Origin: a virus
DNA: 64,000 nucleotides
Reading direction: 5' to 3' (one strand)
IMG/VR virus record: IMGVR_UViG_3300009425_004205
Coordinates: 14,463-78,462 of that record
Shown here piece after piece: positions 1-64,000 of this stretch. A program made the translations under genes and the position numbers. Every line of letters starts with the position of its first letter. Positions within the stretch are counted from its first letter, which is position 1. The notes beneath the pieces were generated by a model. The model was not told the DNA's origin and searched no databases. It saw nothing but the letters and a program-made list of their open reading frames with translations.

Positions 1-512
1 AATTCGGAGCATACAACGCTTCAGATTTCAGACGAGCGCTGGAAACCTCTCAAGATATTGAGAGGTTTATACCAGACAATGTTGACGCGGAAGAGGTTAG
101 AAGAATCCTGGGTTTTTTAACATCATCCAAAGAAGTTGGGAGCACCTCCCCTTCTACTTTGGATGAGAGTCTGATAATTAAACTAATCTATGAAATGTTA
201 TCTGAAAGTTCTTGGCAACCCATAGCCAAAGCTCGCATGCGCAAATCAATGCATAGACTGTTGAGGGGTGGAAATAAAAAAGCGGCAAAGCATGGTGCAC
301 CATTTTCTAAAGATTTGAGTATTGGCAATTCCAACGCCTTCTTAGCTAAAGAATCGGAAGAGAAAGAAGAAGAACAAATAGAAGAAATATCCGCCATGGC
401 AGCAGGTTCTGTTGAAATTGGCTCTGCCCCCATGGGTAGAAAGAGTCCGTACGATGTCTGGAGGACAGCCAGAAAGAAAACAAAAGGCAAGAAAGATAAA
501 AATCGCCACTAA
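1..512 (+). CDS. 5'-truncated CDS; probably the C-terminal part of a phage cytidyltransferase-like protein
   Basis: The frame of ORF 159..512 stays open back to the window edge (FGAYNASDFRRALETSQDIERFIPDNV...). ASDFRRAL...FIP resembles the C-terminal S-A-S/T-x-x-R motif of phage cytidyltransferase-like proteins. The TTG at 159 is unlikely to be the true start. Confidence 0.45.
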   Translation, partial: FGAYNASDFRRALETSQDIERFIPDNVDAEEVRRILGFLTSSKEVGSTSPSTLDESLIIKLIYEMLSESSWQPIAKARMRKSMHRLLRGGNKKAAKHGAPFSKDLSIGNSNAFLAKESEEKEEEQIEEISAMAAGSVEIGSAPMGRKSPYDVWRTARKKTKGKKDKNRH

Positions 513-527
513 TTATACAAGAGGAGT

Positions 528-1340
528 ATGCAAAAAATGACGTCTAGAGAAGAATTTGCCCAAGAAATGCTTTTGAGAGAAAATGTTCGAAAAGCGATAA
601 TAGTTGCGCAAAGGAAGAAGCTTAACGAGGGCAGTGATAGTGTTTTGAGAAGAATCCATCTTCGATCGATATTAAAGGATTTGATATTGGAAGCTGCCGC
701 CGATCCCGATGAAGATCCACATCCAAGCACTGGTATAAATATACTCCGAGACTTGATTAAGAATTCTAACTTCTTAAAAACTATTAGGACTGGATACAAA
801 GCCTTAACTACTGCAGAAGAACAAAGAACTTCATACAGGGCGCATATGATTAGCGCCATACAGCATGCTTTAGCTCCGGTTATGATGAATAGTGACGCAG
901 GAACTGGAAAAGGTGATATCCATGAAGATATCGATATCGAGGTAGAAGAGGAAGAGAAGTTCATAGAAGGTGAGCCAGAAAATGCGCCCACGGCTGCAGA
1001 GGAAGAGGAAGAGGTAGAGTCAGATCCCAAGGATGACTTCGGTTTAGAAGGGGAAGAGATTACCGGTAGAGATAGAGCGTACGAAGACTTCAAAGATATA
1101 GAACAGACAATAATAAATAGTTTTGGGATGCTCAGCAATCCTGATGATCAGGAGAAGTTTTATGATTACTTGATAGCTAATACAAAACTATATTTTGATA
1201 GGTTTGAAACTGAATTACAGGCAAAGGTAGAAGAACCTACAAATTCAGAATATGATAATGCTGAAACTCCTGAGCCCGAGTCCGATGTTCCGGAAGAAGA
1301 ATCCTTGGATATGGAAGAATTCGCTGCAGCTGCAGAATAA
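528..1340 (+). CDS. Acidic hypothetical phage protein
   Basis: 270-aa ORF with a GAGGAG RBS; very E/D-rich; preceded by a CTAATTA motif. Confidence 0.7.
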   Translation: MQKMTSREEFAQEMLLRENVRKAIIVAQRKKLNEGSDSVLRRIHLRSILKDLILEAAADPDEDPHPSTGINILRDLIKNSNFLKTIRTGYKALTTAEEQRTSYRAHMISAIQHALAPVMMNSDAGTGKGDIHEDIDIEVEEEEKFIEGEPENAPTAAEEEEEVESDPKDDFGLEGEEITGRDRAYEDFKDIEQTIINSFGMLSNPDDQEKFYDYLIANTKLYFDRFETELQAKVEEPTNSEYDNAETPEPESDVPEEESLDMEEFAAAAE

Positions 1341-1342
1341 GC

Positions 1343-1373
1343 TTTACTTTTTCTGAAAAATATGTTATAAATA
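1343..1373 (+). promoter_or_regulatory. Sigma70-type promoter (extended -10) overlapping a TATAAATA box
   Basis: TTTACT(1343-1348)-N17-TATAAA(1366-1371) with TG at 1363-1364. TATAAATA at 1366-1373 also matches the T4 late promoter consensus. Confidence 0.5.
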
Positions 1374-1396
1374 ACAAGTTATAACGATTTATAATT

Positions 1397-1744
1397 ATGA
1401 GTATGATTCAGAAAAAGAAAAGAAACAAATATTATGATTATAGTATATCTAGAAAATTAAAAGCTAAAAATAAAATAACAAATCAGTTTGAAGTAATGCT
1501 AGCATCACTAGATCTAGAAGATATTATAGCTCTCAAGCTCGAGCTGGCAGCTTCGGTAGTAAAAGGTAAATTATATGGATTCCCGATATGGAATTCTTCC
1601 TTTTATATAGTTAAAGAAGCTTTAATCAAATTCTCCTTATCATCTACCACTTCTCAGAAAGAAGCTGCCAATTTATTGGGTATTAGCTTGTCTGAGCTTC
1701 GAAGAAATATAAAAAAGTTTAATATCAAAATATTAGAGGCATAA
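1397..1744 (+). CDS. Fis-type (HTH_8) DNA-binding protein
   Basis: C-terminal ALIKFSL...SQKEAANLLGISLSELRRNIKKFNI matches the Fis/NtrC C-terminal helix-turn-helix. Confidence 0.7.
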   Translation: MSMIQKKKRNKYYDYSISRKLKAKNKITNQFEVMLASLDLEDIIALKLELAASVVKGKLYGFPIWNSSFYIVKEALIKFSLSSTTSQKEAANLLGISLSELRRNIKKFNIKILEA

Positions 1745-1747
1745 AGT

Positions 1748-2170
1748 ATGATAATTCAAAATTTACTAGCAATAATATTGCTGCAGCCAATTATGTCCTT
1801 GCCGACACATCCCCCCAAAAGCATGACGATTAAAACTGCAACAATCTCACAATTCATGAAGTTTTGTCCAAAATTTCATGAATACCATAAGCTTCCAGTC
1901 AACATATATACGCCATCAAATTCATTAATGATGGTAAGAATCAAAAATTGTATGGATAAAAAAGATATATTAGTTATTTCATGGTTAGGTACTGGAAATG
2001 ATATCGATTTAACTTTTTCAAAATTAGTAGCGCTACATTACACAGAGAACCAAAAAAACGTAGGCACAAATATCAAAATTAACTTAGTCGATATTAAAAC
2101 TCAGAAAAATAAGAAGATACTAGATAAAAAACATAAGATATGGTATGTTATATATGAATTAATTAATTAA
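1748..2170 (+). CDS. Hypothetical protein with hydrophobic N-terminus
   Basis: 140-aa ORF directly after the previous gene; signal-peptide-like start. Confidence 0.55.
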   Translation: MIIQNLLAIILLQPIMSLPTHPPKSMTIKTATISQFMKFCPKFHEYHKLPVNIYTPSNSLMMVRIKNCMDKKDILVISWLGTGNDIDLTFSKLVALHYTENQKNVGTNIKINLVDIKTQKNKKILDKKHKIWYVIYELIN

Positions 2171-2262
2171 TTAGAGTAGAGATATACACTAAGTGTTAAT
2201 TCTCAGAGAGCTGACTAATTAATTTATAGATACGCGTCGACGTCACAAAGGAGATAAGAATA

Positions 2263-2673
2263 ATGCCAAAATTTCATGGCCAGAACAAAAAGAGAATTGA
2301 TCCAAGATACTTTTTAGAAGAAACACGCGTGGTTTCCATGATGGAGGCACCATTTCCGATAGATAAGGGACAAGTCCGCCAACACGCGAAAACACTAGCA
2401 CAGAGCGATGCTAGCATGCCTGGAGACGGAGGTGAAACCGCTTCATTAATCCTACGCGGCGCCACAATGCAGCAGTTGGAAGATATTCTCTCTGATTTGC
2501 TAAGTAGCGGGGAAATAACATCAGAACAGCTTGAAGTCGCCGCAGAAAGAATGAGAGAAATTGAAGAAAAACATGGCATGCTACCAGGAGATGACAAAGA
2601 TATCAATCAAAGTTCTTATGGATCGGATTATCACCCAAACGATCCGCGTTCTCCAGGATACAGCAGAAGTTAA
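2263..2673 (+). CDS. Hypothetical phage protein
   Basis: 136-aa ORF with an AGGAG RBS; N-terminal KKRIDPRYFLEE. Confidence 0.65.
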   Translation: MPKFHGQNKKRIDPRYFLEETRVVSMMEAPFPIDKGQVRQHAKTLAQSDASMPGDGGETASLILRGATMQQLEDILSDLLSSGEITSEQLEVAAERMREIEEKHGMLPGDDKDINQSSYGSDYHPNDPRSPGYSRS

Positions 2674-2681
2674 TTAATTTA

Positions 2682-2990
<309 letters not shown>

Positions 2991-3020
2991 ACTTTTCTCT
3001 TTTTGGAGACTATTTAATAC

Positions 3021-3683
3021 ATGAAACTTATAATGGAAAATTGGAGAAGGCATTTAAAAGAACAAGACAATTCTTTTATATGCCCACGTGGAATGTTCGT
3101 TTCTGTAATGCTGCCGCCCACTAAGCGCGAAATTGTTATACTACAAACTAGCGAGGGCCCGACTGCTTTTTACAGAAGCACCGGATCCGGAACTGCAGGA
3201 AGAAATACAGAAGATATGTGGTTGCCCATGGGTGGAGTTGGCCAACATAATGGCGATCCTTGGATTATGAAACTACCTTCTAGTCACCCACAAGCGAAAG
3301 GTTCTAAATTCCCCAAAGAAGAATCAGAGTTTTGGAACATTGGAAAGGGGCTGGCTCGCTGTTTCGAAAAAAGCCCGTTTGTTTCCAAGGATTGGACAGA
3401 ATATCTTACAAAATTTAGACTCCCTTCCTATGAACAGGTAGAGGAATACGCAGGTATTTTTCGAATTACTTATGGCGCAATGATTGTCAACCACTGGTTG
3501 AATAGTAAGGGTGCGCTAAAAACAGATTGGCAGTCTGGAGGGATATACGGATCTGTTGATCATCCGGTATCTGGGGAAGAAGAAGTATCTGGATATACCA
3601 CTGATCTCGCAGGGTTAACTGTACGCGGGATTCACAGCATGGTGTGGAAAAATTCGCAAGAACAAGACACACACAACATATGA
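3021..3683 (+). CDS. Hypothetical phage protein with MKLIMENWRRHLKE leader
   Basis: 220-aa ORF; ATG lies 4 nt after CTATTTA. Confidence 0.75.
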   Translation: MKLIMENWRRHLKEQDNSFICPRGMFVSVMLPPTKREIVILQTSEGPTAFYRSTGSGTAGRNTEDMWLPMGGVGQHNGDPWIMKLPSSHPQAKGSKFPKEESEFWNIGKGLARCFEKSPFVSKDWTEYLTKFRLPSYEQVEEYAGIFRITYGAMIVNHWLNSKGALKTDWQSGGIYGSVDHPVSGEEEVSGYTTDLAGLTVRGIHSMVWKNSQEQDTHNI

Positions 3684-3739
3684 AACTCATAATGGAAAGC
3701 TCGAGAAGAACATACAAAGAAGACAACAGAACTAATTAA
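3680..3739 (+). pseudogene. Degenerate second copy of the MKLIME leader (MKLIMESSRRTYKEDNRTN*)
   Basis: ATGAAACTCATAATGGAAAG at 3680 is near-identical to ATGAAACTTATAATGGAAAA at 3021. It overlaps the upstream stop (ATGA) and stops after 19 codons. Confidence 0.55.
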
Positions 3740-3742
3740 TAT

Positions 3743-3771
3743 TTGACTTTTCTTCATTGTTGCACTATATT
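3743..3771 (+). promoter_or_regulatory. Sigma70-type promoter for iscU-iscA
   Basis: TTGACT-N17-TATATT, followed by an AGGAGG RBS. Confidence 0.65.
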
Positions 3772-3791
3772 TAAACTAGGAGGAAATAATT

Positions 3792-4178
3792 ATGGCATAT
3801 TCAAAAGAGGTATTAGATCACTATGAACACCCACGAAATGTTGGGTCTTTTGACAAACACGATGATAGTGTTGGCACTGGCCTTGTCGGTGCACCCGCCT
3901 GTGGCGATGTTATGAGGTTACAGATTAAAGTGAGCGATGAAGGAATAATAGAAGATGCAAGATTTAAGACATATGGGTGCGGTTCTGCTATAGCTTCTTC
4001 CTCCCTTGTCACTGAGTGGGTTAAGGGTTTAAATCTGAACGACGTTCTGGATATCAAAAATACAGATATAGCGGAACACCTTAGTCTCCCACCGGTAAAG
4101 ATCCATTGCTCTGTCCTAGCCGAGGACGCCATCCGGGCGGCCATCGCGGATTATAAAGACAAGAAGGGCATCGAGTAG
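3792..4178 (+). CDS. iscU: Fe-S cluster scaffold IscU
   Basis: YSKEVLDHYEHPRNVG, GAPACGDVM, FKTYGCGSAIASSS and LPPVKIHCSVLAEDAI. Confidence 0.97.
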   Translation: MAYSKEVLDHYEHPRNVGSFDKHDDSVGTGLVGAPACGDVMRLQIKVSDEGIIEDARFKTYGCGSAIASSSLVTEWVKGLNLNDVLDIKNTDIAEHLSLPPVKIHCSVLAEDAIRAAIADYKDKKGIE

Positions 4179-4191
4179 GGGAGGAAGCATT

Positions 4192-4515
4192 ATGATTGGT
4201 TTAAACGAAACAGCTGCCGGTAAAGTCATCGAGTTGATAGAGAAGCGTCCGAATCAAACTGCCGGCTTACGGGTGGGCGTACGTGGCGGAGGCTGCTCTG
4301 GATTCACATATTTTCTGGAATTCGTGGAGTGCGGAAACAAAGGTGACAAAGAGCTGGATTCCCACGGAGTGACTCTCTTCGTCGACCCCAAGAGCTATCT
4401 CTACCTGATGGGTACTGTGATTGACTTTGTCGATGGGTTGGGTGGTTCAGGATTTAAGTTTACCAATCCGAATGCCCGGCGAACCTGCGGATGTGGTGAG
4501 AGCTTTAGCGTCTAA
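4192..4515 (+). CDS. iscA: Fe-S cluster assembly A-type carrier IscA (HesB family)
   Basis: LRVGVRGGGCSGFTY and the C-terminal NPNA..TCGCGESF motif. Confidence 0.95.
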   Translation: MIGLNETAAGKVIELIEKRPNQTAGLRVGVRGGGCSGFTYFLEFVECGNKGDKELDSHGVTLFVDPKSYLYLMGTVIDFVDGLGGSGFKFTNPNARRTCGCGESFSV

Positions 4516-4541
4516 GTGCCACCCAACAGTCAAATATTATC

Positions 4542-4570
4542 TTGACATTACACCACATATGCGCTATAAT
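4542..4570 (+). promoter_or_regulatory. Perfect-consensus sigma70 promoter
   Basis: TTGACA(4542-4547)-N17-TATAAT(4565-4570). Confidence 0.85.
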
Positions 4571-4578
4571 GATATATT

Positions 4579-4779
4579 ATGGAGGAAGTAATTGTGAATA
4601 ACTATATTATGAAATTTTTCAACCCAAAACTGGAAGAATGGGCATCAAAAGATACCGAGCAAATTTCTTTTCCTGAAGCTGTCCGCGCGGCATACCTTCA
4701 AAGGATATCTCTGGGGCTTAACTGGGAAATAGTTAGTGTTTCAAAACTTAATATTACCTCGAAAAATCCTTCAAGATAG
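4579..4779 (+). CDS. Small hypothetical early protein (start may be GTG at 4594)
   Basis: 66-aa ORF directly behind the consensus promoter; GGAGG precedes the internal GTG. Confidence 0.6.
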   Translation: MEEVIVNNYIMKFFNPKLEEWASKDTEQISFPEAVRAAYLQRISLGLNWEIVSVSKLNITSKNPSR

Positions 4780-4799
4780 GGTGGGAATGTCTAATTATT

Positions 4800-5420
4800 A
4801 TGATTCGCATTATAGGCAAAATACCCTCGAGGGTTACGGTTGCATGTTCTGGAGGAGTTGACTCTATGGCAGTAGTTAACTTTCTAATGGAAGGTAAGCG
4901 AAAAGTTCAGTTAGCTTATTTCAATCATGATACTCCGCATTCGAAGGAGTCAGAAAGTTTTGTAAGAGAATATTCAGAAAGAAACAATTTAAATTTAATA
5001 ATTGGCAACGTGCAGGGGAACAGAGAAAAAAAACAGTCATTGGAAGAATATTGGCGTGATGAAAGATATAGATTTTTAGCTAGCTTGGATAGCCAGTTTA
5101 TTATAACATGTCATCATCTAGATGACGTAGTGGAAACATGGCTTTTCAAGTGTATACATGGTAATCCAGGATTAATCCCTTATCATAGGAGTTCGAATAT
5201 TTATCGCCCGTTTCTAATGACTGAGAAGCGGGAGTTTGTCTCTTATGCGAAGAGAAGGGAGATATCCTGGGTGGAGGATCCTTCGAATCGTATGACTAAA
5301 AACATAATGAGAAATCATATCAGACACGATATGATGCCACATGTGCTTAAAATTAATCCGGGTATTCGTACAACTATTCGTAAAAAATTAATTGAAACTT
5401 ACGAAGGAAGTGGTGTATAA
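4800..5420 (+). CDS. tilS: tRNA(Ile)-lysidine synthetase, minimal N-terminal-domain form
   Basis: PP-loop VACSGGVDSM, YFNH, R..RY.FL, HHLDDVVET, RPFL, WVEDPSN and RNHIRH. A tRNA-CAU gene follows immediately. Confidence 0.9.
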   Translation: MIRIIGKIPSRVTVACSGGVDSMAVVNFLMEGKRKVQLAYFNHDTPHSKESESFVREYSERNNLNLIIGNVQGNREKKQSLEEYWRDERYRFLASLDSQFIITCHHLDDVVETWLFKCIHGNPGLIPYHRSSNIYRPFLMTEKREFVSYAKRREISWVEDPSNRMTKNIMRNHIRHDMMPHVLKINPGIRTTIRKKLIETYEGSGV

Positions 5421-5431
5421 TAAATATCTAT

Positions 5432-5505
5432 GGACCTCTAGCTCAATTGGTTAGAGCATCCGGCTCATAACCGGGAGGTTCACGGTTCAAGTCCGTGGAG
5501 GTCCA
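5432..5505 (+). tRNA. tRNA-Ile2 (anticodon CAU, lysidine substrate)
   Basis: Cloverleaf: GGACCTC/GAGGTCC acceptor stem, D-arm GCTC..GAGC, anticodon loop CTCATAA, T-loop TTCAAGT, discriminator A. C4:G69 and C5:G68 pairs, a paired G1:C72 and the adjacent tilS favour Ile2 over Met/fMet. Confidence 0.88.
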
Positions 5506-5529
5506 CTATACTATAATAGGAGAGCTGTA

Positions 5530-6153
5530 GTGAAATATGATTGGATATCCGAGTTGGGAGAAGATAAGAAGAATACTTCTGAAGCTGAGTCAAAAGATGC
5601 ATCGGCAACTGCAAGTCATAATGTCGTAGATATTGTAAATAACAGAATATATTTTTACTCCTCAGTTGATAAATTGAGGGTACTTAAACTAAACAAAGCA
5701 ATCCATAGCTTAGGAATAACCCTTTGTCAAAGAGCTGCGCACATGAATACAGAACCGCTACCAATAGAAATATTAATTAATAGTTTTGGAGGAAGCGTGT
5801 TTTCAGGATTTGCAGCAGTAGACTATATTTTGAATGCAAAAGTTCCTGTAATAACAACCATCGATGGCTGTGCAGCCTCAGCAGCTACGATGATGAGTGT
5901 CGTAGGGACTCACCGAAAAATGAATAAGAATTCTTTTATGCTAGTTCATCAGTTGTCTAGCGGCATGTGGGGAAATTTTAGGCAGCTTAAAGACGACATA
6001 GAGAACTGCGAACTTTTAATGCGAAAGATAAAAAACATTTATAGGGAGCATACAAAAATTCCAAAAAGGAAGATGGATGAAATACTTAAACATGACTTAT
6101 GGTGGGACTCTACAACGTGCTTGAAGTATGGATTAGTCGACGAGATAATTTAA
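5530..6153 (+). CDS. ClpP-like serine protease
   Basis: INSFGGSVFSG, GCAASAA (Ser), MVHQLS (His), HDLWW (Asp) and YGLVDEII. Confidence 0.88.
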   Translation: MKYDWISELGEDKKNTSEAESKDASATASHNVVDIVNNRIYFYSSVDKLRVLKLNKAIHSLGITLCQRAAHMNTEPLPIEILINSFGGSVFSGFAAVDYILNAKVPVITTIDGCAASAATMMSVVGTHRKMNKNSFMLVHQLSSGMWGNFRQLKDDIENCELLMRKIKNIYREHTKIPKRKMDEILKHDLWWDSTTCLKYGLVDEII

Positions 6154-6169
6154 TTTAGGGGAAAACAAT

Positions 6170-6454
6170 ATGTCTAGAATATCACTAGCAAACGCGAAAA
6201 AACTATTACAAGGAATTATGAGTCATAATTCTTTGGATGATCGTCTGGGTATTAATTGGGACAACTTCCGCAATGTAAGGGGAGAAAAGGGTACATTTCG
6301 AATCACTGCTGACAAAATATCACTCACAGGATTGATATACATGCTAGAGCATGAATCAATTGAAGATGTCTACTTTCATCCTTCTGTTGCTCCACCCCGA
6401 GATGGAATACAATCAACTGCTATGAGATATCATCTATACGTTATTTTTCTATAA
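6170..6454 (+). CDS. Hypothetical protein
   Basis: 94-aa ORF with an AGGGG RBS. Confidence 0.6.
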   Translation: MSRISLANAKKLLQGIMSHNSLDDRLGINWDNFRNVRGEKGTFRITADKISLTGLIYMLEHESIEDVYFHPSVAPPRDGIQSTAMRYHLYVIFL

Positions 6455-7280
6455 TTTCTAGAAACGTTGTAGGTTCTTTCTCGCGAGGGTTGTCATAATT
6501 AGCCTTAGCGGCTCGCTTTATAAACTTTAATGTTTTTTCGTACGTGGTAGCTATCGACATGTGCGAGAATACTCTTGAAGCTGCGAATATTATACCAACT
6601 ATTTCATAACTTTCATTAAAAACAGGGCTACCAGATGAGCCTCCCACAGCAGGTACGGTATACATGTCTGTTTCTTCTGGCATCATTGTTCCGCTGTAGA
6701 AACCAGCTAATATCGGAACTGCAGGGGGATGAAATATGCCAGCTGGTGCAGCTATATTATAAACTTTGTCACCAACCTCCGGCTTTCTGGGCGAGAATCT
6801 AACATATTCTTTATTTTTCATGTCACGGGAATATAGCAGACATAAATCTATTCCATTTTTTAATTCATAATACCTGACGTCAGCGCTGTACTTTTCTCCT
6901 TCTGTCGTCTGAAGCATTATGTATCTTTCAATCTTTTCTATATACCCCATGCCGTGATCACCTATGCCGCCATCAGTGTTGCACATGTGTCCTGCAGACA
7001 ATATTAGGCTACCGGATCCGGTGCTAGATATAATAACGCCGGATCCAGTTGATGTGTATCCCTCACCTTCTTGGCAGTGTTTGCGGGAATTCTTAAGGGG
7101 AATACATTTCTTTACTTTAACTAATCTAGTTATCTTAACAAAAGAACCCACAGGAGGTGTCTTTTTATCAATATTCTCACTAGTTAAGCGACTAGTAGGG
7201 TTAATACAGCTTACACAGCATGTACAAAGAAAACACACTATAAGGGTAGAGATAGAATATAAGAAGAAGTGTAACCTCAT
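6441..7280 (-). CDS. Trypsin-like (S1) serine protease, probably membrane-anchored or lipoprotein
   Basis: STGSGVII, LSAGHMC (His), DLCLL (Asp), GGSSGSPVFN (Ser); hydrophobic Cys-rich N-terminus. Confidence 0.88.
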   Translation of the reverse strand: MRLHFFLYSISTLIVCFLCTCCVSCINPTSRLTSENIDKKTPPVGSFVKITRLVKVKKCIPLKNSRKHCQEGEGYTSTGSGVIISSTGSGSLILSAGHMCNTDGGIGDHGMGYIEKIERYIMLQTTEGEKYSADVRYYELKNGIDLCLLYSRDMKNKEYVRFSPRKPEVGDKVYNIAAPAGIFHPPAVPILAGFYSGTMMPEETDMYTVPAVGGSSGSPVFNESYEIVGIIFAASRVFSHMSIATTYEKTLKFIKRAAKANYDNPREKEPTTFLEIIEK

Positions 7281-7328
7281 ACTAATAACTATAACGAAAA
7301 AAGAAATTTATTTTAAAGGAAAAAAATC

Positions 7329-7505
7329 ATGATAGAAATAATTGTAATAATGTGTAGCATCTTTGGATACAATTCAGGCGAAAAACTAATTGCGAATATA
7401 GAGATAAGCGAAGCGTATGAGTATCCAAAAGAGCAGACATATCAAGACAATACATATATTTTAACTCCCACGCCGTGGAAAAAGCTTAAAAAAGATAAAA
7501 TCTAG
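7329..7505 (+). CDS. Small hypothetical protein (58 aa, not in ORF track)
   Basis: Own translation: MIEIIVIMCSIFGYNSGEKL...PWKKLKKDKI*, with AAGGA upstream; fills the intergenic gap. Confidence 0.4.
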   Translation: MIEIIVIMCSIFGYNSGEKLIANIEISEAYEYPKEQTYQDNTYILTPTPWKKLKKDKI

Positions 7506-7557
7506 AACCAATATGCTATATACTATACGTATATGAAAGAATATACGGAGAATTAAC

Positions 7558-8871
7558 TTGGCTAAAATAACATATGTATTGGACACTAGCGTTTATCTTA
7601 CAGATTCTAATTCTATAGAGTCCTATGGAAACAACGATGTTGTGGTACCGCTTAAAGTTCTAGATGAAATAGACAATCACAAAAAAAGACAAGATGTGGT
7701 AGGTTCTCAAGCCCGTGCGCTAATAAGAAAGCTCGATGCTCTGAGATCTAAGGGGAACCTTTCCAAAGGCGTTCGACTTGGGAAAGGGCAAGGACTTTTA
7801 ACAGTAAAGGGGTATAATCCGTTTGTATTGCCAGATGACTTGGATTTGGAAGATTCAGATAATCAGATTATAGCCACGGCATTATCTGAGAAATCTTCGA
7901 ATGTGAAGAGAAAAGTTATAGTGGTATCTAGGGATATCAACATGAGGGTGAAATGTGACTCCTTAGGCCTGTTATCTCAAGACTATGATTTAGAGAAAGT
8001 CTTTACTACGGACGAAGGGTTATATTCTGGCTTCACAACTCACTTGGTAGACGAGCAGGTTATTGATAACTTCTATGAAGATAAACCAATATTTTTAGAA
8101 GCAAGTAGTTGCAACTTGCACAGTAATCAATATGTGATGATGGTATCCAGTTCCAATGAGAAGAAAACAGCACTAGGGAGATATGTAAATCACTTAGCTC
8201 CTCTGTCTAAACCAATTACATTCAAAGCTGGTGTTTGGGGCGTACGCCCTCGCAATAAGGAACAATCCTTCGCGCTGGACTTACTAATGAACACAGATGT
8301 TCCAGTCGTGACTCTCGTCGGACAAGCTGGCTCTGGCAAGACTTTACTGGCTTTAGCTGCAGCCCTGGAACAAACGTTTGGCCAAGACAGTAGATATAAA
8401 AAAGTGGTAGTTTCAAAGCCGGTACAACCAATGGGGAAAGACATAGGTTTCTTACCAGGAACCCTGGAAGAAAAAATGATGCCATGGCTTGCTCCGATTC
8501 AAGATAATCTACAGTACTTATTTGGAAATGACAAGATGACATTGGACATGTATGTCCAAGAGGGTAAAATAGAAATTGAAGCGATGACATATATCCGCGG
8601 CCGCTCAATAGCTAATTCAATAATCATAATTGATGAGGTGCAGAACATGAATCAGCATGAAATAAAAACTGTCCTAACTAGGGTTGGAGAAGGAACTAAA
8701 ATAATCTTAACGGGAGATATAGAACAGATAGATAACGTCTACATCGATGAAACTAACAACGCCCTGTCATACGTCGTAGAAAAGCTCAAGAGTGAGGAAA
8801 TTTCTGGACATATAACACTGATAAAGGGAGAAAGATCTAAAGTTGCGACAATTGCCGCAAAGCTTTTATAG
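7558..8871 (+). CDS. phoH: PIN-domain PhoH-family ATPase (PhoH2/YlaK type)
   Basis: N-terminal PIN (VLDTSV, DNQII, SRDINMRVK); Walker A GQAGSGKT, IGFLPG, YIRGRS, IIDEVQN and GDIEQID. Confidence 0.92.
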   Translation: MAKITYVLDTSVYLTDSNSIESYGNNDVVVPLKVLDEIDNHKKRQDVVGSQARALIRKLDALRSKGNLSKGVRLGKGQGLLTVKGYNPFVLPDDLDLEDSDNQIIATALSEKSSNVKRKVIVVSRDINMRVKCDSLGLLSQDYDLEKVFTTDEGLYSGFTTHLVDEQVIDNFYEDKPIFLEASSCNLHSNQYVMMVSSSNEKKTALGRYVNHLAPLSKPITFKAGVWGVRPRNKEQSFALDLLMNTDVPVVTLVGQAGSGKTLLALAAALEQTFGQDSRYKKVVVSKPVQPMGKDIGFLPGTLEEKMMPWLAPIQDNLQYLFGNDKMTLDMYVQEGKIEIEAMTYIRGRSIANSIIIIDEVQNMNQHEIKTVLTRVGEGTKIILTGDIEQIDNVYIDETNNALSYVVEKLKSEEISGHITLIKGERSKVATIAAKLL

Positions 8872-8886
8872 AAAATAGAGGATAAT

Positions 8887-9213
8887 ATGAATATTAAATT
8901 TACAGAAAATGAAGAAGTAGAAACTGCAATCGATACACCAGTACAAGAGACAAGTCACCTTCAGAAAATACTAGTTAATTATGTTGGCAACAAAAAGAAT
9001 CCTGAAAATGACGAAGTGACAGTATCTATGATAGTAGACACGGTAGCAGAAGATTTTCCTGAATTTCTTTTGGTAGTGGCGGAAGAAAACTGGGTAAGAG
9101 GGTACCAGCAGGCATTAAACGACATGACATTCAAAGATATGAAGGGTAAAGGCTTTTATACGGACAATGGCGAGGTAGTTTCTTCTGAGCTATCGCCGGA
9201 GATAAAAGTCTAG
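8887..9213 (+). CDS. Hypothetical phage protein
   Basis: 108-aa ORF with a GAGG RBS. Confidence 0.65.
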   Translation: MNIKFTENEEVETAIDTPVQETSHLQKILVNYVGNKKNPENDEVTVSMIVDTVAEDFPEFLLVVAEENWVRGYQQALNDMTFKDMKGKGFYTDNGEVVSSELSPEIKV

Positions 9214-9220
9214 CTAACAA

Positions 9221-9889
9221 ATGAAAAACTATATTAAAAGTTCTAGAAAAAGAAAACAACGAATGATGGGGGATGTATTAGTTATAGAGAAAGATCCTTT
9301 ACCGACGTCAGTGGACATCGAAAAGGTATTAGTATCAGTCCAAGCTTCAGTACCGAAGAAATTTCTTAGAAGACTTGACTCTATATATATTGGGAAGTTT
9401 AAGGACTTAGAAGATAGAAGTTTAAATGCTATGTATAGTGATGGAGCGATTTACGTCACTAATAATCAAGCATCCGTCGAAGACATCACGGAAGATATTG
9501 TCCACGAGGTGGCACATGCGATAGAAGATGAAATTTCTTCGGAAATATATTCGGACGGCAGTATAGAGTCAGAATTTCGTGGAAAAAGAGAAAGGTTATA
9601 TTTTATGCTAAAAGAAGAGGGGCATGATGTTGAGTTGGCTAATTTATTGAATCTAAATTATTCTAAAATTTTTGATTCCTTCTTATATAACGAGGTTGGG
9701 TACCCAATGTTGTCTGCTATTACTGTTAACTTGTTCTACTCTCCCTACGGGGCAACTTCTTTGAGCGAATATTTTGCTAATTGTTTTGAGGCATACTTTC
9801 TCAAAAGAGATTTGCAGAGGGTTAAGAGAATAAGTCCTAATGTGTTTGCAATATTAGAAAAAATAAGTTATAATGAGGAGGAAGAATAA
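9221..9889 (+). CDS. Putative zinc metallopeptidase (HEXXH)
   Basis: IVHEVAH plus a downstream EYFANCFEAY third-ligand-like motif. Confidence 0.65.
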   Translation: MKNYIKSSRKRKQRMMGDVLVIEKDPLPTSVDIEKVLVSVQASVPKKFLRRLDSIYIGKFKDLEDRSLNAMYSDGAIYVTNNQASVEDITEDIVHEVAHAIEDEISSEIYSDGSIESEFRGKRERLYFMLKEEGHDVELANLLNLNYSKIFDSFLYNEVGYPMLSAITVNLFYSPYGATSLSEYFANCFEAYFLKRDLQRVKRISPNVFAILEKISYNEEEE

Positions 9890-10358
9890 AATGAGAGAGA
9901 AGAGCATAATATCCGACAACAATGTTAAATTTAGCATTATTGAGACAGACGAAGAGTTTATTGTAGAAGCTAAGGTGCCGAAGCGTAGAGTTGCAGGTGA
10001 TGTTAAAGTCAGATGCGACATAAAGGATGTGAAAGGAGTACTCAGCACTATCGCTGAAATATCATCATTAACTCTGAGTGAATCCCCGTCGGAAATATTG
10101 ACAAACTCTAAAAACCAACATTTAAACGGAAGGTGGATTTTTGAAAAACCAAAAAACCAAAAGAAACAACATAAGAGCCCAAGAGTCCGAAAAGACAGTA
10201 CGGACACAATCAGCCAAAAGAAAGAAGACATCATCGACGCCACCGCCGAAGAAACAACTTCAACCGCAAAAAGTACATCACCAAGAAAAAAGTCCGGAAC
10301 TAGTTTCCGTGAACGAACTCGCGCAATTGCTAATAAAAGAGAGAAAGTACAAGAGTAG
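9873..10358 (+). CDS. Hypothetical protein with basic low-complexity C-terminus
   Basis: 161-aa ORF; the second ATG follows a GAGGAGG RBS. Confidence 0.55.
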   Translation: MRRKNKMREKSIISDNNVKFSIIETDEEFIVEAKVPKRRVAGDVKVRCDIKDVKGVLSTIAEISSLTLSESPSEILTNSKNQHLNGRWIFEKPKNQKKQHKSPRVRKDSTDTISQKKEDIIDATAEETTSTAKSTSPRKKSGTSFRERTRAIANKREKVQE

Positions 10359-11133
10359 GGGCAGAATAAGTTACTCGGAACTTAAGATATGGAATGAGTG
10401 CTCGTTCAAGCATATGCTCTCATATTTCGAAGAAATACTACCATTCACCGGAAACGAATACACTGCTTTTGGTACTGCAATACACTCTGTTTGTGAAATC
10501 CTGATAGTCGATGAACACGTCGATGCAAAGAAATTCTTTAGGGAATATTTTCTTAAAGAATTGAGAACTCTAAAGTCGTCAGGGTATGATTTAAACCCAT
10601 CGATGATACGAGAAATGAAGCTTCAAGGGGAAAATATATGCCAGTATATTTTACCATCCGTGAAGGACACTTTCGGCAAATACGAAATATTGTCAATTGA
10701 GGAGAAATTAATGGAAGACATCGATATGTTCGAATCTGGGGGGATGAAATTCAAAGGATTTATAGATCTTGTTCTTAAGACGGAAGATGGAAAAATACAC
10801 ATAATTGACTGGAAAACTTGCTCATGGGGATGGGATATGAAAAGGAGAACGGATCCTATCGCGACATATCAGCTTACATTGTATAAATACTTTTATGCGA
10901 AAAAATATGACATGTCGCCGGAGCATATAGAAACTCACTTTGCTCTCTTGAAGAGAACCGCAAAGAAGGAAAATGCGGAAATATTTAGAGTCACTAGCGG
11001 GGATAGAAAAACAAAGAACGCCATGTCTCTCCTAGAAAGGGCAATAAAGAATATTAATGCTGAAAATTTTATTAAAAATAGGTTATCATGCTCTAGATGT
11101 CAATATTACAAAACGGAACATTGTCCGGGATAA
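10327..11133 (+). CDS. PD-(D/E)XK nuclease, AddB/Cas4-like with four Cys (start uncertain; ORF open from 10141)
   Basis: ISYSEL..W.EC, FGTAIHS, IEEKL, FKGFIDLV, IIDWKT, YQLTLY, and C-terminal CSRC..C. Confidence 0.85.
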   Translation: MLIKERKYKSRGRISYSELKIWNECSFKHMLSYFEEILPFTGNEYTAFGTAIHSVCEILIVDEHVDAKKFFREYFLKELRTLKSSGYDLNPSMIREMKLQGENICQYILPSVKDTFGKYEILSIEEKLMEDIDMFESGGMKFKGFIDLVLKTEDGKIHIIDWKTCSWGWDMKRRTDPIATYQLTLYKYFYAKKYDMSPEHIETHFALLKRTAKKENAEIFRVTSGDRKTKNAMSLLERAIKNINAENFIKNRLSCSRCQYYKTEHCPG

Positions 11134-11144
11134 CAGGAACATAC

Positions 11145-12401
11145 ATGCAAGAGAAAAAAAAGATAATAACAATATCGGATAGCCCATATTCTCCATCTGG
11201 AGTTGGCATGCAGACTAGATACATGATAGAAGCTTTACTGGCTACAGGTAAATACACTATTGTGTCTCTTGCCGGCGCTATAAGACACAACGACTACTCC
11301 CCTATCAAAAGCCCAGAACACGGCGCGGACTGGGTGACATACCCAGTTGACAACTACGGATCTGAAGAATTAATACGATCGTTAATGATAAACGAGAAGC
11401 CAGACGTCGTCTGGATAATGACAGATCCTAGATTTTGGACTTGGCTGTGGGCAATGGAGAACGAAATAAGAGAGAAGTGTCCGTTGGTTTATTATCATGT
11501 CTGGGATAACTACCCATATCCAAAGTATAACAAGACATACTATGATTCTAACGATTTAGTTGTGACAATAAGTAAAGTTACTGACGATATCGTCCGGACA
11601 GTTTCTCCTGACGTGGAGTGCAAACACTTGCCACACGCTGTACCGTCTAATATTTTTTATAGCAGGGAATTGGTAGACACCGGTGTCATAAACCTCAAGG
11701 AGAATACAATTAAGGATAGATTTGTTTTCTTTTGGAACAACAGAAATGCTAGAAGAAAGCAAAGTGGATCTTTAATATTCTGGTTTAAAGATTTTTTAGA
11801 TATTGTTGGACATGACAAGGCAGTGCTAATTATGCATACCGAACCGAAAGATCCTAATGGGCAAGATTTGGAAGCCATACTATCCGAGCTTGAACTTACA
11901 AATGGAGAAGTGATGATATCTACTGTTAAGACTTCCACAGACAGGCTAGCAGACTTGTATAACATGGCAGACTGCACTATTAACATTTCAGACGCCGAAG
12001 GTTTCGGCTTGGCTACTCTCGAATCTCTCTCCTGCGGCACTCCAATCATCGTCAATATGACAGGCGGCTTGCAAGAGCAAGTCACTGACGGCGTTAATTG
12101 GTTCGGAATAGGGCTAGAACCCGCCTCTAAGGCTATTATCGGCTCACAGAGTGTACCGTACATATATGAGGATAGAGTCGCTAAGAAGGACGTTCTAGGG
12201 GCTATGCTGAAGATATATAACATGAGCGAGTCTGAGCGAAAAGAGATGGGAGAGAAAGGCAGGGCACATGTTATTAAGAATTATGGGTTTGACACTTATG
12301 CTAAGACGTGGAACAATATCTTATCTGAAGTTATGGAGAAACATGGATCCTGGGATAGCAGAAAGAATTATAAGGGATGGGAGTTAAGAGAGGTATCATG
12401 A
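11145..12401 (+). CDS. Glycosyltransferase, GT4/GT-B fold
   Basis: SDSPYSPSGVG, NRNARRK, LYNMAD and EGFGLATLESLSCGTPII. Confidence 0.9.
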   Translation: MQEKKKIITISDSPYSPSGVGMQTRYMIEALLATGKYTIVSLAGAIRHNDYSPIKSPEHGADWVTYPVDNYGSEELIRSLMINEKPDVVWIMTDPRFWTWLWAMENEIREKCPLVYYHVWDNYPYPKYNKTYYDSNDLVVTISKVTDDIVRTVSPDVECKHLPHAVPSNIFYSRELVDTGVINLKENTIKDRFVFFWNNRNARRKQSGSLIFWFKDFLDIVGHDKAVLIMHTEPKDPNGQDLEAILSELELTNGEVMISTVKTSTDRLADLYNMADCTINISDAEGFGLATLESLSCGTPIIVNMTGGLQEQVTDGVNWFGIGLEPASKAIIGSQSVPYIYEDRVAKKDVLGAMLKIYNMSESERKEMGEKGRAHVIKNYGFDTYAKTWNNILSEVMEKHGSWDSRKNYKGWELREVS

Positions 12402-14509
12402 AAAAAGTATTAATAGAAGCGCCAATATTAACACAATCTGGCTACGGAGAACATTCAAGGTTTGTATATAGATCCTTGCGCGAAAGAGACGACGTTGATA
12501 TTCATATACTTCCTTTGGATTGGGGATCTACTAGCTGGTGCACAGAGATAACTGCCGAAACGAAAGAGATAGAGGAGCTTATTAAGAAAACTGCTGTGCA
12601 TACTGCAAATAATGAAAATCCTCAATTTGATGTGCACATCCATGTTGGCATACCAAACGAGTTTGAAAGGAAGGCGCCATATGCAGTTCATGTTACTGCG
12701 GGAATAGAGACTACGAAGATTTCGAAAGAATGGCTAGCAAAGACATTTGAGATGGATAAAATAATCGTACCATCTGAACATGCTAAGTGGGCTTTCGAGA
12801 ACACTTCCCACAAGGCTGAAAAAGAAGGAAAGACAATAGAAGCAAAGTGTCAAACACCGGTAGAGGTAGTCCCATACCCAGTGCGCGATTACTCCAAGGA
12901 TAATGACTTTAATTTAGACTTGAAACATGATTTCAATTTTCTTTCTGTTGCGATGTGGTGCGAGCGGAAGAACATGGATAACATGATAAACTGGTTTGTG
13001 GAGGAGTTTAAGGATGAAGAAGTGGGGTTAGTACTTAAGACAGCTTTTTCTAGGGGATCCCTCATAGATAGAAATATGATGCATCGCAAGCTCAAAGCGG
13101 TTCTTGAGAAACATGGAGACAGAAAGTGCAAGGTGTATCTGTTACACGGCAATTTGAGCAATGAGGAAATGAAGTCTCTATACACTCATAAGAAGATAAA
13201 AGCCATGGTGTCTGCAGCACATGGGGAAGGTTTTGGGCTTCCTTTGTTCGAGGCTGCATGTAACGGCATGCCAATAATCGCGCCGGCGTGGAGCGGTTAT
13301 CTAGATTTTCTGCGAGCTTCGGTATTGGAAGGAAAGAAAGGGAAGAAAACAAAAAGGATGAGAGACTTCTTTGCGAAGGTTGAATATTCTATTCAACCAG
13401 TACAAAAATCAGCAGTATGGAATAACATTATAATTCCAGAATCAATGTGGTGTTTCCCGCGTGAGCCTAGCTTTAAAAATCAATTAAGGAATGTATATAA
13501 TAATTATTCAACGTATAAAACCATGGCTCAAAAAAATAAGAGAAGAGTATTGCAAGAGTTCGCGAAAGAGACAGTAATGGAGAAGTTGTCTTTAGCGTTG
13601 GTGGCTCCTACTGTGATGCCTGAGGCTGAAGTAGTCTTTGTTAGTGATTATTTTCAGCATCAACTAACTGGTGGTGCTGAGATGTCCTTGCAGGCATTGA
13701 TAAACGCATCCCCAACTTCGAAAGTCATAGGGATAAACTCCTCTTCTTTGGGAAAAAAGCAGATAGAGTTCTACAAGGACAAGCGCTGGGTGTTCGGAAA
13801 CATCGCAAACTTGAAAGAAGGTGTAATGTCCTTAATGGAGGAGAATAAGATTAAATATACTTTTGTAGAGTTCGATTATAAGTTTTGTAAGTATCGGAAC
13901 CCAGCATTATATGAAATGATGGAAGCAGAAGAGTGCAAATATTCAGAAACAATTCTGGCACAGAAGTTGCAAAATTTTATAAATGGAGCGGAATCTGTGT
14001 TCTTTATGTCTGACAACCAAAGAAGGATTTACGAGAATTCTTTAGAAAACGTAGATTTTAAAAAGTCTCATGTGTTATCTTCCTTATTCGACGCAGAGTT
14101 TTTTCAAAGAGTGGAGTCGTTAAATAAGAAGTATGAAGGCAAGAAGAATGGAAAGTGGATAGTGCTTGGATCAGAGAGCTGGGTTAAGGGCGCTGCCGAG
14201 TCAGAGGCGTGGTGTAAAGAACACAACAAATCATACGAGGTGGTGAACGGGCTCGATCCGCTAGACTTTTTAGAAAAGTTGGCAGAATCAGAAGGTGTTT
14301 GTTTCAAGCCAGTAGGCTTAGATACCTGTCCTAGATTTATCATCGAAGCAAAGCTTCTAGGATGTAAACTTGAATTGAACGAGAATGTACAACACCGCGA
14401 CGAGGGTTGGTTCAATACATCTGCGGAGGAGATGAAAGAATATTTGCAATCGCGATCGTCTTTTTTCTGGGAGAAAGCATTTCCAAAATGGAACAACATT
14501 TCACTATAA
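12398..14509 (+). CDS. Two-domain glycosyltransferase (GT4 plus a second GT-B-like module)
   Basis: SGYGEHSR, ERKN and HGEGFGLPLFEAA in the first half; GGAEMS and DTCPRFIIEAKLLGC in the second half; ATGA overlap with the upstream gene. Confidence 0.88.
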   Translation: MKKVLIEAPILTQSGYGEHSRFVYRSLRERDDVDIHILPLDWGSTSWCTEITAETKEIEELIKKTAVHTANNENPQFDVHIHVGIPNEFERKAPYAVHVTAGIETTKISKEWLAKTFEMDKIIVPSEHAKWAFENTSHKAEKEGKTIEAKCQTPVEVVPYPVRDYSKDNDFNLDLKHDFNFLSVAMWCERKNMDNMINWFVEEFKDEEVGLVLKTAFSRGSLIDRNMMHRKLKAVLEKHGDRKCKVYLLHGNLSNEEMKSLYTHKKIKAMVSAAHGEGFGLPLFEAACNGMPIIAPAWSGYLDFLRASVLEGKKGKKTKRMRDFFAKVEYSIQPVQKSAVWNNIIIPESMWCFPREPSFKNQLRNVYNNYSTYKTMAQKNKRRVLQEFAKETVMEKLSLALVAPTVMPEAEVVFVSDYFQHQLTGGAEMSLQALINASPTSKVIGINSSSLGKKQIEFYKDKRWVFGNIANLKEGVMSLMEENKIKYTFVEFDYKFCKYRNPALYEMMEAEECKYSETILAQKLQNFINGAESVFFMSDNQRRIYENSLENVDFKKSHVLSSLFDAEFFQRVESLNKKYEGKKNGKWIVLGSESWVKGAAESEAWCKEHNKSYEVVNGLDPLDFLEKLAESEGVCFKPVGLDTCPRFIIEAKLLGCKLELNENVQHRDEGWFNTSAEEMKEYLQSRSSFFWEKAFPKWNNISL

Positions 14510-15222
14510 TAATACCAGCTTACAATTGCGAAAAGTGGGTTAAGAAAAATTTAAATTCTGCATTAAATCAGGAATATACGAATTACGAGGTGATATATAT
14601 CAATGATTGTTCGACTGATAACACTGGAAATGTCGCCGGCAAAATGTTATCTGACTCGCGAGTTGCTAGCAGATATATAGAGAATAAAGAAAACAAAAGA
14701 GCATTACCTAACCTAGTAAGAGCAATAAACGAAGCTACTCCGGGCACCATAGTCCTTGCTTTGGACGGTGATGACTGGCTAGCCAACAAGGGGGTACTTA
14801 AAAGACTCAACGAGCTTTACACGTCCGACATATGGATAACCTCGGGTTCCTATATTGACAATGTGCACCACAACATCAGTCGTCCAAAGATACAAGTTGG
14901 CTTTTGGGAGCAGAATATTAGAAAGGTGGACTGGACATTGTCGCACCTTAGGACGTTCAGAAGGAGCCTTTTCTTAAAAATTAAGGAAGCTGATATGATG
15001 GACGTCGATGACAGTTATTTTAAATTTACGTGGGATCGTGTTATAATGTATCCTATGGTAGAGATGGCTGGCGAGAGACACTTTATGCCAATAATGGAAG
15101 TCATGTACGTTTATAATAGAAGAAACCCCATATCGGTTGATAGAACCCATCGTCATGATCAGATAAGAATCGAATATATGCTTCGAGATAAAAAACCGTA
15201 CGAAAAAATAGAAAATTTATGA
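14488..15222 (+). CDS. Glycosyltransferase family 2
   Basis: IIIPAYN, INDCSTD and LDGDD (DxD). Confidence 0.92.
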   Translation: MEQHFTIIIPAYNCEKWVKKNLNSALNQEYTNYEVIYINDCSTDNTGNVAGKMLSDSRVASRYIENKENKRALPNLVRAINEATPGTIVLALDGDDWLANKGVLKRLNELYTSDIWITSGSYIDNVHHNISRPKIQVGFWEQNIRKVDWTLSHLRTFRRSLFLKIKEADMMDVDDSYFKFTWDRVIMYPMVEMAGERHFMPIMEVMYVYNRRNPISVDRTHRHDQIRIEYMLRDKKPYEKIENL

Positions 15223-16118
15223 ATTTATTATTAGATAATGTTGACGTCAGCTCAACGTCTGGCCCAAACCACTTTGGAAAAAAGCTAAAAAAGTATCTGA
15301 AGAAGAAAGGTGTTAAATTCGACAGTACTAAGAAGCCAGACATACAGCTTTCTTTTATAGAGTCTCGCAATGTGCTGCCACAGATTCCTATAATTCAGAG
15401 ACTCGATGGAATATACTTTAATAAGACATTTGATTTTGGAAAGCAGAATTCAAATATTCTTAGTACGTACAAAGGCGCCAAGGGGGTTGTGTTCCAAACA
15501 GATTTCAACAGGAGATTGACATTTCAATATTTCGGATATCATGAAAACTCAACAGTAATAAGGAACGGAGCTGATATGGAGTTGATATCAGAAGTCGAGC
15601 CGCTAAACAATGAACTGCTAGCTAGATATGAAAATGTCTGGTGTTGCGCTTCTTCCTGGCGCCCACACAAGAGATTAGAAGATAATATTAAATATTTCCT
15701 AAAGAAATCAGACAATAACGATTGTATGGTTGTTGCCGGTACAACAGACAGAGTAATTGAGCATGAAAGGGTGTATTATGCTGGAAACCTTCCAGTGGAG
15801 AAACTTTTGTCTCTTTATAAAACATCGAAATACTTTGTTCATCTCGCATGGCTCGATCATTGCCCAAATGTGGTTGCCGACGCGAGAGCTAGCGGGTGTG
15901 AAATAATATGCTCATCCACCGGAGGTACAAGAGAAATTGCGGGCCCTAATGCCCGTATTGTTATGGAAACGGAGTGGGACTTTTCTCCCGTAGACTTGTA
16001 TGATCCTCCGAAAGTAGACTACAGTTACTCAACGATTAACGGCGTAATCGGCGACAACAGTGTTGATATGACGTCGGTTTCTCAAAAATATTATAATTTC
16101 TTGGAGAAAAACATATGA
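15219..16118 (+). CDS. Glycosyltransferase, GT4-like
   Basis: SSWRPHKRL, DHCPNVVADARASG and GGTREI. Confidence 0.82.
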   Translation: MNLLLDNVDVSSTSGPNHFGKKLKKYLKKKGVKFDSTKKPDIQLSFIESRNVLPQIPIIQRLDGIYFNKTFDFGKQNSNILSTYKGAKGVVFQTDFNRRLTFQYFGYHENSTVIRNGADMELISEVEPLNNELLARYENVWCCASSWRPHKRLEDNIKYFLKKSDNNDCMVVAGTTDRVIEHERVYYAGNLPVEKLLSLYKTSKYFVHLAWLDHCPNVVADARASGCEIICSSTGGTREIAGPNARIVMETEWDFSPVDLYDPPKVDYSYSTINGVIGDNSVDMTSVSQKYYNFLEKNI

Positions 16119-16981
16119 AAACAATAAAAGGCTTGCTTTATGAGCCAGGGGTTAGTGTTTTGTGTGGCTCTTACAATGCAATGATAGCAAAGTTAGCCGA
16201 AAACGCAGGCTTCGATGGAGTTTGGCTATCCAGCTTTGAAATGCATGCATGGAATCGATTTCCTGACGCCTCTATTTTAAACGTTGCAGACTATTCTGAC
16301 GCGATAAGTAAGATAAGTGATAGGATCAACGTACCAATATTGGTAGATGCAGATGAGGGCGGCCCTAGCGCTATAAACACTATTAGGATGGCTAGAGAAT
16401 ACTCGAAAGCCGGAGCCTGGGGCATGTGCATCGAGGACAACCCTTCTCCAAAACGATGTTCTTTTTACGGAATGAAGATGGATTTAGAAAAGACAAGCAT
16501 AATGGTTGGTAAAATAAAAGCTGCCATAGAAAAGAGCGGCAAAGATAATTTCGCAGTTATTGCAAGAACGGAGTCGCTAATACAGGGGCACGGATTCGAC
16601 GTAGCAATCGAAAGAGCCAAGGCGTATACTGCAGAAGGCATTGATGGCTTCCTAATCCACAATAAAGACAACACTCCAGAGAATGTATTAAGATTTGCAG
16701 ACATGTATCACGCGGCAGGTATGACAACTCCACTAGTTTGTGTACCGACTACATATAACCAAGTCACTGTTAAGCAATTAGGCGAAGCGGGGTTTAGCAT
16801 GGCTATATATGCCAACTATTCAGTAAGAGCGGCAGTGAAGGCGCTTGAATCCATGTTCGAAAAAATGATAACTGGTGGCAGCCTATCTGCAGGAAACGAG
16901 GATGTTGTGCCTATGAGCAAGATATTTGACTTAATCGCGGTAGAAGAGCTTAAGGAAAATCAAAAGAAGTATGGCTCCTGA
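16115..16981 (+). CDS. pepM: Phosphoenolpyruvate mutase (ICL/PEPM superfamily)
   Basis: GFDGVWLSS, PDAS, ILVDADEG, IEDNPSPKRCSF, IARTESLI, ERAKAY, LIH, PLVCVPTTY and IYANYSVRA. Lies directly upstream of Ppd and AEP transaminase genes. Confidence 0.82.
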   Translation: MKTIKGLLYEPGVSVLCGSYNAMIAKLAENAGFDGVWLSSFEMHAWNRFPDASILNVADYSDAISKISDRINVPILVDADEGGPSAINTIRMAREYSKAGAWGMCIEDNPSPKRCSFYGMKMDLEKTSIMVGKIKAAIEKSGKDNFAVIARTESLIQGHGFDVAIERAKAYTAEGIDGFLIHNKDNTPENVLRFADMYHAAGMTTPLVCVPTTYNQVTVKQLGEAGFSMAIYANYSVRAAVKALESMFEKMITGGSLSAGNEDVVPMSKIFDLIAVEELKENQKKYGS

Positions 16982-17369
16982 AGATGTCTACAACTATGCA
17001 ATAGGCATAGGCTGCAATTTCTTTACAGGTGTACCAGACAGCCTTTTGAAGGAATTCCAAAATAAAATAATCAATTCAGGATATACTAATGTTATAGCCA
17101 CCCATGAATCTCAAGCTGTAGCTATAGCCTTTGGTGCCGAACTGGCAGGCAAGAAAGCGTGCGTCTATATACAAAATTCTGGGCTTGGAAATGTTATAAA
17201 CCCGCTAACAAGCTTGTGTATTCCGTGCGGAGTAGAACCACTTATTGTAGTAGGCCACAGACACACGCTCCAACAACACAGGGTAATGGGCGAGATTGAT
17301 GAGGAGCTTTTAAACCTTGTAGGGTATAAGAATTACGTAATTGTTGCTGGGAATAACAATGTTAAGTAA
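16971..17369 (+). CDS. Phosphonopyruvate decarboxylase, alpha (N-terminal) subunit
   Basis: FFTGVPDSLLK, HESQAVAIAFG, YIQNSGLGNVINPLTSL and QHRVMG. Confidence 0.88.
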   Translation: MAPEDVYNYAIGIGCNFFTGVPDSLLKEFQNKIINSGYTNVIATHESQAVAIAFGAELAGKKACVYIQNSGLGNVINPLTSLCIPCGVEPLIVVGHRHTLQQHRVMGEIDEELLNLVGYKNYVIVAGNNNVK

Positions 17370-17835
17370 AGAAGACGCTATAAAGCATATATTTCAAAAG
17401 CATGGGAAAGACTCATTGTTCGTTACAAATACTGGATATATATCCAGAGATGTATATGATCAGTTTCCTACTAGCAGAAATATATTTTATATGCAGGGAA
17501 GTATGGGACTATCTCCCTCGATAGCTCTTGGTTTAGCGATGAATACTCACAGGGATGTCATCGCCCTTGTCGGCGACGCCTCATTGTTGATGCATTTAGG
17601 CATAACACACACGATAAGAGATATGAAATTATCTAACCTCTATGTCTATGTCCTCGACAATGGATGTCACGAGTCGGTTGGAGCTTACCCCTGCTCAGAG
17701 TTGGAAGATAGCTATCCCGGAATTCATGAAGTCATTAAGATAAGGGTTTCGAAGAAAAATAGTAGGGTGGCAATCACGCCTATCGAGAATGTTCTTTTGT
17801 TCAAGGAGTTCATTAATGCAAAAGATTCTTCTTAA
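17359..17835 (+). CDS. Phosphonopyruvate decarboxylase, beta (TPP-binding) subunit
   Basis: NTGYISR, FYMQGSMG, and TPP motif GDASLLMHLG...LDNGCHESVG. Confidence 0.88.
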   Translation: MLSKEDAIKHIFQKHGKDSLFVTNTGYISRDVYDQFPTSRNIFYMQGSMGLSPSIALGLAMNTHRDVIALVGDASLLMHLGITHTIRDMKLSNLYVYVLDNGCHESVGAYPCSELEDSYPGIHEVIKIRVSKKNSRVAITPIENVLLFKEFINAKDSS

Positions 17836-18856
17836 TCCCGGCCCAACGAACACAAGTTTTTGGACTAAGTTTAGTCAGTGGTTTGGTAGCGATGTTTGCC
17901 ATCGGACTGATAAATTTTCAAAAGATTTTTCCACACTCCAGTCTTTATTGCTGGCAAGGTACGGCGACATAGATGTGAACATCGCGATTATGGGAGGCTC
18001 TGGCACTTTGGCTTTGGAGTCTATGATATCTACCTTGTGTCCGGATAACACTCTGTTCATCAACGCTGGCTCGTATGGGAAGAGGGCACTGGAGATAGCC
18101 GCTAGATATTCTATTAAATGCTCCTACCTTGAGTGTAGGCAATTGGAAGATATGAAAGTGAATAACAACGCTAAGCATGTATATTTCGTAGAAAACGAAA
18201 CAAGTACTGGAGAACACTTTTCTTTAGCTAAAATGTGTGATATTTATCCGAATGCAAAGTTCTTTATTGATGCAACCTCTTCTTTCGGAGCTAGTGATTA
18301 TTCTGGATTTCATGACAGAATTGCAGCAATATCGTTTTGTAGTAATAAATGTTTGCAGTCAACGCCAGGTTTGGGAGTTGTTCTCTGGGGTAAACATTGT
18401 GAAACTAGGGTTGGGAGTTATTATGGGGATTTGAGTCGCTACGGTGAAGGTAAATTGCCGTTTACTATCCCAGTGCAGTCTGTTTATGCACTTATCAGCA
18501 CCCTCGAGCGAGGGAATAATAACAAACAGTTATTCGATAGAAGGAGAGGATTAATAATACGGGAATTTCAAAGCATAGGAATAGATTGTTTAAATCAGAA
18601 TCCCTCGAATTCGATAATCGCCTTCAGACATCCTTACATGAATTACAATCAGTTAAAAGATTTTTTATATGATAGGGGAATCGTGATATACTCTGGTATA
18701 GCTAACGAAAAAAATAGCTTTAGATTGTCGACTATGAGCACTAAGTTCGATAAAAGTTTCAGGAAGATTAGGAGAGCATTCAATGATTCGTGTGTACACA
18801 GATATGGCTGCCGACATGTTTCATGTTGGCCATTTAAATTTGATAAAAAGGGCTAA
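17816..18856 (+). CDS. 2-aminoethylphosphonate aminotransferase (class V PLP; PhnW/AepZ-like)
   Basis: LLNPGPT, DVCHR, GSGTLALE, YGKR, ETSTG, IDATSSFG, SNKCLQS (PLP Lys), FTIPVQ, GIVIYSG and SFRL. Confidence 0.85.
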   Translation: MQKILLNPGPTNTSFWTKFSQWFGSDVCHRTDKFSKDFSTLQSLLLARYGDIDVNIAIMGGSGTLALESMISTLCPDNTLFINAGSYGKRALEIAARYSIKCSYLECRQLEDMKVNNNAKHVYFVENETSTGEHFSLAKMCDIYPNAKFFIDATSSFGASDYSGFHDRIAAISFCSNKCLQSTPGLGVVLWGKHCETRVGSYYGDLSRYGEGKLPFTIPVQSVYALISTLERGNNNKQLFDRRRGLIIREFQSIGIDCLNQNPSNSIIAFRHPYMNYNQLKDFLYDRGIVIYSGIANEKNSFRLSTMSTKFDKSFRKIRRAFNDSCVHRYGCRHVSCWPFKFDKKG

Positions 18857-19202
18857 AGAGTTCGGAGAATACTTAATAGTGGGGGTACACTCTGACAAAG
18901 CTATGGAAAAGTATAAAAGAAAGCCAATAATTCCTGAAGAAGAGAGATATCAAATTATTGAAAGTTGTAAGTACGTTGATGAAATAGTGAGAGGAGCACC
19001 TCTAGTCATGAATGAGGGATTTATCATCAATAACAGTATAGATTTAGTTGTCCGCGGCGACGATATAACGGAAGAGCACCTTAGGCAGCAAAGTGTCCCA
19101 ATAAATATGGGAATAATTAGATATGTTCCAAGGACTCCTGGAATCTCTACTAGTGGAATAATAAAGAAAATAGAGGAGAGAATAAAACATGATAGTAATT
19201 AG
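18783..19202 (+). CDS. Cytidylyltransferase (HxGH, TagD/ECT-like)
   Basis: DMFHVGHLNLI, LIVGVHSD, KRKPI, CKYVDE, RGDD and RTPGISTS. Confidence 0.92.
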   Translation: MIRVYTDMAADMFHVGHLNLIKRAKEFGEYLIVGVHSDKAMEKYKRKPIIPEEERYQIIESCKYVDEIVRGAPLVMNEGFIINNSIDLVVRGDDITEEHLRQQSVPINMGIIRYVPRTPGISTSGIIKKIEERIKHDSN

Positions 19203-19890
19203 TTCAACCGGCGGCAGTGGATCGAGCTTTGTAGCTGATCAGTTTTCTATGAACCATTGGAAAGTTTGTCTTCGGCCAGATGGGGGACAACAGAAAGCAA
19301 CACACTCAGAAAAACAAATTTATGATGAAAGAACTATCCCGCACTTTGAATCTCTTTTAGGGAAAAAGCCAAATCAGGAGCAGATGTTTGAAGAAGCTTA
19401 TGTGAAATTAAGAAAAGCGAAAAATGACAATTTAATGTTATTATGTATGACTTGGGGAGGCTTGGGATATTTGAACAATATTGAGGAAAAGACAATATTT
19501 CTAGTAAGGGATCCTGTATTCGCTTTTAACTCATACTCCGGCGGTGGATGGAGAAAGGAGGGAGGACAGCGCCGAATAAAGTATGTCGGAGCATCTGGCG
19601 CCAATGATAAGAAGTGGATAGACTTATGGTTGGGGAAGTTTGCGCATTGGAAGCAGGGTGCGCTACATGCTATTAATTCAGCAAAAGAAGGCAATGGCCA
19701 CCTTGTCAGATATCACAGCTTTGCAAAAGACTGGGAAAAGATAGAAGGCGTCCCACCGATACATAAAAATTTTAAAAGCAAAGATGAAATACTGAAACTT
19801 CAGGGCTTTCTGTCCGCTGAAACTATAAAGTACATTAGAGAAGAAACAAACGATGTCTGGAAGGAAATCAAGTCGTTTAGTCATGAGTGA
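19189..19890 (+). CDS. Sulfotransferase-like protein
   Basis: N-terminal SSTGGSGSSF (5'-PSB-like loop), IFLVRDP..AFNSY (3'-PB-like) and LVRYH. Confidence 0.55.
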   Translation: MIVISSTGGSGSSFVADQFSMNHWKVCLRPDGGQQKATHSEKQIYDERTIPHFESLLGKKPNQEQMFEEAYVKLRKAKNDNLMLLCMTWGGLGYLNNIEEKTIFLVRDPVFAFNSYSGGGWRKEGGQRRIKYVGASGANDKKWIDLWLGKFAHWKQGALHAINSAKEGNGHLVRYHSFAKDWEKIEGVPPIHKNFKSKDEILKLQGFLSAETIKYIREETNDVWKEIKSFSHE

Positions 19891-21502
19891 TGAGTTTATA
19901 GGTAGGAAAAACAACACTCTAGGTGTTAATGATCTCAGAAAGTATTTAGCTAACAAAAAGGAGACTTCGAAACAGAAAAATCTCCTCATTAAGTTGGAAG
20001 AATATGTAGAGTATAAAGCTCCTAAGGAAAATGTCAAAGTTTTATTAATATCTCTTCCAATAACTATACCAAAATATATGCAGAAAAGATGTATACCTCC
20101 ATTAGGAATATCATATATCGCTGCCTCCCTAGAAAAGAATAAAATAGATGTTGATATCATCGATTGTTGTGTAGAAGGCTGGGATATAGAGAGATATAGT
20201 GGAAATATGGTTACATATGGCATACCACCATCACAACTTGGAGAAAGACTAAAAGAAGTAAATCCAGATATAGTAGGAATAAGTCTTTTGTTTTCAACAG
20301 ATATGAAGAACTTATATGAGGTAAGTTCGGTAGTGAGAGAAAGCCTCCCGAACACAACAGTCCTTGTTGGGGGGTTACACCCAACAATATACCCAATTGA
20401 AATGTTCGAATTAGATTTAGAGCAAAATAAGAGGAGAACTATAGATTTTGTGCTAAGGGGAGAAGGCGAGGAAAGGCTGGTTGAGTTTGTTGGGGATTTA
20501 GAGAATGGTGTTGTAAATATTAACGCTGACGGCTTAGTCGGATTTGTGGGTGATAAATTTATTTACAATGAACAGGTTGAAAACATAAAAGATTTAGATT
20601 CGATACCATTTCCTGCGTACCACCTGCTTCCGATGGAGAAGTATTTCAATATTAATGTTCCATTTTCGCCAGTACCACAGGGAGACAGGGTTTTACCAAT
20701 GTTGACAACTAGAGGCTGTCCAGTTGGTTGTACCTTTTGCGCAAATACAAATACTTGGTGGAAACATAGAAAAAGATCTGTTGCGAATATAGCTGAAGAA
20801 GTTAAGTACCTTAAGGACAATTTCCAAATAGATGAGTTGCAGTTTGCTGATGATAATTTAACTTATGATATGAAACATGCAATTGAAAAGTTCAAAGCTA
20901 TAAAGGAGTTTGATTTACTGTGGTGTACCCCAAACGGAACAATGATTAATAAACTAACAGAAGAACTGATAACTATTATGGCAGAATCAGGGATGTATCA
21001 AATAACTTTATCAATGGATAGTGCCGTGGCAAGAACTTTGAAGGAGTTACATCACAAGCCGGTAAATTTGAACACCATACCTGGATTGATAAAAAGGTGT
21101 AAAGAGCTGGGTGTGTTTGCTCATGGTACATTAGTAGTAGGCATGCCTGGGGAAACGCTGGAAGAGATTTCTGAAGGATTCGAATATGTAAAGAATGATC
21201 TTGACTTTACAAGTGTTTCTGCTTTTATTGCTGCCGCCATCCCCGGCTCTGAGCTTTATCATGATATGCTGGACTCTGGAAAAATATCGAAAGAAGACGC
21301 TCGCGAAATTGATACAACGAAATCTAAGATATCACTATCTAATATAGAACCAAAGGCATTAGAGGACATGATAGAGACGTTCCAATCAGAATTTCTCGAG
21401 ATAGTGAAATACAGAGATCCGGAAGAGTATCAAAGAAAATACTCTAAACTAATAAAATCTGGCAGGTGGGATGAAGATCAATGCGGAGGAAAATTAACAT
21501 GA
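19883..21502 (+). CDS. Cobalamin-dependent radical SAM enzyme (class B)
   Basis: PPLGISYIAA, PDIVGIS, VGGLHPT and GEGEE (B12-binding domain); TTRGCPVGCTFC (CxxxCxxC), FADDNLT and GMPGET. Confidence 0.92.
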   Translation: MSDEFIGRKNNTLGVNDLRKYLANKKETSKQKNLLIKLEEYVEYKAPKENVKVLLISLPITIPKYMQKRCIPPLGISYIAASLEKNKIDVDIIDCCVEGWDIERYSGNMVTYGIPPSQLGERLKEVNPDIVGISLLFSTDMKNLYEVSSVVRESLPNTTVLVGGLHPTIYPIEMFELDLEQNKRRTIDFVLRGEGEERLVEFVGDLENGVVNINADGLVGFVGDKFIYNEQVENIKDLDSIPFPAYHLLPMEKYFNINVPFSPVPQGDRVLPMLTTRGCPVGCTFCANTNTWWKHRKRSVANIAEEVKYLKDNFQIDELQFADDNLTYDMKHAIEKFKAIKEFDLLWCTPNGTMINKLTEELITIMAESGMYQITLSMDSAVARTLKELHHKPVNLNTIPGLIKRCKELGVFAHGTLVVGMPGETLEEISEGFEYVKNDLDFTSVSAFIAAAIPGSELYHDMLDSGKISKEDAREIDTTKSKISLSNIEPKALEDMIETFQSEFLEIVKYRDPEEYQRKYSKLIKSGRWDEDQCGGKLT

Positions 21503-22182
21503 AGAATTTAACAGAAGATGAGGTAAGGAAACTAAGTGGCATGCCTGACGCGGCGTTTAACCAACATGTCCTATGGGACAGCACGGGACTCAACCCGGAC
21601 AACTGCAATAAAATCTTGTTAATATACAAGAAAGTTGTCAATCATTTTGATATCAAGTACTGGCTTACTTACGGTACGGCTCTAGGATTTTACAGATCTG
21701 GTGATTTTATTCCATGGGATGATGATATCGACAGTCACATAGACGGACATAAAATGTTAGAAGTTGGGGTAGAGAATATTAGGCAGAAATTTATAGATGA
21801 GGGGGTTGTCGTACGATCGAAAGAACGAGGGCTGAATAGTAAGATGAGCCTTTTCTATGGAGGGGTTAAAATGCAATTGCAGGGGGTGTACGAACAAGAC
21901 GGAATGATGCATGCAAAGTTGTTTCATTATCCAATCGAGTTTTATAATAACTCCCAAGTGTTTCAATATCGAGGAGAAGAGTATACCTTGCCAGGGCCGC
22001 CTGACAGGTATTTGACGTTTTGTTATGACGAGAACTGGAGTACTCCGCAAGACATAAAGGACTGGAGAGATTATATGAACCCCAAGCAGCTCAAGAGTAG
22101 AAGATGGCTTTCTGATTACGACTCTTATAATGCTAATAAGATCAAAGGAAAAAAAATAAATGATAGTAAAGAAGAGAGTTGA
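21499..22182 (+). CDS. LicD-family phosphotransferase
   Basis: YWLTYGTALGFYRSGDFIPWDDDID and P..YLT..Y..NW.TP; GGAGG RBS. Confidence 0.88.
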   Translation: MKNLTEDEVRKLSGMPDAAFNQHVLWDSTGLNPDNCNKILLIYKKVVNHFDIKYWLTYGTALGFYRSGDFIPWDDDIDSHIDGHKMLEVGVENIRQKFIDEGVVVRSKERGLNSKMSLFYGGVKMQLQGVYEQDGMMHAKLFHYPIEFYNNSQVFQYRGEEYTLPGPPDRYLTFCYDENWSTPQDIKDWRDYMNPKQLKSRRWLSDYDSYNANKIKGKKINDSKEES

Positions 22183-23035
22183 TGGATTTAATTGGACTTT
22201 GGATACATCTGATGGCGGAATAGGCATAGTTTTAGCCGGCTCTGACACTGATGGCAAAAATGCAAATTTTGCAAGAGAGAGATTGTTCATGCTCACACTA
22301 GATTCAGTCGTAACCTCCGGCATGACGTGTATTGATGTCGGGGCGAATATAGGATATGCGACAATGTTTATGGCAAGAAACTGTGGAAATCCGGAAAACG
22401 TGTATGCAATAGAGCCAGATGCTCATAACGCTAGTTTTTTAAAATTAAATTTGATAAGCAATGGTTTCGAAAATTGCAATACAAGTGATCTTCTAATATC
22501 GGACACAAATGGGGAAAGAGATTTTTGGATAGCCAGGCACCCAAACTTAAATAGCGTTAGCAAAACAAAGCATAGTATTAGGAAAGAAAGGGTTCGAAGT
22601 GTTACCCTAGAAACCTTCTGTAAGGATCAGAATATATATCCAAATTTTATAAAAATGGATATTGAGGGACACGAGGTTGATGTATTTAACGGGGCATATA
22701 ACTTCTTTAAAGAAAACGAGGGAGAGACTCATTTTTTGCTCGAAGTACATCCAAAAATGTATAATAGCGAAAATGATTTTGCTAAAACTTTAAAGCGTTA
22801 TGAAGGTATAGGGTTCAGAGTTAAGCTTTTAATTGCAACTCCAGTGTCTAACCCTGCCCCATTTAAAAAGTTGGGGTACAAACCAGTATTGCAAGTGCCA
22901 TCTGACGGCTGGATTAGGAGTATCTATGTTGACGTGGACAATGATGAAGCTATCAGGATATGTACCAGTTTACACGCCGATGTTCCTGGTGGGAAGTCTG
23001 TCCGCGCAATCCTGGTATCCAGGGAGGGGCAGTGA
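22160..23035 (+). CDS. FkbM-family methyltransferase
   Basis: IDVGANIGY, YAIEP and FIKMDIEGHE. Confidence 0.9.
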   Translation: MIVKKRVDGFNWTLDTSDGGIGIVLAGSDTDGKNANFARERLFMLTLDSVVTSGMTCIDVGANIGYATMFMARNCGNPENVYAIEPDAHNASFLKLNLISNGFENCNTSDLLISDTNGERDFWIARHPNLNSVSKTKHSIRKERVRSVTLETFCKDQNIYPNFIKMDIEGHEVDVFNGAYNFFKENEGETHFLLEVHPKMYNSENDFAKTLKRYEGIGFRVKLLIATPVSNPAPFKKLGYKPVLQVPSDGWIRSIYVDVDNDEAIRICTSLHADVPGGKSVRAILVSREGQ

Positions 23036-23907
23036 GAGTACTAGTTACAGGACACAAGGGCTACATAGGTAGTCATCTATTCGAGAGGCTTAAGCTGGAG
23101 GGTTATGACGTTGCTGGTATCGATTTAACTGGGTGTATTCTCGACGGGAAAGAACTACCAGGTGAAAATATATGTGATGGATATCCAGTAGAGTATTATC
23201 AATTCATGCCAGAGTTCATATTTCATTTAGCAGCCATCCCCCGCGTTGGATATAGCGTAGCTAATCCTGTGGAGGTAATGGAAAACAATATTATGTGTAC
23301 AGCGAAGACTTTAAGATTCGCTAAGGTTGCCAAGTCATCATTAATATATTCGAGTTCATCTTCTGTGGAAGGTAACGGCGCCGGCCCCACAAATCCCTAC
23401 GCGTTGTCTAAGTACGTAGGAGAGTTAGAGTCTGTCATGTATAACGATTTATATGATGTGCCGACTGTAAGTCTGAGATATTTCAATGTCTACTCTCACG
23501 ATCAGAAAGCAGAAGGAACATATGCTACTGCTGTCTCAAATTGGATGGAATACATTAGGCAGAATAGGCCGCCGTTTATAACTGGAAGTGGAAACCAAAG
23601 AAGGGATATGGCACATGTCGATGACGTAGTAGACGCGAATATGCATAGTATGAAGAACATGCCTCACTTGAGGGGTAGAGTGTTCGACGTCGGTACAGGA
23701 GATAATATATCTTTAAACGAAATGAGGGACATAGTTCTCGAGGTTTTTCCTGGCTTGCGGTTCGAATATAAGTCCGGCCGCCCTGGAGAAGTAACAGAAA
23801 CAAAAGCAAATATTAAAAATTTTAAAAAAGCCGGCTGGAGTGGTAAAATACCTATCAAGGCCGGAATAAAAGAGTGCTTTGAAAGACTAAAAGGAGAAAT
23901 ACAATGA
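23032..23907 (+). CDS. NAD-dependent epimerase/dehydratase
   Basis: VLVTGHKGYIG, FHLAA, YSSSSSV, YALSK, LRYFNVY and RDMAHVDDV; GTGA overlap with the upstream stop. Confidence 0.9.
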   Translation: MRVLVTGHKGYIGSHLFERLKLEGYDVAGIDLTGCILDGKELPGENICDGYPVEYYQFMPEFIFHLAAIPRVGYSVANPVEVMENNIMCTAKTLRFAKVAKSSLIYSSSSSVEGNGAGPTNPYALSKYVGELESVMYNDLYDVPTVSLRYFNVYSHDQKAEGTYATAVSNWMEYIRQNRPPFITGSGNQRRDMAHVDDVVDANMHSMKNMPHLRGRVFDVGTGDNISLNEMRDIVLEVFPGLRFEYKSGRPGEVTETKANIKNFKKAGWSGKIPIKAGIKECFERLKGEIQ

Positions 23908-24101
23908 AACTATCTAACCAAGCTATGGGTGCCATCATGATGGCGCTTCAAAAATGCCTAATGAATCAATCTGATGTCACAGAGATATTAAACACATTCA
24001 CATTTCAGGTTGATGAGAATGAGCAGCTGATAGTCAATAACCCGCCAGTTATTGATGTTAACGAAACAGAGGAAAACAACTTTACAGTTGGTAGTGACTG
24101 A
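23904..24101 (+). CDS. Small hypothetical phage protein
   Basis: 65-aa ORF with an AGGAG RBS; ATGA overlap. Confidence 0.65.
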   Translation: MKLSNQAMGAIMMALQKCLMNQSDVTEILNTFTFQVDENEQLIVNNPPVIDVNETEENNFTVGSD

Positions 24102-24355
24102 TGCCCAGATACACTTATAAATGTAGTGCGTGTTTAGAGGAATTCGTCTTAATCCATATGATGAGCGAGACAAGAACAGACTGTCAGAAGTGCCACAAGA
24201 AGCTATGTATTGAGAGGATACCATCCTTAATCCTGGCGCCAGTTGTACGTGCTGAGAACAAGAAAGTAGGATCTGTGGTAGAAAATTTTATCAAGTCTGC
24301 GAAAGAAGAAGTCGAGGCTGAAAAGAGAGCGCTTAAGGAGGTTGAAGCTAAATGA
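24101..24355 (+). CDS. FmdB-family zinc-ribbon protein
   Basis: MPRYTYKCSAC...CQKC...ERI. Confidence 0.8.
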   Translation: MPRYTYKCSACLEEFVLIHMMSETRTDCQKCHKKLCIERIPSLILAPVVRAENKKVGSVVENFIKSAKEEVEAEKRALKEVEAK

Positions 24356-24672
24356 CTATTACTATGGTGTTTCTAATAGTGTCCGGAATCATTAATGTTT
24401 TTGCGGCGCTATACGTCCGATGGCTCCTGAGTACTATGTCAGAGTTTTCAGAAAATCTTGAAACTCTTTGGGCGAATCTGGCAGGGTTCGAGACTCACGT
24501 CGACGCTATTCATGAATCTGAAATGTATTATGGAGACAGTAGTTTACAAGAGCTTATGAGTCACTCCAAATCATTAATGGCAGAAATTGTCAGCATTAAG
24601 GATATACTGCCAACATCGGCAGAATATACCTTACAAGAGGAAGAGGAAGAGGGGGAAACTCAAGATGGCTGA
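24352..24672 (+). CDS. Hypothetical membrane-anchored protein
   Basis: N-terminal hydrophobic helix followed by an acidic coiled region. Confidence 0.6.
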   Translation: MTITMVFLIVSGIINVFAALYVRWLLSTMSEFSENLETLWANLAGFETHVDAIHESEMYYGDSSLQELMSHSKSLMAEIVSIKDILPTSAEYTLQEEEEEGETQDG

Positions 24673-25390
24673 AATGTCCGAGCAGATAAGAATTCGTTCA
24701 CGAAGAAAGAAGAAAAAGAATGATTATTTCACGAAAGAACATGAAGCAGCGATAATAAGATATGTCGCGACAGATTGCATAAAAGAAAGGACAGTGTTGT
24801 ACGTAGAGTGGATACAACCAGCTTTTGATGAGATGGTAGATAAAATAATCTACACTTATAAATTTACCACCCTCCCAAATATTGATGCCCTCAAGGACGA
24901 ATGTAAAGTCTGGCTGACGACTATCCTAGATAAATTTGATGCATCGAAAGGATCCAAAGCCTTTTCATATTTTTCCGTCGTTACCAAAAATTGGTTTATC
25001 CACAGAGTCAAGAAAAATTCTGCTCGCACAAAAAAAGAAGTATCTTATGAGGAGATGGTTGAACTTGGCAAGCCAGGGGTGACAGAGGTTATTTCTACGG
25101 AAGAGACATACTTGGAAAAAAGAATGGACGCTGAATTCTGGAGATTGTTGTTGACGCAAGTAGATAAGTGGGACGTGGATACCCTAAAAGAGAATGAAAA
25201 GAGGGTACTGGAGGCTGTTAAAATACTACTGAATAACGTTGAAAACATAGATATCTTCAACAAGAAGGCGGTATATTTATATCTCCGAGAAATAACGGGA
25301 CTAAATACAAAGCAAGTTGTTAGTAATCTTAATAAGATGAGAGAGAAATATAGACTTTTTAGGAATAAATGGGATAGAGGCAACCTTTAA
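24665..25390 (+). CDS. Phage sigma factor (gp55-like, probably late transcription)
   Basis: LDKFDASKGSKAFSYFSVVTKNWF resembles sigma regions 2.3-2.4; C-terminal LYLREITGLNTKQV is HTH-like; it sits just before the virion genes. Confidence 0.7.
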   Translation: MAEMSEQIRIRSRRKKKKNDYFTKEHEAAIIRYVATDCIKERTVLYVEWIQPAFDEMVDKIIYTYKFTTLPNIDALKDECKVWLTTILDKFDASKGSKAFSYFSVVTKNWFIHRVKKNSARTKKEVSYEEMVELGKPGVTEVISTEETYLEKRMDAEFWRLLLTQVDKWDVDTLKENEKRVLEAVKILLNNVENIDIFNKKAVYLYLREITGLNTKQVVSNLNKMREKYRLFRNKWDRGNL

Positions 25391-25415
25391 ATTCTTTTAG
25401 ACGTCTAATTACAGC

Positions 25416-25706
25416 ATGAAGAAGTTAAAAGACTACATAAGCCAAGCAACATCAAATGTCAATGAGGATAGGGCCGCGACAAAATCTCTTCTTATGACTT
25501 TGATGAAGTATATTCAAACTGGTAGCGACAGGCACAAGGAGGCAGGCTTAATAGCGGCAAAATATTTAGAAACCCTGCAGAGATCGAACGAGCAACTAGT
25601 GAAGATAGCTGCGCTAGTAGCTAAAGGCGAAGCCAATAATATAGGCTTGACAGCTGAGGACAGGGACGAGCTTTTTGATATCATTAACGAATCGGAAGAG
25701 GACTGA
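25416..25706 (+). CDS. Hypothetical helical phage protein
   Basis: 96-aa ORF; ATG lies 4 nt after CTAATTA. Confidence 0.65.
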   Translation: MKKLKDYISQATSNVNEDRAATKSLLMTLMKYIQTGSDRHKEAGLIAAKYLETLQRSNEQLVKIAALVAKGEANNIGLTAEDRDELFDIINESEED

Positions 25707-25708
25707 AA

Positions 25709-27142
25709 GTGGCGATAGATGGTTACACCCCCGCACCGCTGGCACCGGGAAGCAATAATGCCATTGTGGATAGAGGAGGCACAACGTCTTCAGGCGCATC
25801 CGTAAATACTCGCCCTTTCGAGGGTCCACTTGATGCCGCCGCCGAGCAAAACAAGTTAGCCAACAGAAGGCATGAATCCAAGTTTCAAAACGTTCAAGGT
25901 ACAGCGTACATTGCCACAGTTTACAGCGCGAGAATAATTCCAAATTCAAAAGAAGCCATACAGGCAAATTTGTCAGGGCATGTATACGGGTTTCTTTTCG
26001 TCGTAGGTAGCCTTCATGTGCTAGATCCAGCGTACGCAATTCTAGAAATCACTGCAGCAGTAGATAATATACATTCAGCTCTAGAGCCACCAACTGAGAT
26101 TTCATCAATGATGACGTTAACAGATTGTATGAGAGTCTCAAGATTTCATAAATTTTATTCGATTGTGTCAGATAACAGAGTACCAGCACCCGGGGACAAA
26201 CTCAGCGTTAGATATATAGACGAAAACCCTAGGACAACAGGTTTAATAGATAAGCCAGTGGCAACACTCTCGGTTGGATCTGGAGGCTTAGATAATCCAT
26301 TGAATGCCTTTGGTCCCGGGGGGGGCGTTATCGTTCCTCTCGGCGCCGCTTCCGCCCCATTAATGAAGAACGGCAAAATCGACACTAGCAATGCCATACC
26401 GATCGATAAAATCGGCAGCTGCATCGTGATGAAAGCGGGTAAATGTACCGGCTATAGCATTAGCCGGCACAACTTTAACGCATGGGCGAACTCGATAGGG
26501 GTGTCTGAGGATGTACTTATAATGGCAACTGTTATGATGTCGGAGATAGGTATAAAAGATGAGTCGACATTTATTGTCAATACCATCATCAACAGAGTCG
26601 GCTCTGCTCACTTAGTTGGCCGTTGGGCTGCAGACTCCACCAGAGCTGACAAAACATCGGCATGGGGAGTCACTATCGGCAAGAAAAAAAGTACTACTGG
26701 TAAGCAGGGATCACGGCCGTACTCCTCACAGCGGCCGCCAAAGGGCAGATGGTTATCACTAGCCGTGACTAGGATTGTTGACATTTTAAAATCTCGTCTC
26801 AAGAACGGAGACCCTACTGGGGGGGCAACTTATTATGTCCATAACGGCTTCTCCGCAAAGCATATGTGTAAGGGTCCCCCAAGGAACTTTAGCATCAAGG
26901 CTAAAAGCACTTGGTGCTTTAATAAGGTGCATGCGTCGAGGATTAAAGAGCTTGATTGGGTACAGCCCACCCCAAGGCCAGCCTGGTTAACTGATGAACA
27001 TGTCAAATATTACCGAAGGAAGACTAAGTTGCCAGATGAGGGAAAAATAAAAGCATACATTAAGAGAATATTGGGCCCCCATCTCCAAGATCCCAAACCG
27101 GTTGCTGCCTCGGACTCAAAATCCAGCACCACAGCTACGTAA
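25709..27142 (+). CDS. Baseplate-hub-like protein with SleB/CwlJ-type (Hydrolase_2) cell-wall hydrolase domain
   Basis: MATVMMSE...IVNTIINRV and DPTGGATYYVH match Hydrolase_2; the N-terminal domain is paralogous to the next gene. Confidence 0.65.
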   Translation: MAIDGYTPAPLAPGSNNAIVDRGGTTSSGASVNTRPFEGPLDAAAEQNKLANRRHESKFQNVQGTAYIATVYSARIIPNSKEAIQANLSGHVYGFLFVVGSLHVLDPAYAILEITAAVDNIHSALEPPTEISSMMTLTDCMRVSRFHKFYSIVSDNRVPAPGDKLSVRYIDENPRTTGLIDKPVATLSVGSGGLDNPLNAFGPGGGVIVPLGAASAPLMKNGKIDTSNAIPIDKIGSCIVMKAGKCTGYSISRHNFNAWANSIGVSEDVLIMATVMMSEIGIKDESTFIVNTIINRVGSAHLVGRWAADSTRADKTSAWGVTIGKKKSTTGKQGSRPYSSQRPPKGRWLSLAVTRIVDILKSRLKNGDPTGGATYYVHNGFSAKHMCKGPPRNFSIKAKSTWCFNKVHASRIKELDWVQPTPRPAWLTDEHVKYYRRKTKLPDEGKIKAYIKRILGPHLQDPKPVAASDSKSSTTAT

Positions 27143-27147
27143 GCGAT

Positions 27148-28518
27148 ATGTCTTCTTATCGTCCTAGTCCCATATCACCAGGTAGCATAAATGTTCTAGT
27201 TAATAAAAAGAGCACAAGCTCATCCGGGGCCCCACCCGCTTCTATGCCAGGTATCGGAAGTATTGATTCCGCGAAAGAATATAACAAGTCTATTAATGAG
27301 TCGTACGAGTCAGCTATTGAGACTGTGTCGGAGGAGTTGATAGCCGAAGTATATGCATGTAGGCTTATAAGTATAGAATCAGTGGCGTCAGAACTTCCTG
27401 GCCATGTTTATGCTTCTCTTTTTGCACAGAATAGTGAAACCTCGCCAGACTCTTCAATGATAATGGAAGTCACTGCGGGAGTTGATTTCTTCCACACAGC
27501 ATTAAAGCCACCAGAAACACAGCTAGAGGTATCCAGGTTTCATAAGTTTTATTCAGTAGTTCAAATTGGCAAACTATATAATCCGGGAGACAAGATATTG
27601 GTTAGGTATGTAGACGAGAACCCAAGAACAGTTGGGCTAATAATCGCCTTAGCCGCCCCGGTACAGATGGTTAGTACAGATATTCCTCCTGGTGCATCCT
27701 TTATGGGCGCCAGCAGTACTAGTACTCTTTCTAACTTTGCTGGCCAGAGAGATGCAAACGTAAAATATCCAAGAAGAGTTGTCTGTCTTGGGGATTCAAT
27801 AACTGCTGCATGCAGTGACATAAATCACAGAAAAAACAACGGAACGGCAGCTACAGCAGCTAGGCTCTGTGGGTATTCTAAGAAGATTAAAAACCTTATG
27901 GGTGAAGGGGAAGTCTTCAAGTTGGGATATGCAGGTAAACAAACAAGGCACATCTTGACAGGAAAAGAGGGCAAGCAACCCAAGTCAGTGGGTATAGTAT
28001 GGGAACAGATAGACGGAAAAGTATCGGCAGGAGGTTTACAAGTTGCGCTAAGACTCAACCCGACAGACTTGATTATTATGGCAGGGGTTAACGATTTAGC
28101 GTCTGGAAAGCGGGCCCCCTCGATAATAAACAACCTTAAGGCGATGTATATCGAAGCTAAGAATAAAGGAATAAGAGTAATTGCTTTAACTATCATCCCG
28201 TGGGCATCCCACAAACCTGCTGATTTCGGAGTCAGTGGAAAAAGGGTAAAGAGATCTCGCTGGGCCCCCGAGTATAAGAAAGTTAATGATTTTATAAGAA
28301 GTAGTGCCTTAGTTGATGTGGTAGTCGACACTGAAAAATTCATGGGAGACGGCCAAAGCCCACCAGCGCTTCTACGAGAGTTTCGACGATCTAATAAGCC
28401 AGATGGAGATCAATTGCATCCCAACTCAAAGGGTCAAGCGTTTTTGGGCGAACTTATATATAAGGTGGCTTTAAAAGAAAAGAAAGAGAAAGAGAAGGAA
28501 AAAGTTGCAGCTCCATAG
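27148..28518 (+). CDS. Baseplate-hub-like protein with SGNH/GDSL esterase domain
   Basis: VVCLGDSIT (Ser), GYAG, MAGVNDL (Asn) and DQLHPN (DxxH). Confidence 0.8.
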   Translation: MSSYRPSPISPGSINVLVNKKSTSSSGAPPASMPGIGSIDSAKEYNKSINESYESAIETVSEELIAEVYACRLISIESVASELPGHVYASLFAQNSETSPDSSMIMEVTAGVDFFHTALKPPETQLEVSRFHKFYSVVQIGKLYNPGDKILVRYVDENPRTVGLIIALAAPVQMVSTDIPPGASFMGASSTSTLSNFAGQRDANVKYPRRVVCLGDSITAACSDINHRKNNGTAATAARLCGYSKKIKNLMGEGEVFKLGYAGKQTRHILTGKEGKQPKSVGIVWEQIDGKVSAGGLQVALRLNPTDLIIMAGVNDLASGKRAPSIINNLKAMYIEAKNKGIRVIALTIIPWASHKPADFGVSGKRVKRSRWAPEYKKVNDFIRSSALVDVVVDTEKFMGDGQSPPALLREFRRSNKPDGDQLHPNSKGQAFLGELIYKVALKEKKEKEKEKVAAP

Positions 28519-28664
28519 ACACAACTAGCGAACCAGCCTATGTTACAGGTTTTTAAAAAGAAACAATTTTTTAGGTTAGAGGTAATTATTATAATAACTC
28601 TTTTAAATATGCCAGATTTTGAGGTATGATGTCGTAAGAGTAACTCAGAAGCATAGGAAAACCA

Positions 28665-29738
28665 ATGGTTAAGAAAACCGGAGACTCCCTAGGGGAAAAG
28701 AAAATAGCAGAAGGCGTATGCTACGAAGCCTTAAGTGAACATGTTCCGCTATTCAATGCTCGCGACGGAGATGGTGTCATAACAGGCACCCTCGCCGATG
28801 GTAGAAATAATAATGCCTGGATAGTTATGGGTAGAGACAGACAGGATGACGCTTGCTCTGGGTATGGGGGTGTTGGCAACCAAAAGTCCGGAGCTATAGA
28901 CATAGTTGTAGGTAGAATGTCACCGGCGCCCTTATCACACTTTCCAGGAGACAAATCAGACAAGATATATGTGGATCCAATTTACAAATCTATAATAGAA
29001 ACGAGATTATCTGCAGACGAATATAAGAGTCTGGATTGGAATGAAAAGTTGTTAGAAGATATTAATGAGGGCATTGAGCCCAAGCCTGCCAACTTTAAAG
29101 GTGTGTATATGGACGCCGCACGTATATATATCAGCCAAAAGGCAGACATAGATTATTACTTTGGATTGGCCCCAGGTATGAAGGTACAAAGTCCTTCACG
29201 AGGACAATCTCCAAGATCTGCCATTGCCATGAAAGCAGACGGAGTTAGAGTTATAGCGAGAGAGGGAATAAAACTAGTTACCATGGGCGCAAAAGGCGAC
29301 TCAAAGGGTGTGTGGAATTCGCAAGGCGGAAAAATAAACGCAACACAAGGAATTGAACTCATAGCTGGAAACGGATATGACAACAATGGAAACAGGATAG
29401 AACAAGAGCCGCTAGTTAAAGGCTTCACTTTGGCAGCGGGCTTAAGGGAGCTAGCTGAGGATATAGGCGAGTTGGCTGGTGTATTAGCTGTTTTTGCTGA
29501 AACTCAATTGAATTTTAACGCTGCGATAATGCAACACAATCACGGCTCTTTTTTCTTGGGAACGATGACTACAACTTCTCCGACGGCTACGATTGCTGGC
29601 ATGCAAAATTTAACAAACTTAATAGGCAGAGTTCAGGTATCTATTATGGGAAATAAGGCAAACAAAGCTAGCTGGGTTACTAGATATGCAGCTAAAGGTA
29701 ATGCTAAAATTTATAGTGATTACAACACAACAAACTGA
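28665..29738 (+). CDS. Putative baseplate central spike (gp5 C-terminal-like)
   Basis: GRNNNAWIVMGRDR, DAARIYISQK, ADGVRVIAREGIKL, EPLVKG and a QHNH (HxH) tip-like motif; located among baseplate genes. Confidence 0.55.
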   Translation: MVKKTGDSLGEKKIAEGVCYEALSEHVPLFNARDGDGVITGTLADGRNNNAWIVMGRDRQDDACSGYGGVGNQKSGAIDIVVGRMSPAPLSHFPGDKSDKIYVDPIYKSIIETRLSADEYKSLDWNEKLLEDINEGIEPKPANFKGVYMDAARIYISQKADIDYYFGLAPGMKVQSPSRGQSPRSAIAMKADGVRVIAREGIKLVTMGAKGDSKGVWNSQGGKINATQGIELIAGNGYDNNGNRIEQEPLVKGFTLAAGLRELAEDIGELAGVLAVFAETQLNFNAAIMQHNHGSFFLGTMTTTSPTATIAGMQNLTNLIGRVQVSIMGNKANKASWVTRYAAKGNAKIYSDYNTTN

Positions 29739-29746
29739 GATATTAC

Positions 29747-32700
29747 ATGGCAAATATATTCAACATTAAAGTACAAGTAAAACCCCCATCCGGCGGCCGC
29801 GAAAAGCCGACTTATCGCGTAGTCAAATTCAATCCAGGTTATATCCTCAAATCATCTGGGTTCGAGATACTAATTTTCAAGCACCTCCTAGGACAGGTGG
29901 TACCCCAGGATTCTTATTCTGTTGCTGAAAGGGGGTTTTTTGGAAGTAAGAAAACAAGAACAAGTCCATCGCGCTCCGCAAACCAAAAGCTTGGAATGGA
30001 AGACGGATTTAAGTTTGATGCAAAATTAAAAGCTGCGCTAGAGACATATCAATTGAATAATAGAGATTCAATAGTCGAGTATGGCAGGAACGTATTGAAT
30101 TGGGAGAGAGTTGGGAATGATACGAACGCACAGCCTGATGTACAAAATCAGACAATAAGCGGCACTAGTGAAGGTTTCAGTCGTGAACTGGGAGTCATTG
30201 GCGAGGCCACGATGGCAGTGATGCACGGCTACCGAGATATTAGCACTCCTCATTTCTATAATAATGGCTTTGGTGACGTTCCCCGTCGTATGGTTTTCGA
30301 AGGCAAGATGTCCAACACTGCCGTCGAAGATCCTCCGAAAAGAAATAGTGACTTGCACCAAGCAACGCAGTATGTCAGAACTCGAGCAGAGGATATGTCA
30401 GATGTGGCAGACGACAAAACTGCATCTGGTGGAGATATTTCTGTCATCGCGCTGAGAGAGCTTGGCAGTCCGCCCCCAACATCCGATACGAAACCGTGGG
30501 AAGACGAAAAATATATTTATGTGTATGTAGACACGGAGTACACTAGAAAAAAGCCACCTGATTTTTCAAAACCGCCTCCCACCGGCTCGAACGATAGACG
30601 TACTTGGAGAGAGTATATAGAAATAAAAGAAATTGAAGCTCTTCGAAAGGTTTACAAGTATTATGCAAAAGCATTCACGTGGGGTCCACTGAACGTTCTT
30701 AACGACGATCCTCGAATTATTGATGTTTGGGGGGCGAAAATAAAAGAAACTTCTAAAATAACGATAGATCCTTCTGGGGATGCTATGTTGTGGAGGCTTC
30801 TGGAAGAAAGAACACCGATCGGAAGCGCATCCCTTCCCCTAATAAGTACATTGGAGGATAACCATGGTTTTGTCCCACCAGGCCTGAAACCCGGAGATGT
30901 GTATAGAATTAAATTTTCAATATGGAAAAAGAAAATGCTATTCGGCAGTTCTACCTCAGCCGCGGCAATGTCTGTGTCTGATGCTATTTACAATGGCAGA
31001 CTGATGTACGAGCAAGCAATTGACTATATAGATGCTGCTGGAGAATTTCTTGAAGATCCACATGCGGCGCTTCACGCACTATCCGGCGACACGCGGCAGA
31101 TGATGGATAATGCCGAGAAAGCGGTGAAAGATAAGGTATCATCAGTAGTTAGAAATGCTAGCAAAAACAAGAAAAAATTAATCAGAAATGCCTGGAAGCG
31201 AGGTATCCGAGAGCAAGAAAGAAGAGGCGCCGACGCAAAGTGGGCAGCTTCTGAAAAAATGGGTGCATTGCTGGAGACTGCATCTGAAGAGACAACTTTC
31301 CCAGCACGAAAAACATACGAGGTTCGTACATTCAAAAAGTATATTAAAGCTGTTGCAACTAAAATGAGAGAATTTTCAAAAGAACTTCATGAGTGGCAAG
31401 CAGGTGCGGGCCCGAAAGGAAAGTTGAAAGATGCCGGAGGATTCTATCCTCCGATAGATATGGATCTCGAAGCAAGAAACCTTGAATCCGTCATAGGGGC
31501 AATGGAGAGAATTGTAGAGAAAAATGGATTTGAGTTTAAGGATAAGTTCGGATCTAAGTTGGCTATTGATTTTTTAGAGACAAAGAACGAAAAAGGACAA
31601 ATCACTGGAGCGCAAATATTTGGCTACATAAAATTTATATCACCAGTTTCTGATAATTATGAAGCTAGGGTTGTCGCCCAATTCGGATACAACCCAGATA
31701 AACCAGAAGTTACCGGCTCCTTCGGCGATCCCAGCGATCCGAAAGATGCAACTCCCAACAGAAATCATCCGTTTAACACTTCAGAAGAAGATAAGTTAAA
31801 CACTACACTTTTATCAAAGCTATCAGAGGACTATCAGGTAGGAGCCTCAAAAGGTATCTGGGCAAACGCTAGAACTATGGCATATTTACTGCATTTAGAA
31901 GAAATGTATTCATTTATTAATAGGCCTGCATCATCAACGTTCTCGACATGCGACGAGATAAACACCCCAAAGGCAATCCCGTTTGTAACAAGGTACACAT
32001 TACCGAAGCCTGGAATTAAACCAAGGACACCTGACGGATACAAGAAACGCCAAGAGGCTTCAGGCCTCTTTGGCTCAGGAACCAGTGATTCGTTAGATAG
32101 AGTGTCAAGAAAGCTCAATACGTCGGAACTGAAACTTCTCAGTAGCATTAAACGTACTTCGGATATCATAACTGAAAAGGCAATGATAACTTCTGAAAAT
32201 AAAGATAATATTATTAAAGTCGAGAGGGGGAAGACATACGATATAAACGATATTCTCCCTCTAGGAGAGCTTTGTACCTTGGAAGAGGTTTGGCAAAAGT
32301 TTATTAAAACGTTTGATTTCAAGGCTTTGATGTGCGAATATGCACAGTGCGTACCAGCTATTCCTTGGCCAATTGAGTTTAAGTGGGATTTTGATTTTGA
32401 CTTTGAGTGGCCAAAGATACCAACTTTCGATATATATGTCATATATCCAATAATATTGATGGCACTAGCTGAAATGATGATAAGAATGTTGTGCACAATT
32501 GTCATGAAGCTGCTGGACATGATAAAGTTTCCGAATTGTGATGAGATTTTTGACGCGGCAATGTATGGTATAGCAAACCTGTATGAAGAAATACAAAATC
32601 ATGATGACGGCTCAGAGGCATATTTTACTACTCACCAAATCGATCCTTCTCGCCCTGCCTCTGGAATTGACAAAGAATTTTTAAAATTATTAAGAAAACA

Positions 32701-35700
32701 AGAGCCGAAACAAATGGCAGCGCAAGCTAAGCTTCTCAAGGGGTTGGTTGATTTTGGAATACCGCCAGAGAGAATTTCAGATGCAAACGTTTCTGGGGAT
32801 ACTGTATCGAGCTTGGTTACTGATATATCAAACGTGCTTACCCCTTCTGAACTTTGTTCTATGCTATCCGGCACTCCGCTACCTAATACGATGGAGTATG
32901 TCCAGGGACTAATTAGAAATAGCCACCCCGAGTTGATATCTTTCTTTCCCAATCAGGATGATACAGCTAGATTTTTCGGCACGCTTGGCGGCATGCTGGA
33001 TCCTGAAATCTGTGAGAAGATATCAAGAATTCCAGATTCTATAGTCGCAAATCGGATATGCCCAGAGACAGACACAACCCTCAGGGATGCCCTGCTCACA
33101 GACGGAGCCTCTCCATCTGCCATAAGAAGCGCACTGGATATAGCGAAAGCAGATGCTGAAAGAAGAGCCGCGGCATTTAAGAGTTTGGCCAGCGAAAACC
33201 CACTAAAGAAAGCAATACCTAATCCTCTGGACTTTTCGGATCCGAATGCGATAATATCTGATTTGCCTCCAGCTTTCGCTAATCAGATTAAGACTGCGTC
33301 GAGAGCGCTCTTCAGTATACCAAAATCATCTTTTCTGAGGGAGGTGGTTGGGTTTATTCCTGCACTATATGATACAAATTCAAGATCTTTACGACAAGGC
33401 GATGCTGAATTTAACTCTTTTCTCCGCATAAAAGCTGAAGAGGCAATAGAAATATTTACTTTATTTGAGGGAAGCCAAGGCCTCCTGGCTGGAGACATGT
33501 ATGATAGATACCGGGCGAGAGAGTCACTATACAAAAAGTTTATTTATAAAATAGCTAGATACGAGCTTGACGAGAATGGAAATCAAGTAAGGATAAGAGT
33601 ATTTGGATCGGACTTTTCAATACCCAAGATAATATCTGCAAATTTGAACCCGAACTTCGCTGAACTATCCGAGGCAGAAAGAATCAGGGAGCTTACTTCT
33701 AAGGGATTTTGGAAAGTTGAGGAGGGCAGGATAGACGGCTGGTTAGCACTCAATAAAGAGAATGATAATTCGACTTTGGGGCTCGCTCCACAAGAAACTG
33801 ATCCCGACACTAAATCCGTAGCACCATCGCTATCGGCAACCATGGCATCGAAAACAAAATCTCCTGATCCTGAAGAGAACCCCCCTCACGCCCTCGCATC
33901 ACCGGGCACTGTAACAAAACGAAGAGACTTAGAAAAAATAGAAGCTGCAACAACGCTCCCTGGCGGCCAAGAGGCAATTGCAGAATTCGAAAAGGTGCTA
34001 ATAGAGGACATACAGTCAAGAATAATGGAATTGAGGGATGACATTTTAAGAGATTTGGAAGTGAACCACAAACAAAGAACAGAAGCCGTGGTTGCTCCAA
34101 CAATTAAGTCTTTTTTCCTGAAATCTGAAGAAATAGCGAGGGAAAGAGAGGATCCCGAATCCGAGATAGAAAAGGGAAACTTTTACTGGGAATCTTCAGG
34201 TGAAGGAGAGTCTTTTATTATGAGGATACCGATACCAGGTTCTGCCCCCCCTCCGGCTTTTGGTATTGTCCGCGAGGGAGAAGAAGATACAAATGCTAGG
34301 TTAGTGTATACTGATTTGCCTGGCAATGGGCTGCCTTACTATAGTTTGTCGATATATGATGGAATATTGACTAAGAAAACAACCATATATAGAGAATGTG
34401 ATGTTTTTTCCGAGGAAATGAAAGAGAAGATAGGGGAACTTCCAGCTGGAAGAAATATTCGAAGTTGGACATTCTCAGGACTCATGCACGATATGTATTC
34501 TAGAGAAATGGAAAGGTACGGGTTTCCGTTCGACTCAAGAGAGGGCTCTATTGATAATGAGGCTTTAGCTAGCTTTAGAGAGTCAGCCCATGACGTGCTA
34601 TACAAGCCTGCAACAGAGGCGTTTTATGAGGAGATATTTGATCAGTTATCTGGAAGTCCTATCTTCGATATATCGGAGCATCCAAAATTGGACTCAAACA
34701 TAAGAGGCAAAACGATTATAGATGCTGAGACAGGATGCATAAGAATACAGAAGGGTATGATAGATTTTGAGCAGTTTGTGGAAGAAGCCGTAAATGCAGT
34801 TGCCGCCGAGTTTAAGAAGCCGGAAAACTCATTAACAAAAATAGATTACTTGAAACCGGGCCCCTTCGAAAAGGGTATGATGGCTGCTTTAGTTAGTTTG
34901 CTGATAGATGTGTTCTTGATAGAATTTGCTCTTAGGGGTAGCATATCTTTCTCCTCGTTTAGTGCCAAGAAGCTGTTTAAGGACAAAAACATGCAGAGCT
35001 ATTTAATAGACTTTGTCAATGCTTCTTTAGAAAAGATAACTATCGTGCCTAATTTAAAGGATACCTTTTACGCAGAAATAAAGCGACTGACTAAGCTAGA
35101 AGATTCTTCTTCTGCCTTGTTCGAGATTCTTAAGACAAGGTTGTATCAAAAAAGCGAGTCCATAGATATAGAAGGCTTGTCAAAAAGGGAAAAGACAACT
35201 CCAGAATTAATAGACGAGGTATTTGGTACAAAAATTGAGTCTCCTTCTGTTAACTTTCTTACGAGAATGAACAGGAGGGATGTTCCACGTCTAAGTACCT
35301 CCAACGGCGTCACCGCCCCCGAACCACAGCTGCTTCCTGATGTAGAAAATATTAAGAGAAAGGGAGATTTCTACTTAGAGGGTTACGTAAGGGTAGAAGG
35401 CATAGGAGCCAAAAATACATTTGAAGATGTTGAATTGAGCACAATAAATCCAGAAACTGAAGTAGATTGGCTTGACGATGCAGCGACAAGGATAGAAGGC
35501 ATGAACCAGTTTGCTTCAGCTGGTATTACGGCAGAGGCAATAAGAAATAGAGTCGATGAGCTGAGAACTATGGACGCCCTCGCTGGTGCAGCCGATGATA
35601 ATTATACTAAGAACGTTGGCATAGATATAAATGAGGATACTGTTACAGACAGCACACCTATGGAATTGGCTAACATAGGCGAAGTACAGGAATTTATAAA

Positions 35701-38700
35701 TTCTGCATATAAATCAAGTTTTGATGAAGAATTGTGTGACATGGTTGGCGCAGTCTTTGACGAAGACGAACAAGCGTCTTGTTATATGATGCCGAAAACT
35801 TCTTATAGATTCCCAACCAGGTTTATAAAGAGGAACAGGAAGTACTTGAGGATAAATCGAGGAATTGCAAATGCGGAATTCAACGATGATGCCGAAGTTA
35901 AGGGAATATTCTCTCTTGCTGGGAACTCAAAAGCGACAATTGCTCAAAGGGTGACTAGTCTCCAATCTCATCACCATTCGCGAAACCAAGATATGAGAGT
36001 GCCAGATGAGGTGCATTATTTTGTGGTACCAGCAGACTATTGCCAAGTCCGCGCGGACATTGAGGGCGCGGATAGTGAATCCTTTAATAAAACATATCAA
36101 ACACACGTATCGAGCCCCATGAGCGATGAGGCGAAAGCAGCACACACTCAGACAATTCATGAAACAATCTCAACCTTGCCAATAAAGTCATATGTAGAGC
36201 AGGTATATCCTATGGATAAGATTACAATCCATGGCATGCCAGGGGGCGATAGTCCAGGCGAGGCTGTCTTGGAAAAGTGGATGCAATCTATAATTCCAGC
36301 AACAGGCACGTACGTGGAAAGTGTCACTGCAGATAACTCTAGTTGGAATGGGTACCCCCTTAAGGAAGAACTCCGGACAAACGAGGAAGATTTCCCCAAG
36401 CTAGAAAGAGGGCTTTGCATGGGCAAGGTTCAAATGAAAGGCCCATCCGGCGATCTAATTGGAAAGCCCCATCACCCACTTGACCCTTCTGCGCCATGGA
36501 TGATGTCGTCAAACAGCGCACTGATGGAAGCAGGCGCTTATCTTGGAAACTTGTCAAATGCTGGGCTAGATAATCCCGGCAACTTTTTTAATGCTTTCTT
36601 GAATGGACAGGTTAGAGGTGCTTCACCTCCAAACGAAACTCGTTTGATGGACAACATAAGGTATTCTTTATCGTCAGGCGAAAGATCCCTTGCGACTGCC
36701 ACTTGTGTGTGGGAAGAGTGGACAGAGTATATTGTATATGATGACATGTTCACGTTTAAGAACCCCGGTGAATCTTTGCACCATCCAGATGAAATGCCCC
36801 GTATTAAGAGCACGCTGGCTTCTATCCCCAGCGGGCCCGCCGGACACCCTTATGATAAGACATTAGCCGGCCGCCGTATTGGCAGACCCATGGGCTATAG
36901 TCCATCTGGGGTAGAGAACACAGAAGAGCTTGATACAAATCATTATGCAACTCCAGTAAGGGTAGTCATCACGAGGGTGGATTACAAGCTTAGAGGTAAG
37001 GAAGAGGATGGTACTAGTGCCGACATTACTTTGGATTCTGAATTCTTTGCAAAATACGATTTACCCGAAACATTGCAATGTCCAGTTATTGTGGATTCTT
37101 CCGGATATTCGTATCTAAACAAAGGAAGGAAATTTGCACTACAGCACGGATTGAATTCTCTAGTTGATGAACATCTAGATATAAGAGGCTTAGAATTAGC
37201 CTTAGCCGGCGCAGGTATAACAGAGGAAGAGGTGCAGTCTATAATTGACATTGGAGTTTCTACTGCCGGTGAGGATGACGAACTCAGAGGAAGGTACAGT
37301 GTTGTATACGACGTATGGTTAAAAAGAACACTAATAGGATATATCAGGGCAACCATAGCTGAATCAAATCCGGACTGTTCATCCGAAGACGCCGGCATCG
37401 CCGAAGATTGCAGCAATTATTACAGAACAGCCATTCCTGCACCGAGAGAAATCAGTGGACGTCAAGTTCCGTATTGGGAAGAAGCGTGGTGGGGAAATCA
37501 GAGGGTAAATTTAACCTTGACTACCGTCAGAAGCGACTCTACTAATGACGGCCAAGGGCCCGGCAATGTACGAAGTATTAATAATGTTAACGTAAGCCCA
37601 TTCAGCAGCGGGGCATATGAGCAATTAGTAGAGGTAGCAACAAGAAGATTGCGGAATTTCCTGAACGGCTTTGTTCGGGGGAATCGTAAGTCCACCGCCG
37701 GCGCAGGCGGCGCAGGCACGCCTGCGATTACTGTTTCTAAGGTATATTCTGCTGCATGTTTACATGAGTCTGTGATTAGGGGCTGGGTGCCACCTATGGC
37801 TGCTGCATCCCACGCTGGCCAGATTCCCGCTTCTTGTAACTTTTCCACAACAACATCTGAATACCTACCAGAACAACATTCAGGCATTAATAGTGATAAA
37901 GCAAATGGGATGTATCTGAGAGGCTCTTGGGCATTAAACAAAGGTGTCGCCGCGGCAGCCATTCCGCTTATCACTCGCAGCGGCAGAATTAACTTATTCG
38001 ATGAGCAAGATAAAACTTCTTTTATCGCATTTATTGAAAATTATCTTGGTGAGTGGGTGGACAAAAGAAGGTACGAATCGTTCTGGGGAAGGACATCTAG
38101 TCCATGGTGGCTTCACGGCGGTCCCGGCTACTGGCCAGCATCTAGAAGAAGGAAATCAATCTCTGCCAGGACTATTAAATATGACACAATAGGCCTGTCC
38201 AAATATTTCGATGACAACATACATATTGGATCAGGGGAACTCCTATTGAGTTCTCCGATCGGCGCACCCGTTGAGAATATCCTCGGCCAGACGCATTCTG
38301 GCAGAATAAGCCCTCCCGGCAATATCCCCGAATTGTATTCTGGTGGTGCTCTATCACTGCACGATGTAGGCAACGCGGAGCTTACTTGGCCGGATATGGC
38401 GATCATTTTGCTGCCCGGCCGCGACGGAGCCGTTGTCGGCCGCGTCGCGCTGGGGCGAGGTGCCAACCCCCCCAAGCCGATAGGCTGGCCACACAGGACT
38501 GCGGAGCGTGACTCAATAAGATACTTTCCAGATATTTTTTACGGGGGAGAGTCTCCAGAGTTATTGCCAGTTGAGGACACCGGGAGAAGAGTTGAATTTA
38601 ATCTGGTTGATAGCAATCCTATGAGTTTGGACTCTGGAAATATGGGCGAAGATATAATATTTGCTGACGATCGCCATGAAAAAATACCAGACCCAGAAAA

Positions 38701-40132
38701 AAACTGGAATATGGATGTGAGAGAAGTCAGCACATCCAGAGGGGTTATACTTGAATCGCTTAGTAGGAATAAGATGGTAAGTGAGAATCCTTTTGTATCT
38801 TTCGCAAAGAGTTCTGCCGTTATGACAATAATGAGAGGGGAAGAGAAAGAAAGACAATTTTGGGATGGACTTAGGGCACTAGCTACACCACATAATGCCG
38901 GCGCTCCACAAGGAGTATTCGAAGAATTAAAGATGAATTTGCAAGAAGCAATGGAAGGGAGACTTAAGTACCTGTTTACAAAAACGAAGTATACCTTTGG
39001 GGTTAGGTTGGTGTACGTCTTGCCAGAAGCCGCAGCGCGCAACGGTAATATCACTCGACATATGGCGCAATTGATAACGAATCCGAGATCGGTGATAGCA
39101 AAAGAGGAGAGGACATATAGTTCTTTTAAAATCAAAGACGAGAATACGGATGAACCGCCCGTCGAAGCTATAGCGATACCAGTAGCATACTACGAAGCAG
39201 CTCCGCTAGACTTTGGTTGTCAGGATTTCAAAAAAATTACCACACTCTACAACTCGATGATGCCGGATATGATTAACGAACTGGTATCCTCTGAGGAATA
39301 CGACACGTTGACTGGAGTGGTTTTCCCTCTCGAGAGAATCAGTGCAATGTCCTCGATATACTCCATTATGGCTTTGTCATCAAAGCCAGAGCTTGAAAGC
39401 ATGTTTCGGGGAACGAAAGATTCTATAGCACGGCTGATTCAAACTATGACAACCCGTCCACCATTCGGCGAAGTTGTCAAGAATATTGATGGCGCTGATT
39501 TGCAGCATGTTATCATGGGGCATATGACACCCGAAGGCCCCTCTTTGCCTGAATCTCTCATGGACGACTTTGGTAGCTTTATAGAAGATTTAATAACGAA
39601 TGCCCTTCTCACGCCGCCTTATTTAATAAGATCTTTAGGTATGTCCATGGATCCGGCAATGAAAGATATGCAAAAAAAGGTTATGAGTTGCGAGGTAAAG
39701 AGTTTAGACTGGGGAGGAATTAGCTCCACTGCCTTAGATGGAAAGATGGACAAGGGTGTCAATAGGAATCATGAATATGCTCCTGTTAGTACTGCTTTTC
39801 CTATCGACTTATTAAGGGGGATGCTCCCGTTTGTACCCTTCTTAACACCGGACTTTTTTGAAGCATTGTATAAGTTTAGTAATTACCTCATAAAAGATAA
39901 GCCCATGCCCAGCATAAGCGCTGGTAACAACAATAGTAACTCCAGTGCTGCAGCAAATTTGGCAAGGAAATCGAAAGATAGGTACGGTACCTTCTTAGGT
40001 CCATTCGGCATGCTAGGCTTAGGTATGCCGGCAATGCCAGGAGAGGCTGGAAAGGCAGAAAGGAACGCATGCGACAAGCCGACTGATAAGGAGAAAGCAA
40101 ACCCAACAAAAGAATGCCCAGAAGACGAATGA
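29747..40132 (+). CDS. Giant (3461 aa) putative virion protein
   Basis: Uninterrupted ORF between the spike-like gene and gp25. Degenerate peptidoglycan-binding-like motifs near the N-terminus (DG.KFD...AALETYQ; GVIGEATM); internal hydrophobic helix. Confidence 0.7.
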   Translation: MANIFNIKVQVKPPSGGREKPTYRVVKFNPGYILKSSGFEILIFKHLLGQVVPQDSYSVAERGFFGSKKTRTSPSRSANQKLGMEDGFKFDAKLKAALETYQLNNRDSIVEYGRNVLNWERVGNDTNAQPDVQNQTISGTSEGFSRELGVIGEATMAVMHGYRDISTPHFYNNGFGDVPRRMVFEGKMSNTAVEDPPKRNSDLHQATQYVRTRAEDMSDVADDKTASGGDISVIALRELGSPPPTSDTKPWEDEKYIYVYVDTEYTRKKPPDFSKPPPTGSNDRRTWREYIEIKEIEALRKVYKYYAKAFTWGPLNVLNDDPRIIDVWGAKIKETSKITIDPSGDAMLWRLLEERTPIGSASLPLISTLEDNHGFVPPGLKPGDVYRIKFSIWKKKMLFGSSTSAAAMSVSDAIYNGRLMYEQAIDYIDAAGEFLEDPHAALHALSGDTRQMMDNAEKAVKDKVSSVVRNASKNKKKLIRNAWKRGIREQERRGADAKWAASEKMGALLETASEETTFPARKTYEVRTFKKYIKAVATKMREFSKELHEWQAGAGPKGKLKDAGGFYPPIDMDLEARNLESVIGAMERIVEKNGFEFKDKFGSKLAIDFLETKNEKGQITGAQIFGYIKFISPVSDNYEARVVAQFGYNPDKPEVTGSFGDPSDPKDATPNRNHPFNTSEEDKLNTTLLSKLSEDYQVGASKGIWANARTMAYLLHLEEMYSFINRPASSTFSTCDEINTPKAIPFVTRYTLPKPGIKPRTPDGYKKRQEASGLFGSGTSDSLDRVSRKLNTSELKLLSSIKRTSDIITEKAMITSENKDNIIKVERGKTYDINDILPLGELCTLEEVWQKFIKTFDFKALMCEYAQCVPAIPWPIEFKWDFDFDFEWPKIPTFDIYVIYPIILMALAEMMIRMLCTIVMKLLDMIKFPNCDEIFDAAMYGIANLYEEIQNHDDGSEAYFTTHQIDPSRPASGIDKEFLKLLRKQEPKQMAAQAKLLKGLVDFGIPPERISDANVSGDTVSSLVTDISNVLTPSELCSMLSGTPLPNTMEYVQGLIRNSHPELISFFPNQDDTARFFGTLGGMLDPEICEKISRIPDSIVANRICPETDTTLRDALLTDGASPSAIRSALDIAKADAERRAAAFKSLASENPLKKAIPNPLDFSDPNAIISDLPPAFANQIKTASRALFSIPKSSFLREVVGFIPALYDTNSRSLRQGDAEFNSFLRIKAEEAIEIFTLFEGSQGLLAGDMYDRYRARESLYKKFIYKIARYELDENGNQVRIRVFGSDFSIPKIISANLNPNFAELSEAERIRELTSKGFWKVEEGRIDGWLALNKENDNSTLGLAPQETDPDTKSVAPSLSATMASKTKSPDPEENPPHALASPGTVTKRRDLEKIEAATTLPGGQEAIAEFEKVLIEDIQSRIMELRDDILRDLEVNHKQRTEAVVAPTIKSFFLKSEEIAREREDPESEIEKGNFYWESSGEGESFIMRIPIPGSAPPPAFGIVREGEEDTNARLVYTDLPGNGLPYYSLSIYDGILTKKTTIYRECDVFSEEMKEKIGELPAGRNIRSWTFSGLMHDMYSREMERYGFPFDSREGSIDNEALASFRESAHDVLYKPATEAFYEEIFDQLSGSPIFDISEHPKLDSNIRGKTIIDAETGCIRIQKGMIDFEQFVEEAVNAVAAEFKKPENSLTKIDYLKPGPFEKGMMAALVSLLIDVFLIEFALRGSISFSSFSAKKLFKDKNMQSYLIDFVNASLEKITIVPNLKDTFYAEIKRLTKLEDSSSALFEILKTRLYQKSESIDIEGLSKREKTTPELIDEVFGTKIESPSVNFLTRMNRRDVPRLSTSNGVTAPEPQLLPDVENIKRKGDFYLEGYVRVEGIGAKNTFEDVELSTINPETEVDWLDDAATRIEGMNQFASAGITAEAIRNRVDELRTMDALAGAADDNYTKNVGIDINEDTVTDSTPMELANIGEVQEFINSAYKSSFDEELCDMVGAVFDEDEQASCYMMPKTSYRFPTRFIKRNRKYLRINRGIANAEFNDDAEVKGIFSLAGNSKATIAQRVTSLQSHHHSRNQDMRVPDEVHYFVVPADYCQVRADIEGADSESFNKTYQTHVSSPMSDEAKAAHTQTIHETISTLPIKSYVEQVYPMDKITIHGMPGGDSPGEAVLEKWMQSIIPATGTYVESVTADNSSWNGYPLKEELRTNEEDFPKLERGLCMGKVQMKGPSGDLIGKPHHPLDPSAPWMMSSNSALMEAGAYLGNLSNAGLDNPGNFFNAFLNGQVRGASPPNETRLMDNIRYSLSSGERSLATATCVWEEWTEYIVYDDMFTFKNPGESLHHPDEMPRIKSTLASIPSGPAGHPYDKTLAGRRIGRPMGYSPSGVENTEELDTNHYATPVRVVITRVDYKLRGKEEDGTSADITLDSEFFAKYDLPETLQCPVIVDSSGYSYLNKGRKFALQHGLNSLVDEHLDIRGLELALAGAGITEEEVQSIIDIGVSTAGEDDELRGRYSVVYDVWLKRTLIGYIRATIAESNPDCSSEDAGIAEDCSNYYRTAIPAPREISGRQVPYWEEAWWGNQRVNLTLTTVRSDSTNDGQGPGNVRSINNVNVSPFSSGAYEQLVEVATRRLRNFLNGFVRGNRKSTAGAGGAGTPAITVSKVYSAACLHESVIRGWVPPMAAASHAGQIPASCNFSTTTSEYLPEQHSGINSDKANGMYLRGSWALNKGVAAAAIPLITRSGRINLFDEQDKTSFIAFIENYLGEWVDKRRYESFWGRTSSPWWLHGGPGYWPASRRRKSISARTIKYDTIGLSKYFDDNIHIGSGELLLSSPIGAPVENILGQTHSGRISPPGNIPELYSGGALSLHDVGNAELTWPDMAIILLPGRDGAVVGRVALGRGANPPKPIGWPHRTAERDSIRYFPDIFYGGESPELLPVEDTGRRVEFNLVDSNPMSLDSGNMGEDIIFADDRHEKIPDPEKNWNMDVREVSTSRGVILESLSRNKMVSENPFVSFAKSSAVMTIMRGEEKERQFWDGLRALATPHNAGAPQGVFEELKMNLQEAMEGRLKYLFTKTKYTFGVRLVYVLPEAAARNGNITRHMAQLITNPRSVIAKEERTYSSFKIKDENTDEPPVEAIAIPVAYYEAAPLDFGCQDFKKITTLYNSMMPDMINELVSSEEYDTLTGVVFPLERISAMSSIYSIMALSSKPELESMFRGTKDSIARLIQTMTTRPPFGEVVKNIDGADLQHVIMGHMTPEGPSLPESLMDDFGSFIEDLITNALLTPPYLIRSLGMSMDPAMKDMQKKVMSCEVKSLDWGGISSTALDGKMDKGVNRNHEYAPVSTAFPIDLLRGMLPFVPFLTPDFFEALYKFSNYLIKDKPMPSISAGNNNSNSSAAANLARKSKDRYGTFLGPFGMLGLGMPAMPGEAGKAERNACDKPTDKEKANPTKECPEDE

Positions 40133-40177
40133 TATTTTTTATAGAATTCTATTTATTTTAAAGAGAGGTGTGGTGAC

Positions 40178-40582
40178 ATGTCAGGAATATCAGCAAAGCT
40201 ACCGCTTAGAATGAGTGAAGAGGATGGGGCTTATCTTCTAAACAAAACCCTAGGGGAGACAGTCAAGCAGAACTTTAAGATGCTTTTGTTAACAATCCCA
40301 GGTGAAAGAATGATGGACATTGAATTTGGTATAGGATTGCAAACATTTCTATTTAATATGAATAATTCAGAAACCTATAGTGCAATTTCGGCAAAGATAC
40401 ACGAGCAAGTAGCTAGATATATGCCCTTCATAAGCGTGAATGACGAATATTTTGGACCAACGGACGATGAGATTTATTCGTCTCCAAATTCTGTGGCAAT
40501 AAGAATAAGTTATAGTATCCTATCAACGGGAGAAGAAGACTCATTGTTGTTAACTTTGCCTCAAAAGAATATAGAGTTCTAA
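40178..40582 (+). CDS. Baseplate wedge protein, gp25-like
   Basis: VKQNFKMLLLTIPGERMMDIEFGIGLQTFLF...YMPFI. Confidence 0.9.
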   Translation: MSGISAKLPLRMSEEDGAYLLNKTLGETVKQNFKMLLLTIPGERMMDIEFGIGLQTFLFNMNNSETYSAISAKIHEQVARYMPFISVNDEYFGPTDDEIYSSPNSVAIRISYSILSTGEEDSLLLTLPQKNIEF

Positions 40583-40614
40583 TTAGTAATACAGTTAAGA
40601 GAGGATAGCACTTT

Positions 40615-42411
40615 ATGGGAAAAAAGAAAATAGTTCCAATTGATTATACAAGTAGAGATTTCTCCTCCATAAAAGAAGATCTTCTAACTTATGTGAAGAG
40701 ATATTACCCAGACACTTACAAAGACTTCAACGAAGCCTCTTTTGGTTCTTTGATGCTTGACACTGTCTCTTACGTGGGGGACATGCTGTCGTTTTATTTA
40801 GATTATCAAGCGAACGAGTCCTTCATGGAAACTTCTATTGAATACGAAAATATTATCAGGCACGCAAAACAAATGGGCTACAAGTTCACAGGAGCACCCA
40901 TCACTTATGGAGAGTGCAGCTTTTATGCCTTAGTACCTGCCCTTGAGGGGACTGTGATGCCAGACATGAAATATATGCCGACACTTATGCTTGGCACTGA
41001 AGTCTCAACGAGCGGTGACGTTCTTTTCACTTTGAATGAGAATATTAATTTCGCAAATTCAGAAAATGAAATCGTTGTAGCAAAAGTGGACACTTTTGGT
41101 GCTCCCACTTATTTCGCTGTCAAGGCACATGGCCAAATAGTTTCTGGCCAGCCAAATGAGGAGATAATCGAAGTAGGAGAATTCACTAGATTTTTGAGAG
41201 TTGAACTGGCAGCTGCTAACATAGGGGAAGTAACCTCTGTTTTTGATTCTGCTGGTAATGAATACGTCGAAGTCGATTACCTCTCTCAGGATACTATATA
41301 CAAGGAGATAGTAAATAGGAGTACTTTTCGGGACTCTGTACCGAGCATTATGAAAGCCTACTCTGCCCCTCGCAGGTTTGTTGTGGAGCATGAGAGGAAC
41401 ACCACATATTTACAGTTTGGTTACGGCTCAGATTCGGAGTTGAAGTCTGATTCTGTCATCGAGCCTAGTGAAGTTGTTTTGAAAGTCCATGGAAAGAATT
41501 ACATAACTAACACTTCTTTTGATCCTAAAAATCTGACGTCAACAGACAAGTTTGGCATCGCCCCATCGAACACAAATCTTTTAATATCTTATAGAAGAAA
41601 CACAACCGGGAATGTTAACGCTTCTGCCGGCTCCATCACTAAAGTAGTAACTCCGATTTTATATTTTCCGGAAAGAAGCTCACTTGACTCTTCTATAATA
41701 GAATATATTTCTAGGAACATTGATGTTACAAACGAGGAGCCAATAAACGGACATGTTACTCTCCCGACTACTGATGAAATAAAAAGACGGGCAATTAACT
41801 CTTTTGCTACTCAAAGCAGGGCAGTGACGAAGCAGGACTATGTTACTGCAACGTACTCTATGCCATCGAAATTTGGAGCTGTTAAGAGGTGCGCAATATA
41901 TAGAGACAAGGACGAGCTTAAAAGGAATTTAAATCTCTACGTGGTGTCAGAGGGCACCAACAGCCAATTGGTGAAGACAAATTCGGCTATTAAAGATAAT
42001 TTGAAGACGTGGTTAAACGAAGTCAGGATGATAGGGGATTCCCTAGATATACTAGATACGAAAATAATTAATATAGGTATAGAATTTACAGCCATAGCAG
42101 AAGACGGTAGGGACAAGTATGGTGTTTTAAGTCTGGCAATATCTGATTTATCAGAAAAACTCACAAACATACATAGAGACATCGGCGAAGCATTTTATGT
42201 GACAGATGTTTTTAAAATACTAAAAGATGTAGAAGGTATTTTGGATGTGGTAGACGTCAGGCTAGTAAACAAGGTTGGAGGATCACATTCACAGACGGAT
42301 CTTTCCATAGATAGGAATTTATCCTCAGATGGCAGATATCTGAATGTACCACATGATTCGATATTGGAAATTAAATATCCATACAGTGACATCCAGGGAG
42401 TTATATCGTAA
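40615..42411 (+). CDS. Baseplate wedge protein, T4 gp6-like
   Basis: IDYTSRDFSSIK, DFNEASFG.LMLD..SYVGD.LSFYLD, LQFG.G and QSRAVTKQDY. Confidence 0.88.
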   Translation: MGKKKIVPIDYTSRDFSSIKEDLLTYVKRYYPDTYKDFNEASFGSLMLDTVSYVGDMLSFYLDYQANESFMETSIEYENIIRHAKQMGYKFTGAPITYGECSFYALVPALEGTVMPDMKYMPTLMLGTEVSTSGDVLFTLNENINFANSENEIVVAKVDTFGAPTYFAVKAHGQIVSGQPNEEIIEVGEFTRFLRVELAAANIGEVTSVFDSAGNEYVEVDYLSQDTIYKEIVNRSTFRDSVPSIMKAYSAPRRFVVEHERNTTYLQFGYGSDSELKSDSVIEPSEVVLKVHGKNYITNTSFDPKNLTSTDKFGIAPSNTNLLISYRRNTTGNVNASAGSITKVVTPILYFPERSSLDSSIIEYISRNIDVTNEEPINGHVTLPTTDEIKRRAINSFATQSRAVTKQDYVTATYSMPSKFGAVKRCAIYRDKDELKRNLNLYVVSEGTNSQLVKTNSAIKDNLKTWLNEVRMIGDSLDILDTKIINIGIEFTAIAEDGRDKYGVLSLAISDLSEKLTNIHRDIGEAFYVTDVFKILKDVEGILDVVDVRLVNKVGGSHSQTDLSIDRNLSSDGRYLNVPHDSILEIKYPYSDIQGVIS

Positions 42412-44678
42412 TGGGAATAAAGAGATATATATCAAACGCAGACACCACCATAACCAATGCATATAAGTTTAACTTGTCAGATAACGCCAAAGAAGCAAAC
42501 ATGGGCGAGTCGGATATAATGGAATTGTTTACAATATATGCTCAGGCATCCAGCTCATCTTTGGAGAAAAGCCGGATGTTATTAAAATTCTCCGTCGACG
42601 ATATAAAGGCAGATAGGGACAGTGGCGCACTACCCGTTAGTGGAAGTGTTAGTTTCTACTTAAGAATGTTTAACGCCCCACACGGCCAAAGCATTCCAGA
42701 AAAATACAACATTTCAGTTCTACCGGTAGCTCAATCCTGGGATGAGGGCTACGGCTTGGACATGGAGTCCTATTTAGATATAGGCGCCGCCTCGTGGCTT
42801 TCTGCGTCTGCAACAAAAAAGGCACAGGTAGTAGAAGTTTCTTTCTTAGATAACAGGAAGCATAAGCTTGTAGGAAAGCATGTTTCTCTGTATAACGGAT
42901 TAAGACAAAGAAAAAATTATTGGTTCAAGGTTGGCTCTAGCGGATCCGCCCCGGTATTAACTGGGACAGAATTCGCAGTTGATATAAGCGCCGGATCCGC
43001 CACAACTGCAGCACACTATGCCACTATACTCAAAAATGCTGTCAACTCTGCATCTTCATCTGGTCATACAGCAGCATTAAGCGGTAGTAGCACTAGTGTA
43101 GTATCTGTAACAAATGACGTCCTTGGAGAAGCAAAGAGTCCAATTATATCAAACGGAATAACGTCGTATTGCACAGCACTAATTCAAGAATATGGACTCA
43201 GCGCGGTAGTGTGGAATACAGAAGGTGGCGAATATTACACAGACTTAAACACGAAATACGTAACAGATGCAGACGTCTCTTTGATACCAATAAAGAAGAA
43301 ATATGTCGACGGGCCCGAAGACACTGATGTTGAGATAACCTCGCTCGTCGAGGAGTGGATAGTGTCTAAGACTGTGAGTCCCATGAACTTTACAAAAGCA
43401 TATGCTCAAATTACATTTACAGGCCTGCCTGCAGACGACTCCTCCATATCCTTAACTGACACAGTCGGAAGAAAGAGAACGTTCTTGTTTAAGGACGGAT
43501 CAACGACTGGGAATTATGACGGAGTGTATGTATACGTGGATACTGACGCCACCCCCGCCACCCAGGCAACGAAATTCAAAGAAGCTGTCGACTCTTTGGA
43601 CGGATTTAGAGATGAGATGGCAACATCCACAACCTCTGCTATAGTACACTTGTCTCAGTCTAATGCCGGTTTTGGTGGAAATCGGAAGATAACAACCAGT
43701 GGCACAACCAACTCATCAATATCAAACTCTGGTTATTTTGCTAATGGCGTCGGCTTGCAAAACAATGGGTTGCTTGTAAAATTATCAGGCTCGTTTGAAG
43801 ACGGAACAATGGAGAAGACTTTTTATACAAAGAAATATTTTACTAGAGGTTCTGAATTCTTCTTTAAACGCCCGATGATAGAAGCTCGATGGGACTCTTC
43901 TTTGGGAGACGACAGAGGTGATTTTTACGCTAGTAGCTCTTTGGTATCTTCTGTTGATAACAAGCACACGCTTTTTCTTTATAATTTTTTTAGAGGAACT
44001 CCGAAAAATATTCCAGATATGGAAACAGGAAAGATATATGTGCAACTGTTCGATTCATCGGGTACAGAGCTTGTGGGGGCGACAAGCCCTTATCCTGTAA
44101 CTGGCGGGCATTATCCCGGATCAACGGGAATGTATACTGCTTCTTTTGCAATAGACACTACAGAAAGTACAGTAAGGGACATCTGGGTGGGCGGTGGCAC
44201 TAGTGACGGATCTGTCAAGCGAGGTGTTGGTGAAACTCAGTATCATACAGGCTCTTTTCAGGTTAATAAATATAAAGCTTCTTCAACTGCCGCCAATTAC
44301 GACTCAGACTATGTGTCGAAAATAACTAATTTAAAATCTGTGTATTCGAAAGAAGAGCGCCCTCGCTTTAGACTGTACAGCAGAAAGAGAGATTGGCAAC
44401 CGAACATTTACAACGTTGCCTCAAACGTTGCCCCAACAACAATAGTCAAGGGCTCTTATTATAAGATAGATAGAGAATCTGATGGACTGACTGTCATATC
44501 GTATGGTACTGGGAGCCTAGAATATACTAAGATGTCATATGATATGAGTGGCAGCTATTTTGATTTGGATATGTCTTTGCTCGATCCTGGATATTCTTAC
44601 GAAATATCTTTAGTTTTCAAGCTAGATGGTGTATATAAAGAGCAGAACGAAAAATATAAATTTAGAGTTGAAAAATGA
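42411..44678 (+). CDS. Putative virion structural protein
   Basis: 755 aa, Ser/Thr/Gly-rich, with SWDEG.G and RP.IEARWD; translationally coupled to the gp6-like gene. Confidence 0.7.
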   Translation: MGIKRYISNADTTITNAYKFNLSDNAKEANMGESDIMELFTIYAQASSSSLEKSRMLLKFSVDDIKADRDSGALPVSGSVSFYLRMFNAPHGQSIPEKYNISVLPVAQSWDEGYGLDMESYLDIGAASWLSASATKKAQVVEVSFLDNRKHKLVGKHVSLYNGLRQRKNYWFKVGSSGSAPVLTGTEFAVDISAGSATTAAHYATILKNAVNSASSSGHTAALSGSSTSVVSVTNDVLGEAKSPIISNGITSYCTALIQEYGLSAVVWNTEGGEYYTDLNTKYVTDADVSLIPIKKKYVDGPEDTDVEITSLVEEWIVSKTVSPMNFTKAYAQITFTGLPADDSSISLTDTVGRKRTFLFKDGSTTGNYDGVYVYVDTDATPATQATKFKEAVDSLDGFRDEMATSTTSAIVHLSQSNAGFGGNRKITTSGTTNSSISNSGYFANGVGLQNNGLLVKLSGSFEDGTMEKTFYTKKYFTRGSEFFFKRPMIEARWDSSLGDDRGDFYASSSLVSSVDNKHTLFLYNFFRGTPKNIPDMETGKIYVQLFDSSGTELVGATSPYPVTGGHYPGSTGMYTASFAIDTTESTVRDIWVGGGTSDGSVKRGVGETQYHTGSFQVNKYKASSTAANYDSDYVSKITNLKSVYSKEERPRFRLYSRKRDWQPNIYNVASNVAPTTIVKGSYYKIDRESDGLTVISYGTGSLEYTKMSYDMSGSYFDLDMSLLDPGYSYEISLVFKLDGVYKEQNEKYKFRVEK

Positions 44679-47600
44679 GCCTTAAAAATCTATTTGAAAA
44701 AAAATCGAAACCAATTGGGAAAACAGATTTAAAGAATCTAGCAGCAGATGTAGAGTCAGAAGACTATATCCTGGTACGAAATAAAAGAATCGAGAGGTTT
44801 GCTCCAAAAATTGATTATATCGATCCTGCGAATTTTGCAAAATTTGGATTAGCAGAAAGATATTACAGGGATTCAATCCAGAGAATACACCAAACATTTC
44901 CTTACGACGGCTCAGAATATGAAAAAGAGGCTTGGCACTTAAGTTCTTCGCACCTAGATAATGAATTGTTGAGGAGTGAATATCCTAGGGCAAATGGTTA
45001 TGCAAGATTATCAGCCACAGGATGGGGGAATCAAGCGTCTACTGTAGATAGCTACGGCTTGCCGGCAGTAGCAGACTTGGAATATATATATATTAAAGGG
45101 GGCCCCCACGCTGATCCATATGAAAATTTTAAAAGTGAAAATAGTTTAGCAAACATATACGAGTCAGCTAGCTATAGAGAATCAAATTTAAAGATTGGTG
45201 GTAAGAGAGGAAATACTGTTGAATTTTGGATGAAGAAGGACGCATATGACGTTTCGAAGACAAACAAGGAGGTATTTTTTGATGCTTGGGTATCTGGTTC
45301 AACAGTCGGGACAGATAGTTATGGCAGACTAAGAGTCGAGGCTAATTTCAATACTAGTAATGCCACACCGTTTAACGTGGTATATCAGTCAGGAAGTGTG
45401 GGGATATATAATAAGCCAATTGGTGATTCTACACTTCGGAGAACTGACATTGCCGATGGAAAGTGGCATCACTACGCATTCTCTTTTAAGCACTCCTCCG
45501 CTGATTCTACGCTGTATTATAGGTTGTACATAGACGGAGCCCTGAACGACTCTAGAGAGGCTGTCACCATGCCCTCCTTTGGCTCTGTAGACGGCAATAT
45601 TGTAGCTACTATCGGTAGCTTGACAACATTGCACACCACGGGAAGCTCATCCTCAATAGGTTCTGGTAAGTTATCTGGATCCATGGACGAATTTAGATTT
45701 TGGAAGACGGAGAGGGATGCAAAGGAAATAGGCTCGCATTGGCTCAACCACGCTCCATGCGGGACAAACAATATAACTCAAAATACAAATTTGGGAGTTT
45801 ATTACAAATTCAACGAAGGAATAACAGAGATATCAGCAACAGACGCAACAGTGTTGGATTATTCAGGAAGAATATCAAATGGTTCATGGAAAAACTACAC
45901 CAGCGCCTCACGCGCCACGGGATCTGCCTTCGTCGAATCTGGAAAGGCGTTAAGGGAATATAAAGATCCTATAATATACGCCACACACCCAGAGGTTGTA
46001 GCCCTGCTCGAAAAGAAAGAGTTAGTGGGCAGAAGTTACGACTTACAAAATAATTCGTCCTTATATCACTCTTTGCCGACGTGGATAATAGAAGAGCAGA
46101 TGGGGGAGAACAAAGAAGTTAATTTAATGGGCGAACTGATACAGGTAATGTCTAGCTATTTCGATACGCTATATTTACAGATAGAAGCCTTGCCGTCGTT
46201 AACCTCACAAGAATACAAGGATTATGCATCGCCATCTCACGTGAGTGGTTCAACGTTCGCCCCATTTTCAGACAAGCTCTTAAAGTCAGTGGGGTTTGTA
46301 ACCCCAGAGCTTTTCGCAGACTCAGTTTTGGTTGAAAAAATAGCGTCCAAAAACGATGACGGCGCATTTGAATTTGATTTGCATGACGTCAAAAATTTCA
46401 TATATAGAAATATATACAACAATATATCTCAGATATATAAGACGAAGGGAACAGAAAAATCTTTTCGAAACCTCATTAGGTGTTTTGGTATCGATAACGA
46501 ACTGATTAAGCTTAATATGTATGCAGATAACTATACATACTCATTTAAAGATAACTTTCTAAATAAGGCAGAAAAAACTAGGTGTATAGATTTCGACGAC
46601 AAAACTCGCTATTCTGCAACAGTTTGTCAAGAATATCTGTCTGTAACATCAAGTTACGGCTTCGCTTCTCACTACATTTCAGGATCGGGGGCGTCTGACG
46701 ATTCCAATTTAGCAACCACCATGGAAGCTGAAGTAATATTTCCCAGAAAGAAGGATTCCACATCCCACTTCTTTGAGGAGACTGCTTTTGTTTCTTCTTC
46801 GATATTCGGTTGCCATACCCCTTCGTTAACTCCGGGGACGATGACATGGGATGCTGATGACAACGCTTCTTTGCAAGTATATGCAGTGAGGGAAAATCCA
46901 TATTCAAGAGCTGCTTATTTTATATTATCTAGTACTAATGACGGAATATTTAATGGCGATAGCGAACTTAAATCTCCCCTGATAGAGAATGTATATAACG
47001 AGACAAAGTGGAATATATCAGTCAGACTTAAACCGCGTGGATATCCGCTAAATAACGTTACAGGATCTCAGGATGAGTCATCCACTGCATATGACATTGA
47101 ATTTAGAGGAACATACCTTATACTTGATTCTATAGAGGATAGTTTTAGCGTGTCTTCGCCAATGGCAAAGAGCACTGCCGTTAATTTTCACTACGCCCCG
47201 AAGAGTGTCTATGCAGGAGCCCATAAGACAAATTTTAAAGGTGCACTGATAACCTCTTCGGACGTGACACTTTCTGCAGTGAGGTACTGGCAAGCATATT
47301 TAACCGATGAAGAGTTAAACGATCACTCTAGGGATATGACTAGTCACGGTAGACGACACCCCCTAAGGGAAGAATATGTGCATGAGTCTGGAATAAGAAC
47401 ATCTAACCATCCGTCATATGAGTCGTTGGCACTGCACTGGGATTTTAGCCAAGTATCTGGCTCCAATGCGCAGGGGAAATTTTTTGTACATGATGCCTCC
47501 TCTGGCTCTGTTGAGTCGGCTAGCCAACTTCATAACATTACAAGAACAAGCCATCCTGCCTTTGGGCACGGATTCCCTGAGTCAAGCGCAGATGTAGTTT

Positions 47601-50600
47601 CCGGAAAAGTGATTTCCTCTGTTAGAGCTAACCTTCCAGAAAATGTCTATAGTTCTGATATGATAGCCACACCCTCAGCGGACAGCGAAGTGTTCAAACC
47701 AGACTCCCGCCCAGTTAATTATTTTATTGCTTTTGAAAAGAGCATGTACCAGACAATATCTGAAGAGATGATAAACTTCTTTGCAACGATAAAGGACTTT
47801 AATAACCTGATAGGTGAGCCAGTCAATAAGTATAGGCAAGAATATAAACATCTGCAAAAAATTAGGGAGATGTTTTTTAGAAGAGTGGGGAACACCCCGG
47901 ACTTGGAGAAGTACGTAGAATATTATAAGTGGTTTGACTCTGCAATATCAGTAATGATAGATCAGCTTAAGCCTGCAACAACCAGATTCTCAGAAGATAT
48001 AAGAACAATGATAGAGAGCCATATACTGGAAAGAAGCAAGTATATGGCTAAGTTCCCAACGTTGGAAATTAAGCAGTCGGAGAAAGATTATTCATTTCGA
48101 TCTATAGGAGAAAATCAGTATAATTGGCGCACTGGCCATGCCCCCTTGCCAGAAAGCCCGATAAATGATAAGGTAAACTGTTCTTGGTGGTATGAAAAGG
48201 CAGATAGGAGAGACACCTATATATTCCACCCCTCCGGCTCGGCACCTCAAGAGGTGATGAGGAATAGGGAAAAGATAAACATTTCAGCTACTTCTGATTT
48301 CGTATCGGGTTCTTCGTATGAAGCCCGAAGATTTAGTAAACCATACAGGTTTTCCATGGAGAGGGGCATAGATTTAAGCGTCGGATATAATCACAATACA
48401 AATAAAATACACGACTTCTATAAGGGAATTATCGAGTTTGATACCGGAAGATATATAATGCTAGCAGCACAAGATATTAACAAGCCAGCCTCGGCCACAT
48501 GCGCGGAATCAATGCCAAACAAAAAGGAGAGATACCGAGGAAAAACAATTGCTAAAAACGCTAGCGGGTATATGAATGCTGATTCCGATATCAGTATGCC
48601 GTTCACGCTATATAAGACTGACGTAATTACCGGCTATAACGCACTGCTAAGAAGCGTTAAGCCAGACTTAGACATAACAAACTTACATGCAGATACTTAT
48701 GGTAATGATATGTCTACCCCTCTTCAAGGTGTTTTTGCAGAAGCGCATGTCGGGGGCAATGCTCACAGGCATAACGAGATAAATGTCAATACTCCTGCCG
48801 CTAGAATCGAGGCATATAAGCTAAACATGACGTCAGCTGATGCATCTGCAACACTGACTGTTGCAGATGGCACTGACGCTACAGCAAATCAATTTACGGA
48901 AAGAGAACAAATCACTATCATATCGACGGACGGCACCAGCAGGACGTACGTGCTTGTAGACGCTAGCGAGTCTGGTGCAGTTGCCACGGGGACGATACTA
49001 GTCAAGGGTTCGGATACTGGAGCTTCAGTCATGACTTCAGGCCACGCACTTCTCGGCGGAATCGCCGTAAATAGCAACCTGAATACTCATAATCAAGCGC
49101 AGGTATTAAACGAAATTAGAACAGCGATACTTCACTCTAACGGACATACCGGGAAAATTACTTGCAGCGCTGTCCTAACACCGGCAACAGGAACGCAGGT
49201 AATTACACTAACACAAGCGCTCAAGGGACATGAAGGTAACACAAGTATAAAAACTGATATAAGTCAAATAACTGCCGTTGATTTTGCAGGCGGATATTCG
49301 AATATTAAGGTAGTCCACCAGGATATACGCCTCCCAAGAGCTAGCTGTACAAGGGACGGCACAACAAAGCGTCCATACAACTTCCAGAACATAAAGACAT
49401 TAACAGGATCTTTAATACATGGTAATTACGAAAAGGATTATGAAATAGTCCAAACCACCGGCCGCCGCCAGAATAACTCCTCTTTTACGGATGCGGGAGG
49501 CTTCTCGAGTGCAGTGAATTCCATCTTTGATGGATTTGCGGACATCGCTAAAACACAGAGAGGGAGAAGCGAACACGTATTCGTAAATAGGTTCTCCGCC
49601 CCCGGTGGCCCAGAGACTTCCGGAGACTCCGACGGAGGGTATGGCTTGGATATGGAGTCTGCAGAGTATTCAATATATAACTCAATGAATTATAGAAATT
49701 CTATAGTTCGAAACACTCTCAACGAGATACAGTCAGAACCCTCAAATCAGTTTGGTGCCCGTTCGGGTAGTGCGATATCTGAAGGATCATATGGGCTCAA
49801 GGCAGGATCAGACATCGGAATGGCATCGATGCACATGACGAATAGAAACCCACTGTATCATACAGATAATAAAAAAACTTATGATAACTTTTTTGTGCAG
49901 CATCAGATACCACAAAACGACTTGCAGTATAGGTGGATATCAGCGTCCTCCCTAGAGACATACAATACATATCCAGGACATTCTCACGGGTTTTCTATAC
50001 CAGTTGGTGATAGTACAGTATCATCTTACCCCTCTAGTATGACGTTTTTAAGCTCTAGTGAAGTTGGGAGTCATCGCTTTACTTATAGCGGTACCGAATT
50101 CAAGCATTCTTTTGGCGCACAGTTGTCAACAAATTTTACCGTGGTATCAAGAACCTTTATTCCAACTGACTTTGTCGGGATGAACACCATCATATACGAG
50201 CCCGTGTCGCCAAACACAGCTTTGATAAGAATAACTATACCAGATGGGGACGATGATACTGCAGATCAGTTTGGGGAGAGGGAGAGTATGACACTTACAT
50301 CTACGGATGGAACTAAGAAGACATACGTGGTGGTTAACAGTAATGAAAGTCTAGAGAATTCCCTCAGAACAGGAACCGTCCTAAAGGCGACTACCGATAC
50401 GGGTGCGCAAGGCCCCCTTGGCGAAGGCAGCAGCTTGATAGGTGCTATAGCTGTGAGGTGCGCTCTTAGCACTATAACCCAAACAGACTTATTGAAAGAA
50501 TTTGCGAAGGCAATGACGCATAAAAACGGACACAAAGGGAAGTTAGCCCTCGGAGACCCAACCTCTTCCGGTGGTGTTGACGGCCCACAGACTATGACAA

Positions 50601-53600
50601 TTAGGCAGGTACAACCAGGTGCAGCTGGAAATACTAGCATTATTACAGATATATCTCAAATATCTTCGACTGGTGTTCCGGACAGCATGAAATTTGCCGG
50701 AGGCACAGATGATTTGAACACCTTGGGATATCCCTTGGGAATGACTGCGGAAAATTTCGGTGGCACGTTTCTCAATGTAGATAATAATTATATCAATGAA
50801 AGAATATGCCAAGTAGGCAATTATCAGCCCGAGGCTGATAACTCAGCTCACCCTGAAGGTACTGCGGCTGTTTTAAATTCTATAATATTGAATAGGCAGG
50901 GCCCACACGGATGGCCATCCTGGAAGCAATTGCGCTCCGGTGATCACCCAGTAATGCGAGAGCATAGAAGAAACAATATATTTTCTGTCCAATCTAGAAA
51001 TGGAATCGCTAATGCGAGCACATACAGTCAGTATCGTTATCCGCACAGTTCTTCCCCCTACGCGGAGGAAAGAAAGAATGATAGGGTTATAACCAACTTT
51101 GTAGAAACTCCTGTTACATCGCGGTATAAGCCCCTAGAAATTGGTTTTGGGAACCTTAGTGGAGAAAAGCTAACCTATGTAGAGGGCCTCGGAGATGTTC
51201 GTTGGAGTAAAAATTACACCACACCAGATATGTTTCGAAGGGGGAGCTACAATGCTACTGCAAAAATATCATATTCGAATAACTCATCAGGTTTTGCGAA
51301 TTCTTTACTGAGTTCTCATATGAATATCGAGCCACAAAATAAAAAAATATATTTGGAAATACATCAAGCAATGTTGGACGGAAATGTGGTACCGTCATCT
51401 ATATTATATAGCGAGGTTGTTTACCCTCGAGAAGATAATGCCTTTCTGAATAAGACTAGAAATAGGACTGCTTTCTATAACAATTTTTGGAGATTATCGA
51501 AGGTAGATAGGAAGAAGAACTTAACTCAAGATTTTCTTAATTCGTATGGGTTTTATGCTGCATATTCCATCACTATAGCCCAAGGCGGCGATGGAGATGA
51601 AACTTGGGGGCATGTGACTTCAAGCGTCTGGCCACTAGACTCGCGTAATAATTTCTCTTTTACCCGCCCTAGAAAAATAGAAGATGGATATTCCAATATA
51701 TCTTATAGTGACGACGCCCCCGACGCGCCGGCACAAGAAACCTGGATAAAAACTAATTCAGATGTTGCTAATCGTTCAGAGGGAGAATTAATGAACGACT
51801 ATTCGATATTCCATTGTGGCAAGGGATACACGAAAACAGCGCCAAGAAATGCGACGTTCGAACAGTGCTCTAGGTGGAAGCTGTCGACAATATCTTCTCC
51901 TCTATATTCTAGGCGATTCCCTATCGAGTACGGCGATTATTCTTATTTAGGGGGAGAGTCTGAGTGGGAAGCCGGAGATCAAGCAGGAAAATATCCGTTC
52001 TATGACTCTTATGAGAATTATAGAGAAGAGTTAAGAGGAGCAGCACAAGACTATAGCTTGATTCCTGAATTTAGAATAAGTGAAAACATTAAGGACATTT
52101 TCGAGTCTGGAGGTAATTTTGCTTCCCCTCGTGATGATTTTCTGTCTTTAACTGGATCGAAATCTGGTGATAGTTCAAATGGTAAATTCTTTAGCGACTA
52201 CTCCAATACAGATTTTCTTAAATATTTTGAAATTGTGCGTGATAAATCGACAGAACTAGGCAATATGTCGCCACGACGCTTGTGGCTTAAATGTAATGCG
52301 ATAATGAAGTTCCTGCCTTATAACGGTTTCTATCCGGCATTGAGGGCTACAGAGCTTGCGAAGATGTGGTCAGATGAGCTTACAGGTTTAGGAGCATCGG
52401 ACAATACATCGAACGCATCCAGCGATTATAGATTGAGTAGGTTGACTAACATGAGGAATCTGGCAACTCCAAGCCTTTTCTCACCAGGAATAATGTTTAA
52501 TTCGATAAAGTCTGGTATTGCGGCAGACTATCCGATATTTGAAAACAAGGGGTATGGGAACCTAACAGCGAATACATCCTCGATAGACACAGCCTATTGG
52601 TACTCTTGGGGAATGTTTTCAGCATCAGCTGGAGCGGGTGTTGCTTCAGCTTTGATAAACAGTACTTCGTCAATACAAAATAGGTTAGCCACCGGACAGC
52701 CACACCAATATGGCTCTGCGTTTATTGGCTCTAAAATATTCGATGCGAGAATGGGTGCTACAAATGCCGGCGCCGACGGCGGCTCTTCTCACTTTGGGAA
52801 TGGTACAACATATAAATATGTGCCGAGAATATCATCTTCGGCATGTAGCCGGATTCCGTTCGAAGCTATAATCTCACCAGACATTATGAAAGGAACCATA
52901 TTATACGATAATGAGCCACACCCGTCTGCAAGTTGGGGAGTGCAAAAATGCCTTGATGGGAATGCAAGTCAAGTCGCATCTTACTTTGACTTATTTCCGA
53001 AATACGGGCAGGTTGGCAAGCCCTCTGAGTTTGATCCTCTTCGATTGACAGGTGGTAGTACTTGGAAAGATATTCAAGATGATGGCAAAGTTTTTCAAGA
53101 CACCCAGACACCGGCGTACAGTCTGGCTTCTAGTAACTTTTTTGCGGAAACTATAAACTTTTTCCTCAAAGGCAATAGCTTGTCTAGCATGATATCAAAG
53201 CCCGGCCCTTTTCGGTTTGCATCTTCTCAAACCGCGACAAAAGCAGCAGCATATATTACAGTTAAAAAAGCTCAATCTGATATGCCGGCAGCAGTCCATG
53301 GTAGGAAGTTTAGATTATACCAGACGGATGGAACAGGAACTACTTTTAGCTTCGCCACGAATAGTGCTAGCAACGTTGCTAACGTAATAGGTATTCAAAG
53401 TAAAAGCGCTAGCGCAATCGCCACCGCCATCGCCGCAGCGATAAATAGTGAAATGAGCGGGATTACAGCGACTGCCTCTTCTGCCACGGTGACATTGGAG
53501 CAAGATGTGGTGGGCTCGGCAGGAAACACTGATGTTACGGATGGCTCCGAAGCGCTAGCCAAGAATCTTGTTTATAGTTGGGGTAGGGAAGCATACGCCT

Positions 53601-55111
53601 TTGACGGAGTATCCTTGGAGTGTACAGGCAGATTTAAGGGCGGCCGCTCCGAATTTCAAGCATACAAAATGAGGTTCAATGTTATAAACCGTGGTATTGT
53701 AATGTACGATAATAAATCAGCTTATGGCCCCCCGGTTGATAATGCAAATCCGTTGTTCTCCGGAAATCAGTTCGATATAAATTCACAGGATTTTGATTTT
53801 GATCCTTATGTTCCATCGGTGACAAAAGAAGGATCAGAATCATATATAGAATATTCTTTTACTCCGAGCAAACAGGTACACACCTTGAAAGAAGTACTTG
53901 AAGGGTTAGAGAAAGTATATTCCGACAACACAATAAGCAATGCTTTTAGCGGTAAATACGGAGGTTGCTCGACGAATAAAGACTTTAGGATGAACTTGGA
54001 GTCTTCGTTTAACATGTACGGTGTGATAACCGATCCTGTAGTGGAACAGGGCACAGCAGGTAATATTCAGCGGATCCGCACGGCAGGCAACGCAGATATA
54101 AGACAGCGCTGGGCAATTCAACCAAAGTGGGAAAGTCCAATACTTAATTTTAGAGATGTAACCTCGAAAAAAGTACCACTAACAGGACAACTAACAGCTA
54201 GCTGCTCGACACAGCATCCATGGAAGATAAACTTGGCAGAAGTGGGATTGTTTAATGGAAATCATTACATTCCATCCTCCCGCGGTATGTGGCATCAATA
54301 TGGAAGGTTGCCACTAGAGCAAGAGGGATATTTTATGTCTACGACTGATGTCTCTGGGTATAAATCGTTGTCGGATGTGGTGGGCTTTCCGACTGGCAAT
54401 CAGATTCGAATGGGAGAACTACCAGAGGACGGAGAGAGGGAGCTGTGCGAAGCTGTTGTGGCTATTCCATACGTAGTTAGCGATTCTAATCCTGAGTCAC
54501 CAGAGTTTTTTGAGTTACCTAAGACTGCCTTGGCGCAGGGTCCATCCTTTGTTCGAAAGGACCCAGCGATATTGCACCAGTTTGATATGATGAAAAAATA
54601 CAATTTCCCGCCACAATTTGATTTTATAAAGTATCCAGAAAAGATACCATTAGCAATGTATGTTTTTGAATTTACTCATAAGTTAGCTAGGCAAGACATA
54701 TCAGACATCTGGCAAAACCTCCCACCAAAGATAGGGGTATCTGCTCATGGCTGGGCGGAAGGTGACAGAAGAGGCATAGACGTTACTGAGAAGGTAGTCG
54801 GACATACCCTACTAGACAACGACGGAGTAGTTGATCCTTTGGGCGGTGACATAAGAGAAAAATTACGCTGGATGGTGTTCAAAGTAAAGAAGAGAGCAGA
54901 AACAAACTATTTTAAGAAAATAGAAGACTCTTTTCTGAAGGGTAAGCCAGAAGCGACTGTTGACATCTTCAAACAAGAACGCCGAAGAAGACTCGTATCG
55001 GCAACTATTGATGATTTGGATAATAAGTTTAAGAATTCTTTTAACTGGCCTTATGATTTCTTTTCGTTAGTGGAGCTAATTAAACTGACAGCAGAAGTGG
55101 AACTCAAATAA
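44675..55111 (+). CDS. Giant (3478 aa) virion structural protein with LamG/concanavalin-like domains and inserted repeat domains
   Basis: TVEFWMK, DGKWHHYAF, LYIDG, GSMDEFRFW and YYKFNEG (LamG); IYKTKGT.KS.RNLIRCFG (baseplate-like); three internal repeats. Confidence 0.8.
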   Translation: MSLKNLFEKKSKPIGKTDLKNLAADVESEDYILVRNKRIERFAPKIDYIDPANFAKFGLAERYYRDSIQRIHQTFPYDGSEYEKEAWHLSSSHLDNELLRSEYPRANGYARLSATGWGNQASTVDSYGLPAVADLEYIYIKGGPHADPYENFKSENSLANIYESASYRESNLKIGGKRGNTVEFWMKKDAYDVSKTNKEVFFDAWVSGSTVGTDSYGRLRVEANFNTSNATPFNVVYQSGSVGIYNKPIGDSTLRRTDIADGKWHHYAFSFKHSSADSTLYYRLYIDGALNDSREAVTMPSFGSVDGNIVATIGSLTTLHTTGSSSSIGSGKLSGSMDEFRFWKTERDAKEIGSHWLNHAPCGTNNITQNTNLGVYYKFNEGITEISATDATVLDYSGRISNGSWKNYTSASRATGSAFVESGKALREYKDPIIYATHPEVVALLEKKELVGRSYDLQNNSSLYHSLPTWIIEEQMGENKEVNLMGELIQVMSSYFDTLYLQIEALPSLTSQEYKDYASPSHVSGSTFAPFSDKLLKSVGFVTPELFADSVLVEKIASKNDDGAFEFDLHDVKNFIYRNIYNNISQIYKTKGTEKSFRNLIRCFGIDNELIKLNMYADNYTYSFKDNFLNKAEKTRCIDFDDKTRYSATVCQEYLSVTSSYGFASHYISGSGASDDSNLATTMEAEVIFPRKKDSTSHFFEETAFVSSSIFGCHTPSLTPGTMTWDADDNASLQVYAVRENPYSRAAYFILSSTNDGIFNGDSELKSPLIENVYNETKWNISVRLKPRGYPLNNVTGSQDESSTAYDIEFRGTYLILDSIEDSFSVSSPMAKSTAVNFHYAPKSVYAGAHKTNFKGALITSSDVTLSAVRYWQAYLTDEELNDHSRDMTSHGRRHPLREEYVHESGIRTSNHPSYESLALHWDFSQVSGSNAQGKFFVHDASSGSVESASQLHNITRTSHPAFGHGFPESSADVVSGKVISSVRANLPENVYSSDMIATPSADSEVFKPDSRPVNYFIAFEKSMYQTISEEMINFFATIKDFNNLIGEPVNKYRQEYKHLQKIREMFFRRVGNTPDLEKYVEYYKWFDSAISVMIDQLKPATTRFSEDIRTMIESHILERSKYMAKFPTLEIKQSEKDYSFRSIGENQYNWRTGHAPLPESPINDKVNCSWWYEKADRRDTYIFHPSGSAPQEVMRNREKINISATSDFVSGSSYEARRFSKPYRFSMERGIDLSVGYNHNTNKIHDFYKGIIEFDTGRYIMLAAQDINKPASATCAESMPNKKERYRGKTIAKNASGYMNADSDISMPFTLYKTDVITGYNALLRSVKPDLDITNLHADTYGNDMSTPLQGVFAEAHVGGNAHRHNEINVNTPAARIEAYKLNMTSADASATLTVADGTDATANQFTEREQITIISTDGTSRTYVLVDASESGAVATGTILVKGSDTGASVMTSGHALLGGIAVNSNLNTHNQAQVLNEIRTAILHSNGHTGKITCSAVLTPATGTQVITLTQALKGHEGNTSIKTDISQITAVDFAGGYSNIKVVHQDIRLPRASCTRDGTTKRPYNFQNIKTLTGSLIHGNYEKDYEIVQTTGRRQNNSSFTDAGGFSSAVNSIFDGFADIAKTQRGRSEHVFVNRFSAPGGPETSGDSDGGYGLDMESAEYSIYNSMNYRNSIVRNTLNEIQSEPSNQFGARSGSAISEGSYGLKAGSDIGMASMHMTNRNPLYHTDNKKTYDNFFVQHQIPQNDLQYRWISASSLETYNTYPGHSHGFSIPVGDSTVSSYPSSMTFLSSSEVGSHRFTYSGTEFKHSFGAQLSTNFTVVSRTFIPTDFVGMNTIIYEPVSPNTALIRITIPDGDDDTADQFGERESMTLTSTDGTKKTYVVVNSNESLENSLRTGTVLKATTDTGAQGPLGEGSSLIGAIAVRCALSTITQTDLLKEFAKAMTHKNGHKGKLALGDPTSSGGVDGPQTMTIRQVQPGAAGNTSIITDISQISSTGVPDSMKFAGGTDDLNTLGYPLGMTAENFGGTFLNVDNNYINERICQVGNYQPEADNSAHPEGTAAVLNSIILNRQGPHGWPSWKQLRSGDHPVMREHRRNNIFSVQSRNGIANASTYSQYRYPHSSSPYAEERKNDRVITNFVETPVTSRYKPLEIGFGNLSGEKLTYVEGLGDVRWSKNYTTPDMFRRGSYNATAKISYSNNSSGFANSLLSSHMNIEPQNKKIYLEIHQAMLDGNVVPSSILYSEVVYPREDNAFLNKTRNRTAFYNNFWRLSKVDRKKNLTQDFLNSYGFYAAYSITIAQGGDGDETWGHVTSSVWPLDSRNNFSFTRPRKIEDGYSNISYSDDAPDAPAQETWIKTNSDVANRSEGELMNDYSIFHCGKGYTKTAPRNATFEQCSRWKLSTISSPLYSRRFPIEYGDYSYLGGESEWEAGDQAGKYPFYDSYENYREELRGAAQDYSLIPEFRISENIKDIFESGGNFASPRDDFLSLTGSKSGDSSNGKFFSDYSNTDFLKYFEIVRDKSTELGNMSPRRLWLKCNAIMKFLPYNGFYPALRATELAKMWSDELTGLGASDNTSNASSDYRLSRLTNMRNLATPSLFSPGIMFNSIKSGIAADYPIFENKGYGNLTANTSSIDTAYWYSWGMFSASAGAGVASALINSTSSIQNRLATGQPHQYGSAFIGSKIFDARMGATNAGADGGSSHFGNGTTYKYVPRISSSACSRIPFEAIISPDIMKGTILYDNEPHPSASWGVQKCLDGNASQVASYFDLFPKYGQVGKPSEFDPLRLTGGSTWKDIQDDGKVFQDTQTPAYSLASSNFFAETINFFLKGNSLSSMISKPGPFRFASSQTATKAAAYITVKKAQSDMPAAVHGRKFRLYQTDGTGTTFSFATNSASNVANVIGIQSKSASAIATAIAAAINSEMSGITATASSATVTLEQDVVGSAGNTDVTDGSEALAKNLVYSWGREAYAFDGVSLECTGRFKGGRSEFQAYKMRFNVINRGIVMYDNKSAYGPPVDNANPLFSGNQFDINSQDFDFDPYVPSVTKEGSESYIEYSFTPSKQVHTLKEVLEGLEKVYSDNTISNAFSGKYGGCSTNKDFRMNLESSFNMYGVITDPVVEQGTAGNIQRIRTAGNADIRQRWAIQPKWESPILNFRDVTSKKVPLTGQLTASCSTQHPWKINLAEVGLFNGNHYIPSSRGMWHQYGRLPLEQEGYFMSTTDVSGYKSLSDVVGFPTGNQIRMGELPEDGERELCEAVVAIPYVVSDSNPESPEFFELPKTALAQGPSFVRKDPAILHQFDMMKKYNFPPQFDFIKYPEKIPLAMYVFEFTHKLARQDISDIWQNLPPKIGVSAHGWAEGDRRGIDVTEKVVGHTLLDNDGVVDPLGGDIREKLRWMVFKVKKRAETNYFKKIEDSFLKGKPEATVDIFKQERRRRLVSATIDDLDNKFKNSFNWPYDFFSLVELIKLTAEVELK
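48836..49294 (+). repeat. Protein-level repeat domain, copy 1 (related copies at ~50215-50704 and ~53234-53644)
   Basis: QFTEREQITIISTDGTSRTYV...DTGA...NGHTGK...GNTSIKTDISQI..FAGG versus QFGERESMTLTSTDGTKKTYV...DTGA...NGHKGK...GNTSIITDISQI..FAGG. Confidence 0.85.
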
Positions 55112-55123
55112 GGGGTAGGTTAA

Positions 55124-56047
55124 ATGTCCTTTTTTAACAAGAAAGAAGAAGTTATAGATTTACAACTAACTCAATTTGGAAAAACCCTCTTATCTAAGGG
55201 AAAATTCAAGCCAGCATATTATCAATTTTTTGATGATAACATAATTTATGATTCGAATTATGCAGGATTTTTAGAATCTCAGAACTCTTCTGCAGCGAGG
55301 ATTAAGGACAACTCTTATCAAAAGACACAATATATTTTTAAAGGCGCTGAGACTAAAATGACACAGTTTAATGAGAGGGTAGCTAGGGGCGAAGTTGGAC
55401 TGTATGAGCCGAACGATAGCATACCTGATAATGAAGAAAGGCAAAATGCTTTGAGGTATGCACTTCATGAATCCGAAATGGGAAATCAGAAATCTCCATA
55501 TTTTCACATCCTAGCACACGGAGCTAACCTAACAGGTTCTTTGACTCACTTCAGTGGTTCGAATGTGTCTCATCCCATTCCCCAGTTACAATGTGTCGCG
55601 GAATTCAACGTGGTAAAGGACATGATACTAAATCCTGGTACCATAGAAGAATATCAACTTAGCAACGATCCAACGGATCCGACACTAGTGTTCGCTGATG
55701 GGACAATATATAGCGTCTTCGGGGAACATATCATGTTTACTTTCGATGAGTTCAACGTATCAAGTCATGGAGACAACTTTGAAATTGAAGTTTACGAGAT
55801 AGTTTCCGGCTCGGCCCCCGACGAAGAAATTCTGCTCCCTTTGTTTGCGGATCATACACATGAGGTTATGGATGTAAGAAACTATTTCGAAATTTTAACA
55901 GATGGAAGAATTCCAGCAAACGCTCAAGTTTCTTCAGAAATGTCCCTTCGTGGTATGTTCACCGGCGAAGCTAGAGACGTAGACGAAGAAGGCGCAGATT
56001 ATGATATCTATGGGGAATTATTTTCGGATCCGGAGGATTGTGAATAA
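55124..56047 (+). CDS. Putative virion structural protein
   Basis: 307 aa; N-terminus is similar to that of 62956..63942. Confidence 0.7.
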   Translation: MSFFNKKEEVIDLQLTQFGKTLLSKGKFKPAYYQFFDDNIIYDSNYAGFLESQNSSAARIKDNSYQKTQYIFKGAETKMTQFNERVARGEVGLYEPNDSIPDNEERQNALRYALHESEMGNQKSPYFHILAHGANLTGSLTHFSGSNVSHPIPQLQCVAEFNVVKDMILNPGTIEEYQLSNDPTDPTLVFADGTIYSVFGEHIMFTFDEFNVSSHGDNFEIEVYEIVSGSAPDEEILLPLFADHTHEVMDVRNYFEILTDGRIPANAQVSSEMSLRGMFTGEARDVDEEGADYDIYGELFSDPEDCE

Positions 56048-59000
56048 TGTCAGTGTTTTCAGGAAATATGCCAGAAGTATATGTTAGAAATATCACTATT
56101 TCCCCCGGCCAACCGGCAGCTGTTAAGTTGTCTATGCTAATCAAGGAAAAGAGGTACCCATCGGGTACTCCTTCCTGGCATCACCTTGTGGACTTAACGG
56201 GGAATACATATATATATGTGGTACAATGCCGCAGTGCCTCGGAGTCTGCAGTACTAGGATCATTGTTAAAAGACGTCAGATCTAGGATATTCAATATTGA
56301 CGCTTCCGCAAAAAGCGTGCATGAAGCGCTTACTTCGACACGTCAGGGAACAGAATTTAAAAAGATAAATCTCAGAGAAGCGATATATTCTGGTAAATAT
56401 TCTGGCGCCACTAGAAACGTTTCTGATTTGTCAGTTGCAAATAAAGAATACGATGTGTTATATGAGACAGATTTTGACATAGTTGCGAATAACTTAGATT
56501 ATTTGAGTTATTATATTTTTTCTCATATCGACATCCGAGGCGTTGAAGAGAGCCTAGACGTGAGGATAAACGGCCAAGCAGAAATAGGCATGCTAGCAGC
56601 TGCCGGCAGCCGACTAAAAAAAGAGGCAGTATTAGTCAACGGCGCCGTACCAGAAATGGCAACGGTGTTCATTGATTCTGACACTGGTATGCCATACCTT
56701 GGAGAAAAGCATCAGTCTGAGGCAGGTTGGACTAAGGGACTAAGGACGGCACCAGAGCCGGGATATTTAGAGGTAAGGCAAGTTCGGAACACTAAAGTGA
56801 ACGATTTAAGAGCAATGCAGTTGCCCCCCGTCCAGGAGAGGTATTATGGCGGTACAGTATATACTACCGAAGCGGACATTCTAAAACAGCGAAGCCGAGA
56901 ACAGGCAGCAAGAGAAGTTTATATGGATGTCCAATCCCTTGTCACCGCGCAATCAGAGCAGTCGACAGAAATGATTTTGAAAAATAGAGTTCTTAACGCA
57001 GATAGCGTTAAGAATCCGTATAGGGGAGAAATATTATTTAGTACAGCTCCGGAAGGTGGGTGTAGGTACTTGTTTACTATTGATTGGCACCAGATGTTGA
57101 TAACTAATTCGCAGTTTTCACAGTTTTTTCGCAACTTAAGCGCTGATCAACTTAGGGTTGTAATGAGGGCATCTGCCATAAGTAGCTTTAAGCTCTGGCG
57201 CCGCCGCGTCTGCCCTTCTTCGGTGACTGTGGACTCAACCCCAACACCATTAACTGGAATTAATTCTTTTGGCATGCCATCTCTGGAGGTGTTTGACGCC
57301 AATGAAAGCCCTACTTTGATAGTCCTGGCAGTCAATCATGACTCGGGGGGAGCGTTTGAAGGAGTCACTTACCCCAAATCGGGAGATAGAGTGGGTACAG
57401 TGAGTGAGATATTTGTAGATTTTGAAGAACTCACGGACGAAGAAGACGCAAAGCTCAGGACTTTCACAGGCACGGATTACCAGATATCAGACATCAATGA
57501 TGGAGCATATCAATATTATATTGAGCTGGAAATTATTGATGGTATGTACGACTTAACAAAGAGAATAAGAGGCGAACTTGATACAGCAATAGTGAAGATG
57601 GTAGCCTATTACAATCTAGCGTCAATACCTAGATTTCGAGAGGCTTCTTCTTCTTTTTACGAAAGAGGCGGTACGGGAAGAAAAGAATATGGCAATTATG
57701 ATACAGAGACGGGATTATTTACAAAGAAATTTTTAGAAACCACAGCCGTGAGTAACCTCACGCACATCCGCTCAGCAGTGAGGAGTTATTCTGCAGCAAT
57801 TAAGCTTATGATGGGCGTATCAGTAAGTTCCAATAAATTAGAGGATTATGTCAACCCACTAAGTAACGGAACTCTGGAAACGCTTGGGAAATTTATGGAA
57901 ATGCTAAAGCAGGTACGTTCGATGTATGAAGATAAAGTATTGTCTAATGCTAAGAGTGTAAGGAATTCAAAAGACTCAGGAAGTAGAACAAGCTCATCAT
58001 CTGCAGACACCAGGAGATATAAAGTGCTTAAATATTTTAATCATTCATATAATTGTAATAACAGAATGAGCTTCGGAGCTAAATATTTCAATTCGACATT
58101 GTCTTCCACACCAGGTTTTGTGATACAAGATATGTCAACTAGGCTGTCTTCGGAATACTTATCGTACGGAGTAGAAAATTATCGAGCATCAGTGAATAAT
58201 AACGGGGCTTACTTATCTCCGTCGTCCTACGTCACTTCGGAAAAGGGAGCATTTATAAACTCCGACTTATCAAATCGAGATATGAAAAGCAGAGCAATTG
58301 AGAAAAAAGCAAAAAAGAAGGCAGGGGAGAGAAGTTATGAGCAAGAGCCCGGCCCCCGCCTTGTTTTAGGATCTACGTCGACTCGACGTAGAAACTTTAG
58401 CTATCTCCGGCCACGTGATCACCGAGCCGGTGACGAATATAAAATAGAGGCTTTAGGTTTCGACGTGCAAGAGGATGACTCTTTGAGGTTTGCGCATTCT
58501 GTGTCAAAGTCCTCTTCTGGAATTCCATGGGTACCAAAGGGCGACAAATCGGAAGACAACACAAACACCGAACTTCTCACCCGACGAGCTGCAGTATTCT
58601 CTTCCATATCTTCATTGTCGAATGTGGGGATGACTGTGGAGTCTCCCCTAAGAGGAGTTTTGCCTATAAAGATGTTATCATGGTTAAGCGTGGAAGATGA
58701 AAATATTATGACGAAAAAAACAGCTAAGAATCTCTCCCTATCCGTCACCGGTAGCGGAGTTAACGAACAATTAAAAGTGTCTTACACTTCCCCGGATACT
58801 TTGAGCGACAAGGAAATACAAAATGGATCCATGATATCGAATTTTATTTATACTATGTCAAACGTGTTCTCGTCAAACAGCCTATCAGAATCGGTAAGAG
58901 CTGGAATGCTGCCATCGATATCCGTGATAAGCAGCTATGTAGAGGATAGGTTTGAGTATTCCGATAAGGAGCTTAAAAAGCAGGTTCCTTTGCCCCCGCA

Positions 59001-59376
59001 GATAGAAAAAGCTGCACTTCTCGGCCGCTCTGCGCCCGGAGTGCTTCCGGGAGGTAGGTTTTCTGAATTTGTGCAAGGGATGGTTATGTCTGTCGAGGTG
59101 AAATCTAGCACTCAGTTTTCTTTTGTTGATGCCGGAAAGCTTCTAACCCAATTGAACGGGCCCGCCATCAGTATATCGACAGATAACCAATATCGAAAGC
59201 TGGATTCATCTGACATGCCACCTCCATCCAGAGGAAATCCTTCGTCAAATTTGCATAGGAAATATAGAATATGCAGACTGGTACCTTACAAGAACGAAAA
59301 TTTAGGATTCGAAGACAATAATATCAGGAACTCTACTACCGTTTTTGATGAATATTTCCTAGTGGAGGTTGGGTAG
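56047..59376 (+). CDS. Large hypothetical (probably virion) protein
   Basis: 1109-aa ORF coupled to its neighbours in the structural block. Confidence 0.65.
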   Translation: MSVFSGNMPEVYVRNITISPGQPAAVKLSMLIKEKRYPSGTPSWHHLVDLTGNTYIYVVQCRSASESAVLGSLLKDVRSRIFNIDASAKSVHEALTSTRQGTEFKKINLREAIYSGKYSGATRNVSDLSVANKEYDVLYETDFDIVANNLDYLSYYIFSHIDIRGVEESLDVRINGQAEIGMLAAAGSRLKKEAVLVNGAVPEMATVFIDSDTGMPYLGEKHQSEAGWTKGLRTAPEPGYLEVRQVRNTKVNDLRAMQLPPVQERYYGGTVYTTEADILKQRSREQAAREVYMDVQSLVTAQSEQSTEMILKNRVLNADSVKNPYRGEILFSTAPEGGCRYLFTIDWHQMLITNSQFSQFFRNLSADQLRVVMRASAISSFKLWRRRVCPSSVTVDSTPTPLTGINSFGMPSLEVFDANESPTLIVLAVNHDSGGAFEGVTYPKSGDRVGTVSEIFVDFEELTDEEDAKLRTFTGTDYQISDINDGAYQYYIELEIIDGMYDLTKRIRGELDTAIVKMVAYYNLASIPRFREASSSFYERGGTGRKEYGNYDTETGLFTKKFLETTAVSNLTHIRSAVRSYSAAIKLMMGVSVSSNKLEDYVNPLSNGTLETLGKFMEMLKQVRSMYEDKVLSNAKSVRNSKDSGSRTSSSSADTRRYKVLKYFNHSYNCNNRMSFGAKYFNSTLSSTPGFVIQDMSTRLSSEYLSYGVENYRASVNNNGAYLSPSSYVTSEKGAFINSDLSNRDMKSRAIEKKAKKKAGERSYEQEPGPRLVLGSTSTRRRNFSYLRPRDHRAGDEYKIEALGFDVQEDDSLRFAHSVSKSSSGIPWVPKGDKSEDNTNTELLTRRAAVFSSISSLSNVGMTVESPLRGVLPIKMLSWLSVEDENIMTKKTAKNLSLSVTGSGVNEQLKVSYTSPDTLSDKEIQNGSMISNFIYTMSNVFSSNSLSESVRAGMLPSISVISSYVEDRFEYSDKELKKQVPLPPQIEKAALLGRSAPGVLPGGRFSEFVQGMVMSVEVKSSTQFSFVDAGKLLTQLNGPAISISTDNQYRKLDSSDMPPPSRGNPSSNLHRKYRICRLVPYKNENLGFEDNNIRNSTTVFDEYFLVEVG

Positions 59377-62300
59377 AATGTATAGGCCAGACAACCGCAT
59401 AAGTGCCGCCATCCGAGAAGAACAAGCGCGTAATGCTGGCAGAGAAGCGGCGACTGGAACCAACGCCGCGCGTAACACCGCCGCCGTACTATCGAGAGCT
59501 GATGCTATAGCCTCTGGACAAAATCCTTGTAGTGACGGAATATATACTCCAGAAGAAGTAAGAATCGAATTTATAATACCTGAAGCGATAGAAAGCGGCA
59601 CCGACGACGTGGATCCAATTTTTGCATTTCCAGAAACAGCCCAGTCTTTTTTGGCACCCGTAGAGAATATAACATTCCCTTCTACGGGGATAAGCAGGAC
59701 AAAGACGTTGGTGAATCAAGGAATATTCTATAGCTTGAACCGTGATGAGAGAATCGAAGTACTGGAACATTTGTCGAACAACGGATTGTCAAAGTTGGGC
59801 TATAGCGCTGAGCTTTATTCTGTAGGCCTGGCTGGTCCAAATAGGATGTCTCCATATGGAATGCTGTATCCTCACTCTTTCGCAGATTACACGAATGCCG
59901 GAAATTTTATCTTATACCCTGCCCATTCGAATTACGCAAATAGGGAAAGTTCAGATACTTCAGTGATGATTGATACCTTGAGGTTTGTTATGAGAAGGGG
60001 CTGGACAAGGCATCAAGATGGACTTCCAGCATTCCAAGACACTCGTGGGACAACATCGAAGGAGGTGCCGTTTAGTTTTATGCTATCCTCAGTAATGCCG
60101 GACATGGAAGGAAATGCTAGCGCAATATTGCAATTGCACCCGAAAAAACATTCTTTCGACTCAGTTATGAGAAACATGGTTAGTTTGCCTTTACTGTTTA
60201 AAGATGATGGAGTCACCTTGGTGCCGCCGGCGGATTCCAATCTGAATATTTGGAACCCCCATAAAACATCGATGCTTCAACTCTACGTGCTGGGGAGAAG
60301 TCACATTAAATATGAAAATCTTGGTATTGTCGAAAAGCAAATGTACTCGGAGCCACTAGTGCCCATGGGCAGGAAGTTTGTAGATATAACACATGACACA
60401 AGGATGCCCTTCCACAAAGAGGAGGTTCAGCACTTGCCTCCGATTAGGCATCTCAATGTTTCTCTCAAGGTTGGCTCGAATTATATTAGTGACAAGTATA
60501 GAAACAGTACAAAGAGTTCTATGTCATATCCCAGCGCACACTGCATGCACATGATAGAAGCAGGAATGCGAAATCCAGCTAGCAGGGCATCTGGCTACAA
60601 AGTGCTGTTTACCTCGGATAACGTTAGTAAATTCGAGGATGTTTTTGCTAGCCAAAAATTTAAATTTCCTATGTATGTCAACTTGAGATTGACAACGAAC
60701 CAGGGAACAACAATAGCCGGAATAATAAAGGAATCAAAATTTGATAATGAAATCCTGGACTTGATAAGTAGCCACCAGTCGATTAGGCATTCGGAATCGC
60801 CAGTCTATGCTGAAGTCTTAGACGAGCTGATCAACCCCGGGGTTTTTTCCACTAGAGCTTTGGCACCCCCAGACACTAGCCTCAACGATATTACTCACCA
60901 AGGGCAATCAAGAAGGACTATAGATGTTCTGGATTGGGTAAACTCCATGGCATATGCGCCGGCAGACGACGATAGTTCGTATCCTTTAGGTATCAGCGAT
61001 TTGAGTTTAGAAAATGCGACGCCGCAGGAGAGGCTTTTTACGAGAGAGTTATATAAGACAGTCTTCTCGTCTAAGTTGAAGGAGTTTTGTTACCCCCGGG
61101 TTAGATCGTACGAAGACATAATGAAGGGCACGAAGGCTTATTCGGAAACTATAGCATATAAGATAGAAAAGTATAGTATCTTAGAGGACGACACTAGAAG
61201 ATTAGATCAAACGTTTTATATAATAGACAACGACGATATCGATAATATTAATTTCTTAGACACTCAAGTCAAGTACCGGCAGAGATATGAGTATGAAATA
61301 TTTGCTTTTAATCTCGTCATAGGCACGGAGTATGAATATACGTGTATTGATACTCAATTCCCTCTCAGAAATGAAGGGGCATCAGCTATACTTCAGTCTC
61401 ATTATTTCTACTTCGCCGGCCGCCCCCTCAGGGAAAAGCCGACATTTGAATCCGGCTGGGCATTTGCAGATGATTTCCAGCCCGTAACTGTTTTTCAAAG
61501 CGCTTTCATGGGCAAAACATCGATTGAACACACTCTTATACTCGATGGCGACCAGCAGACGAGAGATACCTGGCTTCGTAGTGCCCGCGAAAATAAAGAG
61601 CCCTTCATTCCGAACAATCCAGTAATGAAATGGACAGGTGAAGTCTCTTGGGGTGCTATGAAGGGTGAGATACCATCAGAACAAGAGGTGCAAGGGGAGT
61701 TCGATAGGCGTCAGTCTGCTGCGCGACAAGCTTCAATGGCGGCCGCCTCGGTACGCCTGGCGGAAGACTTACACGTAATACAGACAGCAGAGGACATTCT
61801 GGACGTACGATACTTGCCGGAAGTAATTCAGGGCATCCCCACAAACTCAACTTTTGGGGAAGGAGCTGATGTTTCTCCGATATACGTAAGCATTCTAACA
61901 AAACCAAAGATAGTATTGGTGGAAGTGCCATTCTTTTCCCAGCAGGTGGTTATGGAGGACGCACCACCGGTGTTTCCTCAAGTTCACTTTGTCCCATACA
62001 AGGGAAACACTTCGACAGTTAGAATAAATCTGTCAGCCAACATAGGAGAATATGATTTGGTGCCAGTTATCTTTAACAGTTCCGATGCATTGATGGTGGA
62101 AGACGTCCGTTCTGCCCAGGATGCAAGAGGGGAAACTATAAAATACAAGACTGACAATCCCCCTTCTAACTTTTTAATATATCGAATGGAATCCCCACCG
62201 AGGGATATTATGGATTTTGCTTCGGAGGCAAGAGTCGACTCAACTTCGACGCAAGGCGGATCCGCATCCAGTTATGATGATTACGTCATCCCAAACAAAA

Positions 62301-62884
62301 AGTATTATTATACGTTTAGGGCAGCAGATCCATCGGGCAAACTCTCAACTCCTACTGAGGTATTTTGTTGTCAACTAGTGAGCACTGAGAACGGGATGTA
62401 CTTAGACGTGCACGAGTATGATATGAAAATAAAACCGCTAGCGACAAGTACCTCTTTCGTGCGTTCCCTTTATATTAATCCTGCAGAAATACAGAGGATG
62501 TTCGAGTCGCAAAGTAATCAAGGCACCGCCGGAGACGAACCATTGCCCACGCCATCTTCCGGTGAGCCTTCGTTGGGGTTATTTGAACATCGAATATGGA
62601 ACAAGAGATACAAAATTAGAGTTAAATCAAAAAAGACAGGTAGAAAGGTAGATTTAAATATAAAGTTTAAGAAAACCATGGTAGACTATACTGAAGGAGT
62701 AACGGTGGAGCCTAGTGGCGAGGCTACTACTGCGGCAAGCAATGCTGCCGCACGAGCACCCGCCAGCCTTATTCCCGCAGCAGAGGCTTCGGAAGGTAGT
62801 ATTTCTGCCAGAGATCCCAGAAGGGACAAGGATTACGAGAGTGAGAAGGAAATATTTGTCCGAAATAGGCGAAATAGGGATTAA
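59369..62884 (+). CDS. Large hypothetical (probably virion) protein with Fn3-like segments
   Basis: FLDTQVKYRQRYEYEI and YDDYVIPNKKYYYTFRA resemble Fn3-type strands; the start may be ATG 59378. Confidence 0.65.
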   Translation: MGRMYRPDNRISAAIREEQARNAGREAATGTNAARNTAAVLSRADAIASGQNPCSDGIYTPEEVRIEFIIPEAIESGTDDVDPIFAFPETAQSFLAPVENITFPSTGISRTKTLVNQGIFYSLNRDERIEVLEHLSNNGLSKLGYSAELYSVGLAGPNRMSPYGMLYPHSFADYTNAGNFILYPAHSNYANRESSDTSVMIDTLRFVMRRGWTRHQDGLPAFQDTRGTTSKEVPFSFMLSSVMPDMEGNASAILQLHPKKHSFDSVMRNMVSLPLLFKDDGVTLVPPADSNLNIWNPHKTSMLQLYVLGRSHIKYENLGIVEKQMYSEPLVPMGRKFVDITHDTRMPFHKEEVQHLPPIRHLNVSLKVGSNYISDKYRNSTKSSMSYPSAHCMHMIEAGMRNPASRASGYKVLFTSDNVSKFEDVFASQKFKFPMYVNLRLTTNQGTTIAGIIKESKFDNEILDLISSHQSIRHSESPVYAEVLDELINPGVFSTRALAPPDTSLNDITHQGQSRRTIDVLDWVNSMAYAPADDDSSYPLGISDLSLENATPQERLFTRELYKTVFSSKLKEFCYPRVRSYEDIMKGTKAYSETIAYKIEKYSILEDDTRRLDQTFYIIDNDDIDNINFLDTQVKYRQRYEYEIFAFNLVIGTEYEYTCIDTQFPLRNEGASAILQSHYFYFAGRPLREKPTFESGWAFADDFQPVTVFQSAFMGKTSIEHTLILDGDQQTRDTWLRSARENKEPFIPNNPVMKWTGEVSWGAMKGEIPSEQEVQGEFDRRQSAARQASMAAASVRLAEDLHVIQTAEDILDVRYLPEVIQGIPTNSTFGEGADVSPIYVSILTKPKIVLVEVPFFSQQVVMEDAPPVFPQVHFVPYKGNTSTVRINLSANIGEYDLVPVIFNSSDALMVEDVRSAQDARGETIKYKTDNPPSNFLIYRMESPPRDIMDFASEARVDSTSTQGGSASSYDDYVIPNKKYYYTFRAADPSGKLSTPTEVFCCQLVSTENGMYLDVHEYDMKIKPLATSTSFVRSLYINPAEIQRMFESQSNQGTAGDEPLPTPSSGEPSLGLFEHRIWNKRYKIRVKSKKTGRKVDLNIKFKKTMVDYTEGVTVEPSGEATTAASNAAARAPASLIPAAEASEGSISARDPRRDKDYESEKEIFVRNRRNRD

Positions 62885-62955
62885 CAATTATTTTTTAATT
62901 TAAACTATAAGGATACTAATTATTGTGAGTATTATTATGATTTGGGAGAATATTA

Positions 62956-63942
62956 ATGGCTTTTTTGGATAATTCGGGAGATATCATACTAGATGCAGTG
63001 TTAACCGACGCCGGCAGACAACGTATGGCAAGAGGCAATTTTAAGATTGTAAAGTTTGCTCTAGGGGACGACGAGATAAACTATGAGCTTTTTAATTCTA
63101 ATCACCCAAGTGGATCGGCATATTATGATTTAGACATAATGCAGACTCCCATACTAGAGGCGTTCACTAATAACACGGCAACAATGAAATCTAGGCTACT
63201 CACCGTAGCTAGGACAGATATCTTGTATATGCCAATACTTAAGATAAATGAAAAATTGGGAGGCTCAAACAGCAATAGCAAGTTAGCTTCCTCTACCTCG
63301 ACTCCAGCAAACGCAGATAGCAATGGGATGTTCGTGGTTGCTGCATCGAAAGCTACAGAGGATGACTTACTCGGAGAGTCTGATGGTGTCATGTTCGGCG
63401 TCTCGACCGTCGCAAATAAATCAATTAACAAGATTGTAATTGATCAGGGCCAAGATACTTCGGGAGATCCTCCAGTAACAGACTCTCTAGATTCAGATTT
63501 GGTGGAAAGTCAGTATATCATCCAGATAGACAATCGCCTCGGAAAGATAGCAGAAACCGGAAATACAGTGATGGCATTTTCTTTTGTTGACGATGATGAC
63601 ATAGCTACTTATTATTTTGGCTTAAATAATAGTAATATTATTAGTAGTATAAGCCCACCTGCTACGGAGGACATCACTCAGTGGCTAGACGACAACACCC
63701 CGTTCAATGGCCCTTTGGGCACAAGATTGAGCTTTAAGATAAAAGCCTCGTCACAGCTGAGAGCTAGTTCATCATTATTCACAAAGTTGGGGGGCACAAC
63801 TACAGTGACAGTCAGGGGCACAACAGGCGCCGGAGGCACAGGTACGGCAACTTGTTATTACATAGACTCTATCGTAAGAGTCACTGGGGTAACTACTGGT
63901 TACTCCATAGACATTCCAGTTAGATTCGCTAGAAAAGTTTAA
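62956..63942 (+). CDS. Putative virion structural protein
   Basis: MAFLDNSGDIILDAVLTDAGRQRMARGNFKIVKFALGDDEINY; preceded by CTAATTA and GGGAG. Confidence 0.72.
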   Translation: MAFLDNSGDIILDAVLTDAGRQRMARGNFKIVKFALGDDEINYELFNSNHPSGSAYYDLDIMQTPILEAFTNNTATMKSRLLTVARTDILYMPILKINEKLGGSNSNSKLASSTSTPANADSNGMFVVAASKATEDDLLGESDGVMFGVSTVANKSINKIVIDQGQDTSGDPPVTDSLDSDLVESQYIIQIDNRLGKIAETGNTVMAFSFVDDDDIATYYFGLNNSNIISSISPPATEDITQWLDDNTPFNGPLGTRLSFKIKASSQLRASSSLFTKLGGTTTVTVRGTTGAGGTGTATCYYIDSIVRVTGVTTGYSIDIPVRFARKV

Positions 63943-63959
63943 GGGAGTAGAAGAATAAA

Positions 63960-64000
63960 ATGGCATCTGTTTTTAAAACGTTTTTGAATAACGACATTAC
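63960..64000 (+). CDS. Start of next structural gene (truncated by window end)
   Basis: ATG GCA TCT GTT TTT AAA... (MASVFKTFLNNDI) after GGGAG. Confidence 0.55.
   Translation, partial: MASVFKTFLNNDI

Follow-up and report, generated by a model that had tools for sequence, protein, structure and literature searches.

A phage gene block for probable phosphonate synthesis

Can a tailed phage make a phosphonate, activate it and attach it to a glycan of its own making? The question arises from a 64,000-nucleotide window (positions 14,463 to 78,462) of the IMG/VR virus record IMGVR_UViG_3300009425_004205, a contig of 78,462 bp whose completeness is put at 43%, which corresponds to a full genome of about 180-220 kb. 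At 11145-23907 of this window, inspection of the open reading frames confirmed the 14 consecutive, overlapping genes of an earlier sequence-only reading, all on the + strand, as are all coordinates below. Likely starts, picked by weighing in-frame start codons, purine-rich stretches ahead of them and the onset of alignment in relatives, give overlaps of 3-25 nt between neighbours, except for 74 nt between the genes for an AEP-type aminotransferase (AEPT; AEP, 2-aminoethylphosphonate) and a cytidylyltransferase (CTase), an overlap seen again in the relative L002. The block is probably a single, translationally coupled operon, and its GC content (0.38-0.42) is the same as that of the flanks.

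The upstream flank carries genes for PhoH and a PD-(D/E)XK nuclease. Downstream, the predicted baseplate genes are present, as gp25 at 40178-40582 and a gp6-like wedge protein at 40615-42411; together with a T4 Gp23 capsid gene (192 bits) on the relative G001, they support the viral nature of the contig. The sigma factor also expected downstream was not found; the ORF at 24587-25390 had no match in Pfam, PHROGs, NCBIfam or PDB sequences, and that at 25709-27142 none in Pfam, PHROGs or NCBIfam. The neighbours of the island are genes of early or metabolic type (PhoH, nuclease, ClpP, PurA), not head or tail modules.

A survey of viral records for the same synteny recovered the gene order of the block from at least four marine contigs of independent origin. 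The run from the PEP mutase-like gene (PepM) through the decarboxylase halves (PpdA, PpdB), AEPT, CTase, a sulfotransferase-like (ST-like) gene, a radical SAM gene, LicD, FkbM and an epimerase to the phage genes o24352 and o24587 is found on L050 (64 kb), L052, L054 (a Tara scaffold) and L072 (38 kb), and parts of this run on L049 and L051. The five-gene core PepM-PpdA-PpdB-AEPT-CTase keeps the same order and genomic slot in all IMG/VR relatives with enough sequence. With pS at 0.70-0.98 (synonymous sites saturated) and pN at 0.15-0.46, lowest in PepM, these comparisons indicate that the core is under strong purifying selection.

Proposed synthesis and activation of the phosphonate

Searches of Pfam, NCBIfam, PHROGs and PDB sequences, as the sequence-only reading had proposed, returned family matches for PepM, Ppd, AEP transaminase and LicD, several of them below cut-off; PepM, Ppd and AEPT all lie under the NCBIfam equivalog cut-offs. 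PepM (16115..16981) matches PF13714 with 134 bits and TIGR02320 with 219 bits, under the cut-off of 319.55 but above its scores for phosphonopyruvate hydrolase (156 bits) and PrpB (145 bits), and its best PDB match is the PEP mutase 5UNC (6.7e-58). The gating loop reads EDNPSPKRCS instead of the canonical EDKx5NS (K116 to N, N122 to C) and is near-invariant, with at most one substitution, across the 120 closest PepM clusters; to our knowledge, no enzyme with such a loop has been assayed. In a HMMER alignment to 1M1B and 5UNC, the residues that we take to match Mytilus D58, D85, D87, E114, K120, S123, R159 and H190 are kept. The loop Cys occupies the position of the catalytic Cys of methylisocitrate and isocitrate lyases, the GH that follows in lyases is missing, and the His190 equivalent is kept where lyases have Glu. 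Fusions of Cys-loop proteins to NTP_transf_3 domains occur, and one such protein is joined to a TPP N-terminal domain, matched in Pfam at a score under the family cut-off; Cys-loop proteins also share a clade with EDN...NS proteins. Since PepM lacks the EDKx5NS signature and falls short of TIGR02320, its mutase activity is presumed from its context and retained ligand residues. As to whether it might instead be a lyase or hydrolase, PEP mutase scores best by HMM and by PDB sequence, but the canonical loop and the cut-off are missed.

Phosphonopyruvate decarboxylase is split into two ORFs, identically in all relatives. PpdA (16971..17369), the N-terminal (PYR) half, covers positions 1-123 of TIGR03297 (99.5 bits), and PpdB (17359..17835), the C-terminal, TPP-binding half, covers positions 170-286 (92.6 bits); this model is the best NCBIfam match of both. 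Against the sulfopyruvate decarboxylase alpha model PpdA reaches 64.6 bits, and PpdB scores nearly as well for sulfopyruvate decarboxylase (89.9 bits) as for TIGR03297. PpdA scores 23.6 bits for TPP_enzyme_N, under the Pfam cut-off of 26.8, and PpdB 39.4 bits for TPP_enzyme_C. We take the HE glutamate of PpdA to be the cofactor-activating glutamate and the GDAS...LDNG stretch of PpdB to be the TPP motif.

AEPT (17816..18856) is a class V aminotransferase of AEP type (PhnW-AepZ TIGR03301, 149.7 bits, under cut-off). Its best PDB matches are AEP transaminases, namely PhnW 1M32 and 6PD1, a T. denticola nucleotidyltransferase-aminotransferase fusion, and the Lys of its conserved SNK is presumably the PLP lysine. 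The small CTase (18783..19202) matches PF01467 (CTP_transf_like, 75 bits) and carries HVGH and RTPGISTS motifs. It is closest to ethanolamine-phosphate cytidylyltransferase (PDB 3ELB, 1.4e-38), an enzyme that acts on the phosphate-ester isostere of AEP; further PDB matches are CCT (1e-20) and the Fom1 CyTase domain 5X3D (1.2e-14).

Predicted glycan-building and tailoring genes

Four glycosyltransferase genes precede PepM. The first, of GT4 type (11145..12401; PF00534 47.7 bits, over cut-off), has an ORF that opens at 11097 and an alignment to relatives that begins at residue 17-23; copies 59-63% identical occupy the same slot in L002, L005 and L008-L011. The second encodes a 710-aa protein (12377..14509; 46-48% identity to its counterparts in relatives), in which a GT4-like domain at about residues 244-320 (PF00534 29.4 bits, cut-off 26.4) is followed by a long uncharacterised C-terminal part. 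A GT2 gene (14488..15222; PF00535, Glycos_transf_2, 75.6 bits), whose ATG at 14488 is preceded by GGAGAAAG, and a GT-B (Glycos_transf_1) gene (15219..16118; PF00534 28.5 bits, over cut-off), 52% identical in L002, complete the set. The block ends with an FkbM-family SAM methyltransferase (22160..23035; PF05050 63.2 bits, TIGR01444 87.5 bits) and an NAD-dependent sugar-nucleotide epimerase or dehydratase (SDR; 23032..23907; PF01370 128.8 bits), whose GTG at 23032 is preceded by GGGAGGGG. Family and hydropathy searches found no flippase, polymerase, priming transferase or membrane protein among the 14 block proteins: no 19-residue window reached a hydropathy of 1.6 in 13 of them, and GT4b has one borderline window.

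The ST-like protein (19189..19890) has no match in Pfam, NCBIfam or PDB sequences, and its earlier designation as sulfotransferase-like is upheld by predicted structure. Its AlphaFold (AF2) model (pLDDT 93.9) aligns full-length to sulfotransferases (best VIA match 4GOX, Z 12.1, 193 residues aligned); the top 15 VIA matches comprise 14 sulfotransferases and one sulfotransferase-like retinol dehydratase. An R-x7-S spacing, which we take to be the 3'-phosphate motif, is invariant across homologues.

The gene just downstream encodes a B12-binding radical SAM enzyme of the SD_1168 (Sden_1168) family (19883..21502; NF038361 570.5 bits, cut-off 575). It matches B12-binding and Radical_SAM in Pfam, has an invariant CX3CX2C, is 46% identical over 92% of its length to the Shewanella denitrificans OS217 protein, and is a probable methyltransferase. 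For this family, C-methylation has been proposed equally with P-methylation (PMC9204698). The name of NF038361 is P-methyltransferase, yet the AEP pathway supplies no P-H phosphinate for P-methylation. LicD (21499..22182), a LicD-family phosphotransferase, matches PF04991 (40.5 bits) through its N-terminal motif only, over about 28 residues, and has the block ...YWL..G..LG..R.GD.IPWD.D.D in common with FKRP (PDB 6KAJ).

Proposed pathway and its acceptor

The explanation that we favour, and consider likely as a whole, is that the block belongs to an uncultured marine myovirus of T4 type and sits in its hypervariable glycan island. The operon probably makes both a glycan and AEP, activates the latter with CMP, perhaps methylates it, and attaches it. 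From gene content, conservation, viral setting and retained catalytic residues we infer the following chemistry. The four soluble glycosyltransferases, the SDR epimerase and the FkbM methyltransferase would build a short tailored glycan in the cytoplasm of the infected cell. PepM would convert host PEP to phosphonopyruvate, PpdA/PpdB would draw this reaction forward by decarboxylation to phosphonoacetaldehyde, and the class V transaminase would yield AEP, from which the ethanolamine-phosphate-cytidylyltransferase-like CTase would form CMP-AEP. The probable role of the radical SAM enzyme is to methylate the (cytidylylated) phosphonate, in the manner of Fom3 on CMP-hydroxyethylphosphonate; LicD would transfer the phosphonyl head group to the glycan, and the ST-like protein may contribute sulfate. 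The earlier proposal that the virus builds its own phosphonoglycan is partly supported, by intact, conserved PepM, Ppd, AEPT and CTase genes beside LicD in a phage glycosyltransferase island; the activity of PepM and the tie to the ST-like, radical SAM and LicD genes are the presumptive parts. As had been suspected, the literature that we searched holds no characterised example in tailed phages, and no paper on a phosphonate cassette in a tailed phage.

The acceptor could be a virion protein, or a lipid-linked or surface glycan of the host. The sequence-only reading had favoured the virion, for which we found no direct support; the sole pointer is the lack of a clear membrane helix, flippase, polymerase and priming transferase, and such a soluble set fits a cytoplasmic acceptor without naming one. 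It is possible, though we would not presume it, that the product of the same pathway instead remodels the envelope of the infected host (lipid-linked precursor, LPS, capsule or S-layer glycan) and so blocks superinfection, blunts grazers or enzymes, or alters lysis or adsorption. Consistent with this, the island lies outside the head and tail modules, its content turns over fast between close relatives, as arms-race surface traits do, and its GT2 and GT4 matches look like exopolysaccharide and O-antigen enzymes; moreover, cell-surface phosphonoglycoproteins have been proposed as protection from phages and grazers (bioRxiv 10.1101/2020.11.04.368217). However, since the block has no export genes, the phage would depend wholly on export by the host in the course of a lytic cycle, and the 78-kb contig gave no evidence of lysogeny.

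Whichever the acceptor, the ST-like, radical SAM and LicD genes could form a separate glycan-tailoring module that merely adjoins the AEP cassette, an arrangement to which we give a minority chance. The radical SAM enzyme would then place its methyl group on a sugar, or on a head group that comes from the host and is moved by LicD from a host CDP-donor, and the phosphonate would be transferred by another factor or released. All three genes are found together at an unchanged position where PepM, Ppd, AEPT and CTase are missing, in L008-L011, L053, L070 and L095, although some of these loci record one contig twice (L070 and L009 share theirs). Among them is G002, a relative phage of 189,594 bp (CheckV 100% complete), with no PF13714, PF01467 or TIGR03301 match anywhere in its genome; the module can therefore function without phage-made phosphonate. 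There it adjoins a canonical sulfotransferase and an APS kinase. Conversely, LicD was not detected in the cassette-bearing relatives L004, L005 and L042, and no physiological substrate has been assigned to SD_1168 (PMC9204698). In window-type relatives as in those that lack PepM, the ST-like gene always directly precedes the radical SAM gene, and the pair can be separated, as a module of its own, from the AEP core. Against a mere neighbourhood, the cellular loci of the radical SAM family mostly have PepM within 10 kb (19 of 30) and at least one phosphonate gene (23 of 30), and fusions of the family to the cytidylyltransferase domains PF01467 and PF12804 occur. In the marine contigs L057, L058, L060, L061, L077, L080, L101 and L108, radical SAM genes 63-70% identical to the window copy lie inside the cassette, between Ppd and AEPT or between AEPT and CTase. 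Where the radical SAM gene is at least 60% identical to that copy, phosphonate genes are adjacent in 14 informative loci, and three have none over at least 3 kb upstream. The tie of the three genes to the phosphonate is thus likely, but not secure.

We regard it as very unlikely that PepM is not a mutase and that the cassette makes a non-phosphonate amine, for example the sulfonate taurine by way of a decarboxylase of sulfopyruvate type, which is then activated and transferred. Such a product would accord with KRC at the lyase position of the loop, the absent N122, the sulfopyruvate decarboxylase scores of both Ppd halves (64.6 and 89.9 bits) and the missed equivalog cut-offs. It is opposed by the top rank of PEP mutase in HMM and PDB searches, by the retained His190 equivalent and the missing lyase GH, by the mixed clade with EDN...NS proteins and the fusions to nucleotidyltransferase and Ppd domains, and by a transaminase and a radical SAM enzyme that both belong to phosphonate-linked families; we also know of no route from the PepM superfamily to sulfopyruvate. 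Finally, an assembly chimera or misfiled cellular fragment, for which nothing speaks except the cellular ancestry of the enzyme families, can practically be dismissed: the gene order is repeated on independent marine contigs and the assembly is therefore not chimeric, outer and inner junctions recur in different samples, composition is uniform, and the contig itself carries baseplate genes and that of a relative gp23.

Comparison with known systems

The proposed phage route from PEP through phosphonopyruvate, phosphonoacetaldehyde and AEP to CMP-AEP, encoded near a LicD-like phosphotransferase and glycosyltransferases, resembles the bacterial Pnt pathway, which comprises Ppm, Ppd, an AEP transaminase and the cytidylyltransferase PntC, with LicD-like transferases nearby (PMC6697681, Rice et al. 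2019). Unlike Pnt, the present cluster is encoded by a tailed phage; its CTase is a stand-alone, ECT-like PF01467 protein of 139 aa, whereas PntC is of the PF12804 type; its Ppm is unfused, with EDN..KRCS for EDKx5NS; and its Ppd is split into two small ORFs. The best PDB match of AEPT, 6PD1, probably comes from the Rice et al. 2019 work.

The early steps of fosfomycin synthesis in Streptomyces are carried out by Fom1 (CyTase-PepM), Fom2 (Ppd), FomC and Fom3, which uses B12 radical SAM chemistry to C-methylate CMP-2-hydroxyethylphosphonate. Both clusters combine PepM and Ppd with a PF01467 cytidylyltransferase and a class B radical SAM enzyme. The phage has a transaminase in place of the Fe-alcohol dehydrogenase, and hence the AEP and not the HEP branch; it has no epoxidase, and its context is glycan building rather than antibiotic synthesis. 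Its radical SAM enzyme is a member of the SD_1168 family and not Fom3 itself, although SD_1168 clusters with Fom3 in a published sequence network (PMC9204698). The phage enzyme is like SD_1168 of S. denitrificans OS217, whose cellular relatives usually stand beside PepM, Ppd and AEPT, but falls 4.5 bits short of the curated cut-off for the family.

Among viruses, a scan of RefSeq viruses and 364 huge phages reported no phage Ppm (PMC8942020). Surveys that filter for the standard EDKx5NS would drop a PepM with the variant loop described here. A viral parallel is an AEP neighbourhood on a MAG of a nucleocytoplasmic large DNA virus, which was read as a viral phosphonoglycan locus (Li and Horsman 2022, PMC8942020). 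That MAG represents a giant virus that infects eukaryotes, has Ppm fused to Ppd and was recovered after an EDKx5NS filter, but it shares with the phage island a virus-encoded AEP core adjoining sugar genes.

Genomic setting of the cluster

The window belongs to a single 78,462-bp IMG/VR virus record that is rated 43% complete. Downstream of the putative 2-aminoethylphosphonate (AEP) glycan cluster (11145-23907, + strand), we found gp25 and a gp6-like wedge protein (baseplate matches PF04965, 49.8 bits, phrog_219 and phrog_6), with very large structural-type ORFs beyond them. On the upstream side are PhoH, ClpP, a PP-loop enzyme, PurA and a tmRNA. The 136-kb relative G001, a virus record whose PEP mutase-like protein (PepM) is 75% identical, has a gene for the T4 Gp23 capsid protein. 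The gp25, gp6 and gp23 genes of a T4-like (Straboviridae-like) myovirus are hence all represented, the last on G001 only because the contig of the window is partial. By gp6, the nearest cultured phages are Microcystis phage Mel-JY01 and Flavobacterium phage immuto at ~30% identity, and the phage lineage is uncultured.

GC content is even over the cluster and its flanks. The full gene order is repeated on the independent marine contigs L050 (64 kb), L052, L054 (a Tara scaffold) and L072 (38 kb), and so is the point where the AEP core joins the genes for a sulfotransferase-like (ST-like) protein, a radical SAM enzyme and LicD. These contigs represent different phage species, since their radical SAM genes are 67-70% identical to that of the window. 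The sequence-only reading had called for confirmation that the contig is viral and the cluster contiguous, and for a survey of viral databases for the same synteny. Both points are borne out by the baseplate genes, gp23 on G001, the even GC content and the recurrence of the gene order on the four contigs. An assembly chimera and a cellular origin are excluded by this recurrence together with the viral setting.

The cluster DNA had no match among 50,697 phage records, and protein searches of phage records with PepM and the radical SAM enzyme returned only distant matches (≤34% identity), so that no cultured relative with the cluster was found by either route. Only five seawater or marine metagenome runs share 5-7% of the sampled words, proportions so low that they would reflect relatives alone, and no RNA run was listed among the sequencing runs sharing them. 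A 7,874-bp contig seems to bear the closest PepM, ST-like and radical SAM trio.

The flanks hold several further features. The phage-borne tmRNA (2682-2990, ARAGORN; tag peptide ANDNVENFEDFALAA) lies ~2.5 kb upstream of the ClpP-like protease gene (5530-6153). A tRNA whose anticodon is CAT (5432-5506), called tRNA-Met by ARAGORN, comes 11 nt after a short PP-loop gene (4800-5420; TilS-like, PF01171). A 222-aa protein (9221-9889) occurs in all relatives at 34-41% identity and only just passes the cut-off for the ATLF metallopeptidase domain family (PF07737; 27.8 bits, cut-off 27.4). Further upstream, an ORF of ~809 aa running from position 12575 of locus L001 to position 512 of the window matches CTP_transf_like (HxGH) over a short stretch, residues 483-515, and encodes a second nucleotidyltransferase-like protein of the contig.

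Gene content and arrangement

The cluster comprises 14 + strand ORFs without intergenic gaps. Starts were picked by in-frame start codon, purine-rich stretch upstream and the onset of alignment with relatives. With these starts, adjacent genes overlap by 3-25 nt, except for the transaminase and cytidylyltransferase genes, which overlap by 74 nt, as they also do in the relative L002. According to Pfam and NCBIfam, the genes encode in order a GT4 glycosyltransferase, a GT4-like protein of 710 aa, a GT2 and a GT-B glycosyltransferase (genes 1-4); a PEP_mutase (gene 5); N- and C-terminal TPP-domain ORFs, each with phosphonopyruvate decarboxylase (Ppd) as its best family, the Pfam match of the N-terminal ORF being slightly under cut-off (genes 6-7); a class V aminotransferase with PhnW-AepZ as its best family (gene 8); a CTP_transf_like enzyme of 139 aa (gene 9); the ST-like protein of 233 aa without a family match (gene 10); a B12-binding radical SAM enzyme (gene 11); and LicD, FkbM and an SDR epimerase (genes 12-14). 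Given these families and the sulfotransferase fold predicted for the otherwise unmatched protein, we judge the gene list of the sequence-only reading to be right. Searches of Pfam, PHROGs, NCBIfam and PDB sequences gave no support for the sigma factor it had placed downstream.

Synonymous change was saturated in the eight cluster genes tested (pS 0.70-0.98; pN 0.15-0.46), PepM being the most constrained among them. Promoter and terminator scans recovered sigma-70-like sites, terminator-like sites and the T4 late motif TATAAATA at chance frequency only.

A putative PEP mutase with a variant loop

PepM matches PF13714 with 134.3 bits (cut-off 31.5) over model positions 8-239 of 240. Its score against the TIGR02320 equivalog, 219.3 bits, is under the 319.55 cut-off, and this is still the top superfamily model, ahead of phosphonopyruvate hydrolase (155.7 bits) and PrpB (145.1 bits). 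Among solved structures, PEP mutase 5UNC is the best match (6.7e-58), followed by the hydrolase (3.5e-43) and lyases (1e-25 or weaker). The grouping with methylisocitrate lyase or phosphonopyruvate hydrolase, which had been named as fatal to a phosphonate pathway, was thus not seen by either HMMs or structures.

However, the gating loop of PepM, EDNPSPKRCS, fails the diagnostic EDKx5NS. It aligns with EDKRFPKVNS of 5UNC and EDKLFPKTNS of 1M1B, and compared with the canonical EDKxxPKxNS, it has Asn in place of Lys116 and Cys in place of Asn122. The KRC of the phage loop resembles part of the lyase loop, KRCGH. HMMER alignments to 1M1B and 5UNC indicate that the metal and substrate ligands are kept, including the His190 equivalent; we take the matched ligands, by Mytilus numbering, to be D58, D85, D87, E114, K120, S123, R159 and H190.

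The variant is not peculiar to this virus. The EDNPSPKRCS loop is kept with at most one substitution in all 120 of the nearest 90%-identity clusters. In the tree set, 25 of 147 sequences have the Cys loop (20 diverse 50%-identity representatives and five of the viral clade), and they fall in a 51-tip clade with Asn prevailing at the first position and N, C, S or H at position 122. The start of PpdA, the first half of the split decarboxylase, lies 11 nt before the PepM stop, and the PepM-PpdA order is invariant in relatives. We know of no enzyme with a Cys-type PepM loop that has been assayed. Some Cys-loop proteins are fusions with MobA-like nucleotidyltransferase domains, and one is a fusion with a TPP N-domain (Pfam match below cut-off); both kinds of domain are typical fusion partners of real Ppm (PMC6697681). 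On these comparisons, we read the Cys-loop PepM as a genuine mutase subclass.

Predicted decarboxylation, transamination, activation and transfer

TIGR03297 is the best match for both Ppd halves (99.5 and 92.6 bits), which score under the single-chain cut-off because the gene is split; for the beta half, the sulfopyruvate decarboxylase model is close behind (89.9 bits). The two halves together provide the PYR and PP domains of a TPP enzyme with Ppd as its best family. They contain an HE Glu and a GDAS...LDNG stretch, presumably the activating Glu and the TPP motif, respectively. The transaminase scores 149.7 bits against TIGR03301, under the 360.8 cut-off. It is a class V enzyme whose top five PDB matches are 6PD1, 1M32, 9KK8, 9KKA and 7E7G, its nearest solved relatives being AEP transaminases. 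A conserved SNK Lys, which we take to be the PLP lysine, aligns with these matches.

The cytidylyltransferase belongs to PF01467 (CTP_transf_like, 75 bits) with HxGH and RTxGISTS motifs, and is not a member of PntC, which has the MobA/LicC-like NTP_transf_3 fold (PF12804). Its best solved relative is human ethanolamine-phosphate cytidylyltransferase (1.4e-38), followed by choline-phosphate and glycerol-3-phosphate cytidylyltransferases and the CyTase domain of Fom1. The natural reading is that it would form CMP-AEP, because phosphoethanolamine is the phosphate-ester isostere of AEP. The enzyme is thus predicted to work like PntC, though outside the PntC family.

LicD matches PF04991 with 40.5 bits (cut-off 22.6) over model positions 5-32 only. 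The match is short. The protein shows the N-terminal block of the family, and its IPWDDDID block, with the DxD, aligns with the ribitol-phosphate transferase FKRP (6KAJ), the single PDB match of the protein.

A sulfotransferase fold and a variable island

The AlphaFold model of the ST-like protein (pLDDT 93.9) has a full-length structural match to sulfotransferases, the best being 4GOX (VIA Z 12.1, 193 residues aligned). The top 15 VIA rows are all sulfotransferase-fold proteins covering residues 1-230, whereas kinases match residues 1-190 only (Z ≤9). Foldseek reached only E ~1.6e-3, and the wide VIA search settled the fold; the modelled protein is a sulfotransferase by fold. Taking PKxGTT, with its 5'-PSB lysine, and R-x7-S as the PAPS motifs, as we do here, the loop at the 5'-PSB position is STGGSGSS, without Lys, and the R-x7-S spacing (R107, S115) is invariant among homologues.

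Related viral contigs carry an island of varying contents at the same slot, which lies between a PD-(D/E)XK nuclease with two GT4 genes and a group of three small conserved phage genes. A first module (PepM, PpdA, PpdB, transaminase and cytidylyltransferase) keeps its order in every IMG/VR relative with enough sequence, and the tailoring genes around it differ. Locus L002 has two LicD genes beside it, and L042 a DegT aminotransferase and a GDP-mannose dehydratase around it. In L005, a class I SAM methyltransferase and a PhyH-family Fe/2OG dioxygenase (8551-9990) lie immediately upstream of PepM and no LicD was detectable, which suggests that AEP tailoring differs there, possibly by hydroxylation or N-methylation, with another transferase.

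A second module (ST-like, radical SAM and LicD) accompanies the first in the window type and occurs without it in L008-L011, L053, L070 and L095, a set of loci that includes duplicate records of one contig. Neighbours in these loci are a canonical sulfotransferase, an APS kinase and a second FkbM. Such PepM-less relatives seem, from these genes, to supply PAPS for glycan sulfation. In G002, a relative virus record of 189,594 bp (CheckV 100% complete), no PEP_mutase, CTP_transf_like or PhnW-AepZ match was found anywhere. The AEP core and the ST-like/radical SAM pair are separable modules. The island of G002 (L009, 10287-13756) includes a canonical sulfotransferase, a second FkbM, a fusion of APS kinase with a DUF2061 segment and a small HAD protein.

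The radical SAM enzyme

The radical SAM enzyme aligns with model positions 28-533 of the 560 in NF038361 (the SD_1168 family) and scores 570.5 bits, marginally under the cut-off of 575; it shares 46% identity with Sden_1168 of Shewanella. It has a B12-binding domain (PF02310, 69 bits) and a PF04055 domain (75 bits), and C289, C293 and C296 of the CX3CX2C core are invariant. According to a review, SD_1168 may methylate at C or at P, and what it acts on physiologically is not known (PMC9204698).

Of 30 cellular radical SAM loci, PepM lies within 10 kb in 19 and at least one phosphonate gene is present in 23; the order in Streptomyces is PepM, Ppd, transaminase, radical SAM. Members of the family are fused to PF01467 or PF12804 nucleotidyltransferase domains (cytidylyltransferase fusions include P0317 and P0349). 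On other marine contigs, the gene sits between Ppd and transaminase or between transaminase and cytidylyltransferase. These three lines lead us to favour a Fom3-like methylation of the (cytidylylated) C2 phosphonate as the probable role. The PepM-less phages are counter-evidence to action on a phosphonate; there, the substrate of the enzyme would have to be the glycan or a compound from the host. Two SD_1168-family paralogues occur in or beside one PepM/Ppd cluster in L013, L069 and L071 (Omnitrophota/marine; cellular or metagenomic); L013 and L071 have both PepM and Ppd, and the short L069 has only a Ppd-like ORF.

Candidate acceptors of the glycan

Considering that no convincing membrane helix was found in any of the 14 cluster proteins, and that Pfam revealed no flippase, polymerase or priming transferase among the 14 genes, assembly of the glycan on a cytoplasmic acceptor would fit. 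DNA hypermodification was set aside: the glycosyltransferases of the cluster are of GT2/GT4 types, and no hydroxymethylase or DNA-base-modifying gene was noticed among the larger ORFs screened on the 78-kb contig, a partial genome. A mucin-like acceptor was likewise rejected, as the downstream structural proteins have no Ser/Thr-rich tract.

We compared the count of [S/T]GS tripeptides in each protein with 500 shuffles of itself. Three consecutive proteins after the baseplate wedge gene (42411-56047) were enriched: 7 observed against 1.7 expected in ORF 42411-44678, 15 against 5.0 in ORF 44675-55111, and 3 against 0.2 in ORF 55124-56047, counts that 0 of 500 shuffles reached in each case. None of the 21 other proteins tested was enriched at this level; the other giant ORF had 3 against 2.6, and the single site of GT2 was reached by 19 of 500 shuffles. 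The residue before the motif is usually hydrophobic. The tripeptide could be a glycosylation sequon or merely a fibre repeat, and the enrichment is only a lead because fibre repeats could yield the same pattern.

The two giant ORFs, 29747-40132 (3,461 aa) and 44675-55111 (3,478 aa), lie on either side of the gp25/gp6 wedge genes. Their sole Pfam match is Laminin_G_3 (ConA-like lectin/glucanase) at residues 178-352 of the latter. Between the glycan operon and the structural genes, a 456-aa protein (27148-28518) has a C-terminal GDSL/SGNH hydrolase domain (PF13472, 55.8 bits) and may be a glycan-deacetylating or receptor-modifying esterase.

Taken as a whole, the proposal that a widespread marine T4-like phage clade makes a methylated, possibly sulfated aminoalkylphosphonate glycan and puts it on its virion proteins is a speculative one that we consider unlikely. 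Under it, the three [S/T]GS-enriched proteins after the gp6-like gene would be the candidate acceptors. If it were true, viruses and virocells would be an uncounted source of high-molecular-weight phosphonate in the ocean, the Cys-loop PepM would be a functional mutase class overlooked by motif-filtered censuses, and the SD_1168 family would gain a physiological substrate, CMP-AEP.

Comparison with known systems

Published PepM censuses count producers by the EDKx5NS motif (PMC6697681, PMC8942020), and since both surveys filtered on it, the Cys-loop clade would be missed in both. At 90% identity, the phage clade with this loop comprises at least 120 clusters, many of them drawn from marine assemblies such as Tara, and because it fails the filter, C-P bond-making capacity, viral and some cellular, may be undercounted. 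The clade also offers a natural test of the need for Asn122 in PEP mutase, and the cluster is a compact, expressible gene set for finding the substrate of the orphan SD_1168 family.

A giant-virus MAG carries an AEP neighbourhood, and no Ppm was reported in RefSeq viruses or 364 huge phages (PMC8942020). This MAG was the sole virus-encoded case that we found in the literature, where other matches were viral phosphonate-degradation genes and generic pathway labels only; the sequence-only reading, which knew of no characterised phage example, holds in this respect. The cluster could exemplify a tailed phage that makes a glycan decoration resistant to nucleases and phosphatases. Its predicted chemistry is the same as that of the bacterial phosphonyl-tailoring pathway (PMC6697681), to which the phage cluster would add a Fom1/Fom3-like twist.
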